Below are positions 1 through 15,825 of a stretch of DNA of 15,825 bases, piece after piece. This DNA comes from a virus (lineage: Duplodnaviria > Heunggongvirae > Uroviricota > Caudoviricetes). The position numbers and the translations under genes were made by a program. How positions within the stretch are numbered: the stretch's first letter is position 1; the number at the start of each line of letters is the position of its first letter. Where the stretch lies: IMG/VR virus record IMGVR_UViG_2778261180_000007. One strand, 5' to 3'. A model generated the notes under the pieces. It saw nothing but the letters and a program-made list of their open reading frames with translations, was not told where the DNA came from and did not search any database.

Positions 1-483
1 ATGACGAAGAAAAAAGCACATAAACCTGGTTCAGCGACCATCGCGCTTAACAAGCGCGCCCGTCACGAATACTTTATCGAAGAAGAGTTCGAAGCGGGAC
101 TTGCCCTGCAAGGCTGGGAGGTTAAATCCCTGCGCGCAGGAAAAGCCAATATCAGCGACAGCTACGTCCTTCTGCGTGACGGAGAGGCATTTCTGTTTGG
201 CGCTAACATCACGCCAATGGCCGTGGCCTCCACGCATGTGGTGTGCGATCCTACCCGTACCCGCAAGTTACTTCTCAACCAGCGCGAACTGGACTCATTG
301 TACGGTCGCGTCAATCGAGAAGGCTATACCGTAGTGGCGCTCTCCCTGTACTGGAAAAATGCCTGGTGCAAAGTGAAAATCGGCGTCGCCAAAGGTAAAA
401 AACAGCACGATAAACGTTCAGATATCAAAGAACGCGAATGGCAGGTGGATAAAGCACGTATCATGAAAAACGCCCACCGTTAA
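1..483 (+). CDS. smpB: SsrA-binding protein SmpB
   Basis: 160-aa ORF starting at the ATG at base 1. The translation ([25 protein letters not shown]...) is recognisable as SmpB, and it sits directly upstream of the tmRNA gene as in enterobacteria. Confidence 0.95.
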
Positions 484-646
484 ACCTGCACTCCAATTAT
501 TGACCAGTTCCTCACCGCGCCTCCCTCTCCGGCGGCGCGAATGAACATCTTATTGGCTATCACATCCGACACAAATGTTGCCATCCCATTGCTTAATCGA
601 ATAAAAATCAGGCTACATGGGTGCTAAATCTTTAACGATAACGCCA

Positions 647-690
647 TTGAGGCTGGTCATGGTGCTCATAAATCTGGTATACTTACCTTT
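647..690 (+). promoter_or_regulatory. candidate ssrA promoter
   Basis: Extended -10-like TGgTATACT at 675-683 lies about 15 nt upstream of the mature tmRNA 5' end, consistent with a short 5' leader removed by processing. A TTGAGG hexamer at 647-652 is too far away to be a standard -35. Assigned by eye only. Confidence 0.35.
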
Positions 691-697
691 ACACATT

Positions 698-1060
698 GGG
701 GCTGATTCTGGATTCGACGGGATTTGCGAAACCCAAGGTGCATGCCGAGGGGCGGTTGGCCTCGTAAAAAGCCGCAAAAAATAGTCGCAAACGACGAAAA
801 CTACGCTTTAGCAGCTTAATAACCTGCTTAGAGCCCTCTCTCCCTAGCCTCCGCTCTTAGGACGGGGATCAAGAGAGGTCAAACCCAAAAGAGATCGCGT
901 GGAAGCCCTGCCTGGGGTTGAAGCGTTAAAACTTAATCAGGCTAGTTTGTTAGTGGCGTGTCCGTCCGCAGCTGGCAAGCGAATGTAAAGACTGACTAAG
1001 CATGTAGTACCGAGGATGTAGGAATTTCGGACGCGGGTTCAACTCCCGCCAGCTCCACCA
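698..1060 (+). ncRNA. ssrA: tmRNA (transfer-messenger RNA, SsrA), 363 nt
   Basis: Starts GGGGCTGATTCTGGATTCGACGGG and ends GGTTCAACTCCCGCCAGCTCCACCA (tRNA-like acceptor/T-arm with CCA). Internal tag reading frame GCA AAC GAC GAA AAC TAC GCT TTA GCA GCT TAA at 787-819 encodes (A)ANDENYALAA. Confidence 0.95.
1038..1060. other. attL core: last 23 nt of ssrA (TTCAACTCCCGCCAGCTCCACCA)
   Basis: A P4-type integrase gene follows ssrA directly, and an imperfect copy of this segment recurs at 12922-12943 at the far end of the P4-like gene set. Confidence 0.4.
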
Positions 1061-1093
1061 CTTGCTCTTCCGGATACGTCCGGAGAAATCCTG

Positions 1094-1128
1094 AAAGCCC
1101 GCATGGCACAAGCTCTGCGGGCTTTTTT
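1094..1128 (+). terminator. intrinsic terminator downstream of ssrA
   Basis: GC-rich hairpin AAAGCCCGCA...TGCGGGCTT followed by TTTTTT (1122-1128). Confidence 0.5.
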
Positions 1129-1172
1129 GTGTCTACCGTTGTCCGAGGATATCCAGCTAAATCCAGTGATTA

Positions 1173-1224
1173 TTGGTATACGTTTAGGTATACGGTAGGA
1201 TGTATACCTAAACGCGTATACCAA
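1173..1224. repeat. inverted pair of a 21-bp motif (TTGGTATACGnTTAGGTATAC) upstream of int; candidate integrase arm-type or operator sites
   Basis: TTGGTATACGTTTAGGTATAC at 1173-1193 and its near-perfect reverse complement GTATACCTAAACGCGTATACCAA at 1202-1224. A third copy, TTGGTATACGATTAGGTATAC, lies at 12848-12868 next to the attR-like site. Confidence 0.5.
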
Positions 1225-1244
1225 TTCATGAAGGAACGGCTAAA

Positions 1245-2444
1245 GTGGCAAGAACGACACGCCCCCTGACCAACACAGAAGTTCTGCGCGCTAAAGCGTT
1301 AGAAAAGGATCTAACGTTGCATGATGGCGATGGTCTTTTTCTGCTCGTTAAAACGAACGGTAAGAAGTTATGGCGTTTCCGTTATCAACGTCCAACAACA
1401 AAGCAGCGAACAATGATGGGGCTAGGTGCATTTCCCGCCCTCTCACTTGCTGACGCCCGGCGGTTAAGAGCGGATTACCTTTCCTTGCTAGCCAACGGAA
1501 TTGACCCGCAAATTCAAGCTGAGATTGTAGAGGAACAGCAACAAATTGCACTGGACAGTATTTTTTCAACAGTCGCCGCTAACTGGTTCCAGCTTAAAAG
1601 CAAAAGCGTTACCCCTGATTACGCGAAAGACATTTGGCGTTCACTAGAAAAAGATGTATTCCCTGCCATCGGTGAGATTCCAGTTCAGCAAATCAAAGCC
1701 CGAATGCTTGTTGAAGCCCTAGAGCCAATCAAAGCACGTGGGGCGCTAGAGACGGTACGTCGTCTGGTGCAGCGCATTAATGAGATAATGATTTATGCCG
1801 TAAACACAGGTCTGATTGATGCCAATCCAGCATCAGGTATTGGGATGGCCTTTGAGAAACCTAAAAAGCAAAACATGCTTACTCTCCGGCCAGAAGAATT
1901 ACCGAAGCTGATGCGTTCTTTAATTATGTCTAATCTATCCGTTCCGACACGTTGTCTTATTGAGTGGCAACTACTGACCCTTGTGCGCCCTTCTGAAGCC
2001 TCCGGTACAAGGTGGGCAGAGATCGATCTCGCAGCAAAGGTCTGGACGATTCCACCCGAACGGATGAAGGCCAAGCGTGAGCACATTGTTCCTCTATCTT
2101 CTCAGGCATTAGAAATTCTGGAAGTAATGAAACCAATCAGTGCTCATCGTGAACATGTTTTTCCCAGTAGAAATGACCCGAAACAGTCAATGAATAGCCA
2201 AACTGCTAATGCAGCACTCAAACGCATTGGTTATGGTGGGAAATTAGTTGCTCATGGGTTACGATCCATCGCAAGTACTGCACTCAATGAAGCCGGATTT
2301 AATCCTGATGTAATTGAAGCAGCTCTAGCACATAGTGATAAAAATGAAGTACGAAGAGCTTATAACCGCTCAACGTACCTTAATAAAAGAATAGAACTTA
2401 TGGCATGGTGGGGAAGGTTTGTTTATAAAACAAACCTTTTATAA
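1245..2444 (+). CDS. int: P4-family tyrosine integrase (site-specific recombinase)
   Basis: 399-aa ORF with a GTG start preceded by AAGGA. N-terminal arm-binding-like region (LHDGDGLFLLVKTNGKKLWRFRYQRP) and C-terminal catalytic signature (AHGLRS ... AHSDKNEVRRAYNRSTY) typical of P4-like integrases. Position directly 3' of a tmRNA gene. Confidence 0.9.
   Translation: MARTTRPLTNTEVLRAKALEKDLTLHDGDGLFLLVKTNGKKLWRFRYQRPTTKQRTMMGLGAFPALSLADARRLRADYLSLLANGIDPQIQAEIVEEQQQIALDSIFSTVAANWFQLKSKSVTPDYAKDIWRSLEKDVFPAIGEIPVQQIKARMLVEALEPIKARGALETVRRLVQRINEIMIYAVNTGLIDANPASGIGMAFEKPKKQNMLTLRPEELPKLMRSLIMSNLSVPTRCLIEWQLLTLVRPSEASGTRWAEIDLAAKVWTIPPERMKAKREHIVPLSSQALEILEVMKPISAHREHVFPSRNDPKQSMNSQTANAALKRIGYGGKLVAHGLRSIASTALNEAGFNPDVIEAALAHSDKNEVRRAYNRSTYLNKRIELMAWWGRFVYKTNLL
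2414..2444 (+). terminator. possible terminator hairpin inside the 3' end of int
   Basis: AAGGTTTG (2414-2421) pairs with CAAACCTT (2431-2438) and is followed by TTTTATAA. The int stop (2442-2444) directly abuts the stop of the convergent ATPase gene (2445-2447). Confidence 0.3.
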
Positions 2445-4142
2445 CTATACTTTAAAGAACTTATTTGTCGAAGATAACTCAAGGATCGAGTTACTCATCA
2501 TCATTTTCATGTCCGCATCTTCTGAAAACTTATCACTTAATATTGACACAATATATTGACCATTTATATTATTTGCTTCAAAAAATATATCTCTAATTTG
2601 ATTCACATCGACATCTTCAATGCTATCATGAATAACAAAAGTAGGTCTCTTTAATTTAATCTTATCCACAAACTTAATATAAGCCAAATCAAATGCAGTT
2701 ATTTCACCTTTCTTCTTGCCGCCATTACTGTTTGGTGTAACGCATGATATATCAAAATTACACTTACCTTTATCAACATCAAAGGAAAGATCAAAAATGT
2801 ATCTTTCCCCATATATTTCCTTTGTAAGATCACCAAAAAACTCATTGAAAATCTCGATGTTTTTTTCCAGACCTTGAACTGCTAACTCTATTTCTAAAAG
2901 TAATTTCTCTCGACTATCTTCAAGAGATTTTATAAGGGCATTTGTATCATTAATACGCGAAAGATTAGACTCTATGCTAGCAAGATTTTCACGTAATTCA
3001 GTAAGCTTATTAAATAATTGATTTATAGACTTTAATGTTTCAGGTTCTTTGATTGTTCTAAATAGGGATGATTCTTGTTCATGAAGATCATTGATTTTTT
3101 TATTTACAGTTTCTATTTCTTCTTTTTTCTTTAACAATTCAGATTCTAAAAAACTGATTTTATTCTTAATAATATCATTATGGAACAATACCATTTCTTC
3201 GTAAGTCCTTTTAAGTTCCCCATTAAAATAAATCCCCGCAGAATTATATATTTCCATTAAATCATTTTCTACAAGTTGTGTGATATTATTCTTCAAGGAC
3301 AAGATCGATTCTTCGATATTTCTTACTCGCATATTTAAGGAGGCATAGCTCAAAGAATAATCACTGATATTCTTCTGTATTTCTGAAAGCTTTTTTAAGC
3401 TTTCATCATGACTATCTTTAAAATCGAAGTTCTTAATATTTCTTTCCGCCTCTGCAATTTCTTTCTTCAGAGGCTTAATCATTTTTGCTAAAACAGTCTC
3501 TCTATTTGGATTCCTGTATGCGGCAAGATATGTCTTTTGTTTTTTTATCTCTTTGTTAAAATCACCTTTTTTCTTTATCAGAGGTAACCCATTGAACCCA
3601 AATAAAAACAAGTATAATAGATCATAGACATCAGGAGTCGTATTCCCATGTAAGAAATTAAGCGTTTTCTGCATTTTATCATTCGTGTTTCTAATAAATT
3701 TATGCGAAACATTCCTCAGTGATGGCTTATCTGTAGTTAACCCAAACACTGCTTGAGCTATAAATTCAGAATATTGTTTCTTATCTACTTCAACATCATT
3801 TAAAAAATATTTTGAATTTTTATCATCAATAGATATTATACGTGAAACAACTGCCTTTTTATTTTCTACCGTATTGAAATCCAATGAAAATTTCAAAACA
3901 TTATTATTAATTAACGATACAATTTCAGGTATATCTTTTCCAAACTCTGCATCATGATAAATATCATGACCTGATGACATAAATAAATAATCTAAAACAC
4001 GCGATAATGTGGATTTACCTACACTATTGCCGCTATCTTTGCCTGATGTTCTTTTATTTACAATTAGATTCAGACCGTCTTTAAACGTCACCTCTCTTAC
4101 AAGAGAGTCATTTTTTAAAATAATAAGTTTATTGAGCCTCAT
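2445..4142 (-). CDS. ABC-type (SMC/RecF-like) ATPase with long central coiled-coil; candidate defence-system ATPase
   Basis: 565-aa ORF. N-terminal strand-plus-P-loop layout (LNLIVNKRTSGKDSGNSVGKSTL, Walker A lysine K43). About 300 aa of heptad-like K/E/L/N-rich sequence. C-terminal signature-like SNGGKKKG followed by Walker-B-like TFVIHDSIEDVD. Start overlaps the upstream gene by 14 nt; GGTGGA lies upstream of the ATG. Confidence 0.75.
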   Translation of the reverse strand: MRLNKLIILKNDSLVREVTFKDGLNLIVNKRTSGKDSGNSVGKSTLSRVLDYLFMSSGHDIYHDAEFGKDIPEIVSLINNNVLKFSLDFNTVENKKAVVSRIISIDDKNSKYFLNDVEVDKKQYSEFIAQAVFGLTTDKPSLRNVSHKFIRNTNDKMQKTLNFLHGNTTPDVYDLLYLFLFGFNGLPLIKKKGDFNKEIKKQKTYLAAYRNPNRETVLAKMIKPLKKEIAEAERNIKNFDFKDSHDESLKKLSEIQKNISDYSLSYASLNMRVRNIEESILSLKNNITQLVENDLMEIYNSAGIYFNGELKRTYEEMVLFHNDIIKNKISFLESELLKKKEEIETVNKKINDLHEQESSLFRTIKEPETLKSINQLFNKLTELRENLASIESNLSRINDTNALIKSLEDSREKLLLEIELAVQGLEKNIEIFNEFFGDLTKEIYGERYIFDLSFDVDKGKCNFDISCVTPNSNGGKKKGEITAFDLAYIKFVDKIKLKRPTFVIHDSIEDVDVNQIRDIFFEANNINGQYIVSILSDKFSEDADMKMMMSNSILELSSTNKFFKV

Positions 4143-4362
4143 ATACTATTCCACCATTTCCATCTAACTCAATTGCGCCGATTATGAAAAGCCAATCTAA
4201 TGAGTAAAGAAAAAGATCAAACGATAACTCGAAGATAGAATTTACTAAATCATACAATCGAGATATTTCAATGACCATTGAATCATTACTTTGAAAGATC
4301 CCAAGCACTACACTTCCAATATATACAGGATTTGCTTTTGGATCCGTATCAATTGTAATCAT
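4129..4362 (-). CDS. hypothetical small protein (77 aa) with hydrophobic C-terminal half; operon member
   Basis: ORF preceded by GGAG with 8-nt spacing. Overlaps both neighbours by 14 nt, indicating coupled translation. Hydrophobic segment FDLFLYSLDWLFIIGAIEL. No family recognised. Confidence 0.5.
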   Translation of the reverse strand: MITIDTDPKANPVYIGSVVLGIFQSNDSMVIEISRLYDLVNSIFELSFDLFLYSLDWLFIIGAIELDGNGGIVYEAQ

Positions 4363-4897
4363 TTGGATTCTCCAGCACTATACATTCGATAATAGCATAG
4401 CTAACAATCATACGAATGCCATAATCAATATCTTCCTGTAAAAACTCTGAATCTAAATTAGAACACGAACTAACTGTTTCTTGAGCAGCTCTAATAACAT
4501 CATCTATAATATTATCCGAGTTTTTCCTTATGAGTTCAATGTTAAATGGTTTCTCATAAAGACCATATAATCCCAATGCAGTATTATAATAACCTCTAAA
4601 CTGTCTTTTCAATTTGACACTACCATTTAAAATTATAGCATCAAGTGTTTTTATGGATTCATCAACTAGCAGAGCATCTTCTTTATAAAGTTCAGCTACC
4701 CATCTGTTTCTTTTAAGATCATTGAATTCTATTTTAACATCAATATTTGATGCTATTCTGTTTAAGTTTTGCTCGCTACCAACTGAATTAGAAATAATTT
4801 CAATTAACTTACCAATAACACTGGCTCTTAACATTCTTGGCTGGTTGTTTATATGCACAGGACCAGTATTATTATTGAAATTAACACCAGAACCCAT
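4349..4897 (-). CDS. hypothetical protein (182 aa); operon member
   Basis: ORF preceded by GGGGG. Starts 3 nt after the stop of the upstream small gene. N-terminus carries an NNNTGPVHINN motif that repeats the C-terminus of the upstream protein. No catalytic motif recognised. Confidence 0.65.
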   Translation of the reverse strand: MGSGVNFNNNTGPVHINNQPRMLRASVIGKLIEIISNSVGSEQNLNRIASNIDVKIEFNDLKRNRWVAELYKEDALLVDESIKTLDAIILNGSVKLKRQFRGYYNTALGLYGLYEKPFNIELIRKNSDNIIDDVIRAAQETVSSCSNLDSEFLQEDIDYGIRMIVSYAIIECIVLENPNDYN

Positions 4898-4899
4898 AA

Positions 4900-5172
4900 T
4901 TACCCCCGATTATCAATATTCACAGGACCATTATTATCTTGAAAATATTGAGAACGCGCTCCTTGATTAATGAAGTTTCTATTAGTTGTAATTTTTACAA
5001 TCTGGGAATTAAGATCATTTATTGTAATGTTAAGTTGTTTTATCTCATTATCTTTCTTGGTTACTTGCATAGTCTGATATATTGCTATACATCCAGAGAT
5101 CACCCCAACAATATATCCAAAGGCACTTACATATTCGTTAGCAAGTAGTGATGCAATCATTTGGAGCTCCAT
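4900..5172 (-). CDS. small membrane-anchored protein (90 aa; 86 aa from the alternative ATG at 5160); first gene of the operon
   Basis: Predicted N-terminal transmembrane helix (IASLLANEYVSAFGYIVGVISGCIAIY) followed by a charged helical stretch. The second in-frame ATG at 5160 has a better-placed GGAG. C-terminus NNGPVNIDNRG. Confidence 0.55.
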   Translation of the reverse strand: MELQMIASLLANEYVSAFGYIVGVISGCIAIYQTMQVTKKDNEIKQLNITINDLNSQIVKITTNRNFINQGARSQYFQDNNGPVNIDNRG

Positions 5173-5429
5173 TTCAAGCTGAAAGATTTAAAGTCACAAC
5201 AATCTCATCCTATTAGGGTAGCTAGGATAGCAACTCATGAAGAGTAAATAAATAGGTATTAATCATTATCGTTTACATGATCTAATTCAACATAGATCCA
5301 CTCATGGCCTCTATACTTTCTCATAAACACAGTGTTTAGCTATGTGGGCTTAAGAGGTCTAAATTGATGTACTTACTTTATCAATTGATATAACCCCAAA
5401 TTATAATCGTTTCATATCATTGACGCGCA

Positions 5430-5448
5430 GTGCTTTCCCCGCCTCGCC
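5430..5448 (-). other. cos site: 19-nt cohesive-end sequence GGCGAGGCGGGGAAAGCAC (minus-strand reading)
   Basis: Plus-strand GTGCTTTCCCCGCCTCGCC is the exact reverse complement of the cohesive-end sequence I recall for P2 and P4. It lies between psu and the cargo operon, where cos sits in an integrated P4. Confidence 0.75.
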
Positions 5449-5548
5449 CGCCCGCTTTGCGGGGCGGTTTTAATGCAGTTGCACTGACACGCTCAGACCG
5501 CGCCGGGAATGGCGCGGTCTGCAGAAAATGAGGCAGGGAAACGCATGC

Positions 5549-5582
5549 AAAGCCATGCACCTTATCGATGCATGGCTTTTTT
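5549..5582 (+). terminator. hairpin plus T-tract between cos and the psu 3' end
   Basis: AAAGCCATGCA (5549-5559), loop CCTTATCGA, TGCATGGCTTT (5569-5579), then a T run. May stop read-through into or out of the late operon; orientation of function uncertain. Confidence 0.35.
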
Positions 5583-5612
5583 CAGTAAAAACGGGCGGAT
5601 TTTCGGGGAATT

Positions 5613-6185
5613 TTACACAGACTGACGTGATGCCAGTTGCGCACTTTTACGCGAAAAAATCATGTTCTGCGCAGGGGTGAATTTTTCACGGCTGTCATCC
5701 ACCGAAGCCGCGTCAGGTCTGAATCCAATGGCCGTTAAAATGTCGCTATCCTGTGCGGAATAATTAATTTTTTCACCCTTCGCAAGCCAGGACAGGAGGG
5801 CTTCACGCAGGGCATCTGTGGCACGCTGTATGGCACAGTTTCGGGCAATGGCCGTCAGCTCACTGTAGCCCATCAGCTCCGGTGCCAGTGCCGCCGCCAG
5901 TGCTGTGCCGTGCTGCTGCATAAAATCATTCAGCCGGTCGCGGATGCTGATGTGCTGAACGGCTTCATGCGAACGAATATAACGACCGGCGGCCTGATTC
6001 ACCTGCCATTTTCTGACTTCGATAATATTGCGTAATTCGTCCAGGCGACTGACGTTTCTGCCTTCTCCTGACAGAAGCCGCAGATATTCCTGTTCGGCCG
6101 CAGCCAGCTCATTTTTGCGTTGCAGCCATGCTGCTTTGTTATTCTGACAGGTGTCAAAGGCCTGCTGTAAGGCTGTGCTTTCCAT
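5613..6185 (-). CDS. psu: Psu (polarity suppression / capsid decoration protein), P4-like
   Basis: 190-aa ORF, the size of P4 Psu, last gene of the sid-delta-psu array next to cos. Sequence MESTALQQAFDTCQNN... recognised as Psu-like. Confidence 0.85.
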   Translation of the reverse strand: MESTALQQAFDTCQNNKAAWLQRKNELAAAEQEYLRLLSGEGRNVSRLDELRNIIEVRKWQVNQAAGRYIRSHEAVQHISIRDRLNDFMQQHGTALAAALAPELMGYSELTAIARNCAIQRATDALREALLSWLAKGEKINYSAQDSDILTAIGFRPDAASVDDSREKFTPAQNMIFSRKSAQLASRQSV

Positions 6186-6258
6186 CGTTATCTCTTTCTC
6201 ATCATGCTGAAGAATAAAAATACGGTGTGCGGCGACGGCCGGTGTTAACCGGCAGCCC

Positions 6259-6759
6259 TCATTCCAGACGCAGCGAATATGATTGTGTTTTTAACCGTAC
6301 TGGCGGCAGTTCCTGTTTTTCATGCAGGCTTTCTGCAAGCTCGTCCGGCGTGACCGGGCGGACAATGAAGCGGTTGATGGTCTGAAGCGTTTTAAACACC
6401 AGACCACAGCCCGGATCCGTGCACACATAAAAACGCTCGGTGACTTCCTGAGACAGACGCCGCGATGTTCTTGACAGTGCAAGGCCTTTACATCTCCGAC
6501 AACAATATCCGGTAACAAGCATTCTTTTCGGGCGTTTCATACTGCCGGAGGCTGACGTCAGTGAATCGCGGTATCTCTGTTTGCCTGAAATGTATTCCAT
6601 TCCTGAATCTTTACTGTCAGAGAAAAAGCTTTCACTCGCTTCAAATGTCGCAGAGCAATAAATATTCCGGCACTGTGCAATCATTATCTTGGTGCCATCG
6701 TCCATGAAATGTGCGCGACGGGTGTGAGCAACATGTCCACACGACGGGCAGTAAATCAT
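6259..6759 (-). CDS. delta: Delta, Ogr/Delta-family zinc-finger late-gene activator (tandem Ogr-like repeats)
   Basis: 166-aa ORF with two Ogr-like units, each carrying CPxCGH...C-x-N-x-x-C(S)ATF-type Cys motifs (MIYCPSCGHVAHTRR...QCRNIYCSATF and ...CRRCKG...CTDPGCGLVF). ATGA overlap with the sid stop. Confidence 0.85.
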   Translation of the reverse strand: MIYCPSCGHVAHTRRAHFMDDGTKIMIAQCRNIYCSATFEASESFFSDSKDSGMEYISGKQRYRDSLTSASGSMKRPKRMLVTGYCCRRCKGLALSRTSRRLSQEVTERFYVCTDPGCGLVFKTLQTINRFIVRPVTPDELAESLHEKQELPPVRLKTQSYSLRLE

Positions 6760-7490
6760 GACAGCAGTCCTCTGGCCTTAAGCTCTGCTCCCTGCTGGTC
6801 TATTTTGTCCTGCCACACCTTGCGCTGTGCCGGTGTGCCTGCCACCTCATAATCCATGTGCGGGAGTGTTGCCGCTGACAGTCCGGTCAGCCGGAGAACC
6901 GGCTCACCGGTGAGGCTGATTTGCATCTGTTTTATTTTCTGTTCCAGCGATGATTTCACCTGCTGCATGACAGCCTTTTCCGGTGCGACGTAGCCCTGAT
7001 GGCCGGTGGTGTTGGCGAGCGGATTTTCCTGTACCAGGATGCTCAGATGCATTGCCCGGACAAGCACCTCACAGGTTTCATTCAGGGCGTGTTCCAGCTC
7101 ATGCTCTGCATACAGACTCAGAAGGTGATGATGTGCCTTCCGGTAGGCGGTGGCCGTGCTGTCACACGCCCCTTTCAGGCGTTCACGTTCAAAATTCAGC
7201 ACCACGGCCAGATTGTCATATTCCTGTACCAGCTCCCGGCGTGCCACGCGCTCAATGTGGCGCTGTTTCAGCTCGTCGCTCAGGACACCACCGGCTGCAC
7301 GAAAGGCCGTGCGCCAGTCGTCAGCGTCGTTTCCGTCGGCCTGCGCCAGCGCATTTTTTTCCTGCTCTGCCCGTTCAATGGCCGTGACGGTCTCATCCAT
7401 CAGGCGGGCGTTCTCAAGATGGGCGGCTCTGGCCTTTTCCAGTTGTGCCAGCGCGGGTTGCAGATATTCAGGGATGGTGTTGTCAGACAT
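6756..7490 (-). CDS. sid: Sid (capsid size determination, external scaffold), P4-like
   Basis: 244 aa from the ATG at 7490, which is preceded by AGGAG (MSDNTIPEYLQPALAQ...). The ORF track's earlier ATG at 7556 lacks a Shine-Dalgarno and would overlap the promoter region. Confidence 0.8.
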   Translation of the reverse strand: MSDNTIPEYLQPALAQLEKARAAHLENARLMDETVTAIERAEQEKNALAQADGNDADDWRTAFRAAGGVLSDELKQRHIERVARRELVQEYDNLAVVLNFERERLKGACDSTATAYRKAHHHLLSLYAEHELEHALNETCEVLVRAMHLSILVQENPLANTTGHQGYVAPEKAVMQQVKSSLEQKIKQMQISLTGEPVLRLTGLSAATLPHMDYEVAGTPAQRKVWQDKIDQQGAELKARGLLS

Positions 7491-7562
7491 TTTCCGGCTC
7501 CTCGTCACTTCAGGTTGAGAAAATTGTGACGTACACCGGACAACAACACGACGCATTGCAGA

Positions 7563-7580
7563 TGTGCCAGCCCTGACACA
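7563..7580 (-). promoter_or_regulatory. candidate Delta/Ogr activator site (TGT-N12-ACA) of the sid late promoter
   Basis: TGTGCCAGCCCTGACACA. Its centre is about 82 bp upstream of the sid ATG, compatible with a dyad centred near -55 and a ~27-nt leader. Confidence 0.35.
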
Positions 7581-7659
7581 GGAGACTCATCCTCAGACCG
7601 GCAAGCCAGGAAAAGGTCGCAGGAAAAACCGGCTTACTGTTTGTTTTTTTATATTTTAC

Positions 7660-7763
7660 TGTTCACCTCTGTTCACCATAAGAAAAAAGATAAGTAATAC
7701 AGTAAGTTAAAGGGTGAACAATCGCAGTAATGACTGTTCACCGTCTGTTCACCACTGTTCACC
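7660..7763. repeat. iteron cluster: six copies of the P4 type-I octamer TGTTCACC; candidate alpha-binding origin
   Basis: TGTTCACC at 7660-7667, 7670-7677, 7735-7742, 7746-7753 and 7756-7763; inverted copy GGTGAACA at 7713-7720. Flanked by a T-rich tract (7641-7657). Lies between the divergent sid and vis promoters. Confidence 0.7.
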
Positions 7764-7922
7764 CGTTGATGGGCTTTTTGTGCTGTTTATTACTGTTTGT
7801 TTTTATTAATTCGCCGGGAATGAATAAGAAAAAACGATTTGTATTTCACTATAAAAATTACGAATTGCTTTAAGTGGCTTTAAATGACTTTAAGTGGAGA
7901 TGAACAAAAAACACACAAGCAT

Positions 7923-7940
7923 TGTAAGGCTGCCGGAACA
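7923..7940 (+). promoter_or_regulatory. candidate Delta-dependent late-left promoter activator site (TGT-N12-ACA) upstream of vis
   Basis: TGTAAGGCTGCCGGAACA. Centre is about 111 bp upstream of the vis ATG, and about 395 bp upstream of the putative early promoter. Confidence 0.3.
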
Positions 7941-8042
7941 AATCCCCCCTGTTGCGTCTGCTGAAAATATTCACAAAATAAAACGCTACCCGAAGCCGGA
8001 CGGACTTATCCGGTGCTGTATGGACATTAACGAGGTAGCCCG

Positions 8043-8309
8043 ATGCAAGCTGTTTTTTCTTCCCCGTCTCCTGCCCCTGTGACGCCACTGATGCCGCTGC
8101 CGGACATCACACAGGAGCGTTTTTTACGTCTGCCGGAAGTGATGCACCTGTGCGGCCTGTCACGCTCGACCATCTATGAACTCATCCGTAAGGGGGAATT
8201 TCCGCCGCAGGTGAGTCTTGGCGGTAAAAATGTGGCCTGGCTGCACTCTGAAGTCACCGCATGGATGGCCGGCCGCATTGCCGGACGCAAACGGGGGTAT
8301 GACGCATGA
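8043..8309 (+). CDS. vis: Vis/AlpA-family DNA-binding regulator (excision and late-transcription control)
   Basis: 88-aa ORF, the size of P4 orf88/Vis. AlpA-type helix-turn-helix core [48 protein letters not shown] lies 7 nt upstream of the ATG. Confidence 0.8.
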
Positions 8310-8896
8310 TGATGCCCGCTCTGCAAAAACTCCCTTTTTCTGGCTTGCCTTTTTCCGGCATTTGCGGATATAGTTTTTCCGTTGCCGCAAAATCGGCAGC
8401 CGGGCGTGAGAACCCGTGTAACTCGAAGGCGACATATGACGCGCCATGCGTCTTTTTTTGTGTCGCAATCAACGCCACAGAGCGCCAGATTATGGTGTGG
8501 CGTGTGGTTTGCCGTGCAGGTATGATCCTGTTCGCAATCGCATGTTATGCCACTGAGTCAATGGTAGCTCAGGCGGGGCAGCCTCCGGGCTGGCCGGTAT
8601 TCTTCGAGGCCGGTATTCTCACCCCCGTCTGGGCTATCGCCATCGAGCGTGAGAACTCCGGCGATAGCAGTTATTTGCTACTCGAAGGAGGCTGCCTTAT
8701 GGCTACAACCCTTACCCCCTCACACCCTGAATTTGTCTTTGTGTTTGCGGCTGTCCGTCGCGCAGACCGTCATCCCCGTATCTGTATGCTTCGCACCGTC
8801 GCCGGTGATGAACGCAGTGCCCGCCGTTCCCTTGTCCGTGACTATGTGCTCTCCCTTGCTGCCCGTCTGCCGGTGGTGGAGGTGTCCCGTGCGTAA
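8306..8896 (+). CDS. eta: eta-like long ORF (194-196 aa, three consecutive ATGs) enclosing kil and spanning the immunity region
   Basis: Open frame from an ATGATGATG start that overlaps the vis stop (ATGA). Matches my recollection of P4 eta: about 197 codons, three candidate start codons, kil nested in the same frame at the 3' end. Coding status itself is uncertain. Confidence 0.4.
8345..8374 (+). promoter_or_regulatory. candidate early promoter (PLE-like)
   Basis: TTGCCT (8345-8350), 18-bp spacer, TATAGT (8369-8374); alternative -10 GATATA with 16-bp spacer. Lies just upstream of seqA. Confidence 0.3.
8406..8687 (+). promoter_or_regulatory. P4-type RNA immunity region: seqA (8406-8428), seqB within a candidate CI RNA (8602-8622), seqC (8649-8687)
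   Basis: seqA GTGAGAA...CTCGAAG and seqC GTGAGAA...CTCGAAG are each complementary to seqB CTTCGAG...TTCTCAC (reverse complement GTGAGAAtaccggcCTCGAAG). seqC runs into the GGAGG Shine-Dalgarno of kil. Confidence 0.45.
8699..8896 (+). CDS. kil: Kil-like small protein (65 aa)
   Basis: ATG at 8699 preceded by GGAGG that overlaps seqC. 65 codons, the size I recall for P4 Kil. Shares frame and stop with eta. Confidence 0.5.
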
Positions 8897-9176
8897 TAAA
8901 AAAGCCCCTCAGACCGTCTCAGCACGTCATGACGCCCGTGAACACCTCAGCATTGAGGCTTACCATAAGCTCAACCGCGCCAGCGCCGTATCCCAGTTTG
9001 TTGGGGGTGATTTGATTCACCGTGAACTCTCCGGCCTGCATCAGCTCTACATTCCGCATATTTTCAGCTACCTGAATGAAGATATTGATTTTGTGCTGAA
9101 TGAGCTGAAAGCCAAAGGCCTGTGCCGCGATTTTCTCGCCCAGCAGAAAGACCGGGGAGACAGGACGCATGTTTGA
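8889..9176 (+). CDS. Eps-like protein (95 aa), candidate helper-derepression factor
   Basis: GTG start at 8889 preceded by GGAGG and overlapping the kil stop. Stop overlaps the start of the orf151-like gene. Assignment is by position and size relative to P4 epsilon. The ORF track's longer form (from 8649) lies in the immunity region. Confidence 0.5.
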
Positions 9177-9624
9177 TTTTCCCCAGCCCGGTGAGATTTA
9201 CCGTTCTGCCGGTTTTCCCGATGTGGCCGTAGTCGGCATTCTGGAAGACGGTATTCCGTGGGAAATGCCGTACCGCTGCCCGGACATTGTCTGGAACCCG
9301 TACCGCCGTAAATTCAGTATTCTTGTGCGTATCCTCGCCGACGGGCGCACCACAGACATCCCGCTGGGGCGTTTTCTGCGGGAATTTACCTGTGACCGTC
9401 CTGACCTGTTTAAACGCAGCCCCGTAAACCGGCATGCGGTACTGAAAGAAATGGCCGGAGACCCGGAATTACAGAAATGGCGGGAGAAATATCTGGATAT
9501 TTACCCGCAGGAGCCTGTTCCGGTCAGCCGGGCGGCACCGGTGGCGCGGGAATGGCGGGAAATTCCCCGCACGGAGCCTGACCCGGAAATCACCCCGGAT
9601 AACAGTTACCGCAATTATCTGTAA
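9169..9624 (+). CDS. P4 orf151-like hypothetical protein (151 aa)
   Basis: Size and position (between eps and alpha) match P4 orf151. Start overlaps the upstream stop. Confidence 0.7.
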   Translation: MFDFPQPGEIYRSAGFPDVAVVGILEDGIPWEMPYRCPDIVWNPYRRKFSILVRILADGRTTDIPLGRFLREFTCDRPDLFKRSPVNRHAVLKEMAGDPELQKWREKYLDIYPQEPVPVSRAAPVAREWREIPRTEPDPEITPDNSYRNYL

Positions 9625-9759
9625 TTAAAAAACGACACCCGAAAAATTAAATGTGCGTATTCGCGCAGGGATACGCACGTCTTCAGGAGACGCAGATATG
9701 CCTTATCAGTTAATGCAACCGGCACGGAATGCAGTCATCTGTCACAGGGAGGAAAGCAA

Positions 9760-10080
9760 ATGAAAACACCCTTACCGCCCGTCTTACGCGCTGCCCTTTA
9801 CCGTCGCGCTGTCGCCTGTGCCTGGCTGACCGTGTGCGAACGTCAGCACCGCTACCCGCATCTCACCCTTGAGTCACTGGAGGCGGCCATCGCCGCTGAG
9901 CTGGAAGGCTTTTATCTGCGCCAGCACGGTGAGGAAAAAGGGCGTCAGATAGCCTGTGCCCTGCTGGAAGATTTAATGGAATCCGGCCCCCTGAAGGCCG
10001 CGCCGTCGCTGTCCTTTCTCGGGCTGGTTGTGATGGATGAACTCTGTGCCCGTCACATAAAAGCGCCGGTACTGCACTGA
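9760..10080 (+). CDS. P4 orf106-like hypothetical protein (106 aa)
   Basis: GGGAGG lies 7 nt upstream of the ATG. Sits directly upstream of alpha. A 21-codon upstream ORF overlaps its start. Confidence 0.65.
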
Positions 10081-10094
10081 AGGAGAACAACACC

Positions 10095-12428
10095 ATGAAA
10101 ATGAACGTAACCGCCACCGTCAGCCATGCACTCGGCCACTGGCCGCGTATTCTCCCGGCGCTGGGGATTCAGGTGCTGAAAAACCGTCATCAGCCCTGTC
10201 CGGTCTGTGGCGGGAGTGACCGCTTCCGTTTTGATGACAGGGAGGGGCGCGGCACCTGGTACTGCAATCAGTGTGGTGCCGGTGACGGCCTGAAACTGGT
10301 TGAAAAGGTGTTTGGTGTTTCCCCGTCCGACGCGGCCGCAAAGGTGGCTGCCGTGACCGGCAGCCTGCCCCCGGCTGACCCGGCAGTGACGGCCGCCGCC
10401 GGTGCTGAAACAGACGCTGCCCGGAAGAACGCCGCCGCACTGGCACAAACCCTGATGGCAAAAACCCGTCCCGGAACCGGTAACGCCTACCTGACCCGCA
10501 AGGGCTTTCCCGGCCGGGAATGCCGGATGCTGACCGGCACACACAGAGCCGGTGGCGTGAGCTGGCGCGCCGGTGACCTTGTGGTGCCACTGTATGACGA
10601 CAGCGGCGAACTGGTTAACCTTCAGTTAATCAGTGCTGACGGCCGTAAGCGCACCCTGAAAGGCGGACAGGTCAGGGGCACCTGTCACATCCTTGAAGGA
10701 CAGAATCAGGCCGGAAAACGTCTGTGGATAGCGGAGGGATACGCGACCGCACTTACCGTGCATCACCTGACCGGTGAAACGGTGATGGTGGCGCTTTCTT
10801 CCGTGAATCTCCTTTCTCTGGCCAGCCTTGCCCGGCAGAAGCATCCGGCCTGTCAGATTGTCCTTGCTGCTGACCGTGACCTCAGCGGTGACGGCCAGAA
10901 AAAAGCCGCCGCAGCCGCAGATGCGTGTGAAGGTGTTGTTGCCCTGCCGCCGGTCTTCGGTGACTGGAATGATGCCTTCACGCAGTACGGCGGGGAAGCC
11001 ACCCGTAAGGCCATTTATGATGCCATCCGGCCACCGGCTGAAAGCCCGTTCGACACCATGAGCGAAGCGGAGTTTTCCGCCATGAGTACCAGCGAAAAGG
11101 CCATGCGTATCTATGAGCATTACGGCGAGGCGCTCGCGGTTGATGCCAACGGCCAGCTTCTGTCCCGTTATGAAAATGGTGTCTGGAAGGTGCTGCCACC
11201 ACAGGACTTTGCCCGGGATGTGGCCGGGCTGTTTCAGCGGCTGCGCGCGCCGTTCTCCTCCGGGAAGGTGGCCTCCGTGGTGGACACCCTGAAGCTGATT
11301 ATTCCGCAGCAGGAAGCCCCCTCCCGCCGCCTGATTGGCTTTCGTAACGGCGTGCTCGACACGCAGAACGGCACGTTCCACCCGCACAGTCCGTCACACT
11401 GGATGCGCACCCTGTGCGATGTGGATTTCACCCCACCGGTGGAAGGGGAAACGCTGGAAACCCACGCCCCCGCGTTCTGGCGCTGGCTTGACCGTGCCGC
11501 CGGTGGCCGTGCGGAAAAACGCGACGTGATTCTGGCCGCACTGTTTATGGTGCTGGCAAACCGCTATGACTGGCAGCTCTTTCTGGAGGTGACCGGTCCC
11601 GGCGGAAGCGGCAAAAGTATCATGGCCGAAATAGCCACCCTGCTGGCCGGGGAGGATAACGCCACGTCGGCCACCATTGAGACGCTGGAATCCCCGCGTG
11701 AACGTGCCGCGTTAACTGGCTTCTCACTGATACGCCTGCCGGACCAGGAAAAATGGAGCGGCGACGGAGCCGGACTCAAGGCCATCACCGGCGGCGATGC
11801 AGTGTCCGTTGACCCGAAATACCGGGATGCGTACTCCACGCACATCCCGGCGGTGATTCTGGCCGTGAACAATAACCCGATGCGCTTCACCGACCGCAGC
11901 GGCGGCGTGTCACGCCGGCGGGTGATTATTCACTTCCCGGAACAGATAGCCCCGCAGGAGCGCGACCCGCAACTTAAGGACAAAATCACCCGCGAGCTGG
12001 CGGTCATCGTGCGTCACCTGATGCAGAAGTTCAGCGACCCGATGCTCGCCCGGTCACTGCTTCAGTCCCAGCAGAACTCAGACGAGGCACTGAACATCAA
12101 ACGGGATGCCGACCCGACGTTTGATTTTATCGGCTATCTGGAAACCCTGCCGCAGACCAGCGGCATGTATATGGGGAACGCCAGTATCATCCCGCGTAAC
12201 TACCGTAAATACCTCTATCACGCCTATCTGGCCTACATGGAGGCAAACGGCTACCGGAATGTACTCAGTCTGAAAATGTTCGGGCTGGGGCTGCCGGTGA
12301 TGCTGAAGGAATACGGGCTGAATTACGAGAAGCGCCATACCAAACAGGGGATACAGACCAACCTGACGCTGAAAGAGGAAAGCTACGGCGACTGGCTGCC
12401 AAAATGTGACGACCCTGCAACAACCTGA
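10095..12428 (+). CDS. alpha: Alpha: P4-type primase-helicase replication protein
   Basis: 777 aa, the size of P4 alpha. AGGAG Shine-Dalgarno. N-terminal zinc motif CPVCGGSDRFRFDD...CNQCG. Toprim-like EGYATAL and AADRD. Helicase Walker A VTGPGGSGKS. Iteron arrays lie on both sides. Confidence 0.9.
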   Translation: MKMNVTATVSHALGHWPRILPALGIQVLKNRHQPCPVCGGSDRFRFDDREGRGTWYCNQCGAGDGLKLVEKVFGVSPSDAAAKVAAVTGSLPPADPAVTAAAGAETDAARKNAAALAQTLMAKTRPGTGNAYLTRKGFPGRECRMLTGTHRAGGVSWRAGDLVVPLYDDSGELVNLQLISADGRKRTLKGGQVRGTCHILEGQNQAGKRLWIAEGYATALTVHHLTGETVMVALSSVNLLSLASLARQKHPACQIVLAADRDLSGDGQKKAAAAADACEGVVALPPVFGDWNDAFTQYGGEATRKAIYDAIRPPAESPFDTMSEAEFSAMSTSEKAMRIYEHYGEALAVDANGQLLSRYENGVWKVLPPQDFARDVAGLFQRLRAPFSSGKVASVVDTLKLIIPQQEAPSRRLIGFRNGVLDTQNGTFHPHSPSHWMRTLCDVDFTPPVEGETLETHAPAFWRWLDRAAGGRAEKRDVILAALFMVLANRYDWQLFLEVTGPGGSGKSIMAEIATLLAGEDNATSATIETLESPRERAALTGFSLIRLPDQEKWSGDGAGLKAITGGDAVSVDPKYRDAYSTHIPAVILAVNNNPMRFTDRSGGVSRRRVIIHFPEQIAPQERDPQLKDKITRELAVIVRHLMQKFSDPMLARSLLQSQQNSDEALNIKRDADPTFDFIGYLETLPQTSGMYMGNASIIPRNYRKYLYHAYLAYMEANGYRNVLSLKMFGLGLPVMLKEYGLNYEKRHTKQGIQTNLTLKEESYGDWLPKCDDPATT

Positions 12429-12440
12429 CCCTCATGACTC

Positions 12441-12800
12441 ATCTGACCGGCATCTGCCGGTCTTTTTTCATCCCTGAATCCCCCGAAGGTGAACAATCCA
12501 CTGTTCACCCTTCACCGTATATTCACCCGTTATCACACTGAAATTAAAAGAGAAAAATGAAAGGTGAACAGTGTGAACAATCAAATCAAAAAAAACTTTT
12601 TTCTCCCTGTGTGATTTCAGTACGGGGGATTAATCACCGGTATGAGTCACACCGGCAGAATGCCGGAGGTGAAGAATCGAATGTTCACCCTTCACCCATT
12701 ATTCACCACCTATCAAACTGAAATAAAAGGAGAAAAAAGAAAGATGAACAGTGTGAACAGTTCTTCCGAAAAAAAATTTTTTTCCTGTACGATATAGCAT
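12441..12800. repeat. two tandem ~180-bp imperfect direct repeats with TGTTCACC/GGTGAACA iterons and A8/T6-7 tracts; cis-replication-region-like
   Basis: Unit 1: GGTGAACA 12488-12495, TGTTCACC 12502-12509, degenerate copies 12510-12528, GGTGAACA 12563-12570, GTGAACA 12573-12579, A8cT6 12588-12602. Unit 2 repeats this 180 bp later (TGTTCACC 12682-12689, A8T7 12769-12783). Each unit begins with a CCGGCA...TGCCGG hairpin. Confidence 0.65.
12445..12468 (+). terminator. intrinsic terminator of the alpha (left) operon
   Basis: GACCGGCA, loop TC, TGCCGGTC, then TTTTTT, 17 nt after the alpha stop. Confidence 0.55.
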
Positions 12801-12847
12801 CAATCCAAGTAAAAATGCGCTTTCATTTCACATTAACTTACAGCCAT

Positions 12848-12868
12848 TGGTATACGATTAGGTATACA
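12848..12868. repeat. third copy of the 21-bp TTGGTATACGnTTAGGTATAC motif (candidate arm-type site)
   Basis: TTGGTATACGATTAGGTATAC, 54 bp before the attR-like sequence. Confidence 0.4.
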
Positions 12869-12921
12869 CACAAAAACTGAATTAAACAAAATCATTAAAA
12901 ATCAAAGCAATACAATATTTA

Positions 12922-12943
12922 TTCAAACTCCGCCAGCCCACCA
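12922..12943. other. attR-like degenerate copy of the ssrA 3' end (TTCAAACTCCGCCAGCCCACCA)
   Basis: Aligns to the attL core TTCAACTCCCGCCAGCTCCACCA with three single-base indels. Lies immediately beyond the last P4-like feature and before the chromosomal autotransporter gene. Confidence 0.35.
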
Positions 12944-13070
12944 ATCATGATTGGACGGTATAAGGACAACACCAATAAAAACAGGAAGTTAGCAGTCTCA
13001 GCAGGACACCGACCAGACGGTGAAGAGACATAAAAGGATACGCAAAGGAGCCGCGGCTCCTGGTGACATG

Positions 13071-13094
13071 AAAGCCCACAGATGTGGGCTTTTT
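13071..13094. terminator. hairpin with T-tract just 3' of the autotransporter gene (orientation ambiguous)
   Basis: AAAGCCCACA, loop GAT, GTGGGCTTT, then TTT; A-rich on the other side, so possibly bidirectional. Confidence 0.35.
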
Positions 13095-13103
13095 CGTTGA
13101 TGG

Positions 13104-13430
13104 TCAGAACGACCAGTTCACACCAGCTACCCCGTTCCACGGGGATTCCACACCGGCACCATGGCTATACCCCACCCCAAGATGCCCGCTTAACGTACTG
13201 CTGAATGAGGCTTTAATACCTGCCTGGTATATTCCACGTCTGCCCGACAAATCATTGACAAAATTACCGTCACTATTCACTTTCACCCGATTATCATCGA
13301 CAAATTCTTTGCGCACAGCCGCCTTCAGGCAGGGTTCAATTTCCATACCGTTCCCCAGACGCATGTTGTAACTCAGCGTTGCACCCAGTTCACGATATAA
13401 ACTGCGGGTATCGACTGATTTCGATTCCAT
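13104..13430 (-). CDS. autotransporter C-terminal beta-barrel segment (108 aa), in a different frame from the upstream passenger ORF
   Basis: Ends ...GVAGVNWSF with a terminal aromatic residue, typical of outer-membrane beta-barrel C-termini. Separated from the passenger ORF by a stop and a frame change at 13431-13461. Confidence 0.5.
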   Translation of the reverse strand: MESKSVDTRSLYRELGATLSYNMRLGNGMEIEPCLKAAVRKEFVDDNRVKVNSDGNFVNDLSGRRGIYQAGIKASFSSTLSGHLGVGYSHGAGVESPWNGVAGVNWSF

Positions 13431-13458
13431 GCCATTGGATAAATGATATTCAGGGTTA

Positions 13459-15825
13459 TCAGCGGTGAACCCCCGTTAACGATGCATACGGCGTCAGGTT
13501 CCAGTTACCATCGGTAAATCGCATCCCGGTTTCAATGTGACCGCCCAGCCCGTTGCTGCGATAACTGCCGTTGGCGGCTCCACCGCTGCCAACCGTGGAG
13601 TCGCGAGCTTCGGTACCTGCTAATACCAATAAATTACCGCCATTTTCCAGCAACATATTGGTCGCTAAATTGCCGGAAATGGAAAAAGTGCCGTACTGGT
13701 GAGTACCGCTGATTTCAATACCGTTAGCCGTGCTCGTCTGGAGAGCGGCACCGCTGTTCTGGACGATATCTGTCGCTTTGCCATTATCGTTAACTGTCAG
13801 CGTACCGCCTTCATTGATCTTTGTTTTTATTGCCTCTCCGTTAGCTGAAACTGTTTGTATTCCGCCGTCGTTAATCGTTGTCTCATTCGCCACCCCCTCG
13901 ACGATTTGTTCGCCGCCGGTGAGCGTCGTGCCTGTCGCAGTGGCTTTTGTTTTGACGATCTCCCGTCCGCCCGTATTGACCTGTGTTTTGTCAGAAGAGG
14001 TGTCTGACTCCATGGTTAACACGCCGCCATTTGCCAGCAGGATATTGTTCGCCGCACCCTGCTCGATGCTGAACGCGACGCCATCCGCGCGTGTTCCTGT
14101 GACCCGCGTCGCCCTGGTGGTTGCAACCAAAGCGTCCTGGCTACTCTGCTGTATCCCCGTTGCGCTGCCTTTCTCCCGCACATCGAGTGTGCCGCCGTCA
14201 TTAAGCACCGAGTTTTCAGCCAGACCGCCCTCATTAACTACCTGTGAACACCCATTAATAATGGAACCTTCCGCTGTCCCGTTTGCCATAATTTGTTGTA
14301 GGCCAGAGACGATATCGGTATTGATTGCCTTACCATAATTCTGAACGGTTTGCGTGCCACCATTGATGTGTGTTTTCTCTGTTGACCCACCATCAACAAT
14401 TTGTTCACCACTTTCGATATTTGCCTCAGTGGCTAATCCATATACCGTTTGCTTGCCACCTTTGATATTTGCTTTATCAGAAGTGGCACTGGCATATATT
14501 GTTTGGGTGCCAGCACTATTGAGTACAGTGCCAACATCTTTTCCATAAACATCCATTTTGCCGTTGGCATTAATAATCGTATCAACTGCCCGGGAACCAG
14601 TGACGACTGTTAATGAGCCAGCGTTTTCCAGCACTACATTTTTAGCTTCTGAATTCCTGATGTAGAAAGCATCACCATAACTGTTGGTTCCTTCGATAAG
14701 GGTTCCGGAAGTTGTGGAAGCAATTAATGCGCCGCCGGATTGTTGCTCAACATGCTTAGCCTCACCACCGTCCTGAACCTCCAGAACGCCACCATTATTA
14801 AGTCTGGTGGTATCTGTTTTAGCCTCCTTCTGGGCAATCAGCTTACCGCCAGCATCAACGGTAGTATTTTTCGCCGAGGTTTTAGCCACTACCGTCAGTT
14901 CGCCGGTATTTTCCAGCACAACATAATTAGCCTCCCCTCCGGTAATAGTGAAGTGAGAGAGCTTGTTGTATCCTTCAATATCAGTCCCTGCGCCCGTGTT
15001 GGCAACTAAAGCACTGCCCGTCTCCTGGTTAACCCCATGTGCAATACCACCGGTATAGACAATCAGCGAGCCTCCGGCGCTAATATTGCTGCCAGTTGCC
15101 GTACCATCTTTCTCAACAACCTGCCGGCTCCCGGAGGATATAATTGTCGTGTCAGCTTTCCCGCCGCTCTTGATATTTTGCGTTCCGCCGTTGATATTGG
15201 TACCCGTGGCAATACCATGATTATTAATATTCTGTGTACCACCATTGATTATGGTATTGGTCGCGTTTCCGGTAACATCCATTACCCCGCCGTTATCTAT
15301 TCGGGTCGCATCAGCTTTAGCATTCGTTAAAACTGACATTGTTCCTTTATCTTTAATAATCGTCTTGTTTGCCGAACCATATGCGTTTATGTCTAAATGA
15401 CCACCGTTTTCCAGCAACACATTGTCTGCCACGTGATTGTGGATGGAGAATGCACCTTCACTATTCGTACCGCTCACCGTCGTACCGTTAGTGTTTGTTT
15501 TTAAAATTGCACCATCGTGCTGGGTAACATTTGTTGCCGTACCACCACTAACATCAAGCACGCCACCGGAATAAACTTCAATAACATCCGAGGAGCTGGT
15601 GTAATCAACAATTTGCGTACCACCAGAATAGATCTGAGTATTTTTTGCCGTTGACTTATTATTCAGAGACTGAGTTCCACCTTCAATCGTCGTGTCCAGC
15701 GCATGGCTTTCATATACTCTTTGCTCACCGCCATTTTTAATGGTGGTTGTTCCTACTGTGCTCTGTTCAACAGTAACCGGCTCATTTAAACCGTCTGGTC
15801 TGTTTCCTCCGGCTCTACAAAAATA
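13459..15825 (-). CDS. AIDA-I/Ag43-type autotransporter adhesin, passenger region (5'-partial; continues beyond the window end)
   Basis: Reading frame is open from the window edge (15825) down to the stop at 13459-13461. Dozens of G/T/N-rich ~19-aa beta-helix repeats (e.g. INGGTQNI, TIINGGTQ, VLENAGSLTVV). The ORF track's GTG at 15561 is not the true start. Confidence 0.8.
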   Translation of the reverse strand, partial: YFCRAGGNRPDGLNEPVTVEQSTVGTTTIKNGGEQRVYESHALDTTIEGGTQSLNNKSTAKNTQIYSGGTQIVDYTSSSDVIEVYSGGVLDVSGGTATNVTQHDGAILKTNTNGTTVSGTNSEGAFSIHNHVADNVLLENGGHLDINAYGSANKTIIKDKGTMSVLTNAKADATRIDNGGVMDVTGNATNTIINGGTQNINNHGIATGTNINGGTQNIKSGGKADTTIISSGSRQVVEKDGTATGSNISAGGSLIVYTGGIAHGVNQETGSALVANTGAGTDIEGYNKLSHFTITGGEANYVVLENTGELTVVAKTSAKNTTVDAGGKLIAQKEAKTDTTRLNNGGVLEVQDGGEAKHVEQQSGGALIASTTSGTLIEGTNSYGDAFYIRNSEAKNVVLENAGSLTVVTGSRAVDTIINANGKMDVYGKDVGTVLNSAGTQTIYASATSDKANIKGGKQTVYGLATEANIESGEQIVDGGSTEKTHINGGTQTVQNYGKAINTDIVSGLQQIMANGTAEGSIINGCSQVVNEGGLAENSVLNDGGTLDVREKGSATGIQQSSQDALVATTRATRVTGTRADGVAFSIEQGAANNILLANGGVLTMESDTSSDKTQVNTGGREIVKTKATATGTTLTGGEQIVEGVANETTINDGGIQTVSANGEAIKTKINEGGTLTVNDNGKATDIVQNSGAALQTSTANGIEISGTHQYGTFSISGNLATNMLLENGGNLLVLAGTEARDSTVGSGGAANGSYRSNGLGGHIETGMRFTDGNWNLTPYASLTGVHR

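Follow-up and report, generated by a model that had tools for sequence, protein, structure and literature searches.

The window, i.e., the whole 15,825-nt stretch of DNA that was analyzed (IMG/VR record IMGVR_UViG_2778261180_000007, Caudoviricetes), contains an 11,884-bp P4-type satellite prophage located inside the E. coli tmRNA gene ssrA (Table 1). All seven core components of such satellites, int, psu, delta, sid, alpA/vis, epsilon, and alpha, were identified by Pfam, and cos, ori, crr, and the CI RNA were also found, in agreement with the original prediction of a complete P4-type satellite in ssrA. The genes follow the canonical order int-(hotspot)-psu-delta-sid-alpA-epsilon-alpha, colinear with P4, with att between alpha and int, and a P2-type cos for packaging by a P2-family helper is present as an exact 19-nt match. 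Membership was judged by the definition of Type A given by de Sousa and Rocha for P4-like satellites.

Table 1. Features of the ssrA-integrated element and its flanks. Positions refer to the window.
Feature	Position	Strand	Basis or remark
ssrA (tmRNA gene), intact, tag ANDENYALAA	698–1060	+	ARAGORN; Rfam RF00023, 295.8 bits, full length
attL	1038–1060	+	core common to attP, 1046–1060, CCGCCAGCTCCACCA; putative crossover segment, 1046–1053, CCGCCAGC
Element-borne intrinsic terminator	1094–1128	+	inverted repeat, stem AAAGCCCGCA/TGCGGGCTTT then T run; alignment
P′ arm, four GGTATAC repeats (two direct, two inverted)	1173–1225	.	candidate arm-type integrase sites
Tyrosine integrase, 399 aa, IntA/CP4-57 type	1245–2444	+	Arm-DNA-bind_3 (PF13356), Phage_int_M (PF22022), Phage_integrase (PF00589)
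Cargo, four genes, int-cos/psu hotspot	2445–5172	−	replaces P4 gop-beta-cII; Pfam, PADLOC, RefSeq names
ABC/SMC-like ATPase, 565 aa, DUF2326	2445–4142	−	PF10088, 1.3e-17; PADLOC PDC-M68B, 1.2e-45, LmuB-like
ABC-3C middle component MC6, 77 aa	4129–4362	−	PF20293, 4.4e-13, 49.5 bits versus cut-off 27.2
182-aa protein	4349–4897	−	
90-aa protein	4900–5172	−	
cos, 19-nt P2/P4 cohesive-end sequence GGCGAGGCGGGGAAAGCAC	5430–5448	−	exact match to first 19 nt of P4
psu	5613–6185	−	98.9% versus P4 (tblastn); Pfam Psu
delta	6259–6759	−	98.2% versus P4 (tblastn); Pfam Ogr_Delta
sid	6756–7490	−	99.2% versus P4 (tblastn)
Psid/PLL promoter and ori region	7491–8042	.	~P4 9030–9582, within annotated ori P4 9086–9809; colinear alignment
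vis/alpA (ORF88), AlpA-family HTH protein	8043–8309	+	98.9% versus P4 ORF88; Pfam Phage_AlpA
RNA immunity region	8368–8688	+	Rfam C4, c4-a1b1, isrK; alignment to P4
seqA target	8420–8429	+	
CI/C4 antisense RNA	8557–8644	+	
seqB	8602–8609	+	
seqC target	8679–8688	+	
epsilon	8889–9176	+	98.9% versus P4 (tblastn)
orf151	9169–9624	+	98.0% versus P4 (tblastn)
orf106	9760–10080	+	100% versus P4 (tblastn)
alpha primase-helicase	10095–12428	+	99.1% versus P4 (tblastn)
crr, two 120-bp direct repeats with TGTTCACC-type iterons	12483–12782	.	alignment to P4
P arm TTGGTATACGATTAGGTATAC	12847–12867	+	equals 1173–1193 at 20/21 positions; candidate arm-type integrase sites
attR	12922–12943	+	element part and chromosome-derived half
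Displaced native ssrA 3′ flank with own terminator (13070–13095)	12944–13095	+	contiguous with ssrA in island-free strains

Between positions 5449 and 12782, the window is colinear with P4 (X51522 / NC_001609), with 97.7% nucleotide identity over 7,334 bp. The similarity stops at cos, which abuts the P4 right end and belongs to a region common to P2-like phages (~5424 to 5487, P2-family matches), and exactly at the outer edge of crr (P4 position 4291). Six of the core components are 98 to 100% identical to their P4 counterparts at the protein level (tblastn), int being a different allele. The replication, immunity, and capsid-redirecting genes had been described as matching P4 in size; this is correct but understates the relationship, since their sequences match as well. 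The psu-delta-sid operon (5613 to 7490, minus strand) is devoted to capsid size and helper transactivation. In the immunity region, seqA, seqB, and seqC are altered in concert compared to P4, as seen from the alignment, and the element is accordingly predicted to be heteroimmune to P4.

Boundaries of the element

The 3′ end of ssrA, TTCAACTCCCGCCAGCTCCACCA at positions 1038 to 1060, has an imperfect 22-nt counterpart, TTCAAACTCCGCCAGCCCACCA, at positions 12922 to 12943, which differs from it by three single-base indels (+A, −C, and −T). In the island-free strain EC7518, ssrA is directly contiguous with ATCATGATTGGACGG..., i.e., with the window sequence starting at 12944; the 60 nt that follow ssrA in this strain are 60/60 identical to it. 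Since the empty site joins ssrA to the sequence from 12944, the right junction is 12943/12944, exactly at the end of the 22-nt copy. The empty-site comparison thus places the junction where it had been proposed and shows that the two copies bracket the element and are not a chance repeat. An exact 30-mer comprising the element right end and the T-less copy recurs in 70 of 5426 complete E. coli genomes, and therefore the missing T is not a sequencing error in the window.

The last 7 to 15 nt of ssrA, including the CCA end, are supplied by the element. The ssrA transcript now ends at the terminator brought by the element; alignment shows this terminator to be conserved in four different ssrA islands, in the left arm of each. 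The ypjA gene adjoining the element is broken.

The replaced module

The P4 segment extending from cos to crr (gop-beta-cII-int-attP, P4 positions 26 to 4290, with an attP for leuX) is absent, and in its place are an IntA-type integrase, an attP specific for ssrA, new arm repeats, and a four-gene ABC-3C-type cargo. One breakpoint lies ~25 bp beyond the cos cut and the other coincides exactly with the edge of crr, consistent with the earlier suggestion of modular exchange, the integration module having been swapped in one piece. The identity of the element, its boundaries, and its mosaic breakpoints are established by these comparisons.

As had been expected, the integrase is not the P4 allele: It is 35% identical to P4 Int and 62% identical to IntA of CP4-57, the comparison that had been proposed for it. 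Its N-terminal domain is of the arm-binding type, and the conserved catalytic motifs (R, H-x-x-R, H, and Y) hold the expected residues (R248, H337, R340, H363, and Y373). The GGTATAC sequence occurs seven times in the window versus 0.86 expected, and six of the seven copies are within the two att arms. The P4 vis product is an excisionase and a late regulator. The AlpA-family protein of the element is the P4 Vis allele (98.9%) and shares only 36% identity with AlpA, the partner recombination directionality factor (RDF) of IntA, which is a point against the excision proposed below. A search for a Vis-binding motif common to the new att arms, P4 attP, and Psid/PLL yielded only TAAGTTAA, which was rejected because of weak statistics.

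The cargo contains a DUF2326-type ATPase and, beside it, a small middle component; on the basis of these domains, it is classed as ABC-3C-type, a candidate of the defense type. The 182-aa protein scored only 18.1 bits against CTD10, under the Pfam cut-off of 28.1, and had no match in a PADLOC search. DUF2326 / MC6 cargo is not named in the main texts of the P4-like satellite papers that were searched.

Structure of attR

A circularly closed 10,182-bp P4-like contig (L093) that encodes a related integrase carries the attP ATTCAGACTCCGCCAGCTCCACCACTTGCTC. Its 15-bp core is the ssrA 3′ end; therefore, integration rebuilds ssrA, and the gene found in the window is intact. This core forms a single uninterrupted block of 15 bp, and the proposal that the true core is split into GCCAGC and CCACCA is not supported. 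Both left differences of attR are present in the L093 attP, where the T is kept. The same two indels are also found in CP4-57, at positions outside the core, and 10 of the 10 IntA-type right ends examined read ATTCA(A/G)ACTCCGCCAGC.

Within attR, positions 12922 to 12937 (TTCAAACTCCGCCAGC) are derived from the element, and their final 8 nt (12930 to 12937) constitute the common putative crossover segment. Positions 12938 to 12943 (CCACCA) are the chromosome-derived half, without the preceding T that corresponds to U357 of tmRNA. Judging from the aligned junctions, the first two indels belong to the left arm of attP in this integrase clade and do not result from decay. The third, by the same comparison, is a polymorphic lesion of the chromosome-derived half-site, matching the published ΔT357 attR of CP4-57.

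Searches for attP in plasmids (PLSDB) returned two weak matches only, both of chromosomal size. Exact-pattern scans of IMG/VR and metagenome contigs gave no matches; the first pattern used ...CAAACTCC, and the L031/L093 contig, which carries ...CAGACTCC and so falls outside this pattern, was recovered via the integrase search.

Half-site alleles in E. coli genomes

The same P4-like right end precedes three half-site alleles on one ATCATGATTGG flank: intact in MCJCHV-1, ΔT in the window, and carrying a 5-nt deletion in 14EC029. Of the 5426 genomes, ~578 carried the ΔT allele, 94 the 5-nt deletion, and 54 the intact allele, these genome counts being inflated by clones and K-12 laboratory derivatives. 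The ΔT half-site is also located behind CP4-57 in K-12 and behind a P2-like prophage in KL53, and is joined straight to ssrA in the laboratory strain DTU-1, which is without CP4-57. It is present on at least two flank haplotypes and may therefore have arisen more than once. Junctions without the T are also found where two islands adjoin (mip270_05, L008, L051, and L065) and, in NCTC9088, at the real ssrA, adjoining a CP4-57-like arm.

Twenty-five genomes with a long T-less ssrA copy were considered as carriers of mutant ssrA genes, an idea that was abandoned, as only three of the copies were annotated as ssrA. Four of the 25 were inspected: In KL53, the copy belongs to the attR of a P2-like prophage, and in NCTC9088, SK0832, and DTU-1, it is a true ssrA gene without the T. 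The island-free ΔT strain SK0832 was discarded as a natural excision scar, since its downstream junction is a hybrid (CCACCAAATAATGAT joined to TGGACGG) and not clean.

Proposed crossover and excision

We assign a probability of roughly 75% to the interpretation that the element is a mosaic P4 satellite whose crossover occurs 5′ of the T, that ΔT belongs to the chromosomal half-site, and that excision inactivates tmRNA. The element integrated site-specifically into the final 15 bp of ssrA. Strand exchange by its integrase most likely takes place in the first 8 bp of the core, so that the element would now provide the remaining 7 nt of ssrA; this position, suggested by the comparison of junctions and by analogy with CP4-57, was chosen because one satellite right end adjoins intact, ΔT, and 5-nt-deleted half-sites, and there are exceptions to it. 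The attR would then be a composite of the nonidentical attP left arm (two of the “indels”) and the displaced chromosomal half-site (the missing T).

Precise excision would rejoin the T-less half to ssrA, deleting U357, and the predicted products are an attB ending ...GCCAGCCCACCAATCATG and an attP ending ...GCCAGCTCCACCACTTGC. When a crossover in the 8-bp segment was simulated, the resulting ssrA ended in the same attB sequence, and ARAGORN re-registered the acceptor stem without the G:U pair. U357 is the U of the G3:U wobble pair read by AlaRS, and its deletion is expected to render tmRNA inactive. In K-12, excision of CP4-57 produces ssrA ΔT357, the ΔU357 tmRNA is inactive, and the postexcision state is synthetically lethal with ΔarfA (PMC10107115); excision of CP4So has the same effect in Shewanella (PMC5148205). 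The window combines an intact attL with an attR half-site that lacks U357 and is identical to that of K-12. By analogy, excision of the element probably leaves the host with a dead tmRNA gene.

The original prediction also considered an old insertion; taken further, the element would be a fixed, decaying remnant that no longer recombines and has accumulated three random attR indels. The damage to the displaced half-site (ΔT here and the 5-nt deletion in 14EC029) and the broken ypjA would fit such a history, yet two of the three indels are native to the attP arm, as both the free circular attP and all of the examined IntA-type right ends contain them. No damage is seen in the core genes, cos, crr, or the arm repeats, which are 98 to 100% P4-like, and the same element occurs in differing chromosomal configurations across many strains, an indirect sign of recent mobility. 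Decay is thus a very improbable explanation. Somewhat less improbable, though still unlikely, is that the attP of the element is itself T-less and that exchange takes place in the terminal CCACCA, in which case excision would restore ssrA and remove the T-less copy. The presence of T-less copies behind IntA-type right ends even beside the left arm of another island, as in the four interisland junctions listed above, speaks for this scheme. However, the sole free attP recovered for the clade (that of L093) has the T, as does ECC-1470, which contains the same island pair as mip270_05; the T-less half is found behind a P2-like prophage and directly on ssrA in DTU-1; experimental excision of CP4-57 leaves ΔT357 in the chromosome; and an exchange in CCACCA would rely on merely 6 bp shared with the arm in the window.

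Both alleles are seen at every kind of junction (attL, internal, and attR), even for identical island pairs, as if the overlap segment spanned the T position and T × T-less heteroduplexes were resolved either way, scattering the alleles. Heterology within the overlap region generally blocks tyrosine recombinases, and a half-site that follows the same right end but has lost 5 nt is hard to accommodate in an overlap, which makes this the most remote of the explanations considered. We retain the crossover 5′ of the T. Its strict form, in which the T state always moves with the right-hand side, was rejected, as it leaves T-less internal junctions unexplained. A crossover that is always to the left of the T needs extra events for mip270_05, L008, L051, L065, and NCTC9088.

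Implications

For annotation, the imperfect attR is no ground for calling the satellite defective or for shifting its boundary, because attP itself carries two of the differences and the third corresponds to a chromosomal allele that is already known and widespread. By analogy with the cryptic islands CP4-57 and CP4So, the only ones for which an excision-dependent tmRNA switch has so far been demonstrated, the element would link such a switch to a probably mobile, helper-inducible P4 satellite. The occurrence of one satellite right end beside intact, ΔT, and 5-nt-deleted half-sites provides a natural series, in which satellite loss should be harmless with the intact half-site and costly with either deletion.

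More tentatively, and with some doubt on our part, the damaged half-site (ΔT or 5-nt deletion) could be a property of the chromosome, not of its tenant, and could make tmRNA function conditional on occupancy, acting as an addiction-like ratchet. If so, a departing element would remove the sole good ssrA 3′ end, and an incoming good attP would repair ssrA. The ssrA site would be kept occupied, with one tenant after another (CP4-57, P4 satellites, and P2-like helpers) driven to replace its predecessor, and induction of a P4 satellite by its helper would shift the host from trans-translation to ArfA rescue.

Comparison with known systems

Compared to CP4-57 of E. coli K-12, the element likewise targets the final 15 bp of ssrA, with an integrase that is 62% identical; it has a homologous attR left arm (ATTCAGACTCCGCCAGC), an identical T-less half-site and chromosomal flank, and a left arm that provides a homologous ssrA terminator. 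In contrast, CP4-57 is a degraded island of 22 kb that has none of the P4 hijacking genes, AlpA, which serves as its RDF, is only 36% identical to Vis of the element, and its excision and the effect on tmRNA have been demonstrated, those of the element being predicted. For ssrA islands with P4-type integrases, the attR sequences CGCCAGC-CCACCA or CGCCAGC-----CA have been tabulated (Onodera 2022, Table 1, citing Williams 2003). Both of these variants, found in CP4So of Shewanella oneidensis and other ssrA islands, occur behind the P4-like element in E. coli; the islands in that table differ from it in host and cargo, and none of those listed there is a bona fide P4 satellite.

The element shares with P4 cos, psu, delta, sid, ori, vis, the CI RNA, epsilon, orf151, orf106, alpha, and crr, in the same gene order and at near-identical size (11,884 versus 11,624 bp). 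It differs from P4 in that gop, beta, cII, int, and attP are replaced and seqA, seqB, and seqC have changed together. P4-like satellites with exchanged integrases and the psu-int defense hotspot are known (de Sousa & Rocha 2021; Rousset et al. 2022). Like them, the element keeps the seven core components in the canonical arrangement, carries variable cargo next to cos, and has an integrase whose history is separate from that of its other parts, and it differs from them in nothing essential. It is thus a new example of an already known kind, a P4-like satellite with an exchanged integrase, and one instance of this pattern.

Structure of the ssrA locus and exact position of the right junction

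The 3′ end of ssrA, TTCAACTCCCGCCAGCTCCACCA (1038–1060), recurs as TTCAAACTCCGCCAGCCCACCA at 12922–12943, with an additional A and without one C and one T. In the island-free strain EC7518, ssrA runs directly into ATCATGATTGGACGG..., the sequence beginning at position 12944, and the next 60 nt match the window at 60 of 60 positions. The right junction thus lies exactly where the original prediction had placed it, at the end of the 22-nt imperfect ssrA copy, and the two copies are a genuine duplication of the att site. A blastn query with positions 12800–13100 matched 4266 E. coli genomes, in the majority of which the alignment began only at the ssrA-end copy; many of these alignments overlap the annotated ssrA, the empty-site configuration.

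A perfect 14-bp palindrome, CCAATCATGATTGG (12941–12954), covers the native CCA end of ssrA and its flank and is mimicked in the left arms of several integrase variants (CCACCAAATCATGATCCGG). The ypjA gene downstream of attR is split into a 108-aa β-barrel ORF and a 700-aa ORF; its homologue in 14EC029 is a pseudogene according to RefSeq.

Features of the ssrA locus and the inserted element
Feature	Position	Strand	Remark
smpB (E. coli)	1–483		
ssrA	698–1060	+	
Insert, 11.9 kb			3′ of ssrA, followed by broken ypjA
Intrinsic terminator	1094–1128		left arm; now terminates ssrA transcription
GGTATAC, four copies	1173–1225		between core and int
Four-gene ABC-3C-type cassette	2445–5172	−	int-cos hotspot; stands where P4 has gop-beta-cII
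cos, 19-nt cohesive end GGCGAGGCGGGGAAAGCAC	5430–5448	−	intact
GGTATAC, two copies	12847–12867		opposite arm
ypjA (autotransporter)	13104–15561	−	split

A P4-like satellite with a replaced integration module

In a megablast search of phage records, the element aligned with satellite phage P4 over a single stretch of 7334 bp (97.7% identity; window 5449–12782, P4 11624–4291). Each of the proteins Psu, Delta, Sid, ORF88/Vis, Epsilon, ORF151, ORF106, and Alpha shares 98 to 100% identity with its P4 counterpart. The element is therefore a P4-like satellite, as predicted, and closer to P4 than had been stated. Both 120-bp repeats of crr are present, and Rfam detected a C4-type antisense (CI) RNA and its targets. 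The similarity to P4 is bounded by a point ~25 bp past the cos cut and, at the opposite end, by precisely the outer border of crr (P4 4291). The P4 segment 26–4290, which comprises gop, beta, cII, int, and an attP specific for leuX together with its arm repeats, was thus replaced as a block by window 12783–12943 and 1061–5423. The proposed exchange of the integration module is thus real and delimited by these two breakpoints. Between equivalent core positions the element measures 11,884 bp, compared to 11,624 bp in P4.

The most P4-divergent bin is 8401–8600, which holds 34 of the 172 differences. The seqA (8420–8429) and seqC (8679–8688) targets, TTCACAGG in P4, read CTCGAAGG in the element, while seqB of the CI RNA (8602–8609) changed from CCTGTGAA to CTTCGAG(G). 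Since targets and RNA are altered in concert, pairing is preserved; the element is probably heteroimmune to P4. The sequence TAAGTTAA occurs in the new P arm (12833–12840) and in the Psid/PLL-ori region (7703–7710). In P4 (L006) it lies at 4109–4116, separated from the attP core by 12 bp, and at 9363–9370, which corresponds to the ori copy of the element. It is a possible Vis-binding motif with weak statistics (the window count of 3 was reached in 2 of 200 shuffles).

The 399-aa integrase contains Arm-DNA-bind_3, Phage_int_M, and Phage_integrase domains, along with the conserved motifs in which the catalytic residues R248, H337, R340, H363, and Y373 are expected. It is indeed a different allele from that of P4, being 35% identical to P4 Int and 62% identical to IntA of CP4-57, the K-12 cryptic prophage at ssrA. 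GGTATAC occurs seven times in the window (0.86 expected), and the two copies of the opposite arm form a 21-nt unit that matches 1173–1193 at 20 of 21 positions. The repeats of the two arms look like arm-type sites and are candidate integrase sites. The seventh copy (676–682) lies outside the element, 16 nt before the start of ssrA, and is probably due to chance. CP4-57 and two other ssrA islands have a conserved counterpart of the left-arm terminator in their own left arms.

The cassette encodes a DUF2326 ABC/SMC-like ATPase (PADLOC candidate PDC-M68B, LmuB-like), the ABC-3C middle component MC6, and two small proteins; an effector component could not be identified among its four genes.

Composition of attR

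The original prediction attributed the imperfect attR to an old insertion or to a core split into GCCAGC and CCACCA. Neither reading fits in that form. An IMG/VR integrase search returned 80 loci with relatives 85 to 100% identical, among them a 10,182-bp contig (L031/L093) whose ends abut inside alpha and which is a circularly closed P4-like genome. Its attP reads ...TTATTCAGACTCCGCCAGCTCCACCACTTGCTCTTCCGG...; as this free attP carries the extra base of the T-loop copy and lacks the C, both indels are native to attP in this integrase clade. The T is present there, and the unbroken identity with ssrA is 15 bp, CCGCCAGCTCCACCA. All 10 IntA-type right ends examined (window, ECC-1470, MCJCHV-1, mip270_05, JNEC-KY175, L008, L051, L065, K-12 CP4-57, and L093) read ATTCA(A/G)ACTCCGCCAGC. 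The contig (UViG_2600255186_000010) stems from an isolate genome and looks like an episomal or excised satellite, although P4-like elements are reportedly never encountered as plasmids.

The missing T, position 357 of ssrA, belongs to the other half of attR. Behind one P4-like right end and before one ATCATGATTGG flank, the sequence following GCCAGC takes three forms: TCCACCA in MCJCHV-1, -CCACCA in the window, and -----CA in 14EC029, the strain that matches the window best overall. With the same flank, the T-less half-site also follows CP4-57 in K-12 and, in KL53, a perfect long ssrA copy ending a P2-like prophage; in the laboratory strain DTU-1, where CP4-57 is absent, it directly continues ssrA. 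These combinations place the boundary between element and chromosome within CCGCCAGC (12930–12937). An exact-word search of 5426 complete E. coli genomes found the IntA-type arm on the ATCATGATTGG flank with ~578 T-less, 94 5-nt-deleted, and 54 intact half-sites, and the P4-like right end specifically with 70 T-less and 54 T-bearing ones; these are counts of genomes, not of independent events, and are inflated by K-12 derivatives and clonal groups. A native attP arm joined to a chromosomal lesion that is already known describes the imperfect attR better than decay or a split core does.

Junctions not explained by a strict crossover rule

If crossover always occurred 5′ of the T and the allele always stayed with the right side, not all of the junctions observed would arise. 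T-less junctions lie between two islands in mip270_05, L008, L051, and L065; in ECC-1470, the island pair of mip270_05 is joined by a T-bearing junction. One tandem pair, made up of this P4-like element and a second integrase island behind it, differs in its internal junction among three strains: T-less (L089 9019–9100), T-bearing (L004 6133–6215), and with a small deletion that took out CCACCA and the beginning of the left arm of the second island (L090 21908–21990). The T is missing on two flank haplotypes, and also from true ssrA in two non-laboratory strains, presumably tmRNA-deficient: NCTC9088 (L092 3670–4031), where ssrA adjoins a CP4-57-like arm with an IS3-interrupted integrase, and the island-free SK0832 (L094 2670–3031), whose downstream junction is a hybrid, CCACCAAATAATGAT/TGGACGG. 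Possible sources of these junctions are an occasional exchange 3′ of the T, an overlap region spanning it, exchange by other integrases, and recurrent deletion of the T.

P2-like (helper-type) prophages occupy the same ssrA site (L008 3772–8440; L091, KL53; L086) with a far longer identity block, from ...GTATGTAGGAATTTCGG. They also occur in tandem with P4-like satellites, helper and satellite side by side; in L008, the P4-like element is internally deleted to ~4.5 kb.

Predicted consequence of excision and relation to known systems

AlaRS reads a G:U pair in the acceptor stem, and U357 supplies the U of this pair. A simulated crossover within CCGCCAGC yields ...CCCGCCAGCCCACCAATCATG, for which ARAGORN finds only a shifted acceptor stem without G:U. 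By analogy with CP4-57, precise excision of the satellite should rejoin the T-less half to ssrA and thereby inactivate tmRNA. Vis of the element, a P4 allele, is only 36% identical to AlpA, the excision partner of IntA in CP4-57; it may direct excision with an IntA-type integrase. Intact and 5-nt-deleted half-sites make E. coli a source of natural controls.

Excision of CP4-57 removes T357 of ssrA, as described by Onodera et al. 2022 (PMC10107115), citing Wang 2009. tmRNA ΔU357 has zero trans-translation activity, ΔCP4-57 is synthetically lethal with ΔarfA, and ArfA is derepressed (PMC10107115). The same single-base loss was sequenced after CP4So excision in Shewanella (Zeng et al. 2016, PMC5148205), and Table 1 of Onodera et al. 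(PMC10107115), citing Williams 2003, gives displaced ends CGCCAGC-CCACCA and CGCCAGC-----CA at several ssrA islands of different species. The lesion and its consequence are therefore both already known. Integrase exchange among P4-like satellites (PMC8628076) and the psu-int defense hotspot that corresponds to the int-cos cargo position (PMC9122126) are likewise documented. Each component thus has a precedent: the P4-like satellite with a swapped integrase, the hotspot cargo, and the ssrA island with a ΔU357 attR. The added interest lies in a fully equipped P4, predicted to be helper-mobilizable, in a configuration that would make its loss costly to the host.

Follow-up and report, generated by a model that had tools for sequence, protein, structure and literature searches.

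Twelve-base-pair repeats in both attachment-site arms of a P4-like satellite at ssrA are probable arm-type sites of its integrase

Six repeats of about 12 bp, four of them in the attL arm (1171-1225) and two in the attR arm (12845-12868) of a satellite prophage, are very probably the arm-type binding sites of the P4-family integrase that the element itself encodes. The window, by which is meant the whole 15,825-nucleotide stretch of viral DNA analysed, carries a P4-like satellite prophage in the E. coli tmRNA gene, ssrA, and the assignment draws on comparison of sequences: the layout of the repeats is that of P4, the repeat variant agrees between the two ends of related elements, class-specific change in the integrase is confined to its N-terminal domain, and the int-proximal repeats overlap a predicted promoter. 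A preliminary description of the window had suggested arm-type integrase sites flanking attL and attR from the placement of the motif, and these four lines of comparison all point the same way. The principle is not new, as arm-type sites are textbook matter and were described for P4 decades ago. The present case is the arm-repeat system of P4 type, found with an integrase lineage that is specific for ssrA.

The order in the window is smpB (1-483), ssrA, the satellite of about 11.9 kb and then an autotransporter gene. Identification of the element as a P4-like satellite comes from its int, psu, delta, vis/alpA and alpha primase genes, from a CI (C4) RNA that was found, together with its targets, by Rfam, and from P4-type iterons (TGTTCACC) in an ori-like region (7660-7763) and a crr-like region (12488-12759). 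A gene in the sid position, a DUF5375 gene, and Ash-family and derepression (epsilon-like) genes are also present. By Pfam, the integrase (Int) consists of Arm-DNA-bind_3 (residues 8-91, E = 1e-22), Phage_int_M and Phage_integrase domains, the N-terminal one being homologous to PDB 3JU0 and 3JTZ. The element is taken to span the DNA from the ssrA 3′ end to 12943, given the imperfect repeat of the core and, beyond 12943, a match to the host flank that follows CP4-57 in K-12. The sequence of the attR core-like repeat likewise follows CP4-57 in K-12, and it follows the right-arm pairs of related loci as well. The attL units are 110-165 nt to the right of their core and the attR units 54-78 nt to the left of theirs; all are outside the core and unrelated to it in sequence, GGTATAC being absent from the core.

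That the TTGGTATACG motif is repeated, and far above chance, is plain. The 21-mer TTGGTATACGnTTAGGTATAC occurs exactly at 1173-1193, where the copy reads TTGGTATACGTTTAGGTATAC, and again at 12847-12867, and it was matched in none of 200 shuffles. An inverted copy at 1202-1224 (GTATACCTAAACGCGTATACCAA, 23 bp) gives no ungapped match to the 21-mer at up to three mismatches, because two extra bases separate its halves; with the first copy it forms perfect inverted arms of 13 and 11 nt. Three copies at the two ends of the element, as originally noticed, are therefore confirmed as two exact and one inverted, and the inverted pair that had been placed upstream of the int start is indeed there, 21-72 bp before the GTG at 1245. 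The distance of the third copy from the right end, 54 bp, was also correct, though its coordinates had been given one base too far to the right. What needs amendment is the notion of a 21-bp motif. The repetition stands, but the true repeat unit is an element of about 12 bp built on GGTATAC, and each ‘21-mer’ is two such units in tandem, so that there are six in all: two direct (1171-1194) and two inverted (1202-1225, with 2 bp wider spacing) in attL, and two direct in attR (Table 1). The register of the first, P'1, is that of a P4 12-mer, CATTGGGGGCAT. The heptamer itself is found seven times in the window against 0.86 expected, six of the seven being within the three copies. A search of the window for further degenerate units, for instance inside int as in P4, gave matches at chance level only. 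The seventh GGTATAC (676-682) is beside the start of ssrA, upstream of the 5′ end of mature tmRNA by some 15 nt, and shares bases with a TATACT, a possible -10 of ssrA; since it is present in K-12 and many related loci, it is regarded as host sequence unrelated to the element.

Table 1. Features of the window and, in the last three lines, tandem arrays in related loci (positions of the latter are those of the locus named)
Feature	Position	Strand	Sequence or remark
tmRNA gene (ssrA)	698-1060		
attL core, ssrA 3′ end	1038-1060	+	TTCAACTCCCGCCAGCTCCACCA; repeated imperfectly at 12922-12943
TCC cluster I	1069-1091	+	three repeats, 10-bp phase; attL arm; P4 equivalent 4069-4049
Intrinsic terminator-like hairpin and T run	1094-1128	+	element-supplied, downstream of ssrA; conserved in relatives
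TCC cluster II	1142-1164	+	three repeats, 10-bp phase; directly upstream of arm units; P4 equivalent 4006-3976
Probable arm unit P'1	1171-1182	+	TATTGGTATACG; first of direct pair; contains predicted -35 TTGGTA
Predicted int promoter	1173-1201	+	-35 TTGGTA (1173-1178), 17-nt spacer, -10 TAGGAT (1196-1201)
Probable arm unit P'2	1183-1194	+	TTTAGGTATACG; second of direct pair, 12 bp after P'1; fills predicted promoter spacer
Inner inverted unit	1202-1213	-	reverse complement GTTTAGGTATAC; intact in window
Outer inverted unit	1214-1225	-	reverse complement ATTGGTATACGC; counterpart of P4 single inverted repeat at int start
int	1245-2444	+	P4-family tyrosine integrase; GTG start at 1245; putative reader of units
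Cargo, ABC-3C-like	2445-4362		Pfam
vis/alpA	8043-8309	+	Pfam Phage_AlpA; excision directionality factor
Alpha primase-helicase	10095-12428		
Probable right-arm unit P1	12845-12856	+	CATTGGTATACG
Probable right-arm unit P2	12857-12868	+	ATTAGGTATACA; about 54 nt before attR core-like repeat
attR core-like repeat	12922-12943	+	TTCAAACTCCGCCAGCCCACCA; right boundary of element
L007 array	20340-21179		class A then class B
L069 array	19474-20349		class B then GGACCC-type
L075 array	19907-20792		class A then GGACCC-type

The closest parallel in layout is P4 itself. Its GenBank record (NC_001609) annotates 12-bp ‘attP arm sequence repeats’, attributed in PMC7286903 to Pierson & Kahn 1987 (J Mol Biol 196:487), with the same geometry as in the window. 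Read on the int strand, P4 has a tandem pair (CAGTGGGGGCAC, AAAAGGGGGCAT), 53 nt, the 20-bp core, 112 nt, a second tandem pair (CATTGGGGGCAT, AATTGGGGGCAT), 15 nt and then an inverted repeat at the int start (3915-3926). Order and orientation are alike in the window, and the spacings to the core nearly so, 54 as against 53 nt for the far arm and 110 as against 112 nt for the int arm. Both elements encode an integrase with an N-terminal arm-binding domain, and in both, phased TCC clusters intervene between the core and the repeats. What differs is the sequence of the unit, (T/A)GGTATACG in the window and TTGGGGGCAT in P4, and the integrase, for Int of the window is only 35% identical to P4 Int, whereas the two Vis proteins are 98.9% identical. 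The attB sites are different too, ssrA in the one case and leuX in the other. There are four int-arm units in the window, the extra one being the inner inverted unit, and three in P4, and the repeat annotated inside P4 int has no counterpart found in that of the window.

A second comparison is with CP4-57 of E. coli K-12 (intA/alpA), which shares with the window its attB, ssrA, and its right-hand host flank, and has the same layout of repeats upstream of intA and inside attR. Here again the units differ from those of the window (TAGGCCCA upstream of intA, a GGACCA pair inside attR). K-12 IntA is 62% identical to Int of the window, CP4-57 AlpA only about 40% identical to its Vis, and the cargo is different, CP4-57 not being a P4-like satellite. 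Geometry that is conserved while sequence changes with the integrase is the pattern expected of arm-type sites. The logic proposed is that of phage lambda, where a heterobivalent integrase uses arm-type sites (P1, P2 and P'1-P'3) that flank the core on either side and share no sequence relationship with it. Differences from lambda are in the family of the N-terminal domain, which is Arm-DNA-bind_3 in the window, in the number, spacing and orientation of the sites, and in int of lambda not being promoter-linked to attL.

The motif search in related elements that the preliminary description had proposed is informative. A scan of one genome per species gave 79 Enterobacterales loci, from Escherichia, Kluyvera, Erwinia, Pantoea, Serratia, Yersinia, Rahnella, Photorhabdus and other genera, with integrases 71-92% identical to Int of the window and nearly all adjoining ssrA, and the units are conserved across these genera as variants, GGTATAC or GGTACAC. 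Counted over the 69 distinct attL sequences, the direct units P'1 and P'2 share an identical heptamer in 67, and the outer inverted unit has a perfect heptamer in 67, as against only 20 for the inner inverted one. The conserved set is accordingly two direct units and one inverted, as in P4, and the poor conservation of the inner inverted unit means that it may be dispensable. The conserved units are embedded in otherwise variable intergenic DNA. GGTATAC (class A) accompanies 38 integrases and GGTACAC (class B) 27, the same base being altered in every unit of an element; one further locus, L061, has GGCCCA-type units like those of CP4-57. Among complete genomes, attL-like DNA is present in 393 of 5426 and attR-like DNA in 307. 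A full-text search for the motif strings, limited in reach, found no paper on these particular unit sequences.

The class difference permits a judgement on which protein reads the units. In elements whose right end was inside the fetched DNA, the variant at the right end agrees with that at the left in 15 of 16 (9 A/A, 6 B/B and a single B/A; Fisher p = 0.0009, the 16 not being phylogenetically independent), with about 10 kb of differing cargo separating the ends. In all 16 a TTCAGACTCCGCCAGCCCACCA-like core follows the right-end tandem pair after some 50-55 nt. When 65 integrases were aligned, seven columns separated class A completely from class B (residues 4, 11, 13, 19, 23, 57 and 76), and every one is N-terminal, within the Arm-DNA-bind_3 domain or just ahead of it. 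Sequences of one class agree over residues 1-90 at 0.85 identity, those of different classes at 0.68; for residues 100-395 the two values are 0.83 and 0.81. Covariation of the N-terminal domain with the attL units could in part reflect linkage, since the two are less than 100 bp apart, and it is only the concordance at attR that is free of this objection. Two loci are out of line: L050 has class B units at attL (9932) and a class A pair at the right end (17487), and L077 has a decayed left arm (around 9900), a shortened int match and a class B right end (19030). Both are probably recombinant or decaying elements.

The other protein to be considered as reader is Vis/AlpA, for which the units would be operator or directionality sites involved in bending attL and in repressing or activating int. 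In favour of such a role, an action of AlpA on intA has been reported for CP4-57. The usual targets of recombination directionality factors (RDFs) are tandem repeats spaced by roughly one helical turn (PMC7498355), to which the 12-bp spacing of the direct pair may be compared. P4 Vis, moreover, is described in PMC2603039 and PMC7286903 as binding and bending P4 attP DNA and lowering int expression. The near identity of the window and P4 Vis proteins is, however, hard to reconcile with the P4 repeats being TTGGGGGCAT and not GGTATAC. Across the relatives there is similarly no covariation of Vis/AlpA with the motif, AlpA proteins 97.7-100% identical occurring with both the GGTATAC and the GGTACAC classes, and the units are retained in about 22 loci where no AlpA homologue was detected within 10 kb. 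The presence of the motif on the far arm, at attR, is a further difficulty. Taken as the explanation of the units, Vis/AlpA is thus improbable, and the earlier proposal that Vis/AlpA binds this motif is not borne out, near-identical Vis proteins being found with different motifs.

Vis may instead have its sites elsewhere in the arm. The phased TCC clusters of attL are candidates for sites of Vis, as RDF, or of a bending protein. Runs of three or four phased TCC triplets form only these two clusters in the whole window, the same holds for the whole P4 genome, and they are absent from the ori/late-promoter region. Their 10-bp phase fits the one-helical-turn spacing of RDF sites better than do the GGTATAC units, whose direct pair is 12 bp apart and whose motif is also inverted and on both arms. 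P4 Vis is described as footprinting on and bending attP DNA in PMC2603039 and PMC7498355; the paper on CP4So of Shewanella is without AlpA footprint data. Across the loci no association was found between TCC clusters and AlpA type.

On the right arm, a block of sequence, AAAGTTGAAT(T), is conserved about 8 nt after the units in the right arms of loci L007 to L077, the window having AAAACTGAATT at 12872-12882, and the DNA between it and the core is A/T-rich. This block might be a site for a bending protein. Inspection of the right arm by eye for the IHF consensus gave no clean WATCAANNNNTTR match.

The int-proximal units are pertinent to expression as well as to recombination. The preliminary description had considered that the inverted pair, over the int promoter region, could mediate autoregulation, and the units do overlap a conserved, predicted promoter-like element (-35, 17 nt, -10), with TTGGTA inside P'1 and the spacer filled by P'2. 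A consensus promoter scan of 1040-1300 found no site at threshold, the version in the window having 8 of 12 consensus matches, and the promoter call consequently depends on conservation in relatives. There all 69 attL variants have a 17-nt spacer, and 68 have TAnnnT as second hexamer, in forms that include TATAAT, TATACT and TAAGAT (14 each), TAGGAT (12), TAAAAT (6) and TAGAAT (5). Judged from such alignments, the conservation of TAnnnT is the pattern of a sigma-70 -10 element, and we infer an int promoter at 1173-1201. If it is real, transcription would start within the inverted units. Upstream, the terminator-like hairpin, which has one TCC cluster on either side within the attL arm, would block read-through from ssrA into int.

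With direct units overlapping a conserved promoter-like element, autorepression by Int is likely, by analogy with what is reported for P4 and KplE1. P4 Int, according to PMC2951348 and PMC7286903, represses Pint by direct binding of DNA near the int transcription start, and IntS of KplE1 represses its own promoter, PintS, which its arm sites overlap (PMC2951348). In KplE1 (IntS/TorI), as in the window with its predicted promoter, int is transcribed away from a tRNA-type attL and the promoter is among arm-type sites. The integrase lineage, the sequences of the sites and the RDF are different, and binding and repression were measured for KplE1 (PMC2951348), whereas for the window both are drawn from comparison.

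An explanation of a different type is that the inverted repeat acts as RNA, namely as a hairpin in the int leader serving as attenuator, stabiliser or translational control. The DNA from 1165 to 1235, if all of it were transcribed, would fold at -31.4 kcal/mol (z = -7.4 against shuffles), and the T-to-C switch between classes is mirrored in both arms, so that pairing is kept. A hairpin in the leader nevertheless leaves unexplained both the attR copy, with its class concordance, and the internal 12-bp tandem structure, and the inner half of the stem is degenerate in 49 of the 69 variants. The conserved TTGGTA/17 nt/TAnnnT element is inside the would-be stem and loop, which makes it probable that transcripts start between the arms, and the terminator-like hairpin would block read-through from ssrA. 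This is therefore a very unlikely account of the repeats. It is scarcely credible that the units are iterons at which the alpha primase-helicase binds for replication, or relics that no longer have a function. The right copy is near the crr-like region, but P4-type iterons are TGTTCACC, a differing sequence that rules out the alpha-protein reading, and are clustered in the ori-like and crr-like regions; the GGTATAC units, for their part, are conserved together with int from genus to genus, irrespective of cargo.

Returning to the reading of the units as integrase arm sites, the mechanism envisaged is one in which a heterobivalent integrase would act through its C-terminal domains on the core, which is the ssrA 3′ end, and through its N-terminal Arm-DNA-bind_3 domain would bind the (T/A)GGTATACG units. 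Bridging of arm and core, helped by DNA-bending proteins, would give the intasomes for attP x attB and for attL x attR, with Vis as an additional help in excision. As the direct units would lie over the -35 and the spacer of the predicted int promoter, and the inverted units over the start of the transcript, occupancy of the arm units by Int would occlude RNA polymerase and so repress int transcription.

Such an arrangement may have implications for coexistence of elements at one site. Three intact tandem arrays at ssrA were encountered (Table 1), with neighbours of different arm class in all three, and in L034 and L057 CP4-57-like flanks follow class B elements. A tentative and rather doubtful extension is that ssrA integrases have diversified their arm-site code (GGTATAC, GGTACAC, GGCCCA, GGACCC), with matched changes confined to the N-terminal domain, and that elements in tandem excise independently without recognising one another's arms. 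Differences in arm code include one case of a single base. Were the codes orthogonal, P4-like elements and islands could stack at ssrA and stay independent, a possibility to which the three arrays, a small sample, are relevant. From a practical perspective, the exact anatomy of the att sites (core, six arm units, predicted int promoter and candidate RDF boxes) of a P4-like satellite common in E. coli should help in the annotation of element boundaries, in predicting whether a given element is still competent for excision and in integrase engineering. How arm-site specificity is read could be studied in a compact natural system, the single-base switch between GGTATAC and GGTACAC with its seven diagnostic N-domain residues.

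Some features of the window away from the att arms merit mention. The immunity region (8306-9176) is as in P4, with the C4/CI RNA at 8557-8644, an isrK-like match at 8381-8458 and a1/b1 targets, and these RNA features overlap the Ash-family and derepression (epsilon-like) ORFs. The minus-strand cargo between int and psu (2445-5172) encodes a protein of 565 aa that matches DUF2326 and, weakly, AAA_21, an ABC-3C middle component (MC6) of 77 aa, and ORFs of 182 and 90 aa with no Pfam match; it resembles a defence module of ABC-3C type, placed in the satellite's variable region. In the right flank, a ypjA-like autotransporter on the minus strand (13104-15561) is split into two ORFs, one of 700 aa with AIDA repeats and the other of 108 aa with the end of the beta-domain, and it may be a pseudogene or frameshifted.

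Follow-up and report, generated by a model that had tools for sequence, protein, structure and literature searches.

The psu/cos–int interval of P4-like satellites has been described as a hotspot for defence genes, whose exchange was proposed to proceed by cos joining and homologous recombination (Rousset et al. 2022, PMC9122126). Rapid swapping of P4-like satellite cargo is documented in PMC13586616 (NAR 2026), in whose text a search for breakpoints gave 0 occurrences. The stretch of DNA analysed here, 15,825 nucleotides long and referred to as the window, carries the same arrangement, its variable, low-GC, defence-carrying region being located between the psu-side cos and the integrase gene (int). 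Variable genes occupy this interval in E. coli elements with 10 other distinct cargo types, and the sister elements carry at the same position many unrelated systems, Hachiman, NACHT, SIR2, AAA+DUF4435 and kinase/PP2C among them. At the left of the region, int and the cargo ATPase gene converge stop to stop, with a hairpin in the 3' end of int. We favour the reading that a defence cassette, exchanged by means of cos and a crossover in int, has its left edge at this junction, and that the hairpin acts in the int sense.

The satellite and its cargo

The element is an E. coli P4-like phage satellite integrated at ssrA, the 3' end of which is the integration site (attL side); a repeat of that end, as expected of attR, was sought elsewhere in the window and none was found. 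The P4 core is represented in Pfam by Psu, Ogr_Delta, Toprim/D5_N/Pox_D5 (alpha primase) and the integrase domains, while Phage_AlpA and Phage_ASH are recorded at loci identical to the window. A sid-like ORF at 6756-7556 is named 'glycoprotein 3' in RefSeq and gave no match in the Pfam search. Rfam places C4 (74 bits), c4-a1b1 and isrK RNAs at 8368-8644. The window thus contains what characterizes a P4-like satellite, namely the core genes and a cos site with the CI/C4 immunity RNA.

A preliminary description of the locus had placed an ATPase-containing cassette beside a P4-type integrase, and this is borne out by the Pfam and PADLOC matches (Table 1). The cargo is a four-gene operon, predicted to be an ABC-3C/Lamassu-like defence cassette. 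Its resemblance to ABC-3C systems, reportedly treated by Krishnan et al. in 2020, and to Lamassu lies in a coiled-coil-containing ABC/SMC-like ATPase (DUF2326), in an MC6 gene that overlaps the ATPase gene by 14 nt and in a small protein encoded upstream with a weak CTD10 match. The cargo differs from Lamassu in having no recognised LmuA- or LmuC-type partner, and from both in its additional 90-aa gene, for which family searches returned nothing significant. The exact ATPase protein was found in no other genomic context, the order ssrA–int–cargo being present in 10 of 10 places among the matches listed.

Table 1. Features of the window, with positions, strand and the evidence for each
Feature	Position	Strand	Evidence
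smpB, chromosomal flank gene	1..483	+	ORF; RefSeq annotation of identical locus
ssrA tmRNA	698..1060	+	ARAGORN; Rfam RF00023, 295.8 bits
P4-type tyrosine integrase int, 399 aa, GTG start, mosaic gene	1245..2444	+	Pfam Arm-DNA-bind_3, Phage_int_M, Phage_integrase; NF007246 E 5e-176
Cargo-linked int 3' block	2320..2444	+	identity profiles against same-cargo and other-cargo elements; GC
Perfect 11-bp inverted repeat, 3-nt loop, candidate int-sense terminator/insulator	2414..2438	+	repeat search, RNA folds, relatives
Abutment of int TAA (2442-2444, +) and ATPase TAG (2445-2447, -)	2442..2447		gene calls; RefSeq; kept in relatives
ABC-3C/Lamassu-like SMC-type ATPase (DUF2326), 565 aa	2445..4142	-	Pfam DUF2326 E 1e-17; PADLOC PDC-M68B E 1e-45, LmuB E 4e-16
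ABC-3C middle component 6 (MC6), 77 aa	4129..4362	-	Pfam PF20293 E 4e-13
182-aa protein, probable ABC-3C effector component	4349..4897	-	mainly operon position; weak Pfam CTD10 (ABC-3C) E 0.004, below cut-off
90-aa protein, first gene of cargo operon	4900..5172	-	ORF; RefSeq hypothetical
AT-rich, cargo-specific non-coding stretch	5173..5423		homology start in other genomes; cos-proximal alignment
19-nt sequence taken as the P2/P4 cos cohesive end	5430..5448	-	exact match, 0 expected by chance
psu, P4 core gene bordering the hotspot	5613..6185	-	Pfam Psu E 8e-89

Abutment of the integrase and ATPase genes

The claim that the two genes abut is confirmed. The window reads CTA directly after the int stop, the minus-strand TAG of the ATPase gene, so that the intergenic gap is 0 nt, and the RefSeq annotation of identical copies agrees (int 4001-5200, DUF2326 protein 5201-6898). 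Both ends are genuine gene ends, since the DUF2326 profile is matched to position 138 of 141 at residue 564 of 565 of the ATPase and the NF007246 match spans int residues 1-396. A gap of 0 or 3 nt was observed in all the complete same-cargo junctions found, which come from metagenomes and from four or more other named genera. The genes abut without spacing in Kosakonia, Siccibacter, Tatumella, one IMG/VR contig and two metagenome contigs (ATPases with 82-83% identity), and with 3 nt in Enterobacter sp., three IMG/VR contigs and two metagenome contigs. Conservation of this spacing across all those junctions indicates that the abutment is not a product of chance. In elements of the same hotspot with other cargos the int-cargo gap ranges from 0 to 250 nt and the cargo lies in either orientation; hence, the hotspot does not by itself entail zero spacing.

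Edges of the exchanged block

On the right, variable sequence extends to about 5423, and homology to more than 2000 E. coli genomes begins at 5410-5424. The 19-mer that follows is presumably the P2/P4 cos end. When the cos-proximal sequences are aligned, 12 other loci (10 distinct cargo types) are unrelated until (G)CGCGCA beside this 19-mer, and the cos-side edge is therefore razor-sharp, at 6-7 nt from the cohesive end.

On the int side, the edge is of another nature. In int, most 60-nt bins of positions 1245-1900 share 93-100% identity with the E. coli alleles L002, L004 and L005, positions 2140-2319 are 97-98% identical to L003, and positions 2320-2444 are linked to the cargo. This last block contains the codons of a His (2331-2333), the putative catalytic Tyr (2361-2363) and a conserved WWG (2406-2414), followed in the window by a cargo-specific tail of nine codons, RFVYKTNLL. 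Its identity is 90-98% per 60-nt bin with same-cargo elements whose ATPases are at least 90% identical, falls to 73-75% in the last bin (2385-2444) with L035 and L036 (ATPase 82-83% identical), and is just 53-90% with other-cargo E. coli alleles; the GC of the last two bins, 0.37 and 0.30, is near that of the cargo. The tails past WWG vary from 5 to 16 aa according to the cargo and have been shortened through point mutations in L037 and in L024/L030-34, from which the tail appears to be dispensable. Conservation of the 3' block is slightly above that of the cargo itself, which could reflect an extra constraint instead of linkage alone.

Pairs of E. coli elements with different cargos are on average 95% identical near ssrA, and this average drops to 77% at 2325-2384 and to 45% at 2385-2444. 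Against same-cargo elements of other genera, the identity of the window is 72-80% in int 2205-2324 and rises to 93-98% from about 2325, before the stop. In L034 and L023, whose cargos are about 98% identical, the high identity runs about 240 nt into int, and the int bodies beyond share just 45-77%; L002 and L007 diverge about 100 nt past the int stop, and at a Photorhabdus locus only an int remnant from about 2340 is left beside the cargo. Relative to the int stop, the breakpoints are at about -240, -120 and +100 nt, depending on the pair, and none falls at the stop. The same-cargo pairs L006/L039, identical throughout, and L003/L037, uniformly about 90% identical, were uninformative in this respect. 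The mapping draws on a non-systematic sample of about 25 loci.

The proposal that the junction precisely marks the point of cassette insertion is refuted by these data. A fixed insertion point would give one breakpoint regardless of the cargo, and the comparison with other elements gave variable breakpoints and variable gaps. At the level of sequence, the exchanged unit starts 6-7 nt beside the cos end, spans the cargo and finishes inside int; about 120-240 nt at the int 3' end, with the His and Tyr codons and the post-WWG tail, are co-inherited with the cargo, and the crossover point within int varies among pairs. The int edge being diffuse and intragenic, the C-terminus of the integrase is by this pattern part of the swapped block. 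Two other candidates were discarded. L033 had seemed a swap onto an unrelated integrase, and its break is an IS insertion in int (593-aa transposase ORF). Chi at the WW codons (TGGTGG) was dropped as a crossover hotspot, as the exact GCTGGTGG is absent from the whole window and the alleles have 7/8 matches only.

The junction hairpin

The arms of the hairpin, AAGGTTTGTTT (2414-2424) and AAACAAACCTT (2428-2438), lie in int codons 390-398, that is, the last nine. It is the sole perfect inverted repeat of at least 11 nt (separate arms, short loop) in the window. Folded as RNA, 2405-2455 reaches -16.5 kcal/mol on the + strand, a stability attained by 1 of 200 shuffles (z -4.5), and -10.7 kcal/mol on the - strand; in a regional fold scan the hairpin has z -3.7, and none of 100 shuffles did as well. 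The hairpin of the preliminary description is thus real and non-random, and in the consensus scan, repeat search and folds it stands alone as a terminator-like element near the two gene ends. The consensus terminator scan found no other such site near the junction on either strand; the closest + strand site is at 4092, and within int (1245-2444) there is no - strand site downstream of the ATPase stop. Rfam gave no family at the hairpin, only sub-threshold chance matches.

The same scan did not call the hairpin itself. An intrinsic terminator has a G+C-rich stem with a U-tract directly after it (at least 5 U in 8), and the hairpin departs from this, with 3 G-C pairs of 11 in its stem and, in the 8 nt past it, four T on the + strand (TTATAACT) and none on the - strand (CCCCACCA). 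In a bidirectional terminator the stem is preceded by an A-tract and followed by a T-tract, and a hairpin with a U-tract results on each strand. Such an AAA...TTT arrangement is present at the sister junctions L003 and L011; in the window GGGG precedes the stem, which places CCCC after the stem in the - strand RNA. The T-rich side, CCTTTTATAA, being on the int strand only, and no U-tract following the hairpin on the cargo strand, no intrinsic terminator is visible for the cargo operon; antisense read-through of cargo transcription into int is therefore possible.

The hairpin is kept in same-cargo variants with ATPases at least 90% identical (-12.6 to -16.6 kcal/mol, + strand). The T-run is weaker still in L030-34 (CCTTTAATAA), L022 has an uncompensated G.G mismatch, the hairpin is absent in L036, and L035 has a different hairpin instead (-14 kcal/mol). 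No compensatory covariation was found among the hairpin variants. Two A-to-G stem changes, in L025 and L034, keep pairing, as G.U, on the + strand only. These wobble pairs were rejected as evidence for the int-sense strand: composition alone suffices, since of the 11 transitions possible in the right arm 9 would leave a wobble pair on the + strand.

Hairpins of unusual stability, defined as those equalled by at most one shuffle, were seen at 9 of the 11 loci where int and cargo converge and at none of the 3 co-directional ones; that of L008 is likewise buried in the int tail, and that of L011 overlaps the int stop. Their recurrence at convergent, not co-directional, junctions suggests that the window hairpin probably works in the int sense as a weak terminator or insulator. 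In the native non-P4 relatives, the Oleispira and Methylophilaceae loci (49-50% identity), there is no homologous downstream sequence and no obvious hairpin by inspection, and an origin as ancestral cargo terminator was rejected on this ground.

A model for the junction and its alternatives

In the reading that we favour, two elements would be joined at compatible cos ends, or cut there, and a single homologous crossover in the int 3' region, the shared backbone that lies nearest, would complete the swap, as in the proposal by Rousset et al. (2022); the cos-joining step is deduced solely from the sharp edge. The int reading frame continues into cargo-linked DNA up to the first stop, which in this cargo lineage lies directly against the ATPase stop or 3 nt away, and the zero spacing would reflect compaction of a size-limited satellite genome. 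On the int-sense RNA the hairpin could work as a weak intrinsic terminator or as a 3'-end stabiliser, limiting int transcription antisense to the 1.7-kb ATPase gene. Because of its overlap with the last nine int codons it would form only while the int stop is free of ribosomes. The cargo operon transcript would probably be ended by Rho, or run antisense into int.

It was initially suggested that the int stop is the precise breakpoint and that zero-gap convergence couples cargo and integrase expression by transcriptional interference. The abutting stops, the lack of an independent terminator on either strand, the persistence of the arrangement across genera and the plausible read-through from the cargo strand are all consistent with it; nevertheless, breakpoints that lie within int or beyond its end and never at the stop, together with the variable spacing and both orientations of the other cargos, make it very improbable. 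The notion that the hairpin serves the cargo, either by stabilising a 3' end left by Rho-dependent termination or by processing, or as a bidirectional terminator for both genes, accounts for its co-inheritance with the cargo, its start 6 nt past the ATPase stop, its capacity to fold on the - strand and the C-rich, G-poor stretch CCTTCCCCACC that comes after it. We judge this improbable as well, given that the - strand has no T-run past the stem, that its weaker fold is broken by the L025 and L034 substitutions, and that L027 and L028, distant non-P4 ABC-3C homologues, have no comparable hairpin past the ATPase stop by inspection of the sequence.

The hairpin may also be devoid of function, a by-product of junction formation (for instance by template switching or quasipalindrome copying at the conserved GRFV codons) or of chance in AT-rich DNA, the abutment being merely compaction. 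Semi-conserved int codons (G-x-F/Y-V) make up its left arm, its right arm lies in the unconstrained tail, and the failed terminator consensus, the unconserved U-tract, the missing compensatory changes and the relatives with a mismatch or with no hairpin would all fit. What renders this account unlikely is that the 15.8-kb window has a single perfect 11-bp hairpin, placed exactly at the gene ends, that L035 has a substitute hairpin and that stable hairpins unrelated in sequence recur at convergent junctions with other cargos and at none of the co-directional ones. A more far-reaching reading, which we consider a long shot, is that each hotspot cargo brings its own integrase C-terminus (catalytic Tyr region and tail) and hairpin, that zero-gap operons with no terminator read antisense through int, and that cargo identity and transcription would thereby tune excision and integration. 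P4 Psu is an inhibitor of Rho, and so cargo read-through could rise in the late phase.

Comparison with known systems

The analysis provides, as a by-product, a nucleotide-level view of defence cargo exchange in P4-like satellites, in which one edge is fixed near the cos cohesive end and the other crossover wanders within the integrase gene, a pattern predicted by the proposal of cos ends plus one crossover (PMC9122126). Integrase 3' ends would thus not be independent markers of satellite lineages, and cargo cloned from the int stop onward may lose part of the junction hairpin.

Convergent bacterial genes may share terminator hairpins in the form of bidirectional intrinsic terminators. The window resembles them in having a stem-loop exactly between converging genes, recurrent at sister junctions, and differs in that its stem is intragenic to one CDS, AT-rich and provided with a U-rich tail on a single strand; as a terminator it would be, at best, weak, unidirectional and translation-sensitive. 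Core genes that flank hypervariable loci show diversity gradients, as homologous recombination drags flanking sequence along. Likewise, the identity of int alleles drops steadily toward the variable locus and int contains mosaic blocks; unlike in those cases, the gradient of the window is one-sided, the other flank stopping abruptly at the phage packaging site. Abutment and hairpin together form an ordinary compact edge of the known P4-like defence hotspot, from which the locus does not differ in kind and to which it adds the mapping of the edges at the nucleotide level.

Organization of the satellite

The window runs from smpB and the ssrA tmRNA into a P4-like satellite. Its C4, c4-a1b1 and isrK RNAs (8368-8644) mark an intact P4-like immunity region. 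The block between int and cos has a GC content of 28-33% and encodes four minus-strand genes; judged by its sequence, it appears to be an ABC-3C/Lamassu-like system. It occupies the defence hotspot that Rousset et al. 2022 (PMC9122126) reported between psu/cos and int. A second copy of the ssrA 3' end (attR) was not found within the window, and either the island runs on beyond it or attR was lost. The sid-like gene is cut short by an IS3 element in strain 2013C-4974 (L001; 9512-10156) and intact in the window, so that the otherwise identical element exists in both forms.

Features of the satellite and its flanks
Feature	Position	Strand	Remarks
smpB	1-483
ssrA tmRNA	698-1060
int, P4-type integrase	1245-2444	+	GTG start
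DUF2326 SMC-like ATPase, 565 aa	2445-4142	-	PADLOC PDC-M68B E 1e-45, LmuB E 4e-16
MC6 middle component, cargo gene		-	E 4e-13
182-aa protein, cargo gene		-	weak ABC-3C CTD10 match
90-aa protein, cargo gene		-	no assigned function
P2/P4 cos 19-mer	5430-5448		exact match
psu	5613-6185
delta	6259-6759
sid-like ORF, 266 aa	6756-7556		intact
c4-a1b1 RNA	8368-8420		Rfam
isrK RNA	8381-8458		Rfam
C4 RNA	8557-8644		Rfam
alpha primase	10095-12428
AIDA-type adhesin ORF, 700 aa	13459-15561	-	beyond alpha primase

Edges of the exchanged block

The cargo has a far sharper boundary at cos than at int. Only 6-7 nt separate the end of the block from the exact 19-mer (5430-5448) of the P2/P4 cos cohesive end. 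More than 2,000 E. coli genomes are homologous to the window from 5410-5424 onward, and twelve other loci, with ten distinct cargo types, are unrelated up to (G)CGCGCA, directly left of the 19-mer, all converging on (G)CGCGCA|GTGCTTTCCCCGCCTCGCC. The 60 nt with cos (5424-5483) also match unannotated sites in many E. coli chromosomes, often about 5 kb from the record start; these matches may represent cos in P2-like prophages or in further satellites.

At the other side, the preliminary description had placed a precise cassette breakpoint at the int stop, a proposal refuted by identity steps at about 2325, about 240 nt inside int and about 100 nt beyond the stop. When 5,426 complete E. coli genomes were searched with the window int and cargo, both were found at 99% identity or more in 28, and in the other 333 matching genomes the int match ends at about 2350-2415. 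The same cargo adjoins a P4-type int in Kosakonia, Siccibacter, Enterobacter, Tatumella, IMG/VR contigs and metagenomes; against these elements the window is only 72-80% identical over int 2205-2324, 93-98% from about 2325, and then 85-98% through the cargo (ATPase at least 90%). In L034 and L023 (Siccibacter), whose cargos are about 98% identical, high identity extends about 240 nt into int and then drops to 45-77%, while L002 and L007, E. coli elements with other cargo, have a common int tail plus about 100 nt past it before diverging. The window int itself is a mosaic: over 1245-1900 most bins match alleles L002, L004 and L005 at 93-100% identity, 2140-2319 is 97-98% identical to L003, both from elements with other cargo, and 2320-2444 is cargo-linked. 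Alleles with different cargos are on average 95% identical beside ssrA, 77% at 2325-2384 and 45% at 2385-2444. These steps and this gradient indicate that breakpoints are variable and lie mostly within int, and the last 40-80 int codons, including His (2331-2333) and the putative catalytic Tyr (2361-2363), travel with the cargo.

Ten other cargo types (among them Hachiman, NACHT, SIR2, AAA+DUF4435, kinase/PP2C, restriction enzyme, AAA+HNH and SEC-C) were covered by a comparison of int 3' ends at fourteen sister loci, and no constant breakpoint at the stop was found. The gaps after int range from 0 to 250 nt, and past the conserved WWG the tail differs by cargo in sequence and length (5-16 aa).

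The int 3' end is still attached to the cargo in three decayed junctions: L024 (Enterobacter sp.), where int 5' sequence is gone and window 1147 joins 1980; L026 (Photorhabdus), with an int remnant from about 2340 only and an inverted primase fragment; and L033 (a metagenome), where int is interrupted, about 200 nt from the stop, by an IS whose transposase ORF encodes 593 aa. In the L023 int, about 120-180 nt upstream of the stop, nine codons (27 nt) are inserted, apparently as a tandem duplication of the neighbouring GA(A/G)GCGGGCTTTGATGCTGATGTTATC. The conserved Trp-Trp codons (2406-2413) give octamers matching Chi at 7 of 8 positions (ACTGGTGG in L006 and L009, CATGGTGG in the window), oriented as suits RecBCD entry from the cos end; exact Chi does not occur in the window.

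The stop-to-stop junction

The abutment of the two stops claimed at 2442-2447 was borne out by ORF calls and RefSeq annotation: int TAA (2442-2444) adjoins CTA (2445-2447), the TAG stop of the minus-strand ORF, and identical copies in RefSeq are annotated with the same ends. ATPase residue 564 of 565 reaches position 138 of 141 in the DUF2326 profile and int residues 1-396 align to NF007246; both ORF ends are therefore true gene ends. Among same-cargo elements the gap is 0 nt in the window, L022, L023, L025, L029, L035 and L036, and 3 nt in L024 and L030-34, in which TTA has become TAA and int stops one codon sooner. Since every complete same-cargo junction has one of these gaps, down to 82% ATPase identity and despite differing tails, the abutment is ancestral to this cargo lineage. 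Point mutations shorten the int tails in L037 (an E. coli element with other cargo) and L030-34, and tails also vary by cargo; they clearly tolerate change. The simplest reading of the zero spacing would be compaction in a capsid-limited element. In L038, another E. coli element with other cargo, the int stop lies directly against the start of a co-directional AAA ATPase (TAG followed by ATG, 4695-4700) with zero gap and no hairpin, which suggests that the ATPase is co-transcribed with int.

The hairpin in the int tail

The hairpin has arms AAGGTTTGTTT (2414-2424) and AAACAAACCTT (2428-2438) and a 3-nt loop; the window contains no second perfect inverted repeat of at least 11 nt whose separate arms enclose a short loop. 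On the plus strand its RNA folds at -16.5 kcal/mol (z -4.5), on the minus strand at -10.7, and none of 100 dinucleotide shuffles of the region was as stable. Hairpins between convergent genes are already known. Unusually stable ones of unrelated sequence occur at 9 of 11 convergent int/cargo junctions versus none of three co-directional ones; that of L008 likewise lies inside the int tail (-36 to +5 from the stop) and that of L011 overlaps the int stop. The structure is kept where the ATPase is at least 90% identical (-12.6 to -16.6 kcal/mol), and L035 has a different stem (-14 kcal/mol) in its place.

A function is thus favoured by a stability unlikely by chance, the position exactly at the gene ends, retention in relatives and recurrence at convergent junctions. 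Against a strong terminator stand the AT-rich stem, only four T in the 8 nt after it on the plus strand, and the consensus terminator scan, which did not call the hairpin itself, as well as an uncompensated mismatch in L022, a weaker T-run in L030-34, no hairpin at the L036 junction and no covariation in the stem among relatives. With moderate to low confidence, the hairpin may be a weak int-sense terminator or a 3'-end stabiliser; the U-rich side is on the int strand only, and CCCC follows the stem on the cargo strand. It would form only with no ribosome over the last int codons. For the cargo operon, which lacks an intrinsic terminator, transcription probably either ends by Rho or reads antisense into int. 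Around the junction the scan found no further terminator-like site on the plus or the minus strand, and with the inverted-repeat search it upheld the preliminary view of the hairpin as the only terminator candidate there. That interpretation is thus supported in part: the breakpoint at the int stop fell to the variable breakpoints, and its coupling of cargo to int expression is hypothetical.

Comparison with known exchange

The abutment and its hairpin are ordinary. The sharp cos edge and variable int edge match the proposal of Rousset et al. (PMC9122126), an edge pinned at cos and one wandering homologous crossover in int. Cargo turnover is documented in a 2026 swapping survey (PMC13586616), whose text does not mention breakpoints (0 occurrences in a text search). 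Modestly new is the mapping of the edges, with the integrase C-terminus as part of the swapped block; the locus itself belongs to the P4 hotspot already described, and its defence system is of an established class.

Follow-up and report, generated by a model that had tools for sequence, protein, structure and literature searches.

Lamassu systems occur in roughly 10-15% of prokaryotic genomes, and relatives have been validated for anti-phage or anti-plasmid action, with those of the DdmABC kind acting on plasmids too. The ABC-3C systems are reportedly the subject of a 2020 study by Krishnan, Burroughs, Iyer and Aravind. Short (type II) Lamassu, represented by DdmABC/Vc-Cap4 of Vibrio cholerae and LmuACB of Salmonella, has the gene order A-C-B and resides both on mobile elements and within defence islands. 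Its SMC/Rad50-like ATPase measures ~565-600 aa and has a short coiled coil; a small middle protein accompanies it, and the A component ends in a helical C-terminal domain (CTD) that serves coupling and oligomerisation. In the solved complexes, of A1B2C1 composition, monomeric LmuA is sequestered via its CTD, DNA ends are sensed, and LmuA is then released and undergoes CTD-driven tetramerisation (Haudiquet et al. 2025; Li et al. 2025). In every solved member the killing agent is an enzyme joined to the LmuA coupling domain. The composition varies between clades: type I lacks LmuC, and the "effector-less" clade O, with over 100 sequences from over 40 species, has a CTD-only A protein with LmuB and LmuC intact (Haudiquet et al. 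2025).

A second group of described systems signals through short amyloid motifs. In Bab/Agp (BASS11) of E. coli and the fungal HET-S/NWD2, a small protein carries a hydrophobic helix at its N-terminus and ends in an N/G-rich motif of ~20-25 aa, the product of the neighbouring gene opens with a homologous motif, and the motifs are pair-specific (Ibarlosa et al. 2024; Dyrka et al. 2020). Such genes lie in defence islands or prophages, and Bab/Agp establishes that this architecture can run an abortive-infection response in E. coli. The executioner of such a pair is a membrane-targeting domain of Bell/HeLo type, and the pairs are expected to form cross-beta fibrils, to seed each other and to lose function upon beta-breaker mutation. 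BASS motifs are typically ~25 aa, and amyloid-signalling motifs have a reported composition bias (Dyrka et al. 2020).

The cargo of the P4 hotspot has a high rate of validated defence. Its system #12 (Rousset et al. 2022, Table S1B and notes) is listed as DUF2582/SMC_N with 108 occurrences in the hotspot, the annotated features being an SMC-like ATPase, a wHTH and one transmembrane (TM) segment. A 2026 P4 study included a P4-hotspot Lamassu variant without known effector (LmuBC + SMEK), which gave no protection against 28 phages.

Four coupled minus-strand genes as cargo of a P4-like satellite

We analysed a window of 15,825 nt from the virus record IMGVR_UViG_2778261180_000007, which holds a P4-like satellite integrated at ssrA. 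The P4-like backbone reported in the initial annotation was found, with smpB (1-483), the tmRNA (698-1060), a P4-type integrase (1245-2444), Psu (5613-6185), the C4/isrK immunity RNAs (8368-8644) and a P4 alpha-type primase-helicase (10095-12428). Between int and cos lie four minus-strand open reading frames, all at the coordinates first assigned to them: a DUF2326 ABC ATPase (2445-4142, 565 aa), an MC6 protein (4129-4362, 77 aa), a CTD10 protein (4349-4897, 182 aa) and a small membrane protein (4900-5172, longest frame 90 aa). The two 14-nt overlaps between these genes stood, but at the third junction a 2-nt spacer (stop 4900-4902, TT, ATG 4897) replaces the 3-nt gap given earlier; the description of the genes as a tightly coupled operon is supported. 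The RefSeq annotation of an identical locus concurs with these gene calls and their context.

The GC content of the cassette (2445-5172) is ~0.30, and the GC profile stays at 0.28-0.33 over 2250-5250, the flanks lying at 0.46-0.63. The sequence ceases to be identical to the P4 reference just past GCGCG at ~5424; therefore, the cargo extends from 2445 to ~5423 and includes a 250-nt AT-rich leader (5173-5423, minus strand), which was delimited by the GC profile and the end of P4 identity. Both features agree with the earlier view that the cassette is variable cargo, and its position between cos/psu and int on a P4-type backbone is that of the psu-int defence hotspot. The leader presumably holds the cassette promoter; a consensus scan of 5173-5423 gave no convincing minus-strand promoter.

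The ATPase and the middle component

The 565-aa protein is a DUF2326 Rad50/SMC-like ABC ATPase and a LmuB-like sensor. It exceeds the cut-off of Pfam DUF2326 (1.3e-17) and matches two PADLOC models over its full length, PDC-M68B (1.2e-45) and LmuB (4.3e-16). The PADLOC check proposed at the outset was thus positive for the ATPase, while no PADLOC model matched the three small proteins. The Walker A motif GNSVGKST (aa 38-45) contains the lysine K43 named earlier, and it is followed by the signature PNSxGGKKKGE (aa 470-480), the Walker B motif FVIHDS (aa 502-507) and a D-loop that reads IEDVD. At ~aa 186-444 an antiparallel coiled coil is inserted, and the protein has no CxxC zinc hook. This is the set of elements expected of a Lamassu/ABC-3C ATPase, and it sustains the initial proposal that a coiled-coil ABC ATPase forms the core of the cassette. 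The Walker B motif also fits the pattern hhhhD[Q/S/T/E] reported for the LmuB of short Lamassu. Alignments with homologues of 50% identity are nearly gap-free (565 columns in alignment A4, 571 in A6), with the motifs conserved.

The AlphaFold2 (AF2) model of the ATPase reached a pLDDT of 80.5. In a Foldseek search of the PDB, its first match was Bacillus subtilis YydD (9a6c_A, E 1.7e-18), followed by Smc/Rad50 heads and, after these, by LmuB chains (9uxh_F, 9hqu_A and 9ux7_A, E ~1e-9). Sequence profiles of the ATPase matched no solved structure; compared with short Lamassu, the sequences of the window are too distant for profile matches to the solved chains. PDC-M68, proposed by guilt-by-embedding as a two-gene candidate cassette (Payne et al. 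2024), consists of an A and a B protein, of which the window matches only PDC-M68B.

The 77-aa protein is MC6, a LmuC-like component. It exceeds the cut-off of Pfam MC6 (4.4e-13), carries the RefSeq name 'ABC-three component system middle component 6', and was annotated as a wHTH (DUF2582) by HHpred in Rousset et al. (2022). As in Lamassu and ABC-3C systems, this middle component is encoded between the effector-side gene and the ATPase gene, so that the gene order A-C-B of the cassette matches that of LmuACB. Its gene overlaps each neighbour by 14 nt, and the protein is conserved in all loci examined. Judged from residue numbers of up to 117 in the solved LmuC, MC6 is only about half as large.

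An LmuA-like protein reduced to its coupling domain

The 182-aa protein is LmuA-like, reduced to a CTD10 coupling and oligomerisation domain with a short N-terminal motif. Pfam CTD10 matches 14 of the 29 members of its family and is above cut-off in relatives fused to HNH or SMEK domains, which are without the short motif described below. When the AF2 model was compared with the PDB, the best matches were YydB and two solved LmuA chains, top-ranked but weak. YydB and YydD were modelled together from cross-linking data in PDB 9a6c, so that the best structural matches of the two window proteins come from one B. subtilis pair; YydB, however, has 481 aa with an N-terminal domain, whereas the window encodes a CTD-only protein and a separate TM protein. 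The C-terminal coupling domain conserved in Lamassu/ABC-3C effector components is therefore present as CTD10, while no enzymatic domain precedes it on the same polypeptide, and the 23 N-terminal residues are disordered and of low confidence in the model. This arrangement is common in the CTD10-type family, which comprises 270 clusters at 50% identity: CTD10 stands alone in 128 of 135 representative clusters, and these proteins are mostly N/G-rich at the N-terminus.

Because it joins a DUF2326 ATPase, MC6 and a CTD10-only LmuA-like protein, the cassette is, on its sequence, a short Lamassu/ABC-3C system, and Pfam families defined for the DUF2326/MC6/CTD10 branch of ABC-3C match three of its four proteins. 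The initial annotation had called the system undescribed and its three small proteins unplaceable in any family. Neither label is supported, given that two of these proteins belong to MC6 and CTD10 and that the cassette already appears as system #12 in Rousset et al. (2022). The TM protein of the latter differs from that of the window at one residue (G/R) and its MC6 at one (R/G), and the 182-aa protein is identical, whereas the representative ATPase of system #12 (MIRINKLYSEPYSF...) is only 21% identical to ours. The systems tested by Rousset et al. (2022) do not include system #12, none of the 19 constructs in the 2026 P4 study contains its DNA, and our literature search found no experiment on this Lamassu subtype.

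The cassette probably corresponds to clade O of Haudiquet et al. (2025), whose CTD-only A protein and intact LmuB and LmuC it shares and whose reported spread fits that of the window family. Their account of clade O makes no mention of a transmembrane partner or a shared motif. Compared with canonical short Lamassu, then, the A protein of the window has a 20-aa motif in place of an enzymatic N-terminal domain, and a fourth, separately encoded membrane protein is obligatory. While the Lamassu/ABC-3C family and the listing of system #12 are known, this obligate fourth gene and the pairing of its motif with the CTD10 N-terminus are new here.

The small membrane protein and conservation of the four-gene unit

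The most likely start codon of the small gene is ATG 5160, which yields 86 aa, has GGAG 7 nt upstream, is the choice of PGAP and is consistent with the alignment of homologues. Its product has no Pfam match. It consists of an N-terminal TM helix predicted by hydropathy (YVSAFGYIVGVISGCIAIY, 5077-5133, minus strand, aa 10-28 of the 86-aa form), a variable K/N/E-rich middle and a C-terminal N/G-rich motif of ~20 aa; across families its size is 80-120 aa, and Rousset et al. (2022) likewise annotate one TM. The 19-residue Kyte-Doolittle maximum is 1.73 in the window protein, mostly 1.7-2.8 within its own family and 1.76-2.5 in distant families. Every intact small protein has one hydrophobic segment of at least 1.7, the sole exception being the N-terminally truncated frame of locus L010, which has none. 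The small protein is thus predicted to insert in the membrane, the value in the window being just 1.73.

This gene lies directly upstream of the CTD10 gene, 1-5 nt from its start, in all of the ~20 species-level loci, and it was also present in each of the eight distant stand-alone CTD10 families examined. More broadly, the same four genes, with the same order and near-identical lengths and overlaps, occurred in every readable locus found, in Enterobacterales, Vibrio, Crenothrix, Methylophilaceae and Undibacterium. Across classes of Proteobacteria, the lengths of all four proteins are unchanged or nearly so, and indels are almost absent. Since this arrangement recurs at 40-50% identity, the four-gene unit is not due to chance, and the survey confirmed the earlier expectation that the set travels together. 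The homologues adjoin type I restriction-modification (R-M) systems, integrases, a NERD-UvrD helicase and ArdA, and one copy resides in a P2-like prophage; these neighbours support the defence role that had been put forward as the leading hypothesis. No homologue was found in the plasmid and phage collections searched.

Paired motifs at the junction of two proteins

The C-terminal motif of the small protein (QGARSQYFQDNNGPVNIDNRG, 4903-4965, minus strand) is its most conserved part, with S74, Q75, Y76, F77, Q78, N80, G82, I86, D87 and R89 invariant. A homologous motif opens the adjacent CTD10 protein (MGSGVNFNNNTGPVHINNQPR, 4835-4897, minus strand, aa 1-21), so the two neighbours share a short motif at the same ends as amyloid-signalling pairs do. 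In a comparison of nine divergent families, the best match of each motif is that of its own partner, and cognate pairs scored 378 against 266 +/- 24 for permuted partners (z = 4.75, p ~1e-5). Within the window's own family, no locus-by-locus co-variation of the two motifs was detected (p 0.2), and the signal between families could derive in part from independent fissions or shared descent and not from physical pairing.

The synonymous codons of the paired motifs agree at 54% within a locus and 48% across loci. The motifs therefore do not hold synonymous codons in common, which indicates selection on the peptide, with conservation at the protein and not the DNA level. In a natural in-frame fusion, P0003, the small protein and the CTD10 protein are joined exactly at the motif; therefore, the small protein fills the position of the LmuA effector domain.

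In composition, the motifs are enriched in N (5.2x), G (2.2x), V (1.5x) and I (1.5x) and depleted in L (0.07x), P (0.25x) and K (0.37x), which matches the reported bias of amyloid-signalling motifs of ~20-25 aa (rich in N/Q/G/V/I, poor in K/P/L) except that Q is not enriched (0.67x). Each protein has one copy of ~20 aa, and in the window's family the motif contains a proline. The pair resembles Bab/Agp in the layout, the pair specificity and the defence-island or prophage context; it differs in the motif-bearing partner, an LmuA-type CTD on an SMC-like ATPase instead of an NLR or TPR-PIN protein, and in the size of the small protein (86 aa, compared with 109 aa for Bab).

Proposed mechanism and alternative explanations

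Taken together, we consider that the cassette is probably an abortive-infection system of the short Lamassu/ABC-3C type, carried as cargo by a P4-like satellite, with its effector split over two genes. By analogy with solved Lamassu, two copies of the DUF2326 ATPase together with MC6 would keep the CTD10 protein monomeric and sequestered. The trigger would be phage DNA ends or replication intermediates sensed by the ATPase heads, upon which the CTD10 protein would be freed and oligomerise. Whereas the N-terminus of canonical LmuA is a nuclease, lipase or similar, the anatomy of the sequence suggests only a 20-aa N/G-rich strand-turn-strand motif here. Once clustered, these motifs would bind, and possibly template, their counterparts at the C-terminus of the 86-aa protein, a co-translated single-pass membrane protein that we propose as the effector; its TM helices would cluster and permeabilise the inner membrane, and the cell would die before phage release. 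These results indicate that a branch read as effector-less instead uses a split effector, made of a tiny membrane protein and a matching motif pair. The two 20-aa motifs and the one TM helix provide mutable targets for such SMC-sensor-driven membrane death. A split effector also explains the incomplete or unknown calls that PADLOC and DefenseFinder-style rules return for system #12, an abundant P4 cargo, and similar pairs can be sought by a simple rule, namely that the C-terminal motif of one product matches the N-terminal motif of the product of the next gene.

How the motifs interact bears on the wider meaning of the system. They may be coupled by amyloid-like templating as in Bab/Agp. That a Lamassu sensor signals to a separate membrane executioner in this prion-like manner, with CTD10 release nucleating its motifs and converting those of the small protein, is a reading we hold tentatively and at less than even confidence. 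If true, the "effector-less" Lamassu clade, which spans at least 128 clusters at 50% identity, would form a second class of amyloid-signalling immunity in bacteria, widespread, unrelated to NLRs and common in Proteobacteria, and it would join SMC-like immunity to amyloid signalling, two fields without connection in the literature searched. The same Lamassu-type system might instead use the motifs as a constitutive, non-amyloid beta-zipper heterodimer with no templating or prion-like switch, the small protein being an anchor that places the sensor at the inner membrane (e.g. to meet injected DNA) or an always-attached split effector. A stable strand-strand contact would explain the pairing and co-variation of the motifs equally well, the P0003 fusion suggests that a permanent link is tolerated, and a single ~20-aa motif with proline sits less easily with BASS motifs of ~25 aa. 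We nevertheless judge a beta-zipper rather unlikely: the composition and positions of the motifs match validated amyloid-signalling pairs, a permanent tether would hinder the effector release and oligomerisation known for Lamassu activation, and a pure anchor would leave the system without any effector.

Two further explanations were considered. The cassette could serve the satellite as an addiction or stabilisation module, or as a device against helper P2 phage or plasmids; it is carried by a mobile element, plasmids are also targets of Lamassu/DdmABC relatives, and the P4-borne variant without known effector was not protective. Such a role appears improbable, since its homologues are not confined to P4 but also lie, embedded in R-M and other defence genes, in a P2-like prophage and in unrelated islands of chromosomes, plasmid and phage collections yielded none, and cargo of the P4 hotspot so often proves defensive. 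The truncated small frame in L010 would suit a degenerate Lamassu that has lost its effector domain, with the small frame and the common motif as remnants of a decaying or rearranged gene. This is very improbable indeed, as decay does not fit a family of 270 clusters in which, even between proteobacterial classes at 40-50% identity, lengths are kept and indels are nearly absent, the motif is the best-conserved part of the small protein, and its peptide is retained while synonymous sites have freely diverged.

Genomic context of the cassette

The window comes from an E. coli chromosome and contains a P4-like satellite integrated at ssrA. Its features are, from left to right, smpB (1-483), the tmRNA (698-1060), the P4-type integrase gene int (1245-2444, plus strand), an AT-rich four-gene cassette on the minus strand between int and Psu, Psu itself (5613-6185), genes resembling delta and sid, the immunity RNAs C4/isrK (8368-8644) and the gene for the primase-helicase alpha (10095-12428). 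The P4 backbone described in the initial annotation was recovered around the cassette, and all four minus-strand ORFs were found where it had placed them, encoding a small predicted membrane protein (4900-5172), a 182-aa protein (4349-4897), a 77-aa protein (4129-4362) and a 565-aa ATPase (2445-4142). Two junctions are 14-nt overlaps as described, while the third is a 2-nt spacer instead of the 3 nt reported. The AT-rich character of the operon was also borne out, with a GC content of 0.28-0.33 across the four ORFs versus 0.46-0.63 outside. For the small gene, the likeliest start is the ATG at 5160 (86 aa), which has a GGAG 7 nt upstream and is identical to the PGAP start.

The cos 19-mer lies at 5430-5448. 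Identity to the P4 reference (Rousset et al. 2022, Table S2A) ends just after GCGCG, at ~5424, beside this 19-mer, so the cargo extends from 2445 to ~5423. A consensus scan of the cassette leader gave no convincing promoter. The stop of int (plus strand, ending at 2444) directly abuts the stop of the ATPase gene (minus strand, ending at 2445), leaving zero intergenic bases between the convergent genes, and no terminator-like site was found between them.

At the other side of the satellite, a second AT-rich stretch (12500-13000, GC 0.36) separates the alpha gene from an autotransporter fragment, and presumably holds the right attachment site. Past this right end, an AIDA/Ag43-type autotransporter adhesin occupies 13104-15561 on the minus strand. 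Its gene looks disrupted, since the passenger ORF (700 aa, eight AIDA repeats) is separate from a 108-aa fragment of the beta-barrel domain. In strain 5132, whose locus is otherwise identical, glaH-lhgO-gabD stands at the autotransporter's place.

Assignment to the Lamassu/ABC-3C superfamily

The 565-aa protein contains a C-terminal DUF2326 domain above the Pfam cut-off, and among PADLOC models it matches PDC-M68B (1.2e-45) and, over its full length, LmuB, the SMC-like ATPase of Lamassu (4.3e-16). Against solved structures, single-sequence and profile searches returned only coiled-coil noise, and fold comparison alone succeeded. In an AF2 model built from 44 sequences (pLDDT 80.5) the ABC head is bipartite and the coiled coil is long and antiparallel, in keeping with the coiled-coil ABC ATPase originally proposed. 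Its top PDB fold match was Bacillus subtilis YydD in a cross-linking-based YydD-YydB model (E 1.7e-18), followed by Smc, Rad50 and cohesin heads and then by the Lamassu LmuB chains 9uxh_F, 9hqu_A and 9ux7_A. The conserved motifs comprise Walker A GNSVGKST (K43), the signature PNSxGGKKKGE, Walker B FVIHDS and the D-loop IEDVD; no CxxC hook appeared in the conserved-motif alignment. FVIHDS is of the hhhhD[Q/S/T/E] type reported for the Walker B of short LmuB.

The initial annotation could not place the small proteins in any family, a view that did not hold for two of them. Pfam assigns the 77-aa protein to MC6, "ABC-3C middle component 6" (4.4e-13, above the cut-off), a name it already bears in RefSeq. 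The 182-aa protein matches ABC-3C CTD10 weakly on its own (E 0.0042), and its membership comes through its family: CTD10 was matched by 14 of 29 family members (best 9e-7), and the distant relatives found in a family-profile search combine CTD10 with HNH or SMEK_N and score above the cut-off. For the three small proteins, NCBIfam, PHROGs and PADLOC returned no useful match. Fold matches of the CTD10 protein to LmuA, the Lamassu effector, were weak. According to a review, the Lamassu superfamily takes in ABC-3C, and in one lactococcal Lamassu LmuA has an ABC-3C CTD and the middle component LmuC an MC Pfam domain. The cassette is a catalogued member of the Lamassu/ABC-3C group, and its function would probably be phage defence.

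In PDB 9a6c, the B. subtilis YydD-YydB model, the two chains are the top structural matches of the ATPase and the CTD10 protein, respectively. Because both best matches fall in one in-cell cross-linking model, this implies that yydB-yydD is itself an ABC-3C/Lamassu-like system, with its effector component and ATPase co-modelled from cross-linking data.

A motif shared by the small, predicted membrane protein and the CTD10 protein

The small protein consists of a hydrophobic N-terminal helix (maximum Kyte-Doolittle hydropathy over 19 residues, 1.7-2.8), a variable K/N/E-rich middle segment and a near-invariant C-terminus, QG-KSQYFQ[DE]N-G[PS]VNID[NM]RG. The same motif recurs in the disordered N-terminus of the CTD10 protein, as GV-F--N-GPV-I-N. 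When 1.84 billion representatives were searched with a profile, 270 clusters related to the CTD10 protein were recovered. Among the matches listed, 128 of 135 full-length clusters are stand-alone proteins of 170-235 aa that mostly open with an N/G-rich motif; the seven carrying HNH or SMEK domains do not. In all eight divergent stand-alone families that we looked up, the gene upstream encodes a small protein that has a single hydrophobic segment at its N-terminus and a C-terminal N/G-rich motif resembling the N-terminus of its own neighbour (for example VKNTGSNSGVIAGNV with VKIENSGDNSGVIANTV), and MC6 and the ATPase then follow. In one distant family (L033:628-900), the small protein has two hydrophobic segments and its N/G-rich motif is central, not C-terminal.

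When motif partners were permuted among nine independent families, the permuted pairs scored 266 +/- 24, whereas the cognate pairs reached 378 (z 4.75, p ~1e-5). The signal is present only between divergent families: locus by locus inside the window's own family, motif co-variation was not significant (p 0.2 and 0.09). The repeat might alternatively have arisen at the DNA level, through gene conversion or an assembly artefact, or ribosomes might take off at one copy and land at the other, hopping to yield a fused protein. Both readings were rejected on the same codon data, in which identical motif residues use the same codon in 54% of same-locus comparisons versus 48% between loci, and in some loci never. 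Since codon sharing is no higher within a locus than between loci, it is the peptide, not the DNA, that is conserved in the paired motif.

In P0003 (L026:538-1284), found on a single 1.4-kb metagenome contig as a ~90%-identical allele, the membrane protein and the CTD10 protein are naturally fused in frame. The fusion arose when 65 nt between the stretches coding for the two motifs were cleanly deleted, which restored the frame. As P0003 joins the membrane protein to CTD10, the small protein occupies the position of the LmuA effector domain.

Proposed mechanism

For solved Lamassu systems, two groups have shown that monomeric LmuA is held through its CTD by LmuB2-LmuC, that DNA ends or phage replication origins are sensed, and that freed LmuA tetramerises through its CTD, rendering the effector active. 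By transfer from these systems, the CTD10 protein may be freed and oligomerise, which would cluster its N-terminal motifs; the clustered motifs could then engage the matching tails of the small protein, which we propose, on the basis of hydropathy, to insert in the membrane. Assembly of the latter into a membrane lesion would lead to abortive infection. The motif-motif contact would be either amyloid templating or a plain beta-zipper. In the motifs N, G, V and I are over-represented and L, P and K under-represented, which is the composition bias reported for bacterial amyloid-signalling motifs. The pair formed by the small protein and the CTD10 protein has the same architecture as HET-S/NWD2 and as the experimentally validated Bab/Agp of E. 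coli, in which a protein of 109 aa, starting with a hydrophobic helix and ending in a BASS11 motif, is activated by its neighbour's matching N-terminal motif. Our literature search found no paper linking Lamassu or ABC-3C to amyloid signalling. As far as we have checked, the proposed split membrane effector with paired motifs is new within Lamassu/ABC-3C and directly testable, although the founding ABC-3C paper (Krishnan et al. 2020) may already describe stand-alone CTDs with TM partners.

Previous records of the cassette

The label of an undescribed system, put forward initially, is not supported: Rousset et al. 2022 list the cassette in Table S1B as P4-hotspot system #12, "DUF2582 | SMC_N", with 108 occurrences, and comment that it has 1 TM, that protein 3 contains a wHTH and that protein 4 is strongly homologous to SMC. 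The 182-aa protein of system #12 is identical to that of the window, and the TM protein and MC6 each differ by one residue. None of the cassette peptides appears in their Table S2, which covers the systems they tested, and the cassette DNA is absent from the 19 constructs of a 2026 P4/P2 study. The latter tested a P4-borne Lamassu variant "missing a known effector" (LmuBC + SMEK), which gave no protection against 28 phages. PDC-M68 of PADLOC is an untested two-gene candidate from guilt-by-embedding. Haudiquet et al. report an "effector-less" clade (clade O) of >100 sequences from >40 species with LmuB and LmuC intact; the cassette family fits this description and probably corresponds to the clade.

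The representative ATPase of system 12 in Table S1B (MIRINKLYSEPYSF...) is a DUF2326-family protein only 21% identical to the window ATPase, and the plasmid-borne proteins closest to it come from Rhizobium, Agrobacterium and Sphingomonas. The mismatch could mean that sensors are swapped in draft genomes or that entries were mixed up in the table. The idea of two ATPase types behind identical small genes in E. coli found no support in complete genomes: the full cassette occurs in 28 of 5,426 complete E. coli genomes, all 28 with the window-type ATPase.

Distribution and conservation

That the four genes form a unit was upheld by a survey of homologous loci, in which the order small protein, CTD10, MC6, ATPase and the overlaps were constant in every readable locus (~20 species). 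Almost every homologue of the 182-aa protein has exactly that length, whether from Enterobacterales, Vibrio, Shewanella, Pseudomonas, Crenothrix or Undibacterium, and those of the ATPase are nearly all 565 aa (a few 563-582), aligning almost without gaps at 50% identity. Even where identity falls to 40-50% across Gamma- and Betaproteobacteria, the lengths of the 182-, 77- and 565-aa products change little or not at all, and indels are very rare. Such unusually rigid lengths suggest that the products form a tightly packed complex.

Neighbours of the homologues include type I R-M systems, integrases, a NERD-UvrD helicase and ArdA. Phage and plasmid collections contained no homologues of the cassette, and IMG/VR contained only 4 contigs with them. 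A distant four-gene version (L028:3128-6003) lies inside a P2-like prophage beside gpD, gpU and tail genes, and is helper-phage cargo, not satellite cargo. In Siccibacter colletis (L010:3807-3998), the small ORF is N-terminally truncated to 63 aa and lacks the hydrophobic helix, although its three companion genes appear intact; this short ORF may be a pseudogene or a sequencing error.

Follow-up and report, generated by a model that had tools for sequence, protein, structure and literature searches.

A four-gene cassette on the minus strand of the window (the whole stretch of 15,825 nucleotides of viral DNA that was analysed, IMG/VR record IMGVR_UViG_2778261180_000007) very probably consists of Lamassu/ABC-3C parts, i.e., an LmuB-type sensor ATPase, an LmuC of the MC6 type, and an LmuA of the CTD10 type. 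A fourth gene, encoding a small membrane protein, is the part of the cassette that looks new, and we consider it somewhat more likely than not that this candidate protein is a trans-acting effector. For the full chain, i.e., a Lamassu-type anti-phage cassette with a membrane effector in trans, we lean slightly toward acceptance. The cassette (2445–5172) forms an island of ~29% G+C, and its genes and their surroundings are as follows:

698–1060: tmRNA gene (ssrA)
1245–2444, plus strand: integrase of a P4-like satellite inserted into ssrA, bounding the cargo slot on one side (PHROG integrase, E 3.6e-70; RefSeq context)
2445–4142, minus strand: LmuB-like SMC/Rad50-type ABC ATPase, 565 aa, DUF2326/YydD family (Pfam, PADLOC, AF2, Foldseek)
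4129–4362, minus strand: LmuC-equivalent middle component, 77 aa, MC6, overlapping both neighbouring genes (Pfam MC6, E 4.4e-13)
4349–4897, minus strand: LmuA-like adaptor, 182 aa, with the ABC-3C C-terminal domain only (CTD10)
4900–5172, minus strand: small membrane protein; hydrophobic helix (N-terminal), short coiled coil, C-terminal tail SQYFQDNNGPVNIDNRG (comparison of loci)
5613–6185, minus strand: psu of the P4-like satellite, bounding the cargo slot on the opposite side (Pfam Psu, E 8e-89)

Fold and family of the ATPase

The original prediction described an ATPase gene at 2445–4142 with a split ABC head of the SMC/RecF kind and a coiled-coil arm. This ORF exists, with an ATG start, on the minus strand; the plus-strand translation of the same interval contains many stop codons. 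An AF2 model built from an alignment of 102 sequences (pLDDT 93.5, pTM 0.80) shows head strands, a helix running up (residues 186–305) and another running down (314–444), and a C-terminal head lobe (445–565). The arm is antiparallel as expected, but its length in the model is ~260 residues rather than the ~300 first estimated. Residues at the apex of the coiled coil are highly conserved among the 102 homologues (Y299 in 101, F320 in 100, H321 in 100), and the CxxC of a zinc hook was found in none of them (0/102).

Comparison by structure prediction and Foldseek, which had been proposed as a check, recovered an ABC fold, with matches to YydD, SMC/Rad50 and LmuB. The best structural match is YydD (E 2e-19), and the Foldseek probability is 1.0 against Smc, Rad50, condensin, JetC and LmuB. 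By TM-score, the closest experimentally solved structures are the LmuB chains 9hqx_B and 9uxh_F (TMq 0.49–0.52). Profile searches show that the motif pattern is no chance resemblance. The ATPase matches Pfam DUF2326 above the gathering score (E 1.3e-17) and, over nearly the full length in each case, the PADLOC models PDC-M68B (E 1.2e-45) and LmuB (PDLC03859, E 4.3e-16, covering residues 1–533). Among 54 homologues, PDC-M68B is matched by all 54 and the LmuB model by 44, and in a library of 1.84 billion proteins 1138 cluster representatives match the ATPase at E ≤ 0.001. One source names the homologues "YydD (DUF2326 family)". Against the PDB, phmmer gave no match for the ATPase, and a profile of the 102 homologues gave coiled-coil noise and a faint P-loop match to Salmonella LmuB only, i.e., no profile-level sequence match to solved LmuB; judging from the predicted model, the kinship to solved Lamassu is visible by fold only.

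Several other assignments were rejected. Septu PtuA, Gabija GajA and PARIS AriA gave no PADLOC match at E ≤ 1, and no paired nuclease or Toprim partner gene of the Septu, Gabija or PARIS type occurs among the window ORFs. An AAA_15/AAA_21-type head without a long coiled coil does not fit the long arm, and the Pfam AAA_21 match (22.6 bits) lies below the cut-off. A RecF/RecN assignment finds no support in the profile searches. Of the comparators listed in the original prediction, ABC-3C proved to be the right one, as the middle gene matches Pfam MC6 and RefSeq concurs.

A degenerate catalytic set shared by the family

The motifs of the ATPase were placed on the checked translation and compared with the 102 homologues, which are 23–50% identical to it:

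2538–2558, minus strand: H-loop equivalent QYIVSIL, with Leu instead of the switch His (Q529 in 101/102)
2616–2639, minus strand: Walker B FVIHDSIE (residues 502–509; D506, S507, E509), without the catalytic Glu (alignment)
2709–2732, minus strand: degenerate signature NSNGGKKK (471–478; G475 in 98/102, K477 in 95/102)
2811–3587, minus strand: antiparallel coiled-coil arm (186–444; AF2 secondary structure)
4008–4034, minus strand: Walker A/P-loop SGNSVGKST (37–45; K43) (alignment of 102 homologues)
4035–4055, minus strand: insert KRTSGKD, 7 residues (30–36), between GLNLIVN and the P-loop (translation; AF2 loop)
Residues 23–29, minus strand: strand GLNLIVN (translation checked)

The insert before the P-loop is thus where it had been described, at KRTSGKD; the pLDDT of the model dips to 83 there, and an insert is present in all 102 homologues, variable in sequence and length. 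In the P-loop, K43 is found in 102/102, N39 in 101/102 and G42 in 100/102. Compared with the Walker A consensus GxxxxGK[ST], the Lys is invariant, the position of the first Gly is occupied by Ser or Thr, and a Gly follows one residue on. The signature-like SNGGKKKG noted earlier is also real, in a degenerate form. At Walker B, the reading of a Ser in place of the Glu directly after the Asp, with a Glu two residues on, holds (D506-S507-I-E509): D506 is conserved in 100/102 and E509 in 97/102, and the residue after D506 is S, K, Q, R or G, being Glu in only 2/102. Setting QYIVSIL against the Q-h-I-h-I-T-H motif of SMC/Rad50 gives what we take to be the H-loop position of the ATPase. Position 535, the switch His in SMC/Rad50, is Leu in 87 homologues and Ile in 14 (101/102 together), so that the absence of the switch His is an addition to the original reading. 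No effector is fused after Walker B, as had been stated, although 59 residues rather than ~40 follow D506, and these hold no further domain.

The ATPase is thus a member of the SMC/Rad50-like fold with a degenerate catalytic set, and its unusual motifs are, on the evidence of the alignment, traits of the whole DUF2326/YydD family. The Walker B of short Lamassu has been described as hhhhD[Q/S/T/E] (10.1101/2025.04.02.646746). Published work also describes a variant Walker B in LmuB and a turnover of ~1 ATP per minute by Salmonella LmuACB in the presence of DNA (10.1101/2025.03.14.643221); the earlier suggestion of slow or regulated hydrolysis would, by analogy, agree with this published behaviour. 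Being family-wide and already described for Lamassu, the motifs that had seemed odd are not novel by themselves, and at the level of the ATPase the annotation is correct but ordinary, its features being already in the Lamassu/ABC-3C literature.

The middle component and the adaptor

The 77-aa protein matches Pfam MC6 with 49.5 bits against a cut-off of 27.2 and is named "ABC-three component system middle component 6" in RefSeq. Its gene lies between those of the adaptor and the ATPase, and both the position and the overlaps are conserved across loci.

The 182-aa adaptor begins with the motif GVNFNNNTGPVHINN and ends in the invariant C-terminus IECIVLENPND; the alignment of its family has 25 invariant columns. 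The best Foldseek match is YydB (probability 0.98). Only ~25 residues of low AF2 confidence precede the C-terminal domain, leaving no N-terminal enzymatic domain of the kind that LmuA usually carries (nuclease, protease, Sir2, lipase and others), and for this reason the cassette is filed as a Lamassu variant and not as a standard member. Metagenome loci include sister loci in which the CTD10 gene carries an HNH domain (268–282 aa) alongside loci with short CTD10 genes (182–209 aa), and the HNH part of the sister proteins matches PDC-M68A (E 6e-35) and CBASS-type endonuclease effector models. The 182-aa protein is an LmuA of which only CTD10 remains, the C-terminal domain for docking/oligomerisation.

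The small membrane protein and the matched terminal motifs

The small protein has 90 aa from the first ATG and 86 aa from the ATG at 5160, the start used by RefSeq. Its gene stands directly upstream of the adaptor gene in 20/20 genome loci, being broken in one of them, and among metagenome loci with a successful gene walk every short CTD10 gene is preceded by a small-protein gene. HNH-CTD10 genes, in contrast, lack such a gene, and the few small upstream ORFs found there have no hydrophobic helix. A hydrophobic helix is seen in 28/28 small proteins, with a Kyte-Doolittle maximum over 19 residues of 1.58–2.93. Pfam and PADLOC searches gave the small protein of the window no family assignment, and no sequence match to Bell/HeLo/Bab-type entries or pore formers was found in Pfam or the PDB. 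Weak Pfam matches to DivIC/FtsL, which are bitopic membrane proteins, were seen. That the effector function would have to lie within the small partner proteins had been predicted earlier, and the present results are consistent with this.

The C-terminal tail of the small protein (SQYFQDNNGPVNIDN) is similar to the start of the 182-aa protein, matching its first ~16 residues. Local alignment of tail and N-terminus gives a mean score of 33.3 for pairs from the same locus, compared with 20.2 for cross-lineage pairs. For 12 lineage representatives, the own-pair scores sum to 414, whereas permuted pairings averaged 249 ± 25, and the observed sum was reached in 0/100,000 permutations. Proline is gained or lost in both motifs together across lineages. 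Both motifs are rich in N/Q/G/S/T (0.49 and 0.42, vs. 0.32 and 0.25 in the remainder of the proteins), and the motif region of the adaptor has low AF2 confidence. In one metagenome contig, a 65-nt deletion fuses both ORFs in frame across the repeat, yielding a TM::CTD10 "LmuA".

Gene conversion now and then, or a third site that both motifs bind, could also produce the co-variation. That recent conversion alone made the motifs similar was rejected on a third-codon identity of only 0.57 at shared residues, a rough test with no formal null; such conversion is thus not obvious and may still apply in individual lineages. Where the small ORF meets the 182-aa ORF in E. coli, the run CGGGGGTAA hinted at a programmed −1 frameshift that would link the two. 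This reading was rejected, since neither the G-run nor the frame offset between the genes is conserved in related loci.

Setting and distribution

The cassette sits in the int–psu cargo slot of a P4-like satellite at ssrA in E. coli and is horizontally acquired; G+C climbs from ~29% to >50% at psu. The ATPase is present in 28/5426 complete E. coli genomes, and the cassette also occurs on 4 IMG/VR contigs and in prophage-like, satellite-like or mobilisable elements of Azotobacter, Vibrio and Oceanospirillum. Loci were searched with an alignment of the 182-aa protein and a 17-sequence alignment of the ATPase. The four-gene arrangement is kept in 20/20 genome loci (the broken small gene being that of locus L007) and persists down to 31% ATPase identity. 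Gene lengths are nearly constant (~83–100, 182, 77 and 565 aa) with gaps or overlaps of 1–4 nt, from Enterobacteriaceae to Vibrio, Azotobacter, Crenothrix and Methylophilaceae, and the ATPase gene always stands alongside MC6 and CTD10 genes in the genome and metagenome loci examined. A promoter scan of the AT-rich cassette DNA gave nothing usable, and a literature search found no paper mentioning the accessions of the cassette proteins.

Proposed mechanism and alternatives

If the cassette works like the Lamassu complexes of known structure, its CTD10 protein would be kept monomeric by an LmuB dimer and LmuC. The trigger for its release would be phage DNA ends or replication intermediates, combined with engagement of the heads driven by ATP, a step for which K43 would be needed; hydrolysis itself is probably slow or dispensable, since neither the catalytic Glu nor the switch His is present. 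The freed CTD10 protein would then oligomerise and gather its N-terminal β-motifs, which would capture the matching tails of the membrane protein via β-strand pairing, or via templating as in the E. coli Bab/Agp and fungal HET-S/NWD2 pairs. Clustering of the hydrophobic helices would damage the inner membrane and abort the infection. Sequestration, release and tetramerisation of LmuA provide the precedent (10.1101/2025.03.14.643221; 10.1101/2025.04.02.646746), and Bab, a protein of 109 aa, combines a hydrophobic helix at the N-terminus with a C-terminal motif that recurs at the N-terminus of its partner Agp (10.1101/2024.11.07.622273). A specifically amyloid-type coupling, in which the adaptor motif folds into a template that converts a Bab-like tail of the membrane protein and so permeabilises the cell, is a tentative version that we regard as doubtful. 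It is weakened by the conserved Pro in the motif of the E. coli lineage, by the motif being a single short repeat, and by the weak pairing scores of one lineage (L069) and of the L043-type group.

The small membrane protein might alternatively be an anchor: via the shared motif it would hold the sensor complex at the inner membrane, e.g., near sites of phage DNA entry, and the output would be of another kind, e.g., DNA clamping by the ATPase or a host nuclease that is recruited. Its one N-terminal helix and short coiled coil would serve for tethering no less than for pore formation, and the weak DivIC/FtsL-like matches point to bitopic proteins. However, the sister class has a toxic effector, HNH, in the equivalent slot, so the effector slot was apparently exchanged for the motif plus membrane protein; moreover, an effector belongs to each Lamassu type described in the literature covered, where the systems put to the test reportedly act by abortive infection. 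We therefore judge the anchor unlikely. Still less probable is a Lamassu in decay, in which HNH was lost, the 182-aa protein is a remnant or regulator, and the small gene is unrelated cargo of a holin-like or superinfection-exclusion kind. Haudiquet et al. did describe a short Lamassu clade ("O") that "seemingly lost the effector domain", and the small protein has no family assignment and its gene is broken in one species. Decay nevertheless sits badly with four intact genes of near-constant length and spacing from Enterobacteriaceae to Methylophilaceae, with an arrangement kept at 31% ATPase identity, and with the invariant columns of the 182-aa family, and co-varying tail and N-terminal motifs are not expected of unrelated cargo.

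That the ATPase is a housekeeping protein of DNA repair or chromosome maintenance (RecF/RecN/SbcC type) with incidental neighbours is hardly credible. Its SMC_N/Rad50-like fold and the name "ATPase involved in DNA repair" given by one source would favour such a role; however, the gene is confined to so few E. coli genomes and to a 29% G+C island on a satellite, the true recN lies outside the window (in the matching RefSeq genome, ~3.5 kb from smpB on its upstream side), the catalytic Glu and switch His are absent, and the MC6 and CTD10 genes always accompany it.

Under the preferred reading, the cassette would be a modular immune sensor in which a short motif for docking or templating, together with a separate membrane protein, has taken the place of a fused HNH effector. 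If confirmed, this would explain the Lamassu clade reported without an effector, add a membrane-targeting output to Lamassu, and offer, on a cassette of 2.9 kb, a convenient E. coli test case of signal transfer via matched terminal motifs, possibly amyloid-like, for which the co-varying motif pairs of different lineages are natural swap material. Were the amyloid version true, amyloid signalling would reach ABC/SMC-type sensors, beyond NLR and TPR proteins, in common Gammaproteobacteria. Clade O of Haudiquet et al. may equal the short-CTD10 group, in which case part of this would already be catalogued; the accessions of the cassette do not appear in the supplements of that study.

Comparison with known systems

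A close described relative is the short Lamassu that PADLOC lists as candidate PDC-M68, which consists of an HNH-CTD10 LmuA, an MC6 LmuC and a DUF2326 LmuB. Its ATPase belongs to the same family (28–31% identity), MC6 and CTD10 are in common, including the C-terminal motif C-x-[IV]-L-E-x-P, and the genes overlap in the same A-C-B order. However, PDC-M68 has an HNH domain of ~90 residues where the cassette has an N-terminal motif of ~16 residues, and the cassette adds, before the operon, a gene for a small membrane protein with a matching tail. None of the three small proteins of the cassette is covered by a PADLOC v2 model. Salmonella LmuACB and V. cholerae DdmABC carry a Cap4 nuclease effector, whereas the cassette has no nuclease domain, and DdmABC is of the CTD7/MC3 rather than the CTD10/MC6 type. 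The Walker B of solved Lamassu reads D-Q, compared with D-S here, and the ATPase of the cassette further differs in the switch His, replaced by Leu, and in the 7-residue insert before the P-loop.

A second likeness is to the amyloid-signalling pairs, i.e., Bab/Agp (BASS11) of E. coli, bacterial Bell/NLR (BASS1–10) and fungal HET-S/NWD2. Neighbouring genes encode the two partners; the small executioner, putative in the cassette, has a hydrophobic helix near its N-terminus and a short N/Q/G-rich motif at its C-terminus, and the sensor-side protein carries this motif N-terminally. Also in common are joint divergence of the motif pair between lineages and residence in a prophage or satellite defence hotspot. 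The sensor side differs, however, being a three-protein SMC-like Lamassu module in the cassette and an NLR or TPR-PIN protein in the amyloid pairs. No sequence similarity was detectable to Bell/Bab or to the listed BASS families other than BASS11.

With Rad50/SbcC and SMC heads, the ATPase shares the split ABC head, the antiparallel coiled coil, the Walker A Lys, the signature-like GG and the Walker B Asp. In contrast to them, its arm is much shorter and lacks a zinc hook or hinge, the catalytic Glu and switch His are missing, and neither an Mre11/SbcD nor a kleisin partner accompanies it. In YydB-YydC-YydD of Bacillus subtilis, YydD matches the ATPase and YydB the 182-aa protein by Foldseek, and we know of no small membrane partner of this system. 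Unlike the adaptor, YydB has 481 aa with a large N-terminal domain. The PDB entry 9a6c of YydD-YydB is an integrative model, not an experimental structure.

Organization of the cassette and its setting

The ORF at 2445-4142 is real and encodes 565 aa, but it lies on the minus strand, the plus-strand translation being riddled with stops. It comes last in a compact block of four genes, which are separated by 2-nt gaps or overlap:

4900-5172, minus strand, small protein gene, 90 aa (86 aa from RefSeq's ATG)
4349-4897, minus strand, 182-aa protein gene
4129-4362, minus strand, middle-component gene, 77 aa
2445-4142, minus strand, ATPase gene, 565 aa

The block is an island of 28-34% G+C in DNA of ~50% G+C, and occupies the slot between integrase and psu of a P4-like satellite in the E. 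coli smpB-ssrA region. The window also carries the satellite genes delta/ogr, a sid-like gene, alpA, ash and the alpha primase. Its other landmarks are:

698-1060, tmRNA
1245-2444, satellite integrase

The identical cassette is found in 28/5426 complete E. coli genomes, in which RefSeq names its products 'DUF2326 domain-containing protein', 'ABC-three component system middle component 6' and two hypothetical proteins. Lamassu family members have been reported in immune-system hotspots of prophage genomes (Millman et al. preprint).

A terminator-like G+C-rich hairpin (5448-5467; CCGCCCGC...GCGGGGCGG, then a T run on the plus strand) lies where psu gives way to the low-G+C cassette. Region 13104-15561 (minus strand), at the distal end of the P4-like element, encodes a 700-aa AIDA/Ag43-like autotransporter passenger with 8 AIDA repeats (E 4e-130). 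It adjoins a separate 108-aa ORF in which just the last part of the autotransporter beta-domain is present; the two together resemble an adhesin gene that has been split or truncated.

The ATPase and its Lamassu partners

The ATPase is a member of the ABC-3C/Lamassu LmuB group, in the DUF2326/YydD lineage. Its sequence matches DUF2326 in Pfam and the PADLOC models PDC-M68B (E 1e-45) and LmuB (E 4e-16); among sampled homologues, 54/54 match PDC-M68B and 44/54 a LmuB model, in a family of 1138 representatives at 50% clustering. An AF2 model built with 102 diverse homologues (pLDDT 93.5, pTM 0.80) shows two head lobes, one N-terminal and one C-terminal, with an antiparallel coiled coil between them (186-305 up, 314-444 down). 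A Foldseek search of the PDB with this model returned a B. subtilis YydD model (E 2e-19), Smc heads and Rad50, with Lamassu LmuB chains giving the top TM-scores (0.49-0.52) among experimental structures.

All motifs originally quoted for the ATPase are found in the translation, and column counts over the 102 homologues show that the odd ones are family traits, ordinary for Lamassu and nothing new for the family. The P-loop reads [ST]-G-N-x-[VI]-G-K-[TS]-T with K43 invariant, preceded by a variable insert of 5-8 residues, and the signature region conserves G475 and K477. Walker B is F-h-h-H-D506 followed by S/K/Q/R/G, with Glu at that position in 2/102 and E509 in 97/102, and the switch-His position of SMC/Rad50 is Leu/Ile. 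The short-Lamassu Walker B was given as hhhhD[Q/S/T/E] (Haudiquet et al., 10.1101/2025.04.02.646746), and Salmonella LmuACB with DNA turns over only ~1 ATP per minute (Li et al., 10.1101/2025.03.14.643221), so that the earlier observation is borne out and the suggestion of a slow, switch-like ATPase is supported. Defence by Salmonella LmuACB requires ATP binding and head engagement (Li et al., 10.1101/2025.03.14.643221). A CxxC hook occurs in 0/102 homologues; the coiled-coil apex (residues 299-322; 3177-3248, minus strand), where Y299, A302, F320, H321 and N322 are nearly invariant, may serve for dimerisation or for docking of a partner in place of a zinc hook.

The 77-aa protein matches MC6 over the Pfam cut-off and is therefore the equivalent of LmuC, the middle component. 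The 182-aa protein scores under the cut-off for CTD10, a C-terminal domain of LmuA effectors; since 43/49 members of its family match CTD10 and its top Foldseek match is YydB, it is an LmuA cut down to the C-terminal domain. Its family is under unusual constraint, nearly all members being exactly 182 aa long, with 25 invariant columns and an invariant C-terminus IECIVLENPND, where the motif [IV]-E-C-x-[IV]-L-E-N-P (4352-4402, minus strand) does not vary.

A fourth gene and two architectural classes

In 20/20 genome loci, covering Enterobacterales, Vibrio, Azotobacter, Marinobacterium, Microbulbifer, Crenothrix, Methylophilaceae and others, the 182-aa gene is preceded at a distance of 1-4 nt by a gene for a small protein (~83-100 aa) that has a single hydrophobic helix at its N-terminus. 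At the Siccibacter colletis locus (L007:4727-4998) this small gene is split into two ORFs (50 and 63 aa), perhaps as a pseudogene or perhaps through a sequencing error; the remaining three genes are intact. Pfam DUF6556 (PF20193) is matched by 5/19 representative small membrane proteins (best E 7e-7); Pfam thus already covers part of the family under a domain-of-unknown-function entry. These matches probably fall among the small proteins of loci L043-L062 (e.g., L043, 79 aa, upstream of a CTD10 gene), with tail type NVYTKNNSGGMKIDM.

Gene content upstream of the ATPase was then surveyed in metagenomes, where 63/80 loci had enough upstream sequence; the gene order could be followed in 58 of them (all but five), and these form two classes. 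In class 1 (34 loci, ATPase 31-95% identical to the window's), the CTD10 protein is short (182-209 aa), and without exception a small protein whose N-terminus forms a hydrophobic helix is encoded ahead of it. In class 2 (23 loci, ATPase 28-31% identical), the CTD10 protein is 268-304 aa long and carries an N-terminal HNH domain, which matches PADLOC PDC-M68A (E 6e-35) and CBASS-type endonuclease effector models; an upstream small ORF is absent in 17/23 loci, and the small ORFs of the other 6 are not membrane-like. One further locus (L063), grouped with class 1 beyond its 34 loci, has a 220-aa upstream protein lacking a CTD10-type C-terminus and no small ORF. The HNH-CTD10 proteins (e.g., L027:2964-3770) keep the C-terminal motif as C-K-I-L-E-x-P, so that C-x-[IV]-L-E-x-P is common to the CTD10 proteins of both classes and therefore belongs to a docking domain, not to an effector; it probably contacts MC6 or the ATPase apex. 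At one class-1 locus, the ATPase gene is directly followed by a SIR2_2-domain gene (L026:5716-7068), which may be an additional effector or an adjacent gene for defence.

Paired terminal motifs

A single short N/Q/G-rich motif, with hydrophobic residues in alternation, is present both in the small-protein tail and at the N-terminus of the CTD10 protein, and its two copies change together lineage by lineage.

Table. Motif pairs by lineage (L numbers denote loci with relatives of the cassette): small-protein tail; CTD10 N-terminus
E. coli: SQYFQDNNGPVNIDN; GVNFNNNTGPVHINN
L064: GKNSQQAMGDITNKKIKN; GPNSQQAFGDIVNNITNN
L070: GGVTVGKNTGGINFG; KIRVGKNFGGINYF
L059: SSQYIEKNDGSINIS; STYVQENKGKVNIY
L026: ISGDINIKN; IVGDVKIKN

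Alignment scores were 33.3 for own pairs vs. 20.2 across lineages, and in a permutation test on 12 lineage representatives the observed sum of 414 (vs. 249 +/- 25) was reached by 0/100,000 permutations. The shared motif residues show a third-codon identity of only 0.57, suggesting that their similarity is unlike fresh gene conversion. On a single short ENA metagenome scaffold of 1398 bp (L109:538-1284), and nowhere else, the small and 182-aa proteins are naturally fused in frame as TM::CTD10 through a 65-nt deletion between two GGTCCTGTG-containing motif repeats. Separately, the idea of a frameshift fusion of the small ORF with the 182-aa ORF was rejected.

Proposed mechanism

Beyond the observed parts list, class split and motif coupling, the solved Lamassu complexes suggest how the cassette would work. 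By analogy, LmuB2-LmuC would sequester the CTD of monomeric LmuA until DNA ends or replication intermediates, together with ATP-dependent head engagement, release it, and the freed CTD would drive tetramerisation and thereby activate the N-terminal effector. In the window cassette, the N-terminal "effector" of the LmuA-like protein is the motif only. The most economical reading is that oligomerised CTD10 motifs would capture the matching membrane-protein tails and cluster their helices in the inner membrane, aborting the infection. The coupling itself could be amyloid-like templating or simple beta-strand docking; the amyloid version calls for caution, because the motif of the E. coli lineage contains a conserved Pro and no sequence match of the small protein to Bell/Bab was found.

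Comparison with known systems

Amyloid signalling pairs (Bell/NLR) are defined by a small protein that combines an N-terminal hydrophobic helix with a C-terminal motif, a neighbouring sensor-side protein with an N-terminal copy of that motif, and a prophage hotspot. The window cassette shows this genetic signature, which has been demonstrated by experiment for E. coli Bab/Agp (10.1101/2024.11.07.622273). Compared with Lamassu, the cassette lacks the enzymatic N-terminal domain of LmuA, a defining feature, and has one extra conserved gene. No paper linking Lamassu with a membrane effector or matched terminal motifs was found in a literature search that did not extend to Krishnan et al. 2020. 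What merits further study is the four-gene arrangement with its co-varying termini. Haudiquet et al. described a 'Clade O' of short Lamassu that 'seemingly lost the effector domain', in a text that mentions no membrane partner and does not contain the word 'transmembrane' (10.1101/2025.04.02.646746); the cassette may correspond to this clade.

Follow-up and report, generated by a model that had tools for sequence, protein, structure and literature searches.

A P4-like satellite prophage of Escherichia coli carries, in its AT-rich cargo slot beside cos, a putative four-gene operon of the short-Lamassu type

Introduction

The interval between int and cos/psu is a defence hotspot of P4-like satellites (Rousset et al. 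2022, PMC9122126), a swappable locus at which cargo varies between near-identical elements (PMC9122126; de Sousa et al. 2026, PMC13586616). Phage P4 itself has gop-beta-cII in the slot and an int of the leuX type, whereas the int of the satellite described here is of the ssrA type. The exact four-protein cassette that fills its slot is already present in the 2022 catalogue, where it is entered as 'hypothetical x4' (Table S1A of PMC9122126). We found no mention of base composition in PMC9122126 or PMC13586616, nor of an asymmetry between a sharp edge at cos and a graded edge in int.

Among described systems, the closest to the cassette are short Lamassu (LmuA-LmuB-LmuC; DdmABC), or ABC-3C (Krishnan et al. 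2020; Haudiquet et al. 2025, PMC12663957), the DUF2326 ABC-3C system YydB-YydC-YydD of B. subtilis, and the amyloid signalling pairs Bab/Agp of E. coli (BASS11; bioRxiv 10.1101/2024.11.07.622273) and Bell-NLR (BASS1-10; bioRxiv 10.1101/2020.01.06.895854). An effector-less group has been noted by Haudiquet et al. ('Clade O ... seemingly lost the effector domain'; PMC12663957), with no membrane partner being mentioned. Taken as a whole, the locus analysed here is likely, in our view, to be a P4-like slot that is refilled by recombination, with a low GC content held over a long time and a Lamassu-like four-gene cargo that would, by analogy, act through abortive infection.

Results

The DNA under study (the window, 15,825 nucleotides) contains a P4-like satellite prophage of E. 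coli that spans ~11.9 kb and has the 3' end of ssrA as its integration site. Host DNA to the left comprises smpB (1..483, plus strand; GC 0.516), recognized as an open reading frame and from the RefSeq annotation of identical DNA, and the tmRNA gene ssrA (698..1060, plus strand; ARAGORN, and Rfam tmRNA at 295.8 bits). To the right lies part of the autotransporter adhesin gene ypjA/ehaD (13459..15561, minus strand; open reading frame and RefSeq annotation of matching DNA). The 3' end of ssrA (~1040-1060) forms the attL core of the satellite, and an imperfect copy of this end, CAAACTCCGCCAGCCCACCA, seen by eye at 12924..12943 on the plus strand, is the putative attR core. Direct reading of a repeat family (D14) gives candidate arm-type sites for the integrase, ATTGGTATACGTTTAGGTATAC and an inverted copy at 1172..1226, with a third copy at 12846-12867. 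The int gene (1245..2444, plus strand) encodes a tyrosine integrase of the ssrA-specific type (399 aa) and is a recombination mosaic. On the far side of the cargo the backbone starts at 5424..5448 (minus strand) with 6 conserved bp, followed at 5430-5448 by the 19-mer GGCGAGGCGGGGAAAGCAC, an exact match to the P2/P4 cohesive-end sequence, and then continues as DNA (5449..12782) that is 97.7% identical to positions 4291-11624 of phage P4. This backbone includes psu (5613-6185), delta (6259-6759) and sid (6756-7556) on the minus strand, the isrK/C4 immunity RNA (8368-8644; Rfam C4, isrK and c4-a1b1) and the alpha primase gene (10095-12428) on the plus strand, and the crr repeats (12483-12782; repeat D1). 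The P4 alignment, Rfam and the open reading frames agree that psu, delta, sid, the alpha primase gene and the CI/C4 immunity RNA keep their P4 order, and matching genomes show the arrangement smpB-ssrA-int-cargo-psu-delta-sid-...-alpha-ypjA. The element thus has what defines a P4-like satellite, namely cos, the core genes in order, and a terminal int with flanking integration-site repeats.

An earlier note on this DNA had described the stretch from the int stop codon to just short of cos as AT-rich, with long A/T runs and codons ending in A or T, and as switching composition exactly at the int stop and within about 250 bp of cos. A quantitative GC profile bears out the block itself, far beyond chance: in 100-bp bins GC is 0.304 in the cargo (n = 29) and 0.523 in the remaining window (n = 125; Mann-Whitney p = 3.6e-16), the 2995-bp segment of lowest GC in the whole sequence starts at position 2418, and a two-change-point likelihood fit returns GC values of 0.469, 0.305 and 0.542 with a log-likelihood ratio of 156. 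Runs of A/T of at least 10 occur at 6.7 per kb in the cargo vs 1.0 per kb elsewhere, and GC3 is 0.21-0.25 in the four cargo genes vs 0.38-0.70 in int, the P4 genes and the host genes, as the earlier description had it.

The edges of the block fall elsewhere than was claimed. The right change-point is placed at 5421 (support 5407-5426), and GC rises from 0.30 to 0.68 across 5423/5424, leaving 6 bp before the cos 19-mer. The ~250 bp that separate the end of the last cargo open reading frame (5172) from cos are AT-rich, non-coding cargo DNA. This leader of the cargo operon (5173..5423) has no homology to other P4-like elements, and a consensus scan for a minus-strand promoter in front of the operon gave nothing convincing. 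At the int stop codon (2444/2445) there is no step, GC being 0.34 in the 100 bp to the left and 0.31 in the 100 bp to the right. The left change-point lies instead at 2296 (support 2272-2424), ~150 bp inside int, where GC falls from 0.48 to 0.33. Both this composition step and the fading of homology fall within the AT-enriched 3' end of int (2297..2444, plus strand). GC3 of int is 0.23 in the last 300 nt vs 0.43 in the first 900, and the drop toward the 3' end is common to all 8 related int alleles.

Comparison with eight further P4-like elements of E. coli at ssrA, which have the same scaffold, shows that the block can be exchanged. In all eight, alignment to the window ends at 2369-2433 and resumes at 5423/5424, with unrelated cargo in the interval (Hachiman, PARIS, a NACHT protein, a restriction endonuclease, SIR2 and hypothetical proteins). 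In a spread sample of ~2,250 matching E. coli genomes, homology restarts at 5413-5425. The cargo of the window therefore extends from ~2429 to 5423, between int and psu, and adjoins cos. Identity of int to the eight comparators drops stepwise to a minimum of 71-82% at 2325-2414; for L013, one of the eight, it changes from 100% to 78% at ~1875, and in a Siccibacter element the last ~90 int codons are 84.5% identical at the amino-acid level but the remainder only 52%. Because the left edge is smeared through int in this manner, cargo and 3' part of int are linked, and the int alleles are mosaic. Moreover, the cassette in E. coli is tied to a single int allele (28/28 genomes), which is found with no other cargo.

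The AT-rich block is therefore the known swappable anti-phage cargo slot of a P4-like satellite. The earlier note was right to see an exchanged cassette in a conserved scaffold; its exact left breakpoint at the int stop fails in this same-slot comparison, as the unit of exchange extends into int. From the pattern of homology we infer that recombination between satellites would replace the cargo, one crossover taking place in the strongly conserved DNA that starts 6 bp from the cos cohesive end and the other at varying positions within int, so that the 3' part of int would move along with the cargo. A crossover that is fixed near cos and variable in int would give the razor-sharp right edge and the graded, mosaic left edge.

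The low GC content had been taken as a sign of recent acquisition. On such a reading the cassette would be a late arrival whose low GC still reflects that of its donor, not having shifted towards E. coli composition; the step in GC would mark the time of entry, and the breakpoints would lie at the int stop codon and close to cos. The GC contrast is indeed large, the 28 E. coli copies are 99.7-100% identical, and distant relatives (27-30% amino-acid identity) occur on plasmids of low-GC Clostridium and Priestia. Nevertheless, the same cassette adjoins a related int (plus psu and alpha where these are present) in P4-like elements of Kosakonia, Tatumella, Siccibacter and Enterobacter, and the copies in these four other genera differ by dS values of 0.6-1.0, comparable to that of alpha (0.9), while keeping a GC content of 0.31-0.33. 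Values of 0.28-0.35 are seen in Photorhabdus, Oleispira and Methylophilaceae, this range covering seven loci and four bacterial orders. A graded series of 90-95% homologues exists in Enterobacteriaceae, and no close copy was present in the phage or plasmid collections searched. The cross-genus dN/dS ratios of 0.05-0.14 point to strong purifying selection on all four genes. The unrelated cargos of the slot are also AT-rich, with GC of 0.32-0.35 in seven of the eight comparators and 0.44 in the eighth, which contains IS5. Since seven of eight alternative cargos are equally AT-rich, low GC is a property of the slot contents rather than a date stamp; it is an intrinsic, long-maintained trait of the cassette and of these seven other cargos. 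A recent arrival is contradicted already by the dS values and finds no GC step at the int stop, and we regard it as very improbable.

Homology and fold show the cargo to be a predicted four-gene, minus-strand operon of the ABC-3C / short-Lamassu type, whose products are a DUF2326 SMC-like ATPase, the middle component MC6, the LmuA-like protein orf182, which consists of the C-terminal, ATPase-binding domain (CTD) only, and the putative single-helix membrane protein orf90. The LmuB-like ABC ATPase (2445..4142; 565 aa; GC 0.294), the stop codon of which abuts that of int, has a DUF2326 C-terminal head (Pfam, 1.3e-17) and matches PADLOC PDC-M68B (1.2e-45) and, over its full length, LmuB (4.3e-16). 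Its Walker A (GNSVGKST) and Walker B (FVIHDS) motifs are intact, as expected of an SMC-like ABC ATPase, and the latter agrees with the hhhhDS form reported for short LmuB (PMC12663957). A 95% homologue is named 'YydD' in one source. Solved structures hold no relative that is detectable by sequence, solved LmuB chains being too distant, and the AF2 model, in which long helices span residues 186-436 where a central coiled coil would be expected, has a low pLDDT of 44; the likeness to LmuB therefore rests on the HMM matches and motifs. MC6 (4129..4362; 77 aa) is in the LmuC position, its gene sitting between those of orf182 and the ATPase as expected of a middle component. The protein is identified by Pfam (4.4e-13; 49.5 bits vs a cut-off of 27.2) and is 38% identical to MC6 from a C. 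botulinum plasmid system.

The LmuA-like protein orf182 (4349..4897, minus strand) has a CTD10-type C-terminal domain, for which the Pfam match is weak in orf182 itself and at threshold in its homologues. Its top structural matches are YydB and LmuA, the best Foldseek match being the C-terminal part of YydB in the YydD-YydB integrative model 9a6c. Only ~24 residues precede this domain, leaving no N-terminal, enzymatic effector domain. Given this absence, orf182 points to a Lamassu-like sensor and not to a canonical three-gene Lamassu. The orf182 profile matched 271 representative clusters, and nearly all of the best 150 of these 271 have sizes of ~180-210 aa; CTD10 relatives fused to HNH or SMEK domains also exist. 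The N-terminal tail of orf182, MGSGVNFNNNTGPVHINNQPR (4835..4897, minus strand), is disordered in the AF2 monomer (pLDDT <50) and is conserved in homologues.

This tail mirrors the C-terminal tail of orf90. The orf90 gene (4900..5172, minus strand; 86 aa in the RefSeq version) encodes a small protein with a single hydrophobic helix (residues 14-32; Kyte-Doolittle 19-residue maximum 1.73), a helical middle and a conserved C-terminal tail; no homologue of it was detectable in Pfam or the PDB. Homologues are found in the same taxa as those of orf182. Its tail, ...NQGARSQYFQDNNGPVNIDNRG (4903..4977, minus strand), is the most conserved segment of the protein and is almost invariant among homologues down to 47% overall identity. 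Local alignment of the two tails scores 43 vs a shuffle mean of 20.4 (p<=0.001). In 13/13 diverse CTD-only loci the gene immediately upstream is small and encodes a protein with a hydrophobic helix in its N-terminal part; the two genes are always collinear, and the motif stands at the C-terminal end of the small protein and at the N-terminal end of the one on the receptor side. Such a gene is absent in 4/4 loci in which the CTD10 protein carries an enzymatic domain. Tail similarity exceeds that of composition-preserving shuffles in 10 of the 13 loci (p<=0.011) and is not significant in the other 3. There are at least three classes of tail motif, each matching within its own locus. Codons differ at 33-67% of the identical tail residues, and the similarity is thus maintained at the protein level. 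Nature also provides an in-register fusion through the tail motif (P0003).

Discussion

The small membrane protein seems, by analogy, to stand in for the missing killing domain of the Lamassu-like system, and would be joined to that system through the matching tail. Following the Lamassu model (PMC12663957), the mechanism is probably one in which an ATPase-MC6 complex would hold orf182 and sense phage DNA ends or replication intermediates, upon which orf182 would be set free and oligomerise. Instead of an enzymatic domain, orf182 carries the short N/G-rich N-terminal tail that matches the orf90 C-terminal tail. Clustered orf182 tails would recruit or template those of orf90, orf90 would assemble in the membrane, and the infected cell would die before the phage cycle ends (abortive infection), sparing the lysogen and the satellite's helper. 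The tail pair resembles amyloid signalling pairs, and this likeness suggests a putative general device: in this widespread 'effector-less' Lamassu/ABC-3C clade, the effector would not have been lost but would be a separate small membrane protein, coupled to the sensor complex through co-evolving, N/G/Q-rich, amyloid-like tails of prion type, so that the oligomerised LmuA CTD templates the executioner. We put this forward tentatively, as a possibility that is rather unlikely to hold.

A different account has almost an even chance of being correct. The tails may be a relic of gene fission, in which the junction was duplicated when a membrane-anchored LmuA was split, or may serve ordinary one-to-one binding, with no amyloid-like templating in either case. 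The natural fusion P0003 is consistent with this account too, as are the weak tail similarity in 3/13 loci and the finding that Lamassu is activated by LmuA release and tetramerisation, without amyloid (PMC12663957). Furthermore, motif class A, to which the tails of the window belong, has a conserved proline within a conserved Gly-Pro, and Bab no longer formed foci once a proline had been introduced into its BASS11 motif (N100P). A pure relic, however, would not be expected to form the most conserved segment of orf90, to be kept at the protein level despite diverged codons, or to recur as at least three motif classes that are matched within each locus. Binding could take the form of strand pairing between the two proteins, or of both tails docking in turn on one ATPase-MC6 site.

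We consider it improbable that the cassette serves the satellite itself instead of acting against phages, whether by addiction and stabilisation or by interference with the P2 helper, competing satellites or plasmids. Lamassu/DdmABC does act against plasmids too (PMC12663957), a similar and possibly related P4 Lamassu variant gave no phage protection (PMC13586616), and the cassette is intact in two decayed P4 remnants (L006 and L007), as an addiction module might be. Sister elements, however, hold validated defence systems in the same slot (PMC9122126), and the family is not confined to satellites, as members occur in a P2-like prophage, on plasmids and beside other integrases. The strong purifying selection on all four genes likewise speaks for the anti-phage reading.

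Several consequences follow for work on this hotspot and on Lamassu-like systems. The cassette has stayed at ~31% GC through about one substitution per synonymous site in hosts of 40-50% GC, which makes composition-based dating of defence cargo unsafe. The two edges of the hotspot are unlike, one being base-precise, 6 bp away from where terminase cuts, and the other smeared through int. Finally, a large group of Lamassu-like systems that apparently lack an effector carries the gene of a small membrane protein whose tail matches that of the LmuA-like protein. Should the two tails be a signalling device, they would illustrate a route from an SMC-type sensor to killing at the membrane, and there would be a concrete reason to count this small gene in when detecting or cloning systems of the group; its omission from constructs, upstream as it lies, might then be why these systems are scored as incomplete or inactive. 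Were the amyloid-like reading true, it would be the first link of SMC-type DNA sensors to amyloid signalling.

With regard to known systems, the locus has the position by cos and the scaffold of the P4 defence hotspot. With short Lamassu and ABC-3C (PMC12663957) the cassette shares an SMC-like ATPase of ~565 aa with the hhhhDS Walker B, a small middle component, a third protein folded most like the LmuA C-terminal domain, and the gene order of CTD protein, middle component and ATPase. The list of short-Lamassu effectors includes HNH and SMEK, the domains carried by CTD10 relatives of orf182. Unlike short Lamassu, the cassette has an LmuA-like protein without an effector domain, an MC6 of just 77 aa, and a fourth gene, present in 13/13 loci, for a single-helix membrane protein with the shared tail motif. 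In the B. subtilis system, YydD is a DUF2326 ATPase and the C-terminal part of YydB matches orf182, but YydB has 481 aa with a large N-terminal domain where orf182 has only its ~24-residue tail before the common domain. The BASS pairs are adjacent collinear genes, as here, and have in common with the cassette a small protein (~60-120 aa) that ends in an N/G/Q-rich motif of ~15-25 residues and has a hydrophobic helix in its N-terminal part, a next protein that begins with the matching motif, the existence of several motif classes, and a location in prophage or satellite defence hotspots. The cassette differs from them in that orf90 has no shown homology to Bell or Babybell and its motif class A contains the conserved proline, and in that the receptor side is an ABC-3C/Lamassu complex, in place of the NLR or TPR-GreAB-PIN protein of the BASS pairs.

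Organization of the satellite

The window carries a P4-like satellite of ~11.9 kb at ssrA. From left to right, smpB (1-483) and ssrA (698-1060) are followed by the gene for a tyrosine integrase (int, 1245-2444), four minus-strand cargo ORFs (2445-5172), a 250-bp AT-rich leader ending at cos, and a P4 backbone composed of psu, delta, sid, the C4/isrK immunity RNA region, alpha and crr (5449-12782), which is 97.7% identical to phage P4 4291-11624. The ssrA 3' end recurs imperfectly at 12924-12943, and the host adhesin gene ypjA lies beyond this copy. Whereas phage P4 has a cos-gop-beta-cII-int(leuX) segment, this satellite has other cargo and an ssrA-type int in its place. A 22-nt repeat, ATTGGTATACGTTTAGGTATAC, is present as a copy and an inverted copy upstream of int (1172-1226) and a third time near the right end (12846-12867), and the integrase probably binds these repeats as arm-type sites. 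The int and ATPase genes converge, and their stop codons touch at 2442-2447 with no base between them. Promoter and terminator scanning identified no terminator between these two genes and no promoter for the cargo operon; the strongest promoter-like sequence of the cargo leader (5378-5407, plus strand; TTATCA-18-TATAAT) is a consensus match only and faces cos/psu, away from the cargo operon.

Composition and edges of the cargo block

An earlier note, made from the sequence alone, described the cargo as a sharply AT-rich cassette. This AT-rich block is real. GC content is ~28-33% from ~2300 to 5420 in a sliding profile, with int at 46% and the P4 genes at 49-66% on either side. A two-change-point likelihood fit over 1100-7500 places the edges at 2296 (support 2272-2424) and 5421 (support 5407-5426), with GC values of 0.469, 0.305 and 0.542 in the three segments and a log-likelihood ratio of 156. 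Mean GC in 100-bp bins is 0.304 for the cargo versus 0.523 for the remaining window (Mann-Whitney p=3.6e-16), and the lowest-GC 3-kb window in the whole sequence starts at 2418. Moreover, GC3 is 0.21-0.25 in the four cargo genes versus 0.38-0.70 elsewhere, and A/T runs of at least 10 are ~7 times as dense in the cargo as in the rest of the window. Two more short AT-rich dips (GC ~0.36) are non-coding and are not cargo, one of them (7651-7950) separating the leftward sid-delta-psu genes from the early genes that run rightward and the other (12600-13050) being the crr/attR end of the element.

The edges of the block are not those first proposed, which were a switch exactly at the int stop and another within about 250 bp of cos. 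GC changes from 0.34 to 0.31 across the int stop (2444/2445), which is no step, and the fall from 0.48 to 0.33 occurs within int, at ~2296. At the cos end, GC leaps from 0.30 to 0.68 exactly at 5423/5424, only 6 bp away from GGCGAGGCGGGGAAAGCAC, the cos 19-mer (5430-5448). The possibility that the AT-rich int 3' end is peculiar to the allele in the window was ruled out, given that all eight related alleles have it as well (9/9 alleles; GC3 of 0.23-0.32 in the last 300 nt versus 0.39-0.47 in the first 900).

Exchange of cargo between int and cos

The description of the cargo as an exchangeable cassette in a conserved scaffold proved right. All eight of the other E. coli ssrA P4-like elements used as comparators align with the window up to 2369-2433 and then again from 5423/5424, and between these same flanks they carry other cargo, namely Hachiman (HamA plus helicase), PARIS (AAA ATPase plus DUF4435), a NACHT protein, a restriction endonuclease, SIR2 with an IS5, and hypothetical proteins. 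The GC content of these cargos is 32-35% (44% where the IS5 is present), that of the adjoining backbones being 49-53%. Parts of the cos/psu side are matched in ~2,250 of 5,426 complete E. coli genomes, with matches sampled down the ranking starting at window 5413-5425, and the entire int-to-cargo region is found in only 28 of the 5,426. This reading is already known: the int-cos slot is the defence hotspot of Rousset et al. (PMC9122126), in whose Table S1A the proteins of this window (WP_000562050, WP_000534626, WP_000628292 and WP_021522835) are entered as four hypotheticals.

The two edges of the slot are unlike. Identity between the comparators and the window is 97-99.9% on the right, beyond 5424; left of the cargo, int identity ranges from 76 to 99% and drops stepwise toward the cargo. 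In one comparator (L013) int is 98-100% identical up to ~1874 and 77-81% thereafter, and in a second (L012) identity passes from 97-99% to 87% and then to 75-82%. Divergence peaks over the last 90 aligned int bases in nearly all comparators (71-82% identity), and in a Siccibacter element with the same cassette the last ~90 int codons have 84.5% amino-acid identity to the window, the remainder having 52%. In E. coli the int allele of the window (≥99%) occurs with this cargo alone (28/28 genomes), the next-closest alleles being at most 93% identical. The final few int codons vary among elements with different cargo, which suggests that each cargo brings its own int C-terminus. Taken together, these patterns point to a cargo swap by recombination, with one crossover in the invariant flank of cos and a second one whose position within int would vary, so that the int 3' part would hitch-hike with the cargo.

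In E. coli 2013C-4974, which has the same cassette, an IS3-family element breaks sid (locus L001, 19979-21245) and the remaining satellite is rearranged beside lambdoid prophage genes, with cassette and int untouched. In E. coli SCU-172 (comparator L014, 1-6700), a P2-like prophage (integrase, cI, cII) immediately precedes the ssrA-type int of the P4-like element; helper and satellite appear to occupy one site in tandem.

Age of the cassette

The earlier note took the compositional discontinuity as a sign of recent acquisition, a reading that the wider distribution of the cassette does not support. A scan using one genome per species gave seven further loci. In Kosakonia, Tatumella, Siccibacter and Enterobacter the cassette is again located between an int relative and psu/alpha, and these elements are P4-like. 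Values of dS relative to the window across these genera are 0.62-0.99 for the ATPase, 0.58-0.71 for orf182, 0.88-0.93 for alpha and 1.2-1.7 for int, and dN/dS is 0.05-0.14 for most comparisons of the cargo genes. The cassette nevertheless still has a GC content of 0.31-0.33 in these four genera, 0.28 in Photorhabdus and 0.34-0.35 in Oleispira and a Methylophilaceae genome, in every case below that of its flanks. Homologues with 90-95% identity form a graded series through Citrobacter, Salmonella, Klebsiella, Enterobacter and Cronobacter. No close copy of the cassette is present in the phage or plasmid collections; relatives of the ATPase are absent from the phage collection and reach at most 31% identity on plasmids. 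The cross-genus dS values, the low GC content and the lack of a close phage or plasmid copy thus argue for long evolution at ~31% GC, much of it within P4-like elements. Composition itself gives no date for the arrival of the cassette, and its lasting AT-richness might reflect selection (for example, H-NS silencing in the lysogen), mutation bias or constant shuttling.

Two of the P4-like elements are decayed around the cassette (Siccibacter colletis, L006 5900-9900; Enterobacter sp., L007 5900-9300). In both, int is in fragments and psu is partial, and the ATPase, MC6 and orf182 genes are intact; orf90 is frameshifted in the S. colletis element.

A Lamassu-family cargo

The cargo is a Lamassu-family variant. 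Its 565-residue ATPase (2445-4142) matches Pfam DUF2326 (1.3e-17), the PADLOC candidate PDC-M68B (1.2e-45) and, over its full length, LmuB (4.3e-16). The Walker A motif is GNSVGKST, and the Walker B motif, FVIHDS, fits the hhhhD[Q/S/T/E] form of short LmuB (PMC12663957). Sequence searches of solved structures with the single sequence and a 7-sequence profile gave nothing relevant, and an AF2 model built on an alignment of 11 homologues, all at least 90% identical, has a pLDDT of 44. The 77-residue protein (MC6, 4129-4362) is ABC-3C middle component 6 (49.5 bits; cut-off 27.2). MC6, orf182 and orf90 have no PADLOC model, and an NCBIfam search gave far-below-threshold matches only.

The third protein, orf182 (4349-4897), has a weak CTD10 match and belongs to a family of strikingly uniform length (182 residues). 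A profile search of 1.84 billion representatives returned 271 clusters; nearly all of the best 150 of these are 180-210 residues long, and the few longer relatives have the CTD at their C-terminus with HNH or SMEK_N domains in front. HNH and SMEK are among the effectors of short Lamassu systems (PMC12663957). These lengths and domain orders indicate that orf182 is an LmuA-like protein without an effector domain. A short-Lamassu group that seems to have lost this domain, Clade O, has been noted (Haudiquet et al., PMC12663957), and the orf182 family may be that group.

orf90 and the paired tails

In the fourth protein, orf90 (4900-5172), a single hydrophobic helix (residues 14-32) is followed by a helical middle and a C-terminal tail, …QGARSQYFQDNNGPVNIDNRG. 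This tail is better conserved than any other part of the protein and hardly varies even among homologues with as little as 47% identity. A search of PDB sequences gave no meaningful match, and Pfam and PHROG matches were dismissed as coiled-coil noise. The adjoining orf182 starts with MGSGVNFNNNTGPVHINNQPR. We examined 13 loci in which the LmuA-like protein consists of the CTD only (the window, Photorhabdus, Oleispira, Methylophilaceae, a C. botulinum plasmid and eight metagenomic contigs, one of which is a P2-like prophage), and in all of them a small gene encoding 63-122 residues with an N-terminal hydrophobic helix lies directly upstream. The small protein ends in a tail similar to the one with which the next protein begins (4903-4977 and 4835-4897, both minus strand, in the window), and the tail-to-tail local alignment exceeds composition-preserving shuffles in 10 of the 13 loci (p ≤0.0002 to 0.011), that in the other three not being significant. 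The tails fall into at least three motif classes (F..N.GPV.I.N, ENSGDN.G.IAG.V.G.V and QQNNG.NS.NYQAEN.TV); matches occur between tails of one locus and between tails of one class, not across classes. Codon identity at identical tail residues is only 33-67%, which argues that the similarity is kept at the protein level; recent DNA duplication as its source was rejected on the same grounds. A single database member (P0003, ENA metagenome, 248 residues) is an in-register orf90-orf182 fusion through the shared motif (…QYFQDNNGPVNIDN followed by QPRVLRAS…), and either a real deletion or an assembly artefact could account for it.

As a control, the upstream small gene is found in none of four loci in which the CTD10 protein carries HNH or SMEK (13/13 versus 0/4, ~4e-4 in an exact test), so that an orf90-type small protein appears to substitute for the absent effector domain. 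A four-gene system of the same family is located beside the gpD and gpU tail genes of a P2-like prophage (L020, 3128-6003), which implies that the family also rides in helper-type phages. P2 and P4 are reported almost never to swap defence genes (PMC13586616).

Comparison with known defence systems

In Lamassu, LmuB2-LmuC holds monomeric LmuA, and DNA-end sensing frees LmuA to form the active oligomer (PMC12663957). Gene content, homologies and tail pairing are directly observed in the present system and, by analogy with Lamassu, the ATPase-MC6 complex would hold orf182 and sense phage DNA, and orf182 would oligomerise once freed. Its clustered tails could then engage those of orf90, which may assemble in the membrane and cause death of the infected cell. 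A "Lamassu missing a known effector", possibly this cassette or a related P4 variant, gave no phage protection when tested (PMC13586616), a negative result that would be explained if the construct did not include the small gene. We found no description of the fourth gene and the paired tails in the literature searched and, as a hypothesis, they are the sole part of this analysis with real novelty.

The tails in the window may act by cross-beta assembly, by one-to-one pairing or by competition for one site, the conserved Gly-Pro in this motif class being a caution against the cross-beta (amyloid) reading. ABC, SMC or Lamassu partners are not mentioned in two studies of amyloid signalling (bioRxiv 10.1101/2020.01.06.895854 and 10.1101/2024.11.07.622273), and a full-text literature search for Lamassu and amyloid together gave nothing relevant. 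Amyloid signalling is the nearest analogue of the tails, as represented by the Bell-NLR pairs and the E. coli Bab/Agp Abi system of those two studies, in which the motif at the C-terminus of a small protein with an N-terminal hydrophobic helix recurs at the start of the neighbouring protein.

Follow-up and report, generated by a model that had tools for sequence, protein, structure and literature searches.

The question raised by positions 5430 to 5448 of this 15,825-nt stretch of DNA (the window) is whether the 19 bases there are a packaging site and, if so, of what kind of element. The sequence-only reading had taken the minus strand for the P2/P4 cohesive-end sequence and had proposed that the element, with sid, delta, psu and an adjacent cargo operon, can be packaged by a P2-like helper. 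With a probability of roughly 0.85, the 19-mer is the site at which cos is cut in an intact, 11,883-bp satellite prophage of the P4 type that has inserted into the 3' end of ssrA in E. coli and that a helper would be expected to package.

The 19-mer GGCGAGGCGGGGAAAGCAC was read on the minus strand at 5448..5430 (plus strand 5430-5448, GTGCTTTCCCCGCCTCGCC). It gave a single match in the window with both strands searched and up to 3 mismatches allowed, no match of any kind in 200 dinucleotide-preserving shuffles of the window (0/200), and had a naive expectation of 2 x 15825 / 4^19, or about 1e-7. It was identical to bases 1-19 of the P4 record NC_001609 and to the annotated cosL (1-19) and cosR (33575-33593) of P2 NC_001895, and it is given as the cohesive end of P2-related phages (PMC3931495). 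The cohesive-end sequence on which the earlier reading relied was therefore correct, and alignment to the P2 and P4 cos regions extended the agreement from the identical 19-mer to a core of about 55 nt common to all. The features of the cos region are:

About 5424-5483, minus strand: conserved cos core, made up of about 30-35 nt (TGCAACTGCATTAAAACCGCCCCGCAAAGCGGGCG) toward psu and the right end, the 19-mer, and TGCGCG toward the cargo and the left end.
5430-5448, minus strand: 19-nt cohesive-end sequence, predicted from identity to P4 and P2 to be the site of the staggered terminase cut.
5449-5612, minus strand: psu-cos intergenic region with two hairpins, GCCATGCA..TGCATGGC and ACCGCGCC..GGCGCGGT, read directly from the sequence.

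For comparison of the core, 33 genomic loci with a genuine cos context were taken together with P2 and P4. Their identity with the window was 87% across the 30 nt toward psu, 100% within the 19-mer, 85% over the next 7 nt and 35% beyond, conservation collapsing past +7 on the cargo side. The neighbouring gene at the 33 enterobacterial loci was psu (P4-like) or the portal gene gpQ (P2-like). After the 19-mer, 113 of 120 IMG/VR loci read TGCGCGC, and TGCGCGT was found in the window and in 2 of the 120, so that the core of the window was canonical but for one atypical base (T at +7, where C stands elsewhere). P4 itself deviates at +1 (C, where the window has T as P2 does), yet is functional. For packaging, about 55 bp of core sequence surrounding the cut are reported to be required (Ziermann & Calendar 1990, cited through PMC3931495 and PMC2231350). 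The 19-mer by itself does not make up the packaging signal; the core is needed, and it is present here with the one atypical base.

The junction had the geometry of a closed P4 genome. The match to P4 ended at P4 base 11624, window position 5449, abutting the 19-mer that opens the P4 record, and the P4 right end (psu side) met the left end (hotspot side) exactly at 5449/5448. The intergenic region 5449..5612 differed from P4 11461-11624 by 2 mismatches (162/164 nt identical). On the plus strand, a site resembling a terminator (5448-5467) overlapped the edge of cos.

From 5449 to 12782, where the match to P4 stopped, DNA identity to P4 was 97.7% over 7.3 kb. The P4 set of helper-exploitation and replication genes was complete and full length, at 98-100% amino acid identity (tblastn against P4 proteins), and the backbone was free of IS elements and frameshifts. 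The core set of P4-like satellites as defined by Moura de Sousa & Rocha (int, psu, delta, sid, alpA, the epsilon/ash region and alpha) was present throughout and in canonical order, the order being given also by an annotated sister copy:

5613-6185, minus strand: psu, capsid decoration protein and Rho inhibitor; 98.9% amino acid identity to P4 Psu (190/190 residues); Pfam Psu, E = 8e-89.
6259-6759, minus strand: delta, Ogr/Delta-type activator of helper late genes; 98.2% identity to P4 Delta (166/166); Pfam Ogr_Delta.
6756-7490, minus strand: sid, external scaffold; 99.2% identity to P4 Sid (244/244); PHROG 6165, E = 2e-115; the program-made list of open reading frames extends it to 7556.
7563-7580, minus strand: TGT-N12-ACA dyad upstream of sid (TGTGTCAGGGCTGGCACA), a putative Ogr/Delta-type activator site.
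8043-8309, plus strand: vis/alpA-family regulator and excision factor (P4 orf88); 98.9% identity; Pfam Phage_AlpA, E = 7e-21.
8368-8644, plus strand: immunity RNA region, with c4-a1b1 targets (8368-8420), an isrK-type match (8381-8458) and the C4/CI antisense RNA (8557-8644).
8889-9176, plus strand: epsilon; 98.9% identity to P4 epsilon; Pfam Derepression, E = 8e-51.
10095-12428, plus strand: alpha primase-helicase; 99.1% identity (776/777 residues); Pfam Zn_Ribbon_Prim, Toprim_3, D5_N and Pox_D5.
12483-12782, plus strand: crr (cis replication region) with two 120-nt direct repeats (repeat family D1), equivalent to P4 crr at 4291-4590.

The presence of sid, delta and psu in the element, on which the earlier reading had relied, was borne out by these identities. 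The dyad upstream of sid, which by analogy with P2 and P4 late promoters would be bound by the activator, was conserved, the 160 nt upstream of sid being identical to P4 save for one base at 7517. The element also held orf106 and orf151 of P4, as well as both ori/crr and the CI RNA. The three Rfam matches in the immunity region were all above gathering scores, and this region was the part most diverged from P4, including a 9-nt indel. Sid redirects the helper capsid to a small T=4 form, and epsilon derepresses a resident P2 prophage (PMC7552001).

The surrounding DNA was E. coli chromosome, in which smpB and ssrA were followed by the 11,883-bp insertion (1061-12943) and then by ypjA:

1-483: smpB.
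698-1060, plus strand: ssrA (tmRNA), the integration target, from ARAGORN, Rfam tmRNA (295.8 bits) and the annotation of the best-matching genome.
1055-1060, plus strand: attL overlap CCACCA, the 3' end of ssrA; element DNA begins at 1061.
12938-12943, plus strand: attR overlap CCACCA, after the element's imperfect copy of the ssrA 3' end (TTCAAACTCCGCCAGC); element DNA runs to 12943.

An empty attB, found in 1,389 E. coli genomes and aligned with attL and attR, defined clean att junctions at 1060/1061 and 12943/12944. Both junctions were as expected from recombination of attB with attP across a 6-bp overlap, CCACCA. The attR overlap of the window was intact, and the same P-arm plus overlap sequence was carried by a divergent lineage (L168); several sister copies had a 3-4-nt deletion in it, of 4 nt for example in GCA_032337635.2 and 14EC029. 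As crossover overlap, CGCCAGC was rejected: it predicts an attR with TCCACCA, which no copy carried, and CCACCA fitted the window and L168 exactly. In tandem arrays, matches to the element began at 1034. The size of the element was 102% of that of P4 (11,624 bp) and compatible with a small capsid (about 10-12 kb), the capacity of which is put at about 12 kb (PMC9122126).

Between att and cos the element departed from P4: this arm was replaced by another tyrosine integrase and a four-gene operon in place of gop-beta-cII:

1245-2444, plus strand: tyrosine integrase targeting ssrA; NCBIfam NF007246/PRK09692 (585 bits, cutoff 434); Pfam Arm-DNA-bind_3, Phage_int_M and Phage_integrase.
2445-5172, minus strand: cargo operon of four genes in the cos-int hotspot.
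5172-4900, minus strand: 90-amino-acid coiled-coil protein, with coiled-coil-like noise only in profile searches.
4897-4349, minus strand: 182-amino-acid protein; Pfam CTD10 below threshold (18 bits, cutoff 28).
4362-4129, minus strand: MC6 middle component of 77 amino acids; Pfam MC6 (49.5 bits, cutoff 27.2), with which the RefSeq name agrees.
4142-2445, minus strand: 565-amino-acid ABC/SMC-like ATPase with DUF2326 (Pfam DUF2326, 64 bits, cutoff 28.7).

The integrase had 35% amino acid identity to P4 Int, and arm-type repeats ATTGGTATACG(T/A)TTAGGTATAC were found at 1172-1193 and 12846-12867. The ATPase matched PADLOC PDC-M68B (1e-45; PDC-M68 is a candidate class in PADLOC) and LmuB (4e-16), with weak matches to SMC_N, AAA_21 and Rad50; the operon also matched PHROG 5467. 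The MC6 gene adjoins the ATPase gene, as does the small middle component of ABC-3C. The 182- and 90-amino-acid proteins, searched for an effector component, gave nothing significant in PADLOC, Pfam, NCBIfam, PHROGs or PDB sequence searches. By its profile matches, the cargo is an ABC-3C (Lamassu-related) candidate defence operon. A literature search found no experimental report on this operon, including on anti-phage activity. The cargo proteins of the closest annotated copy (WP_021522835, WP_000628292, WP_000534626 and WP_000562050) are all found, labelled 'hypothetical', among the P4 hotspot contents tabulated in the supplement to PMC9122126. The earlier reading had also placed the cargo next to cos, and rightly: the operon began 258 nt in from the left cohesive end and lay between cos and int, within the unit that is opened at cos and packaged as one whole circle (PMC2231350).

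That the 19-mer is a G+C-rich chance sequence with no packaging role has a negligible probability. Across 596 Gb of genomes it had 5 exact context-free matches, all in unrelated G+C-rich genomes, against about 4.3 expected by chance, and alone it is weak evidence in a database of that size. In a 15.8-kb window with the present flanks it is decisive; the matchless shuffles, the conserved core and the P4 end junction rule chance out. A P2-like helper prophage, or a fragment of one, would account for the 19-mer and the core equally well, since both are identical in P2-like phages: exact 19-mers are common in P2-like prophages (93 of the 120 IMG/VR loci were P2-like), and a cos-like block was present in 2,243 of 5,426 complete E. 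coli genomes. This origin is nonetheless extremely improbable and is ruled out by the P4-specific flank (2 mismatches in 164 nt on the psu side, psu itself ending 165 nt from the 19-mer) and by the gene content of the window, which has no gpQ, terminase or other P2 structural gene.

It is less far-fetched, though still unlikely, that cos is a relic in a satellite domesticated as a fixed chromosomal defence island, with excision and packaging lost and cos kept only through the youth of the element or its overlap with the psu terminator region. Some sister copies in other genomes were decayed (an IS3 in sid and loss of alpha in L005/L180, an IS in delta in L178, a truncated alpha in L173), and many had the deletion in the attR overlap, so that mobility is clearly lost within the lineage. 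The exact ABC protein was moreover at ssrA in 10/10 places among the matches listed, and ssrA was also the site in the 2/2 examined of 28 complete-genome matches. In the window, however, every P4 gene was full length at the identities given above, the att overlap was intact and the same as in the independent L168 lineage, the cos core was canonical, the size fitted the small capsid, and IS elements and frameshifts were absent; the occurrence of the int-cargo arm on several distinct backbones argues for ongoing exchange and against a frozen island. The points that sit least easily with an intact, packageable satellite are the atypical +7 base, the heterologous integrase module, the immunity region differing from P4 and the decayed sister copies.

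For the intact satellite, a P2-type helper could very probably package and spread the element together with its defence-gene cargo; cleavage, excision and transduction would be expected from the near-identity to P4. A P2-type helper would infect, or epsilon of the satellite (98.9% identical to that of P4) would derepress a resident one. Helper Ogr and satellite Delta would then turn on sid-delta-psu through the conserved dyad. The integrase and the AlpA/Vis-family protein would excise the element via the 6-bp overlap delimited by the att junctions, on the assumption that a P4-type Vis/AlpA cooperates with a heterologous integrase, and alpha would replicate the element from ori/crr as monomer circles. 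The helper terminase gpM/gpP, given the identity with P2 and P4, would bind the core of about 55 bp and make nicks staggered by 19 nt, opening the circle between 5449 and 5448 and leaving 5' GGCGAGGCGGGGAAAGCAC overhangs, and the whole 11.9-kb molecule would enter Sid-sized T=4 capsids made of helper proteins. Mobilisation by a P2-like helper with small capsids is suggested by the closeness of Sid, Psu, Delta and Epsilon to their P4 counterparts (98-99% identity). As the cargo lies 258 nt inside the left cohesive end, at the position of P4 gop-beta-cII, it falls within the packaged unit and would travel with the satellite. Cutting of P4 circles at a cos of 55 bp yields the 19-nt ends, and a plasmid with no P4 DNA other than cos is packaged (PMC2231350); the roles of Sid, Psu, Delta, Epsilon and gpM/gpP are described in PMC7552001.

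An excised or packaged form was sought as contigs of about 11.9 kb ending at cos, and none was found among four IMG/VR matches to the cargo ATPase and the assembly contigs listed for it. The only metagenome contig of the four (L167, 10.2 kb) had its breaks within int and past alpha and none at cos, while the 10 assembly places for the ATPase, among the matches listed, were on contigs of at least 93 kb with smpB beside the integrase. The survey of contig ends supports neither the presence nor the absence of the excised form.

Divergence from related copies changed sharply at cos. The arm 1061-5429 differed by 0-7 bases (at most 0.16%) in 13 of the 14 related copies, and their backbone past cos by 1.2-2.6%, a rise of about 15-40-fold across cos. 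All comparators were free of mismatches from 5297 to 5459, and the first backbone mismatches were at 5460-5718. In L167-L169, an int-cargo arm of 90-95% amino acid identity adjoined another 19-mer (GGCGTGGCGGGGAGAGCAT) and a psu/sid/delta module that had diverged much further; near cos, the DNA identity of L168 to the window was about 83% on the cargo side vs 67% on the psu side, a contrast that alone does not prove recombination. From the step at cos, the att-int-cargo arm appears to have been exchanged as a unit.

Beside its role in packaging, cos may, tentatively and at somewhat less than even odds, be a physical recombination junction at which the att-int-cargo arm is swapped among satellite backbones. 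The 13 copies with a near-identical arm and a diverged backbone, and the similar arm beside the other 19-mer in L167-L169, favour such a junction, and end-promoted recombination at cos has been proposed by Rousset et al. (PMC9122126). The mismatch-free bracket 5297-5459 is wider than cos, however, and the function of the core keeps it conserved in any case, so that the breakpoint is blurred; part of the L168 contrast could stem from faster evolution of helper-interaction genes, and ordinary homologous recombination with a breakpoint near cos could also have produced the step. A little more doubtful still is that the cos core also bounds an exchangeable module, the arm from attP to the left end being swapped whole, even onto backbones with other cohesive ends. 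Speculatively, breakpoints at att and cos could come from cos-to-cos packaging of heterodimer or tandem satellites sharing one att, which would yield hybrid genomes directly; recombination promoted by terminase-cut ends is an alternative possibility. No P4-P4 tandem was found in the loci examined. The tandem at ssrA in strain cq9 and in L166 consisted of a Stx2e lambdoid prophage and this satellite, not of two satellites.

The stretch of E. coli chromosome accordingly holds a complete, apparently mobilisable P4-type satellite, which makes its ABC-3C cargo a transducible defence candidate instead of a fixed chromosomal island. The arrangement has been described before, the cos common to P2 and P4, the shrinking of capsids by Sid and a defence hotspot next to cos all being published; the result is of use for annotation and for the choice of systems to test, and adds no new principle. 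Its particular value lies in the intact attR overlap, deleted by 3-4 nt in several database relatives, and in the sharp step of divergence at cos, which offers a specific instance on which the proposed cos-linked exchange of defence genes can be tested.

Compared with P4 (NC_001609 / X51522), the element had the identical 19-nt end, a right-end flank the same at 162/164 nt and the same order, cos-psu-delta-sid ... vis-CI RNA-epsilon-orf151-orf106-alpha-crr. Homology stopped 6-7 nt past the 19-mer, and where P4 has its own int targeting leuX and gop-beta-cII, the element had the ssrA-targeting integrase and the ABC-3C operon. With P2 (NC_001895) it had in common the core of about 55 nt (TGCATTAAAACCGCCCCG..AAGCGGGCG, the 19-mer and TGCGCG), but in P2 the portal gene Q follows on the left end and old/tin on the right end, whereas the neighbours here were cargo and psu. 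CP4-57, the cryptic P4-like prophage of E. coli K-12 after which the Pfam AlpA family is named, has the same target, ssrA, upstream of ypjA, and an AlpA-family regulator. CP4-57 is about 22 kb and is not known to carry the P4 helper-exploitation set; the element is by contrast a complete P4-sized satellite. The architecture was that of P4-like satellites (Rousset et al. 2022, PMC9122126; Moura de Sousa & Rocha 2021, PMC8628076; NAR 2026, PMC13586616), with the seven core components all present and a variable cargo placed between psu/cos and int. Where PMC9122126 has 'hypothetical' for the cargo, the profile matches obtained here point to an ABC-3C/Lamassu-related operon.

Positions 5430-5448 are GTGCTTTCCCCGCCTCGCC on the plus strand and, read as 5448..5430, GGCGAGGCGGGGAAAGCAC on the minus strand, so that the exact P2/P4-type 19-nt cos sequence claimed for this position by the sequence-only reading was present. 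It was the single match in the window with up to 3 mismatches permitted, and matches were found in 0 of 200 dinucleotide-preserving shuffles of the window. The cohesive-end sequence named there was correct: the P4 genome record (NC_001609) starts with these 19 nt, and P2 (NC_001895) has them annotated both as cosL (1-19) and as cosR (33575-33593). The alignment to the P2 and P4 cos regions that had been proposed as a check, anchored on the 19-mer, returned flanks common to all three on both sides (TGCATTAAAACCGCCCCG..AAGCGGGCG, the 19-mer, then (T/C)GCGCG). Window 5449-12782 matched P4 4291-11624 on the opposite strand at 97.7% identity. The match stopped at 5449, the final base of the linear P4 record, and the adjoining 19 bases were those with which that record begins; the right and left P4 ends are therefore joined in the window, as in the closed circular form.

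An exact scan for the 19-mer in one genome per species (596 Gb) returned 38 loci, and 33 of the 38 had the same flanking block as the window. These 33 were from Escherichia, Salmonella, Klebsiella, Raoultella, Kosakonia, Phytobacter, Yokenella, Dickeya and Atlantibacter, together with some MAG contigs bearing non-enterobacterial taxon labels. Most had a psu or gpQ neighbour, with psu at -739..-170 in the satellites and the portal gene gpQ on the opposite side, usually within ~200-400 nt, in the P2-like phages. The remaining 5 loci were without cos context, all in unrelated G+C-rich genomes, and are what chance looks like, as ~4.3 chance matches were expected in 596 Gb (own arithmetic). When the window was compared with the 33 real loci, P2 and P4, the 19-mer was 100% identical, the 30 nt towards psu 87% and the 7 nt on its other side 85%; past those 7 nt, identity fell to 35%. 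A conserved core is thereby delimited at ~5424-5483. By every testable sequence criterion, the site belongs to the P2/P4 cos family.

At least 120 IMG/VR loci had the 19-mer; among the matches listed, 93 were P2-like (phages of this type with exactly this 19-mer are abundant), 20 P4-like and 7 unclassified. The 19-mer was directly followed by TGCGCGC in 113 of the 120 matches listed, and by the TGCGCGT of the window in 2 of the 120, both satellites; the difference is at +7 (window 5423), T in the window vs C. At +1 (window 5429), the C of the P4 reference is the exception, T being found in the window, in P2 and at nearly all natural loci. A cos-like block was found in 2,243 of 5,426 complete E. 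coli genomes. On the plus strand at 5448-5467, overlapping the edge of the core, a G+C-rich hairpin followed by TTTT had a terminator-like score; being built from the conserved CCGCCC..GCGGGCGG of the cos flank, the hairpin may be incidental to the sequence recognised by the terminase.

Mapping of P4 proteins onto the window, with which domain calls were in accord, included the sid, delta and psu genes named in the sequence-only reading.

Amino acid identity to P4 of proteins encoded in the element
Sid: 99.2%
Delta: 98.2%
Psu: 98.9%
Epsilon: 98.9%
orf88 (Vis/AlpA family): 98.9%
orf151: 98.0%
orf106: 100%
Alpha: 99.1%
'cI' ORF: 83%
Int: 35%

Gop, beta and cII of P4 had zero matches in the window. 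Rfam matches covered an isrK-type RNA as well as the C4/CI immunity RNA and the targets of the latter; crr repeats were also found, and a TGT-N12-ACA dyad upstream of sid lay in 160 nt with 1 mismatch to P4. The mechanical ORF list gave sid (6756-7556) as 266 aa because of an in-frame ATG upstream; the P4 alignment and RefSeq annotation back a 244-aa product starting at 7490. The immunity region at 8380-8608 (CI/C4 RNA and target repeats) was the most P4-diverged part of the backbone, with clustered substitutions, a 9-nt indel and just 83% identity in the overlapping 'cI' ORF, and this divergence suggests an immunity specificity different from that of P4. By the published core-gene definition (PMC8628076), the element is a complete P4-like satellite.

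The window is E. coli chromosome, matched whole by the closest complete RefSeq genome at 98.6%. The insertion follows ssrA and precedes a ypjA-type autotransporter region.

1-483: smpB
698-1060: ssrA (tmRNA)
attB (empty site, aligned with attL and attR): ...GCCAGCTCCACCA, then ATCATG
attL: ...GCCAGCTCCACCA, then CTTGCT
attR: ...CTCCGCCAGCCCACCA, then ATCATG

When the ssrA end joined to the sequence beyond the element was searched against E. coli genomes, this empty junction was at least 80% covered in one place in 1,389 genomes, and each top match spanned it completely as an unbroken alignment at 99.3%, which makes the occupied site a discrete insertion. Exchange within the 3'-terminal CCACCA of ssrA (attL 1055-1060, attR 12938-12943) is the only mutation-free model of these sequences. 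Under it, the attP holds an imperfect copy of the ssrA end, and the element spans 1061-12943 (11,883 bp, 102% of the 11,624 bp of P4), which fits within a small capsid holding ~12 kb (PMC9122126). The P-arm and overlap sequence recurred in L168, a database locus of an independent, divergent lineage.

The attR of the window (GCCAGC-CCACCA-ATCATG) is intact and consistent with a clean attB x attP exchange. Deletions in the attR overlap were seen among sister copies L002, L166, L170, L171 and L174: it was 4 nt short (GCCAGCCAATCATG) in 14EC029, cq9, L166 and GCA_032337635.2, and one further copy had 3 nt missing. Copies with such a deletion might be trapped at the site. Assembly GCA_032337635.2 was 99.7% identical over 1-13589, differing within the element only at 12937-12940. 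Beyond attR, a 108-aa autotransporter beta-barrel fragment (13104-13430, minus strand) and a 700-aa ORF (13459-15561, minus strand) correspond to a ypjA/ehaD adhesin gene, a pseudogene in the annotation of the closest genome, to which identity was down to 92% at ~15001-15500.

The integrase gene directly after ssrA belongs to NCBIfam PRK09692 (585 bits). The cargo consists of four co-directional genes (5172-2445) starting 258 nt inside the left cohesive end, where P4 has gop-beta-cII.

minus strand, 90 aa: coiled-coil protein
minus strand, 182 aa: sub-threshold CTD10 match only
minus strand, 77 aa: MC6 'middle component'
minus strand, 565 aa: ABC/SMC-like ATPase with DUF2326

The ATPase matched the PADLOC candidate PDC-M68B at 1e-45 and LmuB at 4e-16, and the predicted architecture is that of ABC-three-component (ABC-3C) systems, the class including Lamassu. 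No recognisable effector domain was found in the 182-aa and 90-aa proteins, no PDB relative by sequence search, and no published functional test of the system in the literature. The operon was present at ≥99.6% identity in 28 of 5,426 complete E. coli genomes. The exact ATPase was in 639 blocks of the assembly collection; the 10 places listed were all at ssrA with the same integrase and with varying right flanks. The cargo proteins of the closest annotated copy (WP_021522835, WP_000628292, WP_000534626, WP_000562050) are among the 'hypothetical' contents of P4 hotspots (supplement of Rousset et al. 2022, PMC9122126).

Mismatches between the window and 14 related copies, counted on either side of cos, numbered 0-7 (≤0.16%) in the att-int-cargo arm (1061-5429). 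Divergence in the backbone (5449-12943) was 1.2-2.6% in 13 of the 14 copies, a rise across cos of ~15-40-fold. None of the 14 had a mismatch within 5297-5459, and the first backbone mismatches were at 5460-5718. The comparator backbones were not identical to one another, with only about half of the mismatch positions in common. In three IMG/VR loci (L167-L169), the int-cargo arm was 90-95% identical in protein to that of the window, and the helper-exploitation module was far more divergent (Psu 62%, Sid 64%, Alpha 85%). The cohesive-end position in these loci (L167:7011, L168:8703, L169:8703) reads GGCGTGGCGGGGAGAGCAT, with 3 differences from the 19-mer of the window, so that the cargo module is not tied to one cos type.

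This pattern would fit exchange of the att-to-cos arm as one unit, and cos-proximal recombination in P4-like satellites has been a speculation of Rousset et al. (PMC9122126). The core is conserved anyway, however, which blurs the breakpoint, and the contrast near cos at the DNA level was just ~83% vs 67% in L168. Quicker evolution of psu, sid and delta could also contribute to the step.

Six sister copies (L005, L006, L173, L176, L178, L180) were at various stages of decay: sid or delta was interrupted by an IS3-family element, alpha was truncated or lost, or the distal part had given way to a prophage remnant with nleG. In L170 (E. coli cq9, NZ_CP031546.1 3780000-3822000) and L166, a Stx2e-encoding lambdoid prophage lay in tandem between ssrA and the satellite, with its own integrase; the internal att includes the 3' end of ssrA in perfect copy.

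The sequences required for each packaging step were present in the element; from them we infer the activities by established P4 biology (PMC7552001, PMC2231350, PMC9122126). The satellite would be triggered by helper Ogr, or by its own Epsilon acting on a resident P2 prophage, and would then excise and replicate as monomer circles. Delta would switch on the helper late genes, and Sid would make the capsid protein of the helper assemble as a T=4 shell, which Psu would decorate. The circle would be cut at the ~55-bp cos by the helper terminase gpM/gpP, giving 19-nt 5' ends, and the DNA packaged. With a single cut per circle and packaging of the whole molecule, all that lies between the att sites would move together. 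Packaging by a P2-like helper, as read earlier from cos with sid, delta and psu, is supported by sequence; cleavage, excision, transduction and defence are predicted activities.

The observation was confirmed and its interpretation supported, and the finding is correct yet ordinary. The element differs from P4 in its integrase/att module (ssrA, vs leuX in P4), its cargo and its immunity region, all of them variation of a kind already described for P4-like satellites and the hotspot next to their cos.

What the first reader, a model, noticed from the sequence alone, without database searches (positions are those of the whole stretch)
7525..7940. Divergent late promoters with TGT-N12-ACA activator dyads flanking the iteron cluster
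TGT-N12-ACA, the dyad type recognised by Ogr/Delta activators, occurs at 7563-7580 (spacing fits the sid promoter) and at 7923-7940 (spacing fits a late-left promoter about 395 bp upstream of the putative early promoter, as described for P4 PLL versus PLE). A third dyad at 7525-7542 is too close to the sid ATG to serve as the -55 site.
Basis: partly seen in the sequence, partly recalled or inferred. Interest (0 to 1): 0.4.

Follow-up and report, generated by a model that had tools for sequence, protein, structure and literature searches.

The report
Known P4 satellite late promoters
The three TGT-N12-ACA dyads are real, but they are the already-described helper-activated late promoters (Psid and PLL) of satellite phage P4, here in a near-identical P4-like prophage of a type found in about a fifth of complete E. 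coli genomes, so the finding is correct but ordinary.

Summary
The window is a P4-like satellite prophage inserted at ssrA, and bases 5449-12782 are 97.7% identical to phage P4.

- **Psid dyads:** both are base-for-base identical to P4.
- **PLL dyad:** it differs from P4 only inside its 12-bp spacer.
- **What lies between them:** the "iteron cluster" is the annotated P4 replication origin, and the 10-bp repeats next to PLL match P2 cox-boxes.

The motif alone is weak evidence (6 specified bases; 3 in the intergenic region against 0.26 expected). Comparison is decisive. In 164 related loci the sid-distal dyad keeps perfect arms at a fixed distance from the sid ATG, through 18 different spacer versions.

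The "third" dyad is not an orphan. It is centred near -17.5 and overlaps the Psid -10 hexamer. That matches, from my memory of the literature, the second Delta-binding site reported for P4 Psid. It is a perfect dyad only in the P4 clade.

Transcription starts were inferred, not measured. Verdict: interpretation supported, already known, low interest.

The parts
7563..7580 (.). Psid activator dyad (site I), TGT-N12-ACA, centre 81.5 nt upstream of the sid ATG and about -55.5 from the predicted start
   Evidence: One search gives the coordinates. It is identical to P4. Its arms are perfect, at a fixed position, in all 70 unique sid-upstream segments (164 loci) despite 18 different 18-mers.
7525..7542 (.). 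Psid proximal dyad (site II), centre about -17.5, overlapping the -10 hexamer
   Evidence: One search gives the coordinates. It is identical to P4. It is a perfect dyad only in the P4 clade; 13 other versions read TGT-N12-AGA at the same register. Delta binding here is recalled from the literature, not tested.
7523..7528 (-). Psid -10-like hexamer CACAAT (CAGAAT in other clades). The predicted start is the A at 7516, giving a 26-nt leader to the sid ATG.
   Evidence: Read from the sequence. The position is conserved without gaps across clades. No sigma-70 consensus promoter is detected here. The start site is inferred.
5613..7490 (-). Late operon sid (6756-7490), delta (6259-6759) and psu (5613-6185), driven by Psid
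   Evidence: P4 annotation transferred from X51522. Pfam finds Psu and Ogr_Delta x2. Delta is 98% identical to P4 Delta.
7660..7763 (.). P4 ori: six type 1 iterons TGTTCACC (alpha-protein binding repeats)
   Evidence: 11 matches in the window against 0.43 expected: six here and four in the crr at 12488-12689. They are annotated as 'ori type 1 repeat' in X51522.
7865..7897 (-). Three tandem 10-bp 'ori type 2 repeats' (CTTTAAGTGG / CTTTAAATGA), which on the minus strand read as P2 cox-boxes (TTAAAGCCA, TTAAAGTCA, plus one imperfect box)
   Evidence: Exact cox-box matches lie at 7875-7883 and 7885-7893. The consensus TTAAA(G/C)NC(A/C), and a Cox site upstream of P4 PLL, are described in PMC3936717. 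X51522 annotates the type 2 repeats.
7923..7940 (.). PLL activator dyad TGT-N12-ACA, centre 111.5 nt upstream of the vis ATG and about -54.5 from the predicted start
   Evidence: One search gives the coordinates. The arms are identical to P4, with three substitutions confined to the spacer. A perfect dyad occupies the same register in 11 distinct versions belonging to three unrelated sequence types.
7974..7979 (+). PLL -10-like hexamer CAAAAT inside the block AAAATATTCACAAAATA, which is conserved in nearly all loci. The predicted start is about 7985-7988.
   Evidence: The block is conserved in nearly all of the 161 loci. No sigma-70 consensus is detected. The start site is inferred.
8043..8309 (+). 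vis / ORF88 (AlpA-family HTH), first gene of the PLL transcript
   Evidence: Pfam Phage_AlpA, E = 7e-21. It corresponds to ORF88 of X51522.
8345..8458 (+). Early promoter PLE (TTGCCT-18-TATAGT, 8345-8374) and its leader RNA (isrK-type, 8381-8458)
   Evidence: The promoter scan finds this as the only hit in 7400-8500. Rfam isrK at 8381-8458 scores 67 bits and c4-a1b1 lies at 8368-8420.

Best explanation
The interval is the divergent late-promoter and origin region of a P4-type satellite prophage.

**Psid (leftward).** The dyad at 7563-7580 is the activator site of Psid, which drives sid-delta-psu.

**PLL (rightward).** The dyad at 7923-7940 is the activator site of PLL. It drives vis and reads through the early operon from about 395 bp upstream of PLE.

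**How activation works.** Both promoters have a weak xAxAAT -10 element and no usable -35. They should therefore be silent until a small zinc-finger activator binds the dyad. That activator is Ogr from an infecting or induced P2-type helper, or the satellite's own Delta. From about -55 it recruits RNA polymerase. In the established P2 model this happens through the alpha subunit C-terminal domain; this step is taken from the literature and not tested here.

**The third dyad.** The dyad at 7525-7542 overlaps the Psid -10 element at about -18. It is the second, P4-specific Delta site, and most likely modulates Psid once Delta accumulates.

**Between the promoters.** The P4 origin iterons lie between the two promoters. 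Next to PLL are cox-boxes, through which helper Cox can also switch PLL on.

**Shown here:** presence and coordinates of the dyads, orthology to P4, conservation of the arms, and an intact delta gene.

**Inferred:** the transcription start sites, activator binding, and the regulatory sign of site II.
For: - **Orthology:** the region is 97.7% identical to P4 with identical gene order. Both Psid dyads are identical to P4, and the PLL dyad differs only in its spacer.
- **Selection on Psid site I:** in 164 loci (70 unique sequences) from E. coli genomes and viral contigs, the arms TGT/ACA are invariant and sit 81-84 nt from the sid ATG. The spacer shows 18 versions.
- **PLL:** a perfect dyad sits at one fixed register in 53 of 108 unique sequences, including three unrelated spacer and flank types.
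- **Activator-dependent architecture:** no sigma-70 consensus is found at either promoter, whereas PLE is detected.
- **Reference geometry:** the P2 RefSeq record annotates activator sites whose centres lie 55-58 nt from the mapped late starts.
- **Consensus attribution:** TGT-N12-ACA is attributed to Ogr-dependent late promoters in PMC3931495.
- **Activator present:** delta is intact with two Ogr_Delta fingers and is 98% identical to P4 Delta.
- **Neighbouring elements:** cox-boxes lie upstream of PLL as described in PMC3936717, and the ori iterons are as annotated.
Against: - No transcription start, footprint or expression data exist for this window. The -55 and -18 positions depend on starts inferred from -10-like hexamers.
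- The motif is short, and five other copies in the window are probably chance.
- None of the four P2 late promoters carries a perfect TGT-N12-ACA at its annotated activator site. The strict pattern is therefore neither necessary nor, alone, diagnostic.
- The PLL dyad is degenerate or absent in many non-P4 clades.
- One P4-clade locus (L036) has TAT in place of TGT.
- The primary papers on Delta footprints (Julien & Calendar 1995; Reiter et al. 1998) could not be read. The identification of site II rests on memory plus sequence identity to P4.
Confidence: 0.9

Rival explanations
1. Only the two -55 dyads are functional. The proximal dyad 7525-7542 is a by-product: a conserved TGTTGTTGT block lies 12 bp from a -10 hexamer that happens to read CACAAT, with no regulatory role of its own.
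For: - Its left arm is part of a block conserved in all clades, and its right arm is part of the -10 hexamer.
- All other clades have TGT-N12-AGA, so a single base makes the dyad perfect.
- Two loci with a short, single-finger Delta still carry the perfect site.
Against: - From memory, Delta footprints a second site near -18 on P4 Psid, and this sequence is identical to P4.
- The perfect version is fixed throughout the P4 clade: 14 unique segments and 76 loci.
- It co-occurs with the two-finger Delta in 74 of 76 loci, although that association is phylogenetically confounded.
Confidence: 0.2
2. The dyads are chance matches to a low-information pattern in an AT/GC-mixed intergenic region. The promoters, if any, are controlled by other elements.
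For: - The pattern has six specified bases, and the window has five other matches without context.
- Three matches within 416 bp arise in 2% of window shuffles.
Against: - The arms of site I are invariant at a fixed register across 18 spacer versions and several clades.
- The PLL dyad recurs at the same register in unrelated sequence contexts.
- The sequences are identical or near-identical to the experimentally studied P4 promoters.
Confidence: 0.02
3. The dyads are operators for a satellite-encoded regulator other than Delta/Ogr. Candidates are the AlpA-family Vis protein, which from memory regulates PLL and Psid, or the alpha replication protein acting at the adjacent origin.
For: - vis is the first gene downstream of PLL.
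- The origin iterons lie between the two promoters.
- From memory, Vis represses PLL and stimulates Psid.
Against: - The alpha-binding iteron is TGTTCACC, a different motif that is clearly separate.
- The dyad type matches the consensus attributed to Ogr-dependent promoters.
- Its distance from the predicted starts matches the annotated P2 activator sites.
- Vis could well bind nearby, for example at the conserved palindrome at 7993-8015, without using the dyads.
Confidence: 0.04

Closest known systems
Bacteriophage P4 Psid (sid/late promoter), X51522 about 9557-9640
   Same: Both dyads, the spacer between them, the -10-like hexamer and the leader are identical. The one exception in the 130 nt upstream of the sid ATG is a polymorphism at 7517, and both variants are common. 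The operon sid-delta-psu is the same.
   Different: Nothing of substance differs. The host context differs: this prophage sits at ssrA with a non-P4 integrase and a different cargo.
Bacteriophage P4 PLL (late leftward promoter upstream of vis/ORF88 and PLE)
   Same: The register is the same, 111.5 nt from the vis ATG. The TGT/ACA arms are identical, as is the -10 block apart from one substitution just downstream of it. The cox-box / type 2 repeats upstream are the same, and PLL lies about 395 bp from PLE.
   Different: There are three substitutions in the dyad spacer (TGTAAGGCTGCCGGAACA against P4 TGTAAGACAGCCTGAACA), two just upstream and one near the predicted start. The window's spacer version is the commonest in the population, found in 28 of 108 unique sequences.
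Bacteriophage P2 late promoters PP, PO, PV and PF (Ogr-dependent)
   Same: The activator site is centred 55-58 nt from the mapped start. There is no good -35. A TGT half-site sits near -64, and the activator family is the same.
   Different: The P2 sites are imperfect: none is a perfect TGT-N12-ACA. PP and PO share one site bidirectionally, while the P4-type region uses two separate sites about 360 bp apart with an origin between them.
Short-Delta P4-like satellites of Enterobacterales (phiR73-type organisation)
   Same: The sid-upstream architecture is the same, with perfect site I at the same register, a conserved inter-site block and the conserved PLL core.
   Different: Site II reads TGT-N12-AGA and the -10 is CAGAAT. 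Delta is 72-81 aa with one zinc finger. The PLL dyad is often degenerate or spaced N13.

Membership tests
Ogr/Delta-dependent late promoters of P2/P4-type elements | Element of dyad symmetry TGT-N12-ACA upstream of the promoter | tested here: met
   Perfect matches lie at 7563-7580 and 7923-7940. The consensus is as cited in PMC3931495.
Ogr/Delta-dependent late promoters of P2/P4-type elements | Dyad centred about 55 nt upstream of the transcription start | tested here: inconclusive
   The starts are not measured. With starts inferred from the -10-like hexamers, the centres fall at -55.5 (Psid) and about -54.5 (PLL). Annotated P2 sites lie 55-58 nt from mapped starts. Gapless conservation of the dyad-to-ATG distance supports rigid geometry.
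Ogr/Delta-dependent late promoters of P2/P4-type elements | Weak core promoter lacking a sigma-70 -35 consensus (activator-dependent) | tested here: met
   The consensus scan of 7400-8500 finds only PLE and nothing at Psid or PLL. The -10 elements are CACAAT and CAAAAT.
Ogr/Delta-dependent late promoters of P2/P4-type elements | Transcription requires Ogr/Delta (and the RNA polymerase alpha subunit contact) | not testable with these tools
   This needs expression or footprint experiments. The cognate gene is present and intact.
Orthologs of P4 Psid and PLL | Collinear sequence identity with the P4 promoters between sid and vis | tested here: met
   The region is 97.7% identical over 1101 bp. 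The gapless alignment shows the Psid dyads identical and the PLL arms identical.
P4 Psid second Delta site (site II, about -18) | Second TGT-N12-ACA overlapping the -10 region, 38 bp promoter-proximal to site I | tested here: met
   The site at 7525-7542 has its centre 38 bp from the centre of site I and is identical to P4. That P4 Delta footprints this site is recalled from Julien & Calendar 1995 and Reiter et al. 1998, which are not readable here.
P4 replication origin (ori) | Cluster of type 1 iterons TGTTCACC, with a second cluster (crr) about 4.5-5 kb away downstream of alpha | tested here: met
   Six copies lie at 7660-7763 and four at 12488-12689, against 0.43 expected for the whole window. 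X51522 and X05623 carry the annotation.
P2 Cox-responsive region of P4 PLL | Several cox-boxes TTAAA(G/C)NC(A/C) at 10-11 bp spacing upstream of PLL | tested here: inconclusive
   There are two exact boxes and one imperfect box at 10-bp spacing in 7865-7893 on the minus strand. The paper describes at least six boxes per site, and the remainder were not identified here.

The most novel reading that the evidence does not exclude
The proximal Psid dyad (site II, 7525-7542) is a clade-specific innovation. It was created by a single base change in the -10 hexamer (CAGAAT to CACAAT; plus-strand position 7526). It may have co-evolved with the tandem duplication that produced the two-finger 166-aa Delta. 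If so, P4-proper satellites have a Delta-specific feedback input on their own late operon that single-finger-Delta satellites lack. In the loci examined, the perfect site occurs with long Delta in 74 loci and the AGA form with short Delta in 77. Two loci have the perfect site with short Delta, and none has the AGA form with long Delta.
Probability: 0.3. Interest if true: 0.3.

Novelty: already known. Interest (0 to 1): 0.08.

Why it matters
It matters little as a discovery. Psid and PLL, their activator dyads, the origin between them and the Cox-responsive region were all characterised in P4 between the 1980s and 1998, and this window is a 97.7% identical relative.

The practical value is for annotation. 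The region marks an apparently intact, helper-inducible P4-type satellite, with intact delta, sid, psu, vis, ori and alpha, in the host genome. The same module occurs in 1069 of 5426 complete E. coli genomes.

The comparative by-products are small additions rather than new biology. They are the invariant site I arms across clades, site II confined to the P4 clade, and the alternative cassettes upstream of PLL.

Tried and rejected
- **Literature:** I tried to read the primary papers: Julien & Calendar 1995 (PMID 7601839 / PMC177091), Reiter et al. 1998 (PMC107552), and the reviews PMC3518693 and PMC4836473. None is held. Text searches for Psid, PLL and Delta returned only indirect mentions. The mapped start sites and the site II footprint are therefore cited from memory.
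- **First viral-contig scan:** it returned mostly near-identical P4 Sid loci. Re-ordering the alignment with a divergent Sid first gave the diversity needed.
- **P2 test set:** I expected the P2 late promoters to contain perfect TGT-N12-ACA dyads and serve as a positive control. They do not, so only the annotated site-to-start distances were used.
- **Other promoters from these dyads:** I looked by eye for oppositely oriented promoters served by the same dyads, on the model of P2 PP/PO. I saw no plausible -10 element at the right distance. This was an inspection of the sequence, not a test.
- **Other dyads:** I rejected the five other TGT-N12-ACA matches in the window (1526, 4602, 8417, 9620, 12405) as late-promoter candidates. 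Four lie inside genes or inside the isrK-type RNA, and the fifth (9620-9637) straddles the end of orf151. None has a conserved promoter context.

Full report
**Context**

The window carries smpB (1-483) and the tmRNA gene (698-1060). These are followed by a tyrosine integrase (1245-2444) and about 3 kb of cargo. From 5449 to 12782 there is a block 97.7% identical to the complete genome of satellite phage P4 (X51522).

Transferring the P4 annotation, with Pfam support, gives:

| Feature | Coordinates | Strand | Note |
|---|---|---|---|
| psu | 5613-6185 | - | |
| delta | 6259-6759 | - | 166 aa, two Ogr_Delta zinc fingers, 163/166 identical to P4 Delta |
| sid | 6756-7490 | - | |
| vis / ORF88 | 8043-8309 | + | AlpA family |
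| alpha (primase-helicase) | 10095-12428 | + | |

The finding therefore lies in the sid-vis intergenic region of a P4-type prophage. The same 661-bp region is present in 1069 of 5426 complete E. coli genomes.

**The observation**

The three TGT-N12-ACA dyads are at exactly the stated coordinates.

The motif is weak, with six specified bases. The window holds 8 copies against 3.9 expected. A cluster of three within 416 bp arises in 2% of shuffled windows. Three in the 552-bp intergenic region, against 0.26 expected, arise in 0.2% of shuffles. On statistics alone this is only suggestive.

**Orthology**

A gapless alignment of 7440-8400 with P4 shows the following.
- Both sid-side dyads, the 20 bp between them and the leader are identical to P4, apart from one polymorphic base at 7517.
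- The vis-side dyad keeps TGT and ACA but has three substitutions, all in the spacer: TGTAAGGCTGCCGGAACA against P4 TGTAAGACAGCCTGAACA.
- The "iteron cluster" is six copies of TGTTCACC at 7660-7763. X51522 annotates these as ori type 1 repeats.
- The second cluster, at 12488-12689, corresponds to the crr annotated downstream of alpha in X05623.
- The three 10-bp "type 2" repeats at 7865-7897 read on the minus strand as P2 cox-boxes (TTAAAGCCA, TTAAAGTCA). This fits the published statement that P2 Cox binds upstream of P4 PLL at boxes TTAAA(G/C)NC(A/C) (PMC3936717).

**Geometry**

*Psid (minus strand).* On the sid strand the sequence reads: site I TGTGTCAGGGCTGGCACA, then 20 nt, then site II TGTCCGGTGTACGTCACA, then ATTTTCTCA.
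- The hexamer CACAAT (7528 down to 7523) is the only -10-like element.
- It places the start at the A at 7516, 26 nt before the sid ATG.
- Site I is then centred at -55.5 and site II at -17.5.

*PLL (plus strand).* CAAAAT (7974-7979) places the start near 7986. The dyad is then centred near -54.5.

*PLE.* A consensus scan finds no sigma-70-type promoter at either place. It does find PLE (TTGCCT-18-TATAGT, 8345-8374). The Rfam isrK model begins at 8381, which fixes the PLE start independently. PLL therefore lies about 395 bp upstream of PLE.

*Reference.* In the P2 RefSeq record, the annotated activator sites have centres 55-58 nt from the mapped late starts.

The starts in this window are inferred, not measured.

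**Comparative test**

I collected 12 E. coli loci spanning 66-99% identity and 160 viral-contig loci found with Sid alignments.

*Site I.* It is perfect in all 70 unique sid-upstream sequences (164 loci) at a fixed register, 81-84 nt from the ATG. There are 18 different 18-mers. TGTG-CA and CACA are invariant, while the central bases turn over freely. Three very distant loci (L173-L175) lack a perfect N12 dyad there. This is the signature of a protein-binding dyad under selection.

*Site II.* It is perfect only in the P4 clade. The 13 other versions read TGT-N12-AGA at the same register, because their -10 hexamer is CAGAAT rather than CACAAT.

*PLL dyad.* It is perfect at one register in 53 of 108 unique sequences. 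These include three unrelated sequence types (TGTAAG...GAACA, TGTCCCGTGCTTTGTACA, TGTGCCATGCCTCATACA). In many short-Delta clades only the left half (TGTGTGG) persists, or the spacing is N13. The core block AAAATATTCACAAAATA is conserved in nearly all loci.

**Interpretation**

These are the two divergent, activator-dependent late promoters of a P4-type satellite, flanking its origin.

The one correction concerns the third dyad. It is indeed not a -55 site, but it is not an orphan either. It overlaps the -10 element at about -18 and is identical to P4. From memory, Delta was reported to bind a second site there (Julien & Calendar 1995; Reiter et al. 1998, cited in PMC13586616). I could not read those papers. 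That identification therefore rests on sequence identity plus recollection.

The mechanism of activation is established knowledge for this family and was not tested here. In that model, a zinc-finger activator bound at -55 contacts the RNA polymerase alpha C-terminal domain.

**Small additions**

- Perfect site II co-occurs with the duplicated, two-finger 166-aa Delta:

| Site II form | Delta | Loci |
|---|---|---|
| perfect | long (166 aa) | 74 |
| TGT-N12-AGA | short (72-81 aa) | 77 |
| perfect | short | 2 |
| TGT-N12-AGA | long | 0 |

  The association is phylogenetically confounded and may reflect a single event.
- Within the P4 clade, the roughly 45 bp just upstream of the PLL dyad occurs as three alternative cassettes. 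Only the one present here and in P4 contains cox-boxes.

**Verdict**

The feature is already known (P4 Psid, PLL and ori), and interest is low.

Noticed in passing
window 7858-7905; loci L009, L010, L017, L019 and others at the equivalent position: In P4-clade elements, the roughly 45 bp immediately upstream of the PLL dyad comes in three alternative cassettes, while the dyad and origin on either side stay conserved. Type A (window, P4; 33 loci) carries the CTTTAAGTGG repeats, which are P2 cox-boxes. Types B (23 loci) and C (26 loci) have unrelated repeat-like sequences with essentially no cox-boxes. These may be helper-specific derepression modules.
   Followed up: partly
window 7525-7542 and 6259-6759; 153 related loci: The perfect proximal Psid dyad co-occurs with the 166-aa two-finger Delta (74 loci). 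TGT-N12-AGA co-occurs with the 72-81-aa single-finger Delta (77 loci). Two apparent recombinants (L014, L077) have the perfect site with short Delta, and none shows the reverse combination. The association is confounded by phylogeny.
   Followed up: partly
window 7988-8015: A GC-rich palindrome (CCGGACGGACTTATCCGG) lies directly after the predicted PLL start, inside the block GCTACCCGAAGCCGGAC. That block is conserved across nearly all clades, with arm changes that keep the palindrome. It could be a leader RNA hairpin or an operator, for example for Vis.
   Followed up: no
window 8368-8458 and 8557-8644: Rfam matches to isrK (8381-8458), c4-a1b1 (8368-8420) and C4 antisense RNA (8557-8644) cover the P4 immunity RNA system downstream of PLE. 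The terminator-like hairpin at 8438-8452 ends the isrK-type RNA.
   Followed up: no
window 9620-9637: Another perfect TGT-N12-ACA (TGTAATTAAAAAACGACA) straddles the end of orf151 and the AT-rich gap before orf106 and alpha. No promoter context was checked, and it is probably chance.
   Followed up: no
window 1245-5448: The satellite is integrated next to ssrA (tmRNA 698-1060). It has an integrase and cargo not found in P4, including a 565-aa protein with DUF2326 and a weak AAA_21 (AbiEii-like) match at 2445-4142 on the minus strand. This is the int-psu hotspot, where P4-like elements carry defence systems (PMC13586616).
   Followed up: no
L015 (phage P2) 3057-3087, 10239-10266, 17555-17583: None of the annotated activator-binding sites of the four P2 late promoters is a perfect TGT-N12-ACA. 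They read TGT-N12-CCA or TGT-N12-CAA. A strict pattern search would therefore miss the type promoters of the family.
   Followed up: yes
window 13459-15561: A 700-aa AIDA-type autotransporter adhesin ORF on the minus strand lies just beyond the P4-homologous block. It may be host DNA or further cargo.
   Followed up: no

Follow-up and report, generated by a model that had tools for sequence, protein, structure and literature searches.

Organization of the locus

The window (the whole stretch of 15,825 nucleotides that was analysed) is a segment of an E. coli chromosome. It carries, in this order, smpB, ssrA, an integrase gene, cargo genes, cos, psu, delta, sid, ori1, vis and the immunity region, followed by epsilon, orf151, orf106, alpha, crr and ypjA. 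The tmRNA gene ssrA (698-1060) adjoins the prophage, and the P4-family integrase encoded at 1245-2444 shares only 35% identity with P4 Int. To the left of cos the DNA shows no homology to P4; P4 itself integrates at leuX. Judged from its sequence, the element is a P4-like prophage at ssrA with a swapped integration and cargo module. This layout agrees with the published picture of P4-like satellites, in which a conserved core is combined with exchanged integrases and variable hotspots (PMC8628076).

The cargo region (2445-5172) replaces gop/beta/cII of P4. It encodes a 565-aa DUF2326/AAA protein (PADLOC PDC-M68B, LmuB-like) and a 77-aa ABC-3C middle component MC6, along with a 182-aa and a 90-aa ORF without family match. 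The cargo is probably an ABC-three-component defence-type system placed in the variable hotspot of P4. The stretch from smpB to cos (window 1-5600, cargo included) recurs in 28 complete E. coli genomes at a cover of at least 80%.

The exact 19-nt cohesive-end sequence of P4 (cos) lies at 5430-5448 on the minus strand, and the homology to P4 starts at 5449; the packaging site is intact. Two tandem motifs, ATTGGTATACG and TTAGGTATAC, are present both at 1172-1193, beside int, and at 12846-12867, just right of crr. These are probably arm-type sites for the integrase at attL and attR. Right of crr, a search for a direct repeat of the ssrA 3' end that could serve as att gave only arm-site-like motifs of 10-11 bp and no core repeat. 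The 700-aa AIDA-repeat ORF at 13459-15561 (minus strand) is part of ypjA/ehaD, which encodes an adhesin-like autotransporter and represents a host or island gene right of the prophage.

The iteron array between sid and vis

The array under study (7660-7763) sits between sid (6756-7490, minus strand) and orf88/vis (8043-8309, plus strand). The mechanical ORF of sid extends to 7556, while the start of P4 Sid aligns at 7490. ORF88 is an AlpA family protein, which we take to be Vis, the excisionase and late regulator of P4. The array is built from six exact copies of the octamer TGTTCACC, referred to here as type I iterons. Iterons 1 (7660-7667) and 2 (7670-7677) lie on the plus strand and are followed by an AT-rich spacer of 35 bp (7678-7712, 80% A+T), the presumed unwinding region. 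On the other side of the spacer, iteron 3 (7713-7720) is inverted and lies on the minus strand, and iterons 4 (7735-7742), 5 (7746-7753) and 6 (7756-7763) return to the plus strand. The orientation can thus be written as ++-+++, with start-to-start gaps of 10/43/22/11/10 bp. At a helical repeat of 10.7 bp, all six starts share one phase within ~0.7 bp. Left of iteron 1 lies a T-rich tract (7640-7659, plus strand; 15 T among 20 bases).

The original prediction had described exactly such a cluster between sid and vis, with five direct copies and one inverted copy at roughly helical-repeat intervals next to a T-rich tract, and all of this was recovered in the letters of the window. Chance does not account for the cluster. 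The whole window contains 11 exact copies of TGTTCACC against 0.43 expected, a number reached by none of 200 shuffles, and the probability of at least six copies per 104 bp is ~4e-18 by a simple composition-based Poisson estimate. A lone exact copy at 14402, inside ypjA, is taken as chance.

Identity with ori1 of phage P4

When window positions 7400-8100 were aligned with phage P4 (X51522, NC_001609), 97.6% identity was obtained over the full 701 bp. The P4 features, transferred to window coordinates with an offset of +6799 from locus L001, include under this match the 'origin of DNA replication', six 'ori type 1 repeat' and three 'ori type 2 repeat' entries. The six octamers of the window correspond one-to-one to the six 'ori type 1 repeat' features of X51522 (P4 9310-9413). 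Iterons 1 to 6 equal P4 9406-9413, 9396-9403, 9353-9360, 9331-9338, 9320-9327 and 9310-9317, respectively. This supports the proposed assignment as type I iterons of the P4 kind. The 'origin of DNA replication' of X51522 spans 9086-9809 and covers the window array; the P4 origin thus lies in the same gene order at the sid-vis position, as the original prediction had it.

The similarity is not limited to the origin. Between cos and crr, window 5449-12782 is collinear with P4 11624-4291 (reverse strand); the alignment has five small gaps and 97.7% identity. The P4 late and replication genes are intact, and alpha, ORF106, vis, epsilon, delta, sid and psu are 98-100% identical to their P4 counterparts (Sid: 99.2%; ORF88: 98.9%). 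In the intergenic region between sid and orf88, 339 of the 344 bases equal those of P4 and no indel occurs. None of the five differences falls inside an iteron or alters the spacing; two of them (7678 and 7682) are located in the spacer, at poorly conserved positions. The differences in the origin recur in other natural elements.

The octamer is common to this array and to a second one downstream of alpha, and the original prediction had left it uncertain which of the two is the origin and which the cis required region. The P4 annotation settles this assignment: the P4 feature 'crr (cis required region for replication)' (P4 4291-4590) maps to 12483-12782, downstream of alpha as had been predicted, and the origin (P4 9086-9809) maps to the array at 7660-7763. 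The alignment with P4 ori and crr that had been proposed along with the prediction gave 97.6-97.7% identity across both. The reverse reading, in which the sid-vis array would be crr and the array downstream of alpha the origin, could appeal to the shared octamer, but it is refuted by this coordinate mapping and keeps practically no probability. The array at 7660-7763 is almost certainly ori1, at which replication of this P4-type satellite prophage would start, and no feature of the sequence speaks against this reading. The element is a well-known one: the array is P4 ori1 in almost unchanged form, carried by a P4-like prophage of E. coli.

Putative promoters and immunity RNA around the origin

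Dyads of the activator type (TGT-N12-ACA) were found on both sides of the array, two toward sid (7525-7542 and 7563-7580) and one toward vis (7923-7940). In P4, ori1 is flanked by Psid and PLL, two divergent late promoters that are activated by delta, and the positions of the dyads fit this placement. The promoter positions used here are based on these dyads together with the P4 layout. No sigma-70 consensus promoter was found in 7450-8100, as is expected with activator-dependent promoters.

The location between divergent promoters raises the question whether the array might mainly be a transcriptional operator for the late sid and vis promoters, bound by alpha or by another protein. The array does lie between the dyads at 7525-7580 and 7923-7940, and there is general precedent, in that initiator-bound repeats regulate transcription in many iteron replicons. 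Yet distances of ~85 bp and ~160 bp separate the array from the two dyads, the stretch 7450-8100 is devoid of any sigma-70-like promoter, and the P4 record labels the array as origin. Moreover, the same octamers recur at crr, downstream of alpha, where the neighbouring element is a terminator and no promoter. It is therefore very unlikely that the array serves transcription only; the reading as ori1 is preferred, in which the array may still have a regulatory side role.

The immunity determinants were located with Rfam. The C4 antisense RNA (the P4 cI immunity RNA) is found at 8557-8644 and its a1/b1 targets at 8368-8420, so that both lie well right of the origin. Rfam also reports an isrK match at 8381-8458. 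The protein of the old P4 'cI ORF' is only 83% identical to its P4 counterpart and is the most diverged part of the shared backbone.

The initiator, its regulator and the second cis site

The alpha protein (777 aa, 10095-12428, plus strand) is the primase-helicase-origin-binding initiator and is identical to P4 alpha at 769 of 776 positions. It contains a Zn-ribbon, a Toprim, a D5_N and an SF3 helicase domain. Its residues 671-770 are 100% identical to PDB 1KA8, the crystallised origin-binding domain of P4 alpha. Upstream, ORF106 (DUF5375; 9760-10080, plus strand) is 100% identical to P4 ORF106 and is presumably cnr, which regulates P4 replication negatively.

The second cis site, crr (12483-12782, plus strand; P4 crr 4291-4590), consists of two 120-bp direct repeats at 12483-12602 and 12663-12782. 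The two repeats are 81% alike and hold five type I copies each at the annotated positions, several of which are one mismatch off the consensus. The copy at 12743-12750 reads TGTTCATC and is degenerate, where P4 has an exact TGTTCACC; the remaining nine annotated copies agree with P4. The homology to P4 ends ~3 bp past crr. All cis and trans parts of the replicon are thus present, intact and essentially identical to those of P4.

An intact replicon could nevertheless belong to a cryptic element. The array would then be ori1 by descent and by now a silent relic, an origin that never fires. The element is chromosomal and occupies a site other than that of P4 (ssrA), its integrase and cargo have been swapped, one crr iteron is degenerate, and no helper phage is visible within the window. 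These features would suit a relic. Against this stand the intact six iterons with their spacing, replicon genes that are 98-100% identical to those of functional P4, the exact cos, and the intact immunity RNA with its targets, while the differences from P4 in the origin are common to other natural elements. A silent relic is accordingly considered improbable, although less so than the operator reading, and the array is treated below as the ori1 of a complete replicon.

Conservation among Enterobacterales

Of 5426 complete E. coli genomes, 1067 contain the sid-vis intergenic region, and every match is chromosomal. Among the matches listed, no annotated feature lies under the intergenic match. 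One divergent E. coli element, whose matched part shows only 84% identity, still has all six octamers exact and at unchanged spacing.

For a wider comparison, 80 alpha-encoding loci were taken with one genome per species, at alpha identities of 57-100%; 69 of these were searchable. The most clustered 8-mer in the region 1-3.2 kb upstream of alpha was determined de novo, without P4 information. The top cluster turned out to be a TTCA-core array with the ++-+++ orientation and gaps of ~10/43/22/11/10 in 41 of the 69 loci, and several further loci showed five of the six copies. With a simple anchor rule, the ++-+++ arrangement with a 35-bp AT-rich spacer was detected in 57 of the 69 loci, down to 57% alpha identity. 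Among the genera that share it are Pantoea, Pectobacterium, Serratia, Rahnella and Rosenbergiella. Four short metagenome-bin contigs labelled as Clostridiales, Ferruginibacter, 'bacterium' and Ruminococcus (L009, L010, L011 and L045) encode an alpha 98-100% identical to that of E. coli/P4; they are most likely mis-binned Enterobacterales DNA.

Across the 57 loci, the mean information per column is highest in the iterons (1.67 bits), followed by the AT-rich spacer (1.25 bits) and by the other linkers and the left flank (0.8-1.1 bits). Directly after the sixth iteron (past 7764) it drops to 0.37 bits, which delimits the conserved block at ~7640-7764. This ori1 core (plus strand), consisting of the T-rich tract, the six iterons and the AT-rich spacer, falls within the 'rep_origin' feature of P4. 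Tocchetti et al. 1999 reportedly delimited the minimal ori1 of P4 to a segment of 123 bp that comprises six iterons and an AT-rich region of 35 bp, and the conserved block of ~125 bp agrees with this size.

The repeat consensus of the family is T-N-TTCAC-Y, usually with CT before it, and six exact copies are a trait of P4 and its close E. coli relatives. In the same loci, the C-terminal domain of alpha retains long invariant blocks (YLYHAYL, QTNL and DWLPKC). When iteron position 2 was compared with this domain, no clean co-variation was found, only co-conservation. A specificity switch between iterons and alpha was considered and rejected, as co-conservation was seen instead. The co-conservation of the invariant TTCAC core with the C-terminal domain is consistent with alpha as the reader of the iterons, but it is not an independent proof.

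The second array was followed in the same way. At least five motif hits within 450 bp downstream of alpha were counted in 36 of 78 loci, at a background of 0.56 hits in a stretch of this length. A bipartite arrangement is thus frequent, at least in the closer relatives.

Spacer, flanks and other repeats

The AT-rich spacer is conserved in its sequence, beyond composition alone. Over the 57 loci, with alpha identities of 57-100%, an A-run at 7684-7688 and the hexamer AATACA at 7696-7701 are near invariant. This spacer site, which is retained from E. coli to Serratia, Pectobacterium and Rosenbergiella, may have a role beyond unwinding.

The T-rich tract (GTTTGTTTTTTT) is moderately conserved across genera, and at 7640-7659 it shares positions with the feature 'put. 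ori consensus sequence' of X02534. The iteron array is flanked by a 22-nt direct repeat (TTACTGTTTGTTTTT...) at 7634-7655 and 7790-7811, 156 bp apart; the left copy alone is kept across genera.

Further right, three tandem 10-bp 'ori type 2 repeats' (GCTTTAAGTG; 7867-7897, plus strand) are annotated in P4. These repeats are not conserved in the family. Some E. coli lineages (L007 and L008) have another triple repeat of 10 bp in this place, while their Vis remains 100% identical and their six iterons unchanged, and in more distant elements unrelated sequence is found there.

Motifs of host factors and secondary structure were also considered. Neither an IHF-consensus site (WATCAANNNNTTR, at most one mismatch) in 7600-7800 nor a DnaA box (TTWTNCACA, at most one mismatch) in 7640-7764 was found, and the window-wide count of DnaA boxes equals that expected by chance. 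The fold of the single-stranded DNA is not significant (-12 kcal/mol, z = -1.05), as 31 of 200 shuffles fold as well or better. The absence of both a DnaA box and a significant fold fits a duplex protein-binding array that is independent of the host initiator. Two other types of origin were discarded on these grounds: a classical Rep/iteron plasmid origin with a DnaA box, as the array has none, and a structured single-strand origin of the hairpin ssi or sso type, as no significant fold was found. A 'terminator-like' hit at 7742-7713 was rejected as a terminator, as it is simply the pairing of iterons 3 and 4.

Proposed mechanism

Replication of P4 proceeds bidirectionally in the theta mode from ori and is independent of DnaA, DnaB and DnaG. 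Besides ori, crr is a binding target of P4 alpha, which can form a DNA loop between the two sites. Cnr raises the DNA binding of alpha and limits the copy number. The alpha protein is reported to bind the P4 origin repeats via its winged-helix domain, after which it unwinds and primes the DNA (PMC4234260, PMC2777425); the paper by Ziegelin et al. 1993 appears by title among the works cited in PMC8628076.

By homology to P4, a similar course of events can be proposed for the prophage. A single alpha polypeptide would combine the primase, the SF3 helicase and the C-terminal winged-helix DNA-binding domain. It would bind the type I iterons on double-stranded DNA, both at ori1 and at the distant crr. 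At ori1 the iterons, exposed on one helical face, would flank the 35-bp AT-rich stretch, which is expected to open. Alpha would subsequently unwind and prime the DNA, and theta replication would start without a host initiator. ORF106 (cnr) would damp initiation through its action on alpha. The binding of alpha, the opening of the AT-rich spacer and the firing of the origin in this prophage are all inferred from the homology to P4.

Comparison with known systems

The closest relative is P4 ori1 itself. Both origins share the same six octamers in the same orientation and spacing, the 35-bp AT-rich spacer, the position between sid and orf88/vis, the initiator and crr. The origin described here differs from that of P4 by five point changes outside the iterons and by one degenerate crr iteron. 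Its host element also differs, with another integrase, integration at ssrA and an ABC-3C-type cargo that replaces gop/beta/cII. P4 crr resembles ori1 in that it contains the same type I octamer, is annotated as cis-required and is expected to be bound by the same alpha. In contrast to ori1, however, it is composed of two 120-bp direct repeats, each of which holds five copies in mixed orientation, some of them degenerate; it lies just 3' of alpha and is not the start site.

The octamer was also encountered in a second type of satellite. E. coli CREC-629 (NZ_CP024815; L089) contains a tandemly duplicated, ~10.5-kb capsid-encoding PICI-like satellite, in which ~ten copies of TGTTCACC are found at 9525-9745 of that locus, directly 3' of a 605-aa replication gene. 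This TGTTCACC array includes a P4-ori1-like +/-/+++ sub-array with gaps of 44/22/11/10, and the replication protein shares 48% identity with alpha across the helicase and the C-terminal (origin-binding) domain. The satellite deviates from the P4 type in several respects. The array is placed 3' of the replication gene and has an extra inverted half, the protein is without the Zn-ribbon/Toprim primase part of alpha, and the element has genes for a capsid, a decoration protein and a small terminase in place of sid/psu/delta. The octamer is absent from the supplements of the PICI paper.

As the octamer and the origin-binding module are shared with a capsid-encoding PICI-like satellite family, co-resident satellites of different families could fire or titrate each other's origins, so that cross-talk at the level of the origins is conceivable. 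It is ventured here, as a speculation with a rather low chance of being correct, that the conserved spacer site may mark the start of priming or the site of a host factor, and that the shared octamer module could let satellites cross-fire or titrate origins.

Only slightly do these observations reach beyond the textbook, namely in that the spacer is conserved in a sequence-specific manner, that the type 2 repeats are not conserved, and that the octamer recurs together with a related origin-binding module in a capsid-encoding satellite of another family. The practical value of the locus lies in annotation; ~20% of complete E. coli genomes carry this origin. For the P4-like satellites of Enterobacterales, an ori1 signature can be given: six T-N-TTCAC-Y repeats in the arrangement ++-+++, with gaps of ~10/43/22/11/10 and a 35-bp AT-rich spacer. 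The comparative profile shows which positions of ori1 are constrained.

Finally, ori1 can be compared with classical theta replicons of the iteron type, such as pSC101, R6K, P1 and F. It resembles these in its helix-phased initiator-binding repeats beside an AT-rich region. The repeats of those replicons, however, are ~17-22 bp long, versus 8-10 bp here. Unlike in those origins, ori1 has no DnaA box, its initiator is itself helicase and primase, and a second, distant cis site (crr) is needed.

Follow-up and report, generated by a model that had tools for sequence, protein, structure and literature searches.

The lysogeny switch of P4-like satellites is RNA-based and already well known: a small antisense RNA silences the early genes. 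In phage P4, this RNA (CI) is matured by RNase P and PNPase. Comparable arrangements have been described elsewhere. In the P4 relative phiR73, specificity is set by complementary seqA, seqB and seqC segments, the same concept as in the locus presented here; the immunity specificity determinants of this P4-like retronphage are reportedly the subject of Sabbattini et al. 1996 (Virology 216:389; cited in PMC7567579). The immI region of phages P1 and P7 (c4 RNA, a1b1/a2b2, icd-ant) follows the same logic, with two boxes and two targets, the second of which lies over the ribosome-binding site of an Icd-like gene. The Rfam families C4 (RF01695) and c4-a1b1 (RF03163), which form one clan, are common to immI and our locus, but the similarity of the DNA is too low for blastn. 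In P1, the control falls on the antirepressor gene ant, which follows icd on the downstream side. The linear plasmid-prophages phiKO2 and PY54 match the CI/seqC core of our locus (~8561–8669) at 76–84% identity, but in another context, that of antirepressor control; they are not satellites and lack the eta, vis and alpha neighbours. The CB RNA anti-immunity system of N15 (cited in PMC7567579) is the studied example of C4-type regions in linear plasmid-prophages.

For P4 itself, CI is known to be processed from the leader of PLE transcripts and to pair with seqA and seqC, which leads to premature termination (PMC4825925). The P4 eta gene holds an internal constitutive promoter, and Kil is a truncated form of Eta; only transcription from the upstream late promoter yields the full-length Eta, whose translation is coupled to that of the alpA homologue (PMC10111431). 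In the Salmonella Gifsy-1 IsrK/STnc1160 region, IsrK is a structural homologue of seqA, with a processed RNA downstream (PMC4825925). IsrK activates the translation of its own read-through mRNA, whereas covariation in our locus points to seqA as a target of CI.

The DNA analyzed here (the window; 15,825 nucleotides) is, judged by its sequence, a P4-like satellite prophage of E. coli, situated between ssrA and ypjA. Core genes in P4 order (int, psu, delta, sid, vis/alpA, eps and the alpha primase) were found using open reading frames, Pfam, the P4 annotation and the RefSeq annotation of a 98.6% identical locus. All P4 core ORFs (int, psu, delta, sid, vis, eta/kil, eps, orf151, orf106 and alpha) are intact. 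The immunity region has its order, spacing and sequence in common with phage P4, and the flanking genes are the same, with sid/delta/psu on one side and eps/orf151/orf106/alpha on the other. The initial annotation had read 8306–8896 as a P4-type immunity locus and named alignment to P4 as a check; the region 7900–9300 is 95.6% identical to P4 over 1.4 kb in a nucleotide alignment, and kil and the stretch equivalent to the P4 terminator timm are 100% identical. Compared with P4, the window has a 9-nt in-frame spacer deletion and a +1/−1 indel pair ahead of the kil ATG. The element adjoins ssrA, whereas the integration site of P4 is leuX, and unlike P4, it carries an ABC-3C-type candidate defence system as cargo next to ssrA. 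The region is present in around 1000 of 5426 complete E. coli genomes; E. coli copies number roughly 1200, and near-identical ones are widespread.

We consider it very probable that 8306–8896 (on the plus strand, as are all features described below) is the immunity, or lysogeny-maintenance, module of this P4-like satellite prophage, operating by a mechanism of seven steps. The first four steps can be followed at the sequence level, the last three are carried over from P4 genetics by homology, and homology is the basis for every functional step. The module would decide between the silent and the replicating state of the satellite. The sole departure of the switch from phage P4 would be another "immunity type".

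The module begins at the end of vis (P4 ORF88; 8043–8309), an AlpA-family excisionase/regulator by its ORF, the P4 annotation and Pfam (Phage_AlpA, 74 bits). The vis stop overlaps the start of eta (8306–8896; 196 codons), an ORF that contains PLE, seqA, cI and seqC, ends as kil and matches Pfam Phage_ASH over residues 22–143 with 77.6 bits. The eta start, ATGATGATG, occupies 8306–8314, and its first ATG overlaps the vis stop TGA at 8307–8309. The kil ORF (8699–8896; 65 codons) is nested in frame (8699 − 8306 = 393 = 131 × 3), and a GGAGG at 8687–8691 stands 7 nt before its ATG. It codes for an Icd-like cell-division inhibitor (NCBIfam phage_ICD_like, NF033153, 76 bits) and would be the first gene translated from PLE transcripts. 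The initial annotation had described an ORF of ~196 codons starting with three ATGs on the vis stop and a 65-codon ORF with a strong GGAGG nested in frame within it, and both descriptions are accurate. Its reading of these as P4 eta and kil is borne out by the identity of kil with P4, its Icd-like family and the start on the vis stop, as in P4.

Inside eta lies a PLE-type constitutive promoter (8345–8374; TTGCCT, 18 nt, TATAGT) with a predicted start at approximately 8381. Wherever rows of alignment A2 extend this far, the −35 TTGC and −10 TAYAGT are conserved, and the promoter and a terminator hairpin are found at positions homologous to P4. In step 1, the constitutive PLE would start a transcript at ~8381, downstream of the eta start codon. 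The first part of this transcript is an isrK-like seqA leader (8381–8459), defined by Rfam matches, a terminator scan and a centroid fold. Rfam isrK (RF01394) matches 8381–8458 with 67 bits against a gathering score of 50, and c4-a1b1 (RF03163) matches 8368–8420 with 49.5 bits against 46.7. The leader consists of a hairpin at 8381–8400, a second hairpin at 8401–8416 whose loop holds the a1 box, the b1 box as an unpaired stretch, and a terminator hairpin (8438–8452) followed by a T-run (8453–8459). The centroid fold reproduces the hairpins of the isrK and c4-a1b1 models; the stability of the leader fold is no greater than that of shuffled sequence (z = −0.61). The intrinsic terminator at 8438–8459 between seqA and cI looks canonical, and the production of CI would need read-through.

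The cI gene for the CI antisense RNA spans 8557–8644 and matches the full Rfam C4 model with 74.3 bits against a gathering score of 45. The mature CI is predicted to be ~80 nt long (~8563–8642), with a 16-bp basal stem, two hairpins and a GCCA tail. According to the fold prediction, the stem is tRNA-like and of the acceptor type. The fold has an energy of −48 kcal/mol (z = −5.35), and the stem covaries in related loci. A CI RNA of ~70 nt had been placed within 8570–8650 by the initial annotation; the C4 match is indeed there, and the span and length are corrected slightly by the values above. In step 2, the leader, made up of seqA (a1, b1), the terminator-like hairpin and the CI gene, would have this tRNA-like RNA cut out of it.

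In step 3, CI would present two recognition elements, both of which are part of seqB. The element b′ (TTCTTCGAG; 8600–8608) lies in the 12-nt loop of CI hairpin 2, and a′ (TTCTCAC; 8616–8622) is single-stranded in the fold, between hairpin 2 and the basal stem. With 28 loop variants in related loci, compared with 9 for a′, b′ is on the sequence evidence a hypervariable specificity determinant. An alternative stem-loop in the precursor (8633–8668; inverted repeat I6) pairs 8633–8641 with 8660–8668 and 8645–8647 with 8656–8658, leaving the a2 box in an 8-nt loop. It is 99.3% paired, with 5 of 12 pairs changed on both sides. We infer that this precursor hairpin competes with the base of the CI stem, and it could be a link between CI maturation and target exposure. 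As a separate observation, CI hairpin 1 (8577–8586) has perfect 10-nt complementarity to 8687–8696. We rejected it as an extra anti-Shine–Dalgarno element because hairpin 1 changes (GCTGAC, GGCTTC) without the Shine–Dalgarno region following.

Each target of CI is bipartite and consists of an a box, GTGAGAA, and a b box, CTCGAAGG[A], both complementary to CI. In seqA, the a1 box (8406–8412) is complementary to a′ (8616–8622), and the b1 box (CTCGAAGG; 8422–8429) to the b′ loop (8601–8608), with a spacer of 9 nt between the boxes. In seqC, the spacer between the a2 box (GTGAGAA; 8649–8655) and the b2 box (CTCGAAGGA; 8681–8689) is 25 nt. The repeats seen in the DNA are CGRGCGTGAGAAC at 8401–8413 and 8644–8656, and ACTCGAAGG at 8421–8429 and 8680–8688. 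Within them, CTCGAAG (8422–8428 and 8681–8687) is the exact reverse complement of 8602–8608, and GTGAGAA is that of 8616–8622. The initial annotation had both repeats complementary to the whole of 8602–8622. This is correct for 8602–8608 and 8616–8622, which pair with both repeats, but not for 8609–8615, which forms the 3′ arm of the CI hairpin and is unpaired with the targets. The b2 box overlaps the kil Shine–Dalgarno sequence (GGAGG; 8687–8691), as had also been noted; with one G–U pair allowed, the pairing extends to 8689 and covers G8687, G8688 and A8689. In step 4, nascent PLE transcripts would be bound by b′ and a′ at a1/b1 on the upstream side and at a2/b2 farther downstream, with the b2 pairing covering the kil Shine–Dalgarno sequence. 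The likeness to P4 CI that had been pointed out at the outset agrees with the C4, isrK and c4-a1b1 matches above their gathering scores and with published P4 summaries, which describe the same layout.

The four box matches occurred jointly in 2 of 20,000 mononucleotide shuffles of both target zones. A duplex scan with accessible probes ranked seqA (−23.7 kcal/mol) and the a-box region of seqC (−21.4 kcal/mol) above all other sites in the transcript. Co-folding of full-length CI with seqA or seqC by RNAcofold, which had been suggested as a check, yielded interaction energies no better than those of shuffles. We dropped RNAcofold as a test because loop–loop and loop–linear pairing inside closed hairpins is outside its model, which probably accounts for the lack of significance.

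The pairing was followed through a comparison set of 162 related loci, 156 of which have a CI-like RNA. The 28 b′ loops and 9 a′ segments occur in 49 combinations, and 40–49 a/b types were seen in the Enterobacterales loci compared. Among the 118 unique regions used for the loop test, the own loop matches both of its own targets in 113, whereas foreign loops do so in 211 of 3186 comparisons. The four intermolecular helices are 96–100% paired across the 49 types (a1, 99.7%; b1, 98.2%; a2, 100%; b2, 96.4%), in contrast to 34–53% for slid controls. In each of them, six pairs are changed on both sides (6/7 for a1 and a2, 6/8 for b1 and 6/9 for b2). The exceptions are loci L141 and L096, whose b′ loop fits neither of the targets, and L137 and L151, in which seqA is mismatched. 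Loss of the complementarity in relatives would have spoken against the initial reading; it is kept through many compensatory changes. The comparative data amount to a natural compensatory-mutagenesis series, and the P4 pairing model is confirmed by them well outside E. coli.

These data bear on the role of seqA. The seqA leader (8381–8458) might be mainly an independent, terminated sRNA like Salmonella IsrK, activating the translation of the read-through transcript in trans. The isrK match of 67 bits includes the terminator hairpin and the T-run, and IsrK has such a dual role, with seqA being called its structural homologue (PMC4825925). IsrK-like elements of S. Typhi P4-like prophages were also required in TraDIS (PMC3632133). 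However, a1/b1 covary with CI exactly like a2/b2, which shows that CI–seqA pairing is under selection, and a repeat search revealed no complementarity between seqA and the kil leader except via CI. We consider an sRNA as the main function of seqA improbable and keep to seqA as a CI target; the two roles are mutually compatible.

The a box of the window is that of phage P4, and the differences between the two are concentrated in the b boxes, those of seqA, seqB and seqC alike. P4 has TTCACAGG/CCTGTGAA, whereas the window has CTCGAAGG/TCTTCGAG; three of the eight target positions differ in seqA and in seqC, together with four CI loop positions, and these changes compensate each other. Since the b box is changed compensatorily in all three sites, the predicted immunity specificity of the element is at least partly distinct from that of P4. 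In step 7, specificity would be set by the a and b boxes, the a box as in P4 and the b box different in all three sites. The boxes would determine which related satellites the element excludes. P4-like satellite immunity may be written in a combinatorial two-box code of at least 9 a types and 28 b loops; if this is true, there would be many mutually non-immune groups across Enterobacterales.

Many genomic P4-like elements are defective, and the locus could be an inactive relic of such a prophage, its complementarity inherited from a P4-like ancestor and unused. Downstream of alpha, we found no repeat of the ssrA 3′ end of at least 12 nt that would qualify as attR, only 8-mers, as a relic might have it. 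Yet no P4 core ORF is disrupted, the match is perfect at all four boxes, and near-identical copies are widespread in E. coli genomes. The coordinated change of the b box in three places relative to P4 requires selection after divergence. A relic is thus very improbable in our estimate, and we retain the immunity module.

The cloned P4 timm fragment corresponds to X51522 8365–8209 (PMC3177188). It maps to L001 2309–2465, that is, it starts at the kil ATG, and the window is identical to P4 there. By this homology, the stretch equivalent to the Rho-dependent terminator timm is 8699–8855. In step 5, b2 pairing over the kil Shine–Dalgarno sequence would leave kil untranslated, and the resulting ribosome-free RNA would let Rho terminate at timm inside kil, keeping eps, orf151, orf106 and the primase alpha off.

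The long ORF behaves differently from kil. The eta frame is open in 101 of the 111 unique related regions in the frame test, the other two frames in 7 and 1, and frame-restoring indels sit just ahead of the kil ATG. In the eta-only part, the spacer entropy per codon position is flat (1.08/1.02/1.03), and the polymorphic sites in close relatives are distributed as 23/17/22. For kil in the same sequences, the values are 0.35/0.32/0.85 and 6/2/17, a third-codon-position bias. A frame that is kept open without such a bias, next to a biased kil, suggests that selection acts on translation through the region rather than on the protein sequence. The 131 codons that belong to eta alone may form a "translated spacer", whose frame purifying selection and frame-restoring indels would keep open all the way from the vis stop, past the RNA elements and over timm, while its amino-acid sequence is unconstrained.

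The same ORF can be read as coding for a functional Ash or "Bro network" protein, in which the N-terminal 131 residues matter and the frame is conserved for its product. The Phage_ASH match of 77.6 bits covers the whole Pfam model, the ORF is conserved across genera, and eta has been placed among Bro-network genes (PMC10111431). This is difficult to reconcile with the flat variability over codon positions. Moreover, "Eta" is conserved where the RNA elements lie, and the long ORF of Pectobacterium and Dickeya, although it extends over the entire region, is out of frame with kil. The Pfam family may itself largely reflect the translation of a conserved RNA locus. We regard a functional Eta protein as rather unlikely and favor the translated spacer. 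Its function would then be ribosome passage (anti-termination, immunity bypass), and the Phage_ASH signal in P4-like elements would largely mirror the embedded RNA genes.

The translated eta spacer, the two-box code and the precursor hairpin linking CI maturation to target exposure had no description in the literature searched. That all three hold together is a tentative proposal, for which we see a reasonable chance but would not expect it on balance. In RefSeq, the entire 196-codon ORF goes under the name "host cell division inhibitor Icd-like protein", and the RNA elements are left unannotated; the regulatory content of the region is therefore invisible in the annotation.

The eta ATG lies upstream of the PLE −10 element (8369–8374). 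Because eta starts ahead of the internal PLE, on the vis stop, it can be encoded only by transcripts that come from upstream. This upholds the earlier suggestion that the long ORF is translated only from the late promoter, and the description of P4 is the same (PMC10111431). In step 6, transcripts from the upstream late promoter would carry the start codon of eta with its coupling to the vis stop. Translation of eta would take ribosomes across seqA, cI, seqC and kil, and would make these transcripts insensitive to immunity. Two pattern matches to the activator dyad TGT-N12-ACA were considered. The one at 8417–8434, inside seqA, was rejected as a Delta/Ogr site; it has no counterpart in P4, overlaps the variable b box and was judged a chance match. 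The other, at 7923–7940 and ~395 nt upstream of the predicted PLE start, is, by the pattern of P2/P4 late promoters, a candidate for the activator site of the late promoter PLL.

The window is E. coli DNA, with 98.6% identity along its full length to strain 14EC029, and it harbors a complete P4-like satellite prophage. The genes smpB and ssrA (tmRNA, 698–1060) lie ahead of the satellite, and the adhesin gene ypjA follows it. Within the satellite, the integrase (1245–2444) is followed by a cargo block (2445–5172, minus strand), psu, delta and sid (5613–7556, minus strand), vis (8043–8309, with an AlpA match), eta/kil (8306–8896), eps (8889–9176, with a Derepression family match), orf151, orf106 and the alpha primase (10095–12428). 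Phage P4 aligns to the entire stretch 7900–9300 at 95.6% identity, with the same annotated gene order. The initial annotation had proposed P4-type RNA-based immunity at 8306–8896, and the P4 alignment, the Rfam families and the pairing described below all bear this out. The locus is the P4 immunity module as known from textbooks, and the prophage is one of many P4-like ones in E. coli; the immunity region was found in 1005 of 5426 complete E. coli genomes. Rfam already includes the RNA families, and published work covers both the mechanism and the occurrence of alternative specificities. The two-box code and the eta comparisons reported here are modest extensions to this known picture.

The sequence details in the initial annotation proved correct throughout. 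ORF calls recovered the proposed arrangement of a 65-codon ORF (8699–8896, kil) nested in frame in a 196-codon ORF (8306–8896, eta). The strong kil Shine–Dalgarno sequence that had been noted is GGAGG at 8687–8691, 7 nt ahead of the ATG. The eta start overlaps the vis stop as claimed, with ATGATGATG at 8306–8314 lying over the TGA at 8307–8309. Kil is assigned to the Icd-like family at 76 bits, and the Icd-like part of the 196-codon ORF is its last 65 codons only. In the annotated E. coli locus L163 (L numbers denote related loci collected for comparison), RefSeq calls the entire 196-codon ORF a "host cell division inhibitor Icd-like protein" and leaves the RNA genes of this region unannotated. 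A predicted sigma-70-type promoter, PLE (8345–8374; TTGCCT, 18 nt, TATAGT), sits just 5′ of the isrK-like leader and is kept in relatives. It is downstream of the eta ATG, and therefore PLE transcripts cannot encode full-length Eta.

Three Rfam families score above their gathering scores in the immunity region: the C4 antisense RNA, the family of P4 CI (8557–8644, 74.3 bits), isrK (8381–8458, 67 bits), which is a structural homologue of P4 seqA (PMC4825925, PMC3632133), and c4-a1b1 (8368–8420). The CI RNA folds at −48 kcal/mol (z = −5.35) into a 16-bp basal stem with two hairpins and a GCCA end. In the predicted fold, hairpin 2 carries the b′ element in its 12-nt loop, and the single-stranded stretch after this hairpin contains a′. 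The centroid fold of the leader matches the isrK model: the 8-nt loop CGUGAGAA holds a1, and b1 is unpaired. Between seqA and the CI gene, all relatives conserve a terminator-like hairpin followed by seven T (8438–8459), so CI would be made from PLE by read-through only. The model used here does not explain the balance between termination at this hairpin and CI production. Further 3′, a precursor stem pairs 8633–8641 with 8660–8668 and 8645–8647 with 8656–8658, and it puts a2 in an 8-nt loop identical to that of a1. This stem and the CI basal stem are mutually exclusive because both use the 3′ strand of the CI stem. Across 49 immunity types the precursor stem is 99.3% paired, and 5 of its 12 pairs are changed on both sides, among them 8639/8662, which is outside the CI stem; some of this covariation may represent few evolutionary events. 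The stem may serve in processing or in presenting the target.

Two direct repeats complementary to one CI segment had been reported, and a repeat finder recovered both, together with the complements at 8602–8608 and 8616–8622. The repeats are CGRGCGTGAGAAC (8401–8413 and 8644–8656) and ACTCGAAGG (8421–8429 and 8680–8688). They are bipartite: the a box reads GTGAGAA and the b box CTCGAAGG(A), with spacers of 9 nt in seqA and 25 nt in seqC; in CI, the complements of the two boxes are split by the 3′ arm of a hairpin. Shuffling the target zones 20,000 times gave all four box matches jointly in 2 cases. The second repeat does overlap the kil Shine–Dalgarno sequence: with one G–U pair allowed, the b2 duplex reaches 8689 and takes in three of its bases. 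Hairpin 1 of CI (8577–8586, GGCAGCCUCC) is also perfectly complementary to the kil Shine–Dalgarno region (8687–8696, GGAGGCUGCC). We rejected this pairing as a required interaction on the grounds that it shows no covariation across relatives, and the complementarity is probably dispensable.

In the pairwise alignment with P4, kil is identical and, apart from the b′ loop, nearly all CI scaffold positions are too. The cloned Rho-dependent terminator of P4, timm (X51522 8365–8209; PMC3177188), corresponds exactly to the 157 nt that begin at the kil ATG, and the matching window sequence (8699–8855) is identical to P4. A 9-nt deletion in the eta spacer and a +1/−1 indel pair just 5′ of the kil ATG both preserve the eta frame. 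The differences concentrate in the b box of seqA, CI and seqC. The a box is common to both elements, whereas the b box in seqA and seqC is TTCACAGG in P4 and CTCGAAGG in the window, and that in CI is CCTGTGAA and TCTTCGAG, respectively. Since all three sites have changed, the element keeps its own pairing and is expected to pair poorly with the b boxes of P4 targets. The comparison thus predicts an immunity specificity different from that of P4. Altered specificity reportedly has a precedent in phiR73, in work by Sabbattini et al. in 1996.

We used the alpha primase to gather 80 loci, taking one genome per species across more than 30 genera of Enterobacterales, and Kil to gather 80 further loci from IMG/VR; P4 and the annotated E. 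coli locus bring the total to 162. A CI-like RNA is at the expected place in 156 of them. Its scaffold is conserved; the hypervariable parts are the loop and the single-stranded stretch, with 28 b′ loops and 9 a′ segments occurring in 49 combinations. In 113 of 118 unique regions, the b′ loop finds 8 or more contiguous pairs in each of the two target zones of its own locus, as against 211 of 3186 comparisons with loops swapped in from other loci; for the a box the figures are 117/118 (own) and 77/944 (other locus). Pairs were counted on an alignment with one sequence per immunity type (A2). The four intermolecular helices are paired at 99.7%, 98.2%, 100% and 96.4%, each with 6 pairs changed on both sides, and sliding the partner by 1–3 columns lowers pairing to 34–53%. 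Conservation in related elements, a check that the initial annotation had set, is therefore seen at the sequence level: the complementarity is maintained through many independent compensatory changes. Two IMG/VR loci (L141, L096) have a CI b′ loop, TATCCTATGACG, that fits the b box of neither seqA nor seqC, together with stop codons in the eta frame; they may have decayed or may be variants that escape immunity. In L137 and L151, the seqA type differs from that of the locus's own CI, which suggests that they are recombinants.

Of 111 unique regions, 101 have no stop in the eta/kil frame over the 330 nt that precede the kil ATG, as against 7 and 1 that are open in the two alternative frames; composition alone predicts 3.75 stops per frame. 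The eta-only part has a Pfam Phage_ASH match, and Eta could on this basis be a functional Ash-domain protein. Its variability shows no codon periodicity: mean column entropy at codon positions 1/2/3 is 0.64/0.68/0.62 before PLE, 1.08/1.02/1.03 in the eta spacer and 0.87/0.92/0.83 in seqC, compared with 0.35/0.32/0.85 in kil. A set of 64 close relatives has 23/17/22 polymorphic sites at these codon positions in the eta-only part and 6/2/17 in kil. In Pectobacterium/Dickeya loci (L060, L061, L064, L066–L069), a long eta-like ORF of 242–251 aa uses a frame other than that of kil; it starts at the stop of the upstream gene (ATGA overlap) and spans seqA, CI, seqC and all of kil. The simplest reading, we infer, is that selection acts on an open, translatable path and not on the protein sequence. 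Such selection would agree with published work in which translation is proposed to prevent termination.

The sequence itself shows the promoter position, the RNA fold, the two-box pairing with both targets, the overlap with the kil ribosome-binding site, the identity of the timm equivalent and the geometry of the eta start. The functional steps are taken from P4 genetics as summarized in PMC4825925, PMC10111431 and PMC3177188. By analogy, CI would be cut from the PLE leader and would pair with seqA and seqC on nascent transcripts. With kil left untranslated, Rho would terminate at timm, and the replication genes would be off. Transcripts from the upstream late promoter would include the eta start, and through translation of eta they would become insensitive to immunity. 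A candidate activator dyad (7923–7940) precedes the predicted PLE start by about 395 nt.

A direct repeat of the ssrA 3′ end of at least 12 nt was not found downstream of alpha (1061–1244 against 12429–13460), and the right-hand attachment site is therefore not evident. In another E. coli strain, an immunity region with 99.8% identity lies at a tRNA-Thr site, and the cargo there differs (an ATP-dependent nuclease and a UvrD-like helicase). In the window, the cargo block occupies the variable hotspot of P4 and has four ORFs: a DUF2326 ABC/SMC-like ATPase of 565 aa (PADLOC PDC-M68B, 154 bits, also LmuB-like), an ABC-3C middle component MC6 of 77 aa, a 182-aa ORF that matches CTD10 weakly and a coiled-coil ORF of 90 aa. 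Together, these look like a candidate ABC-three-component anti-phage system.
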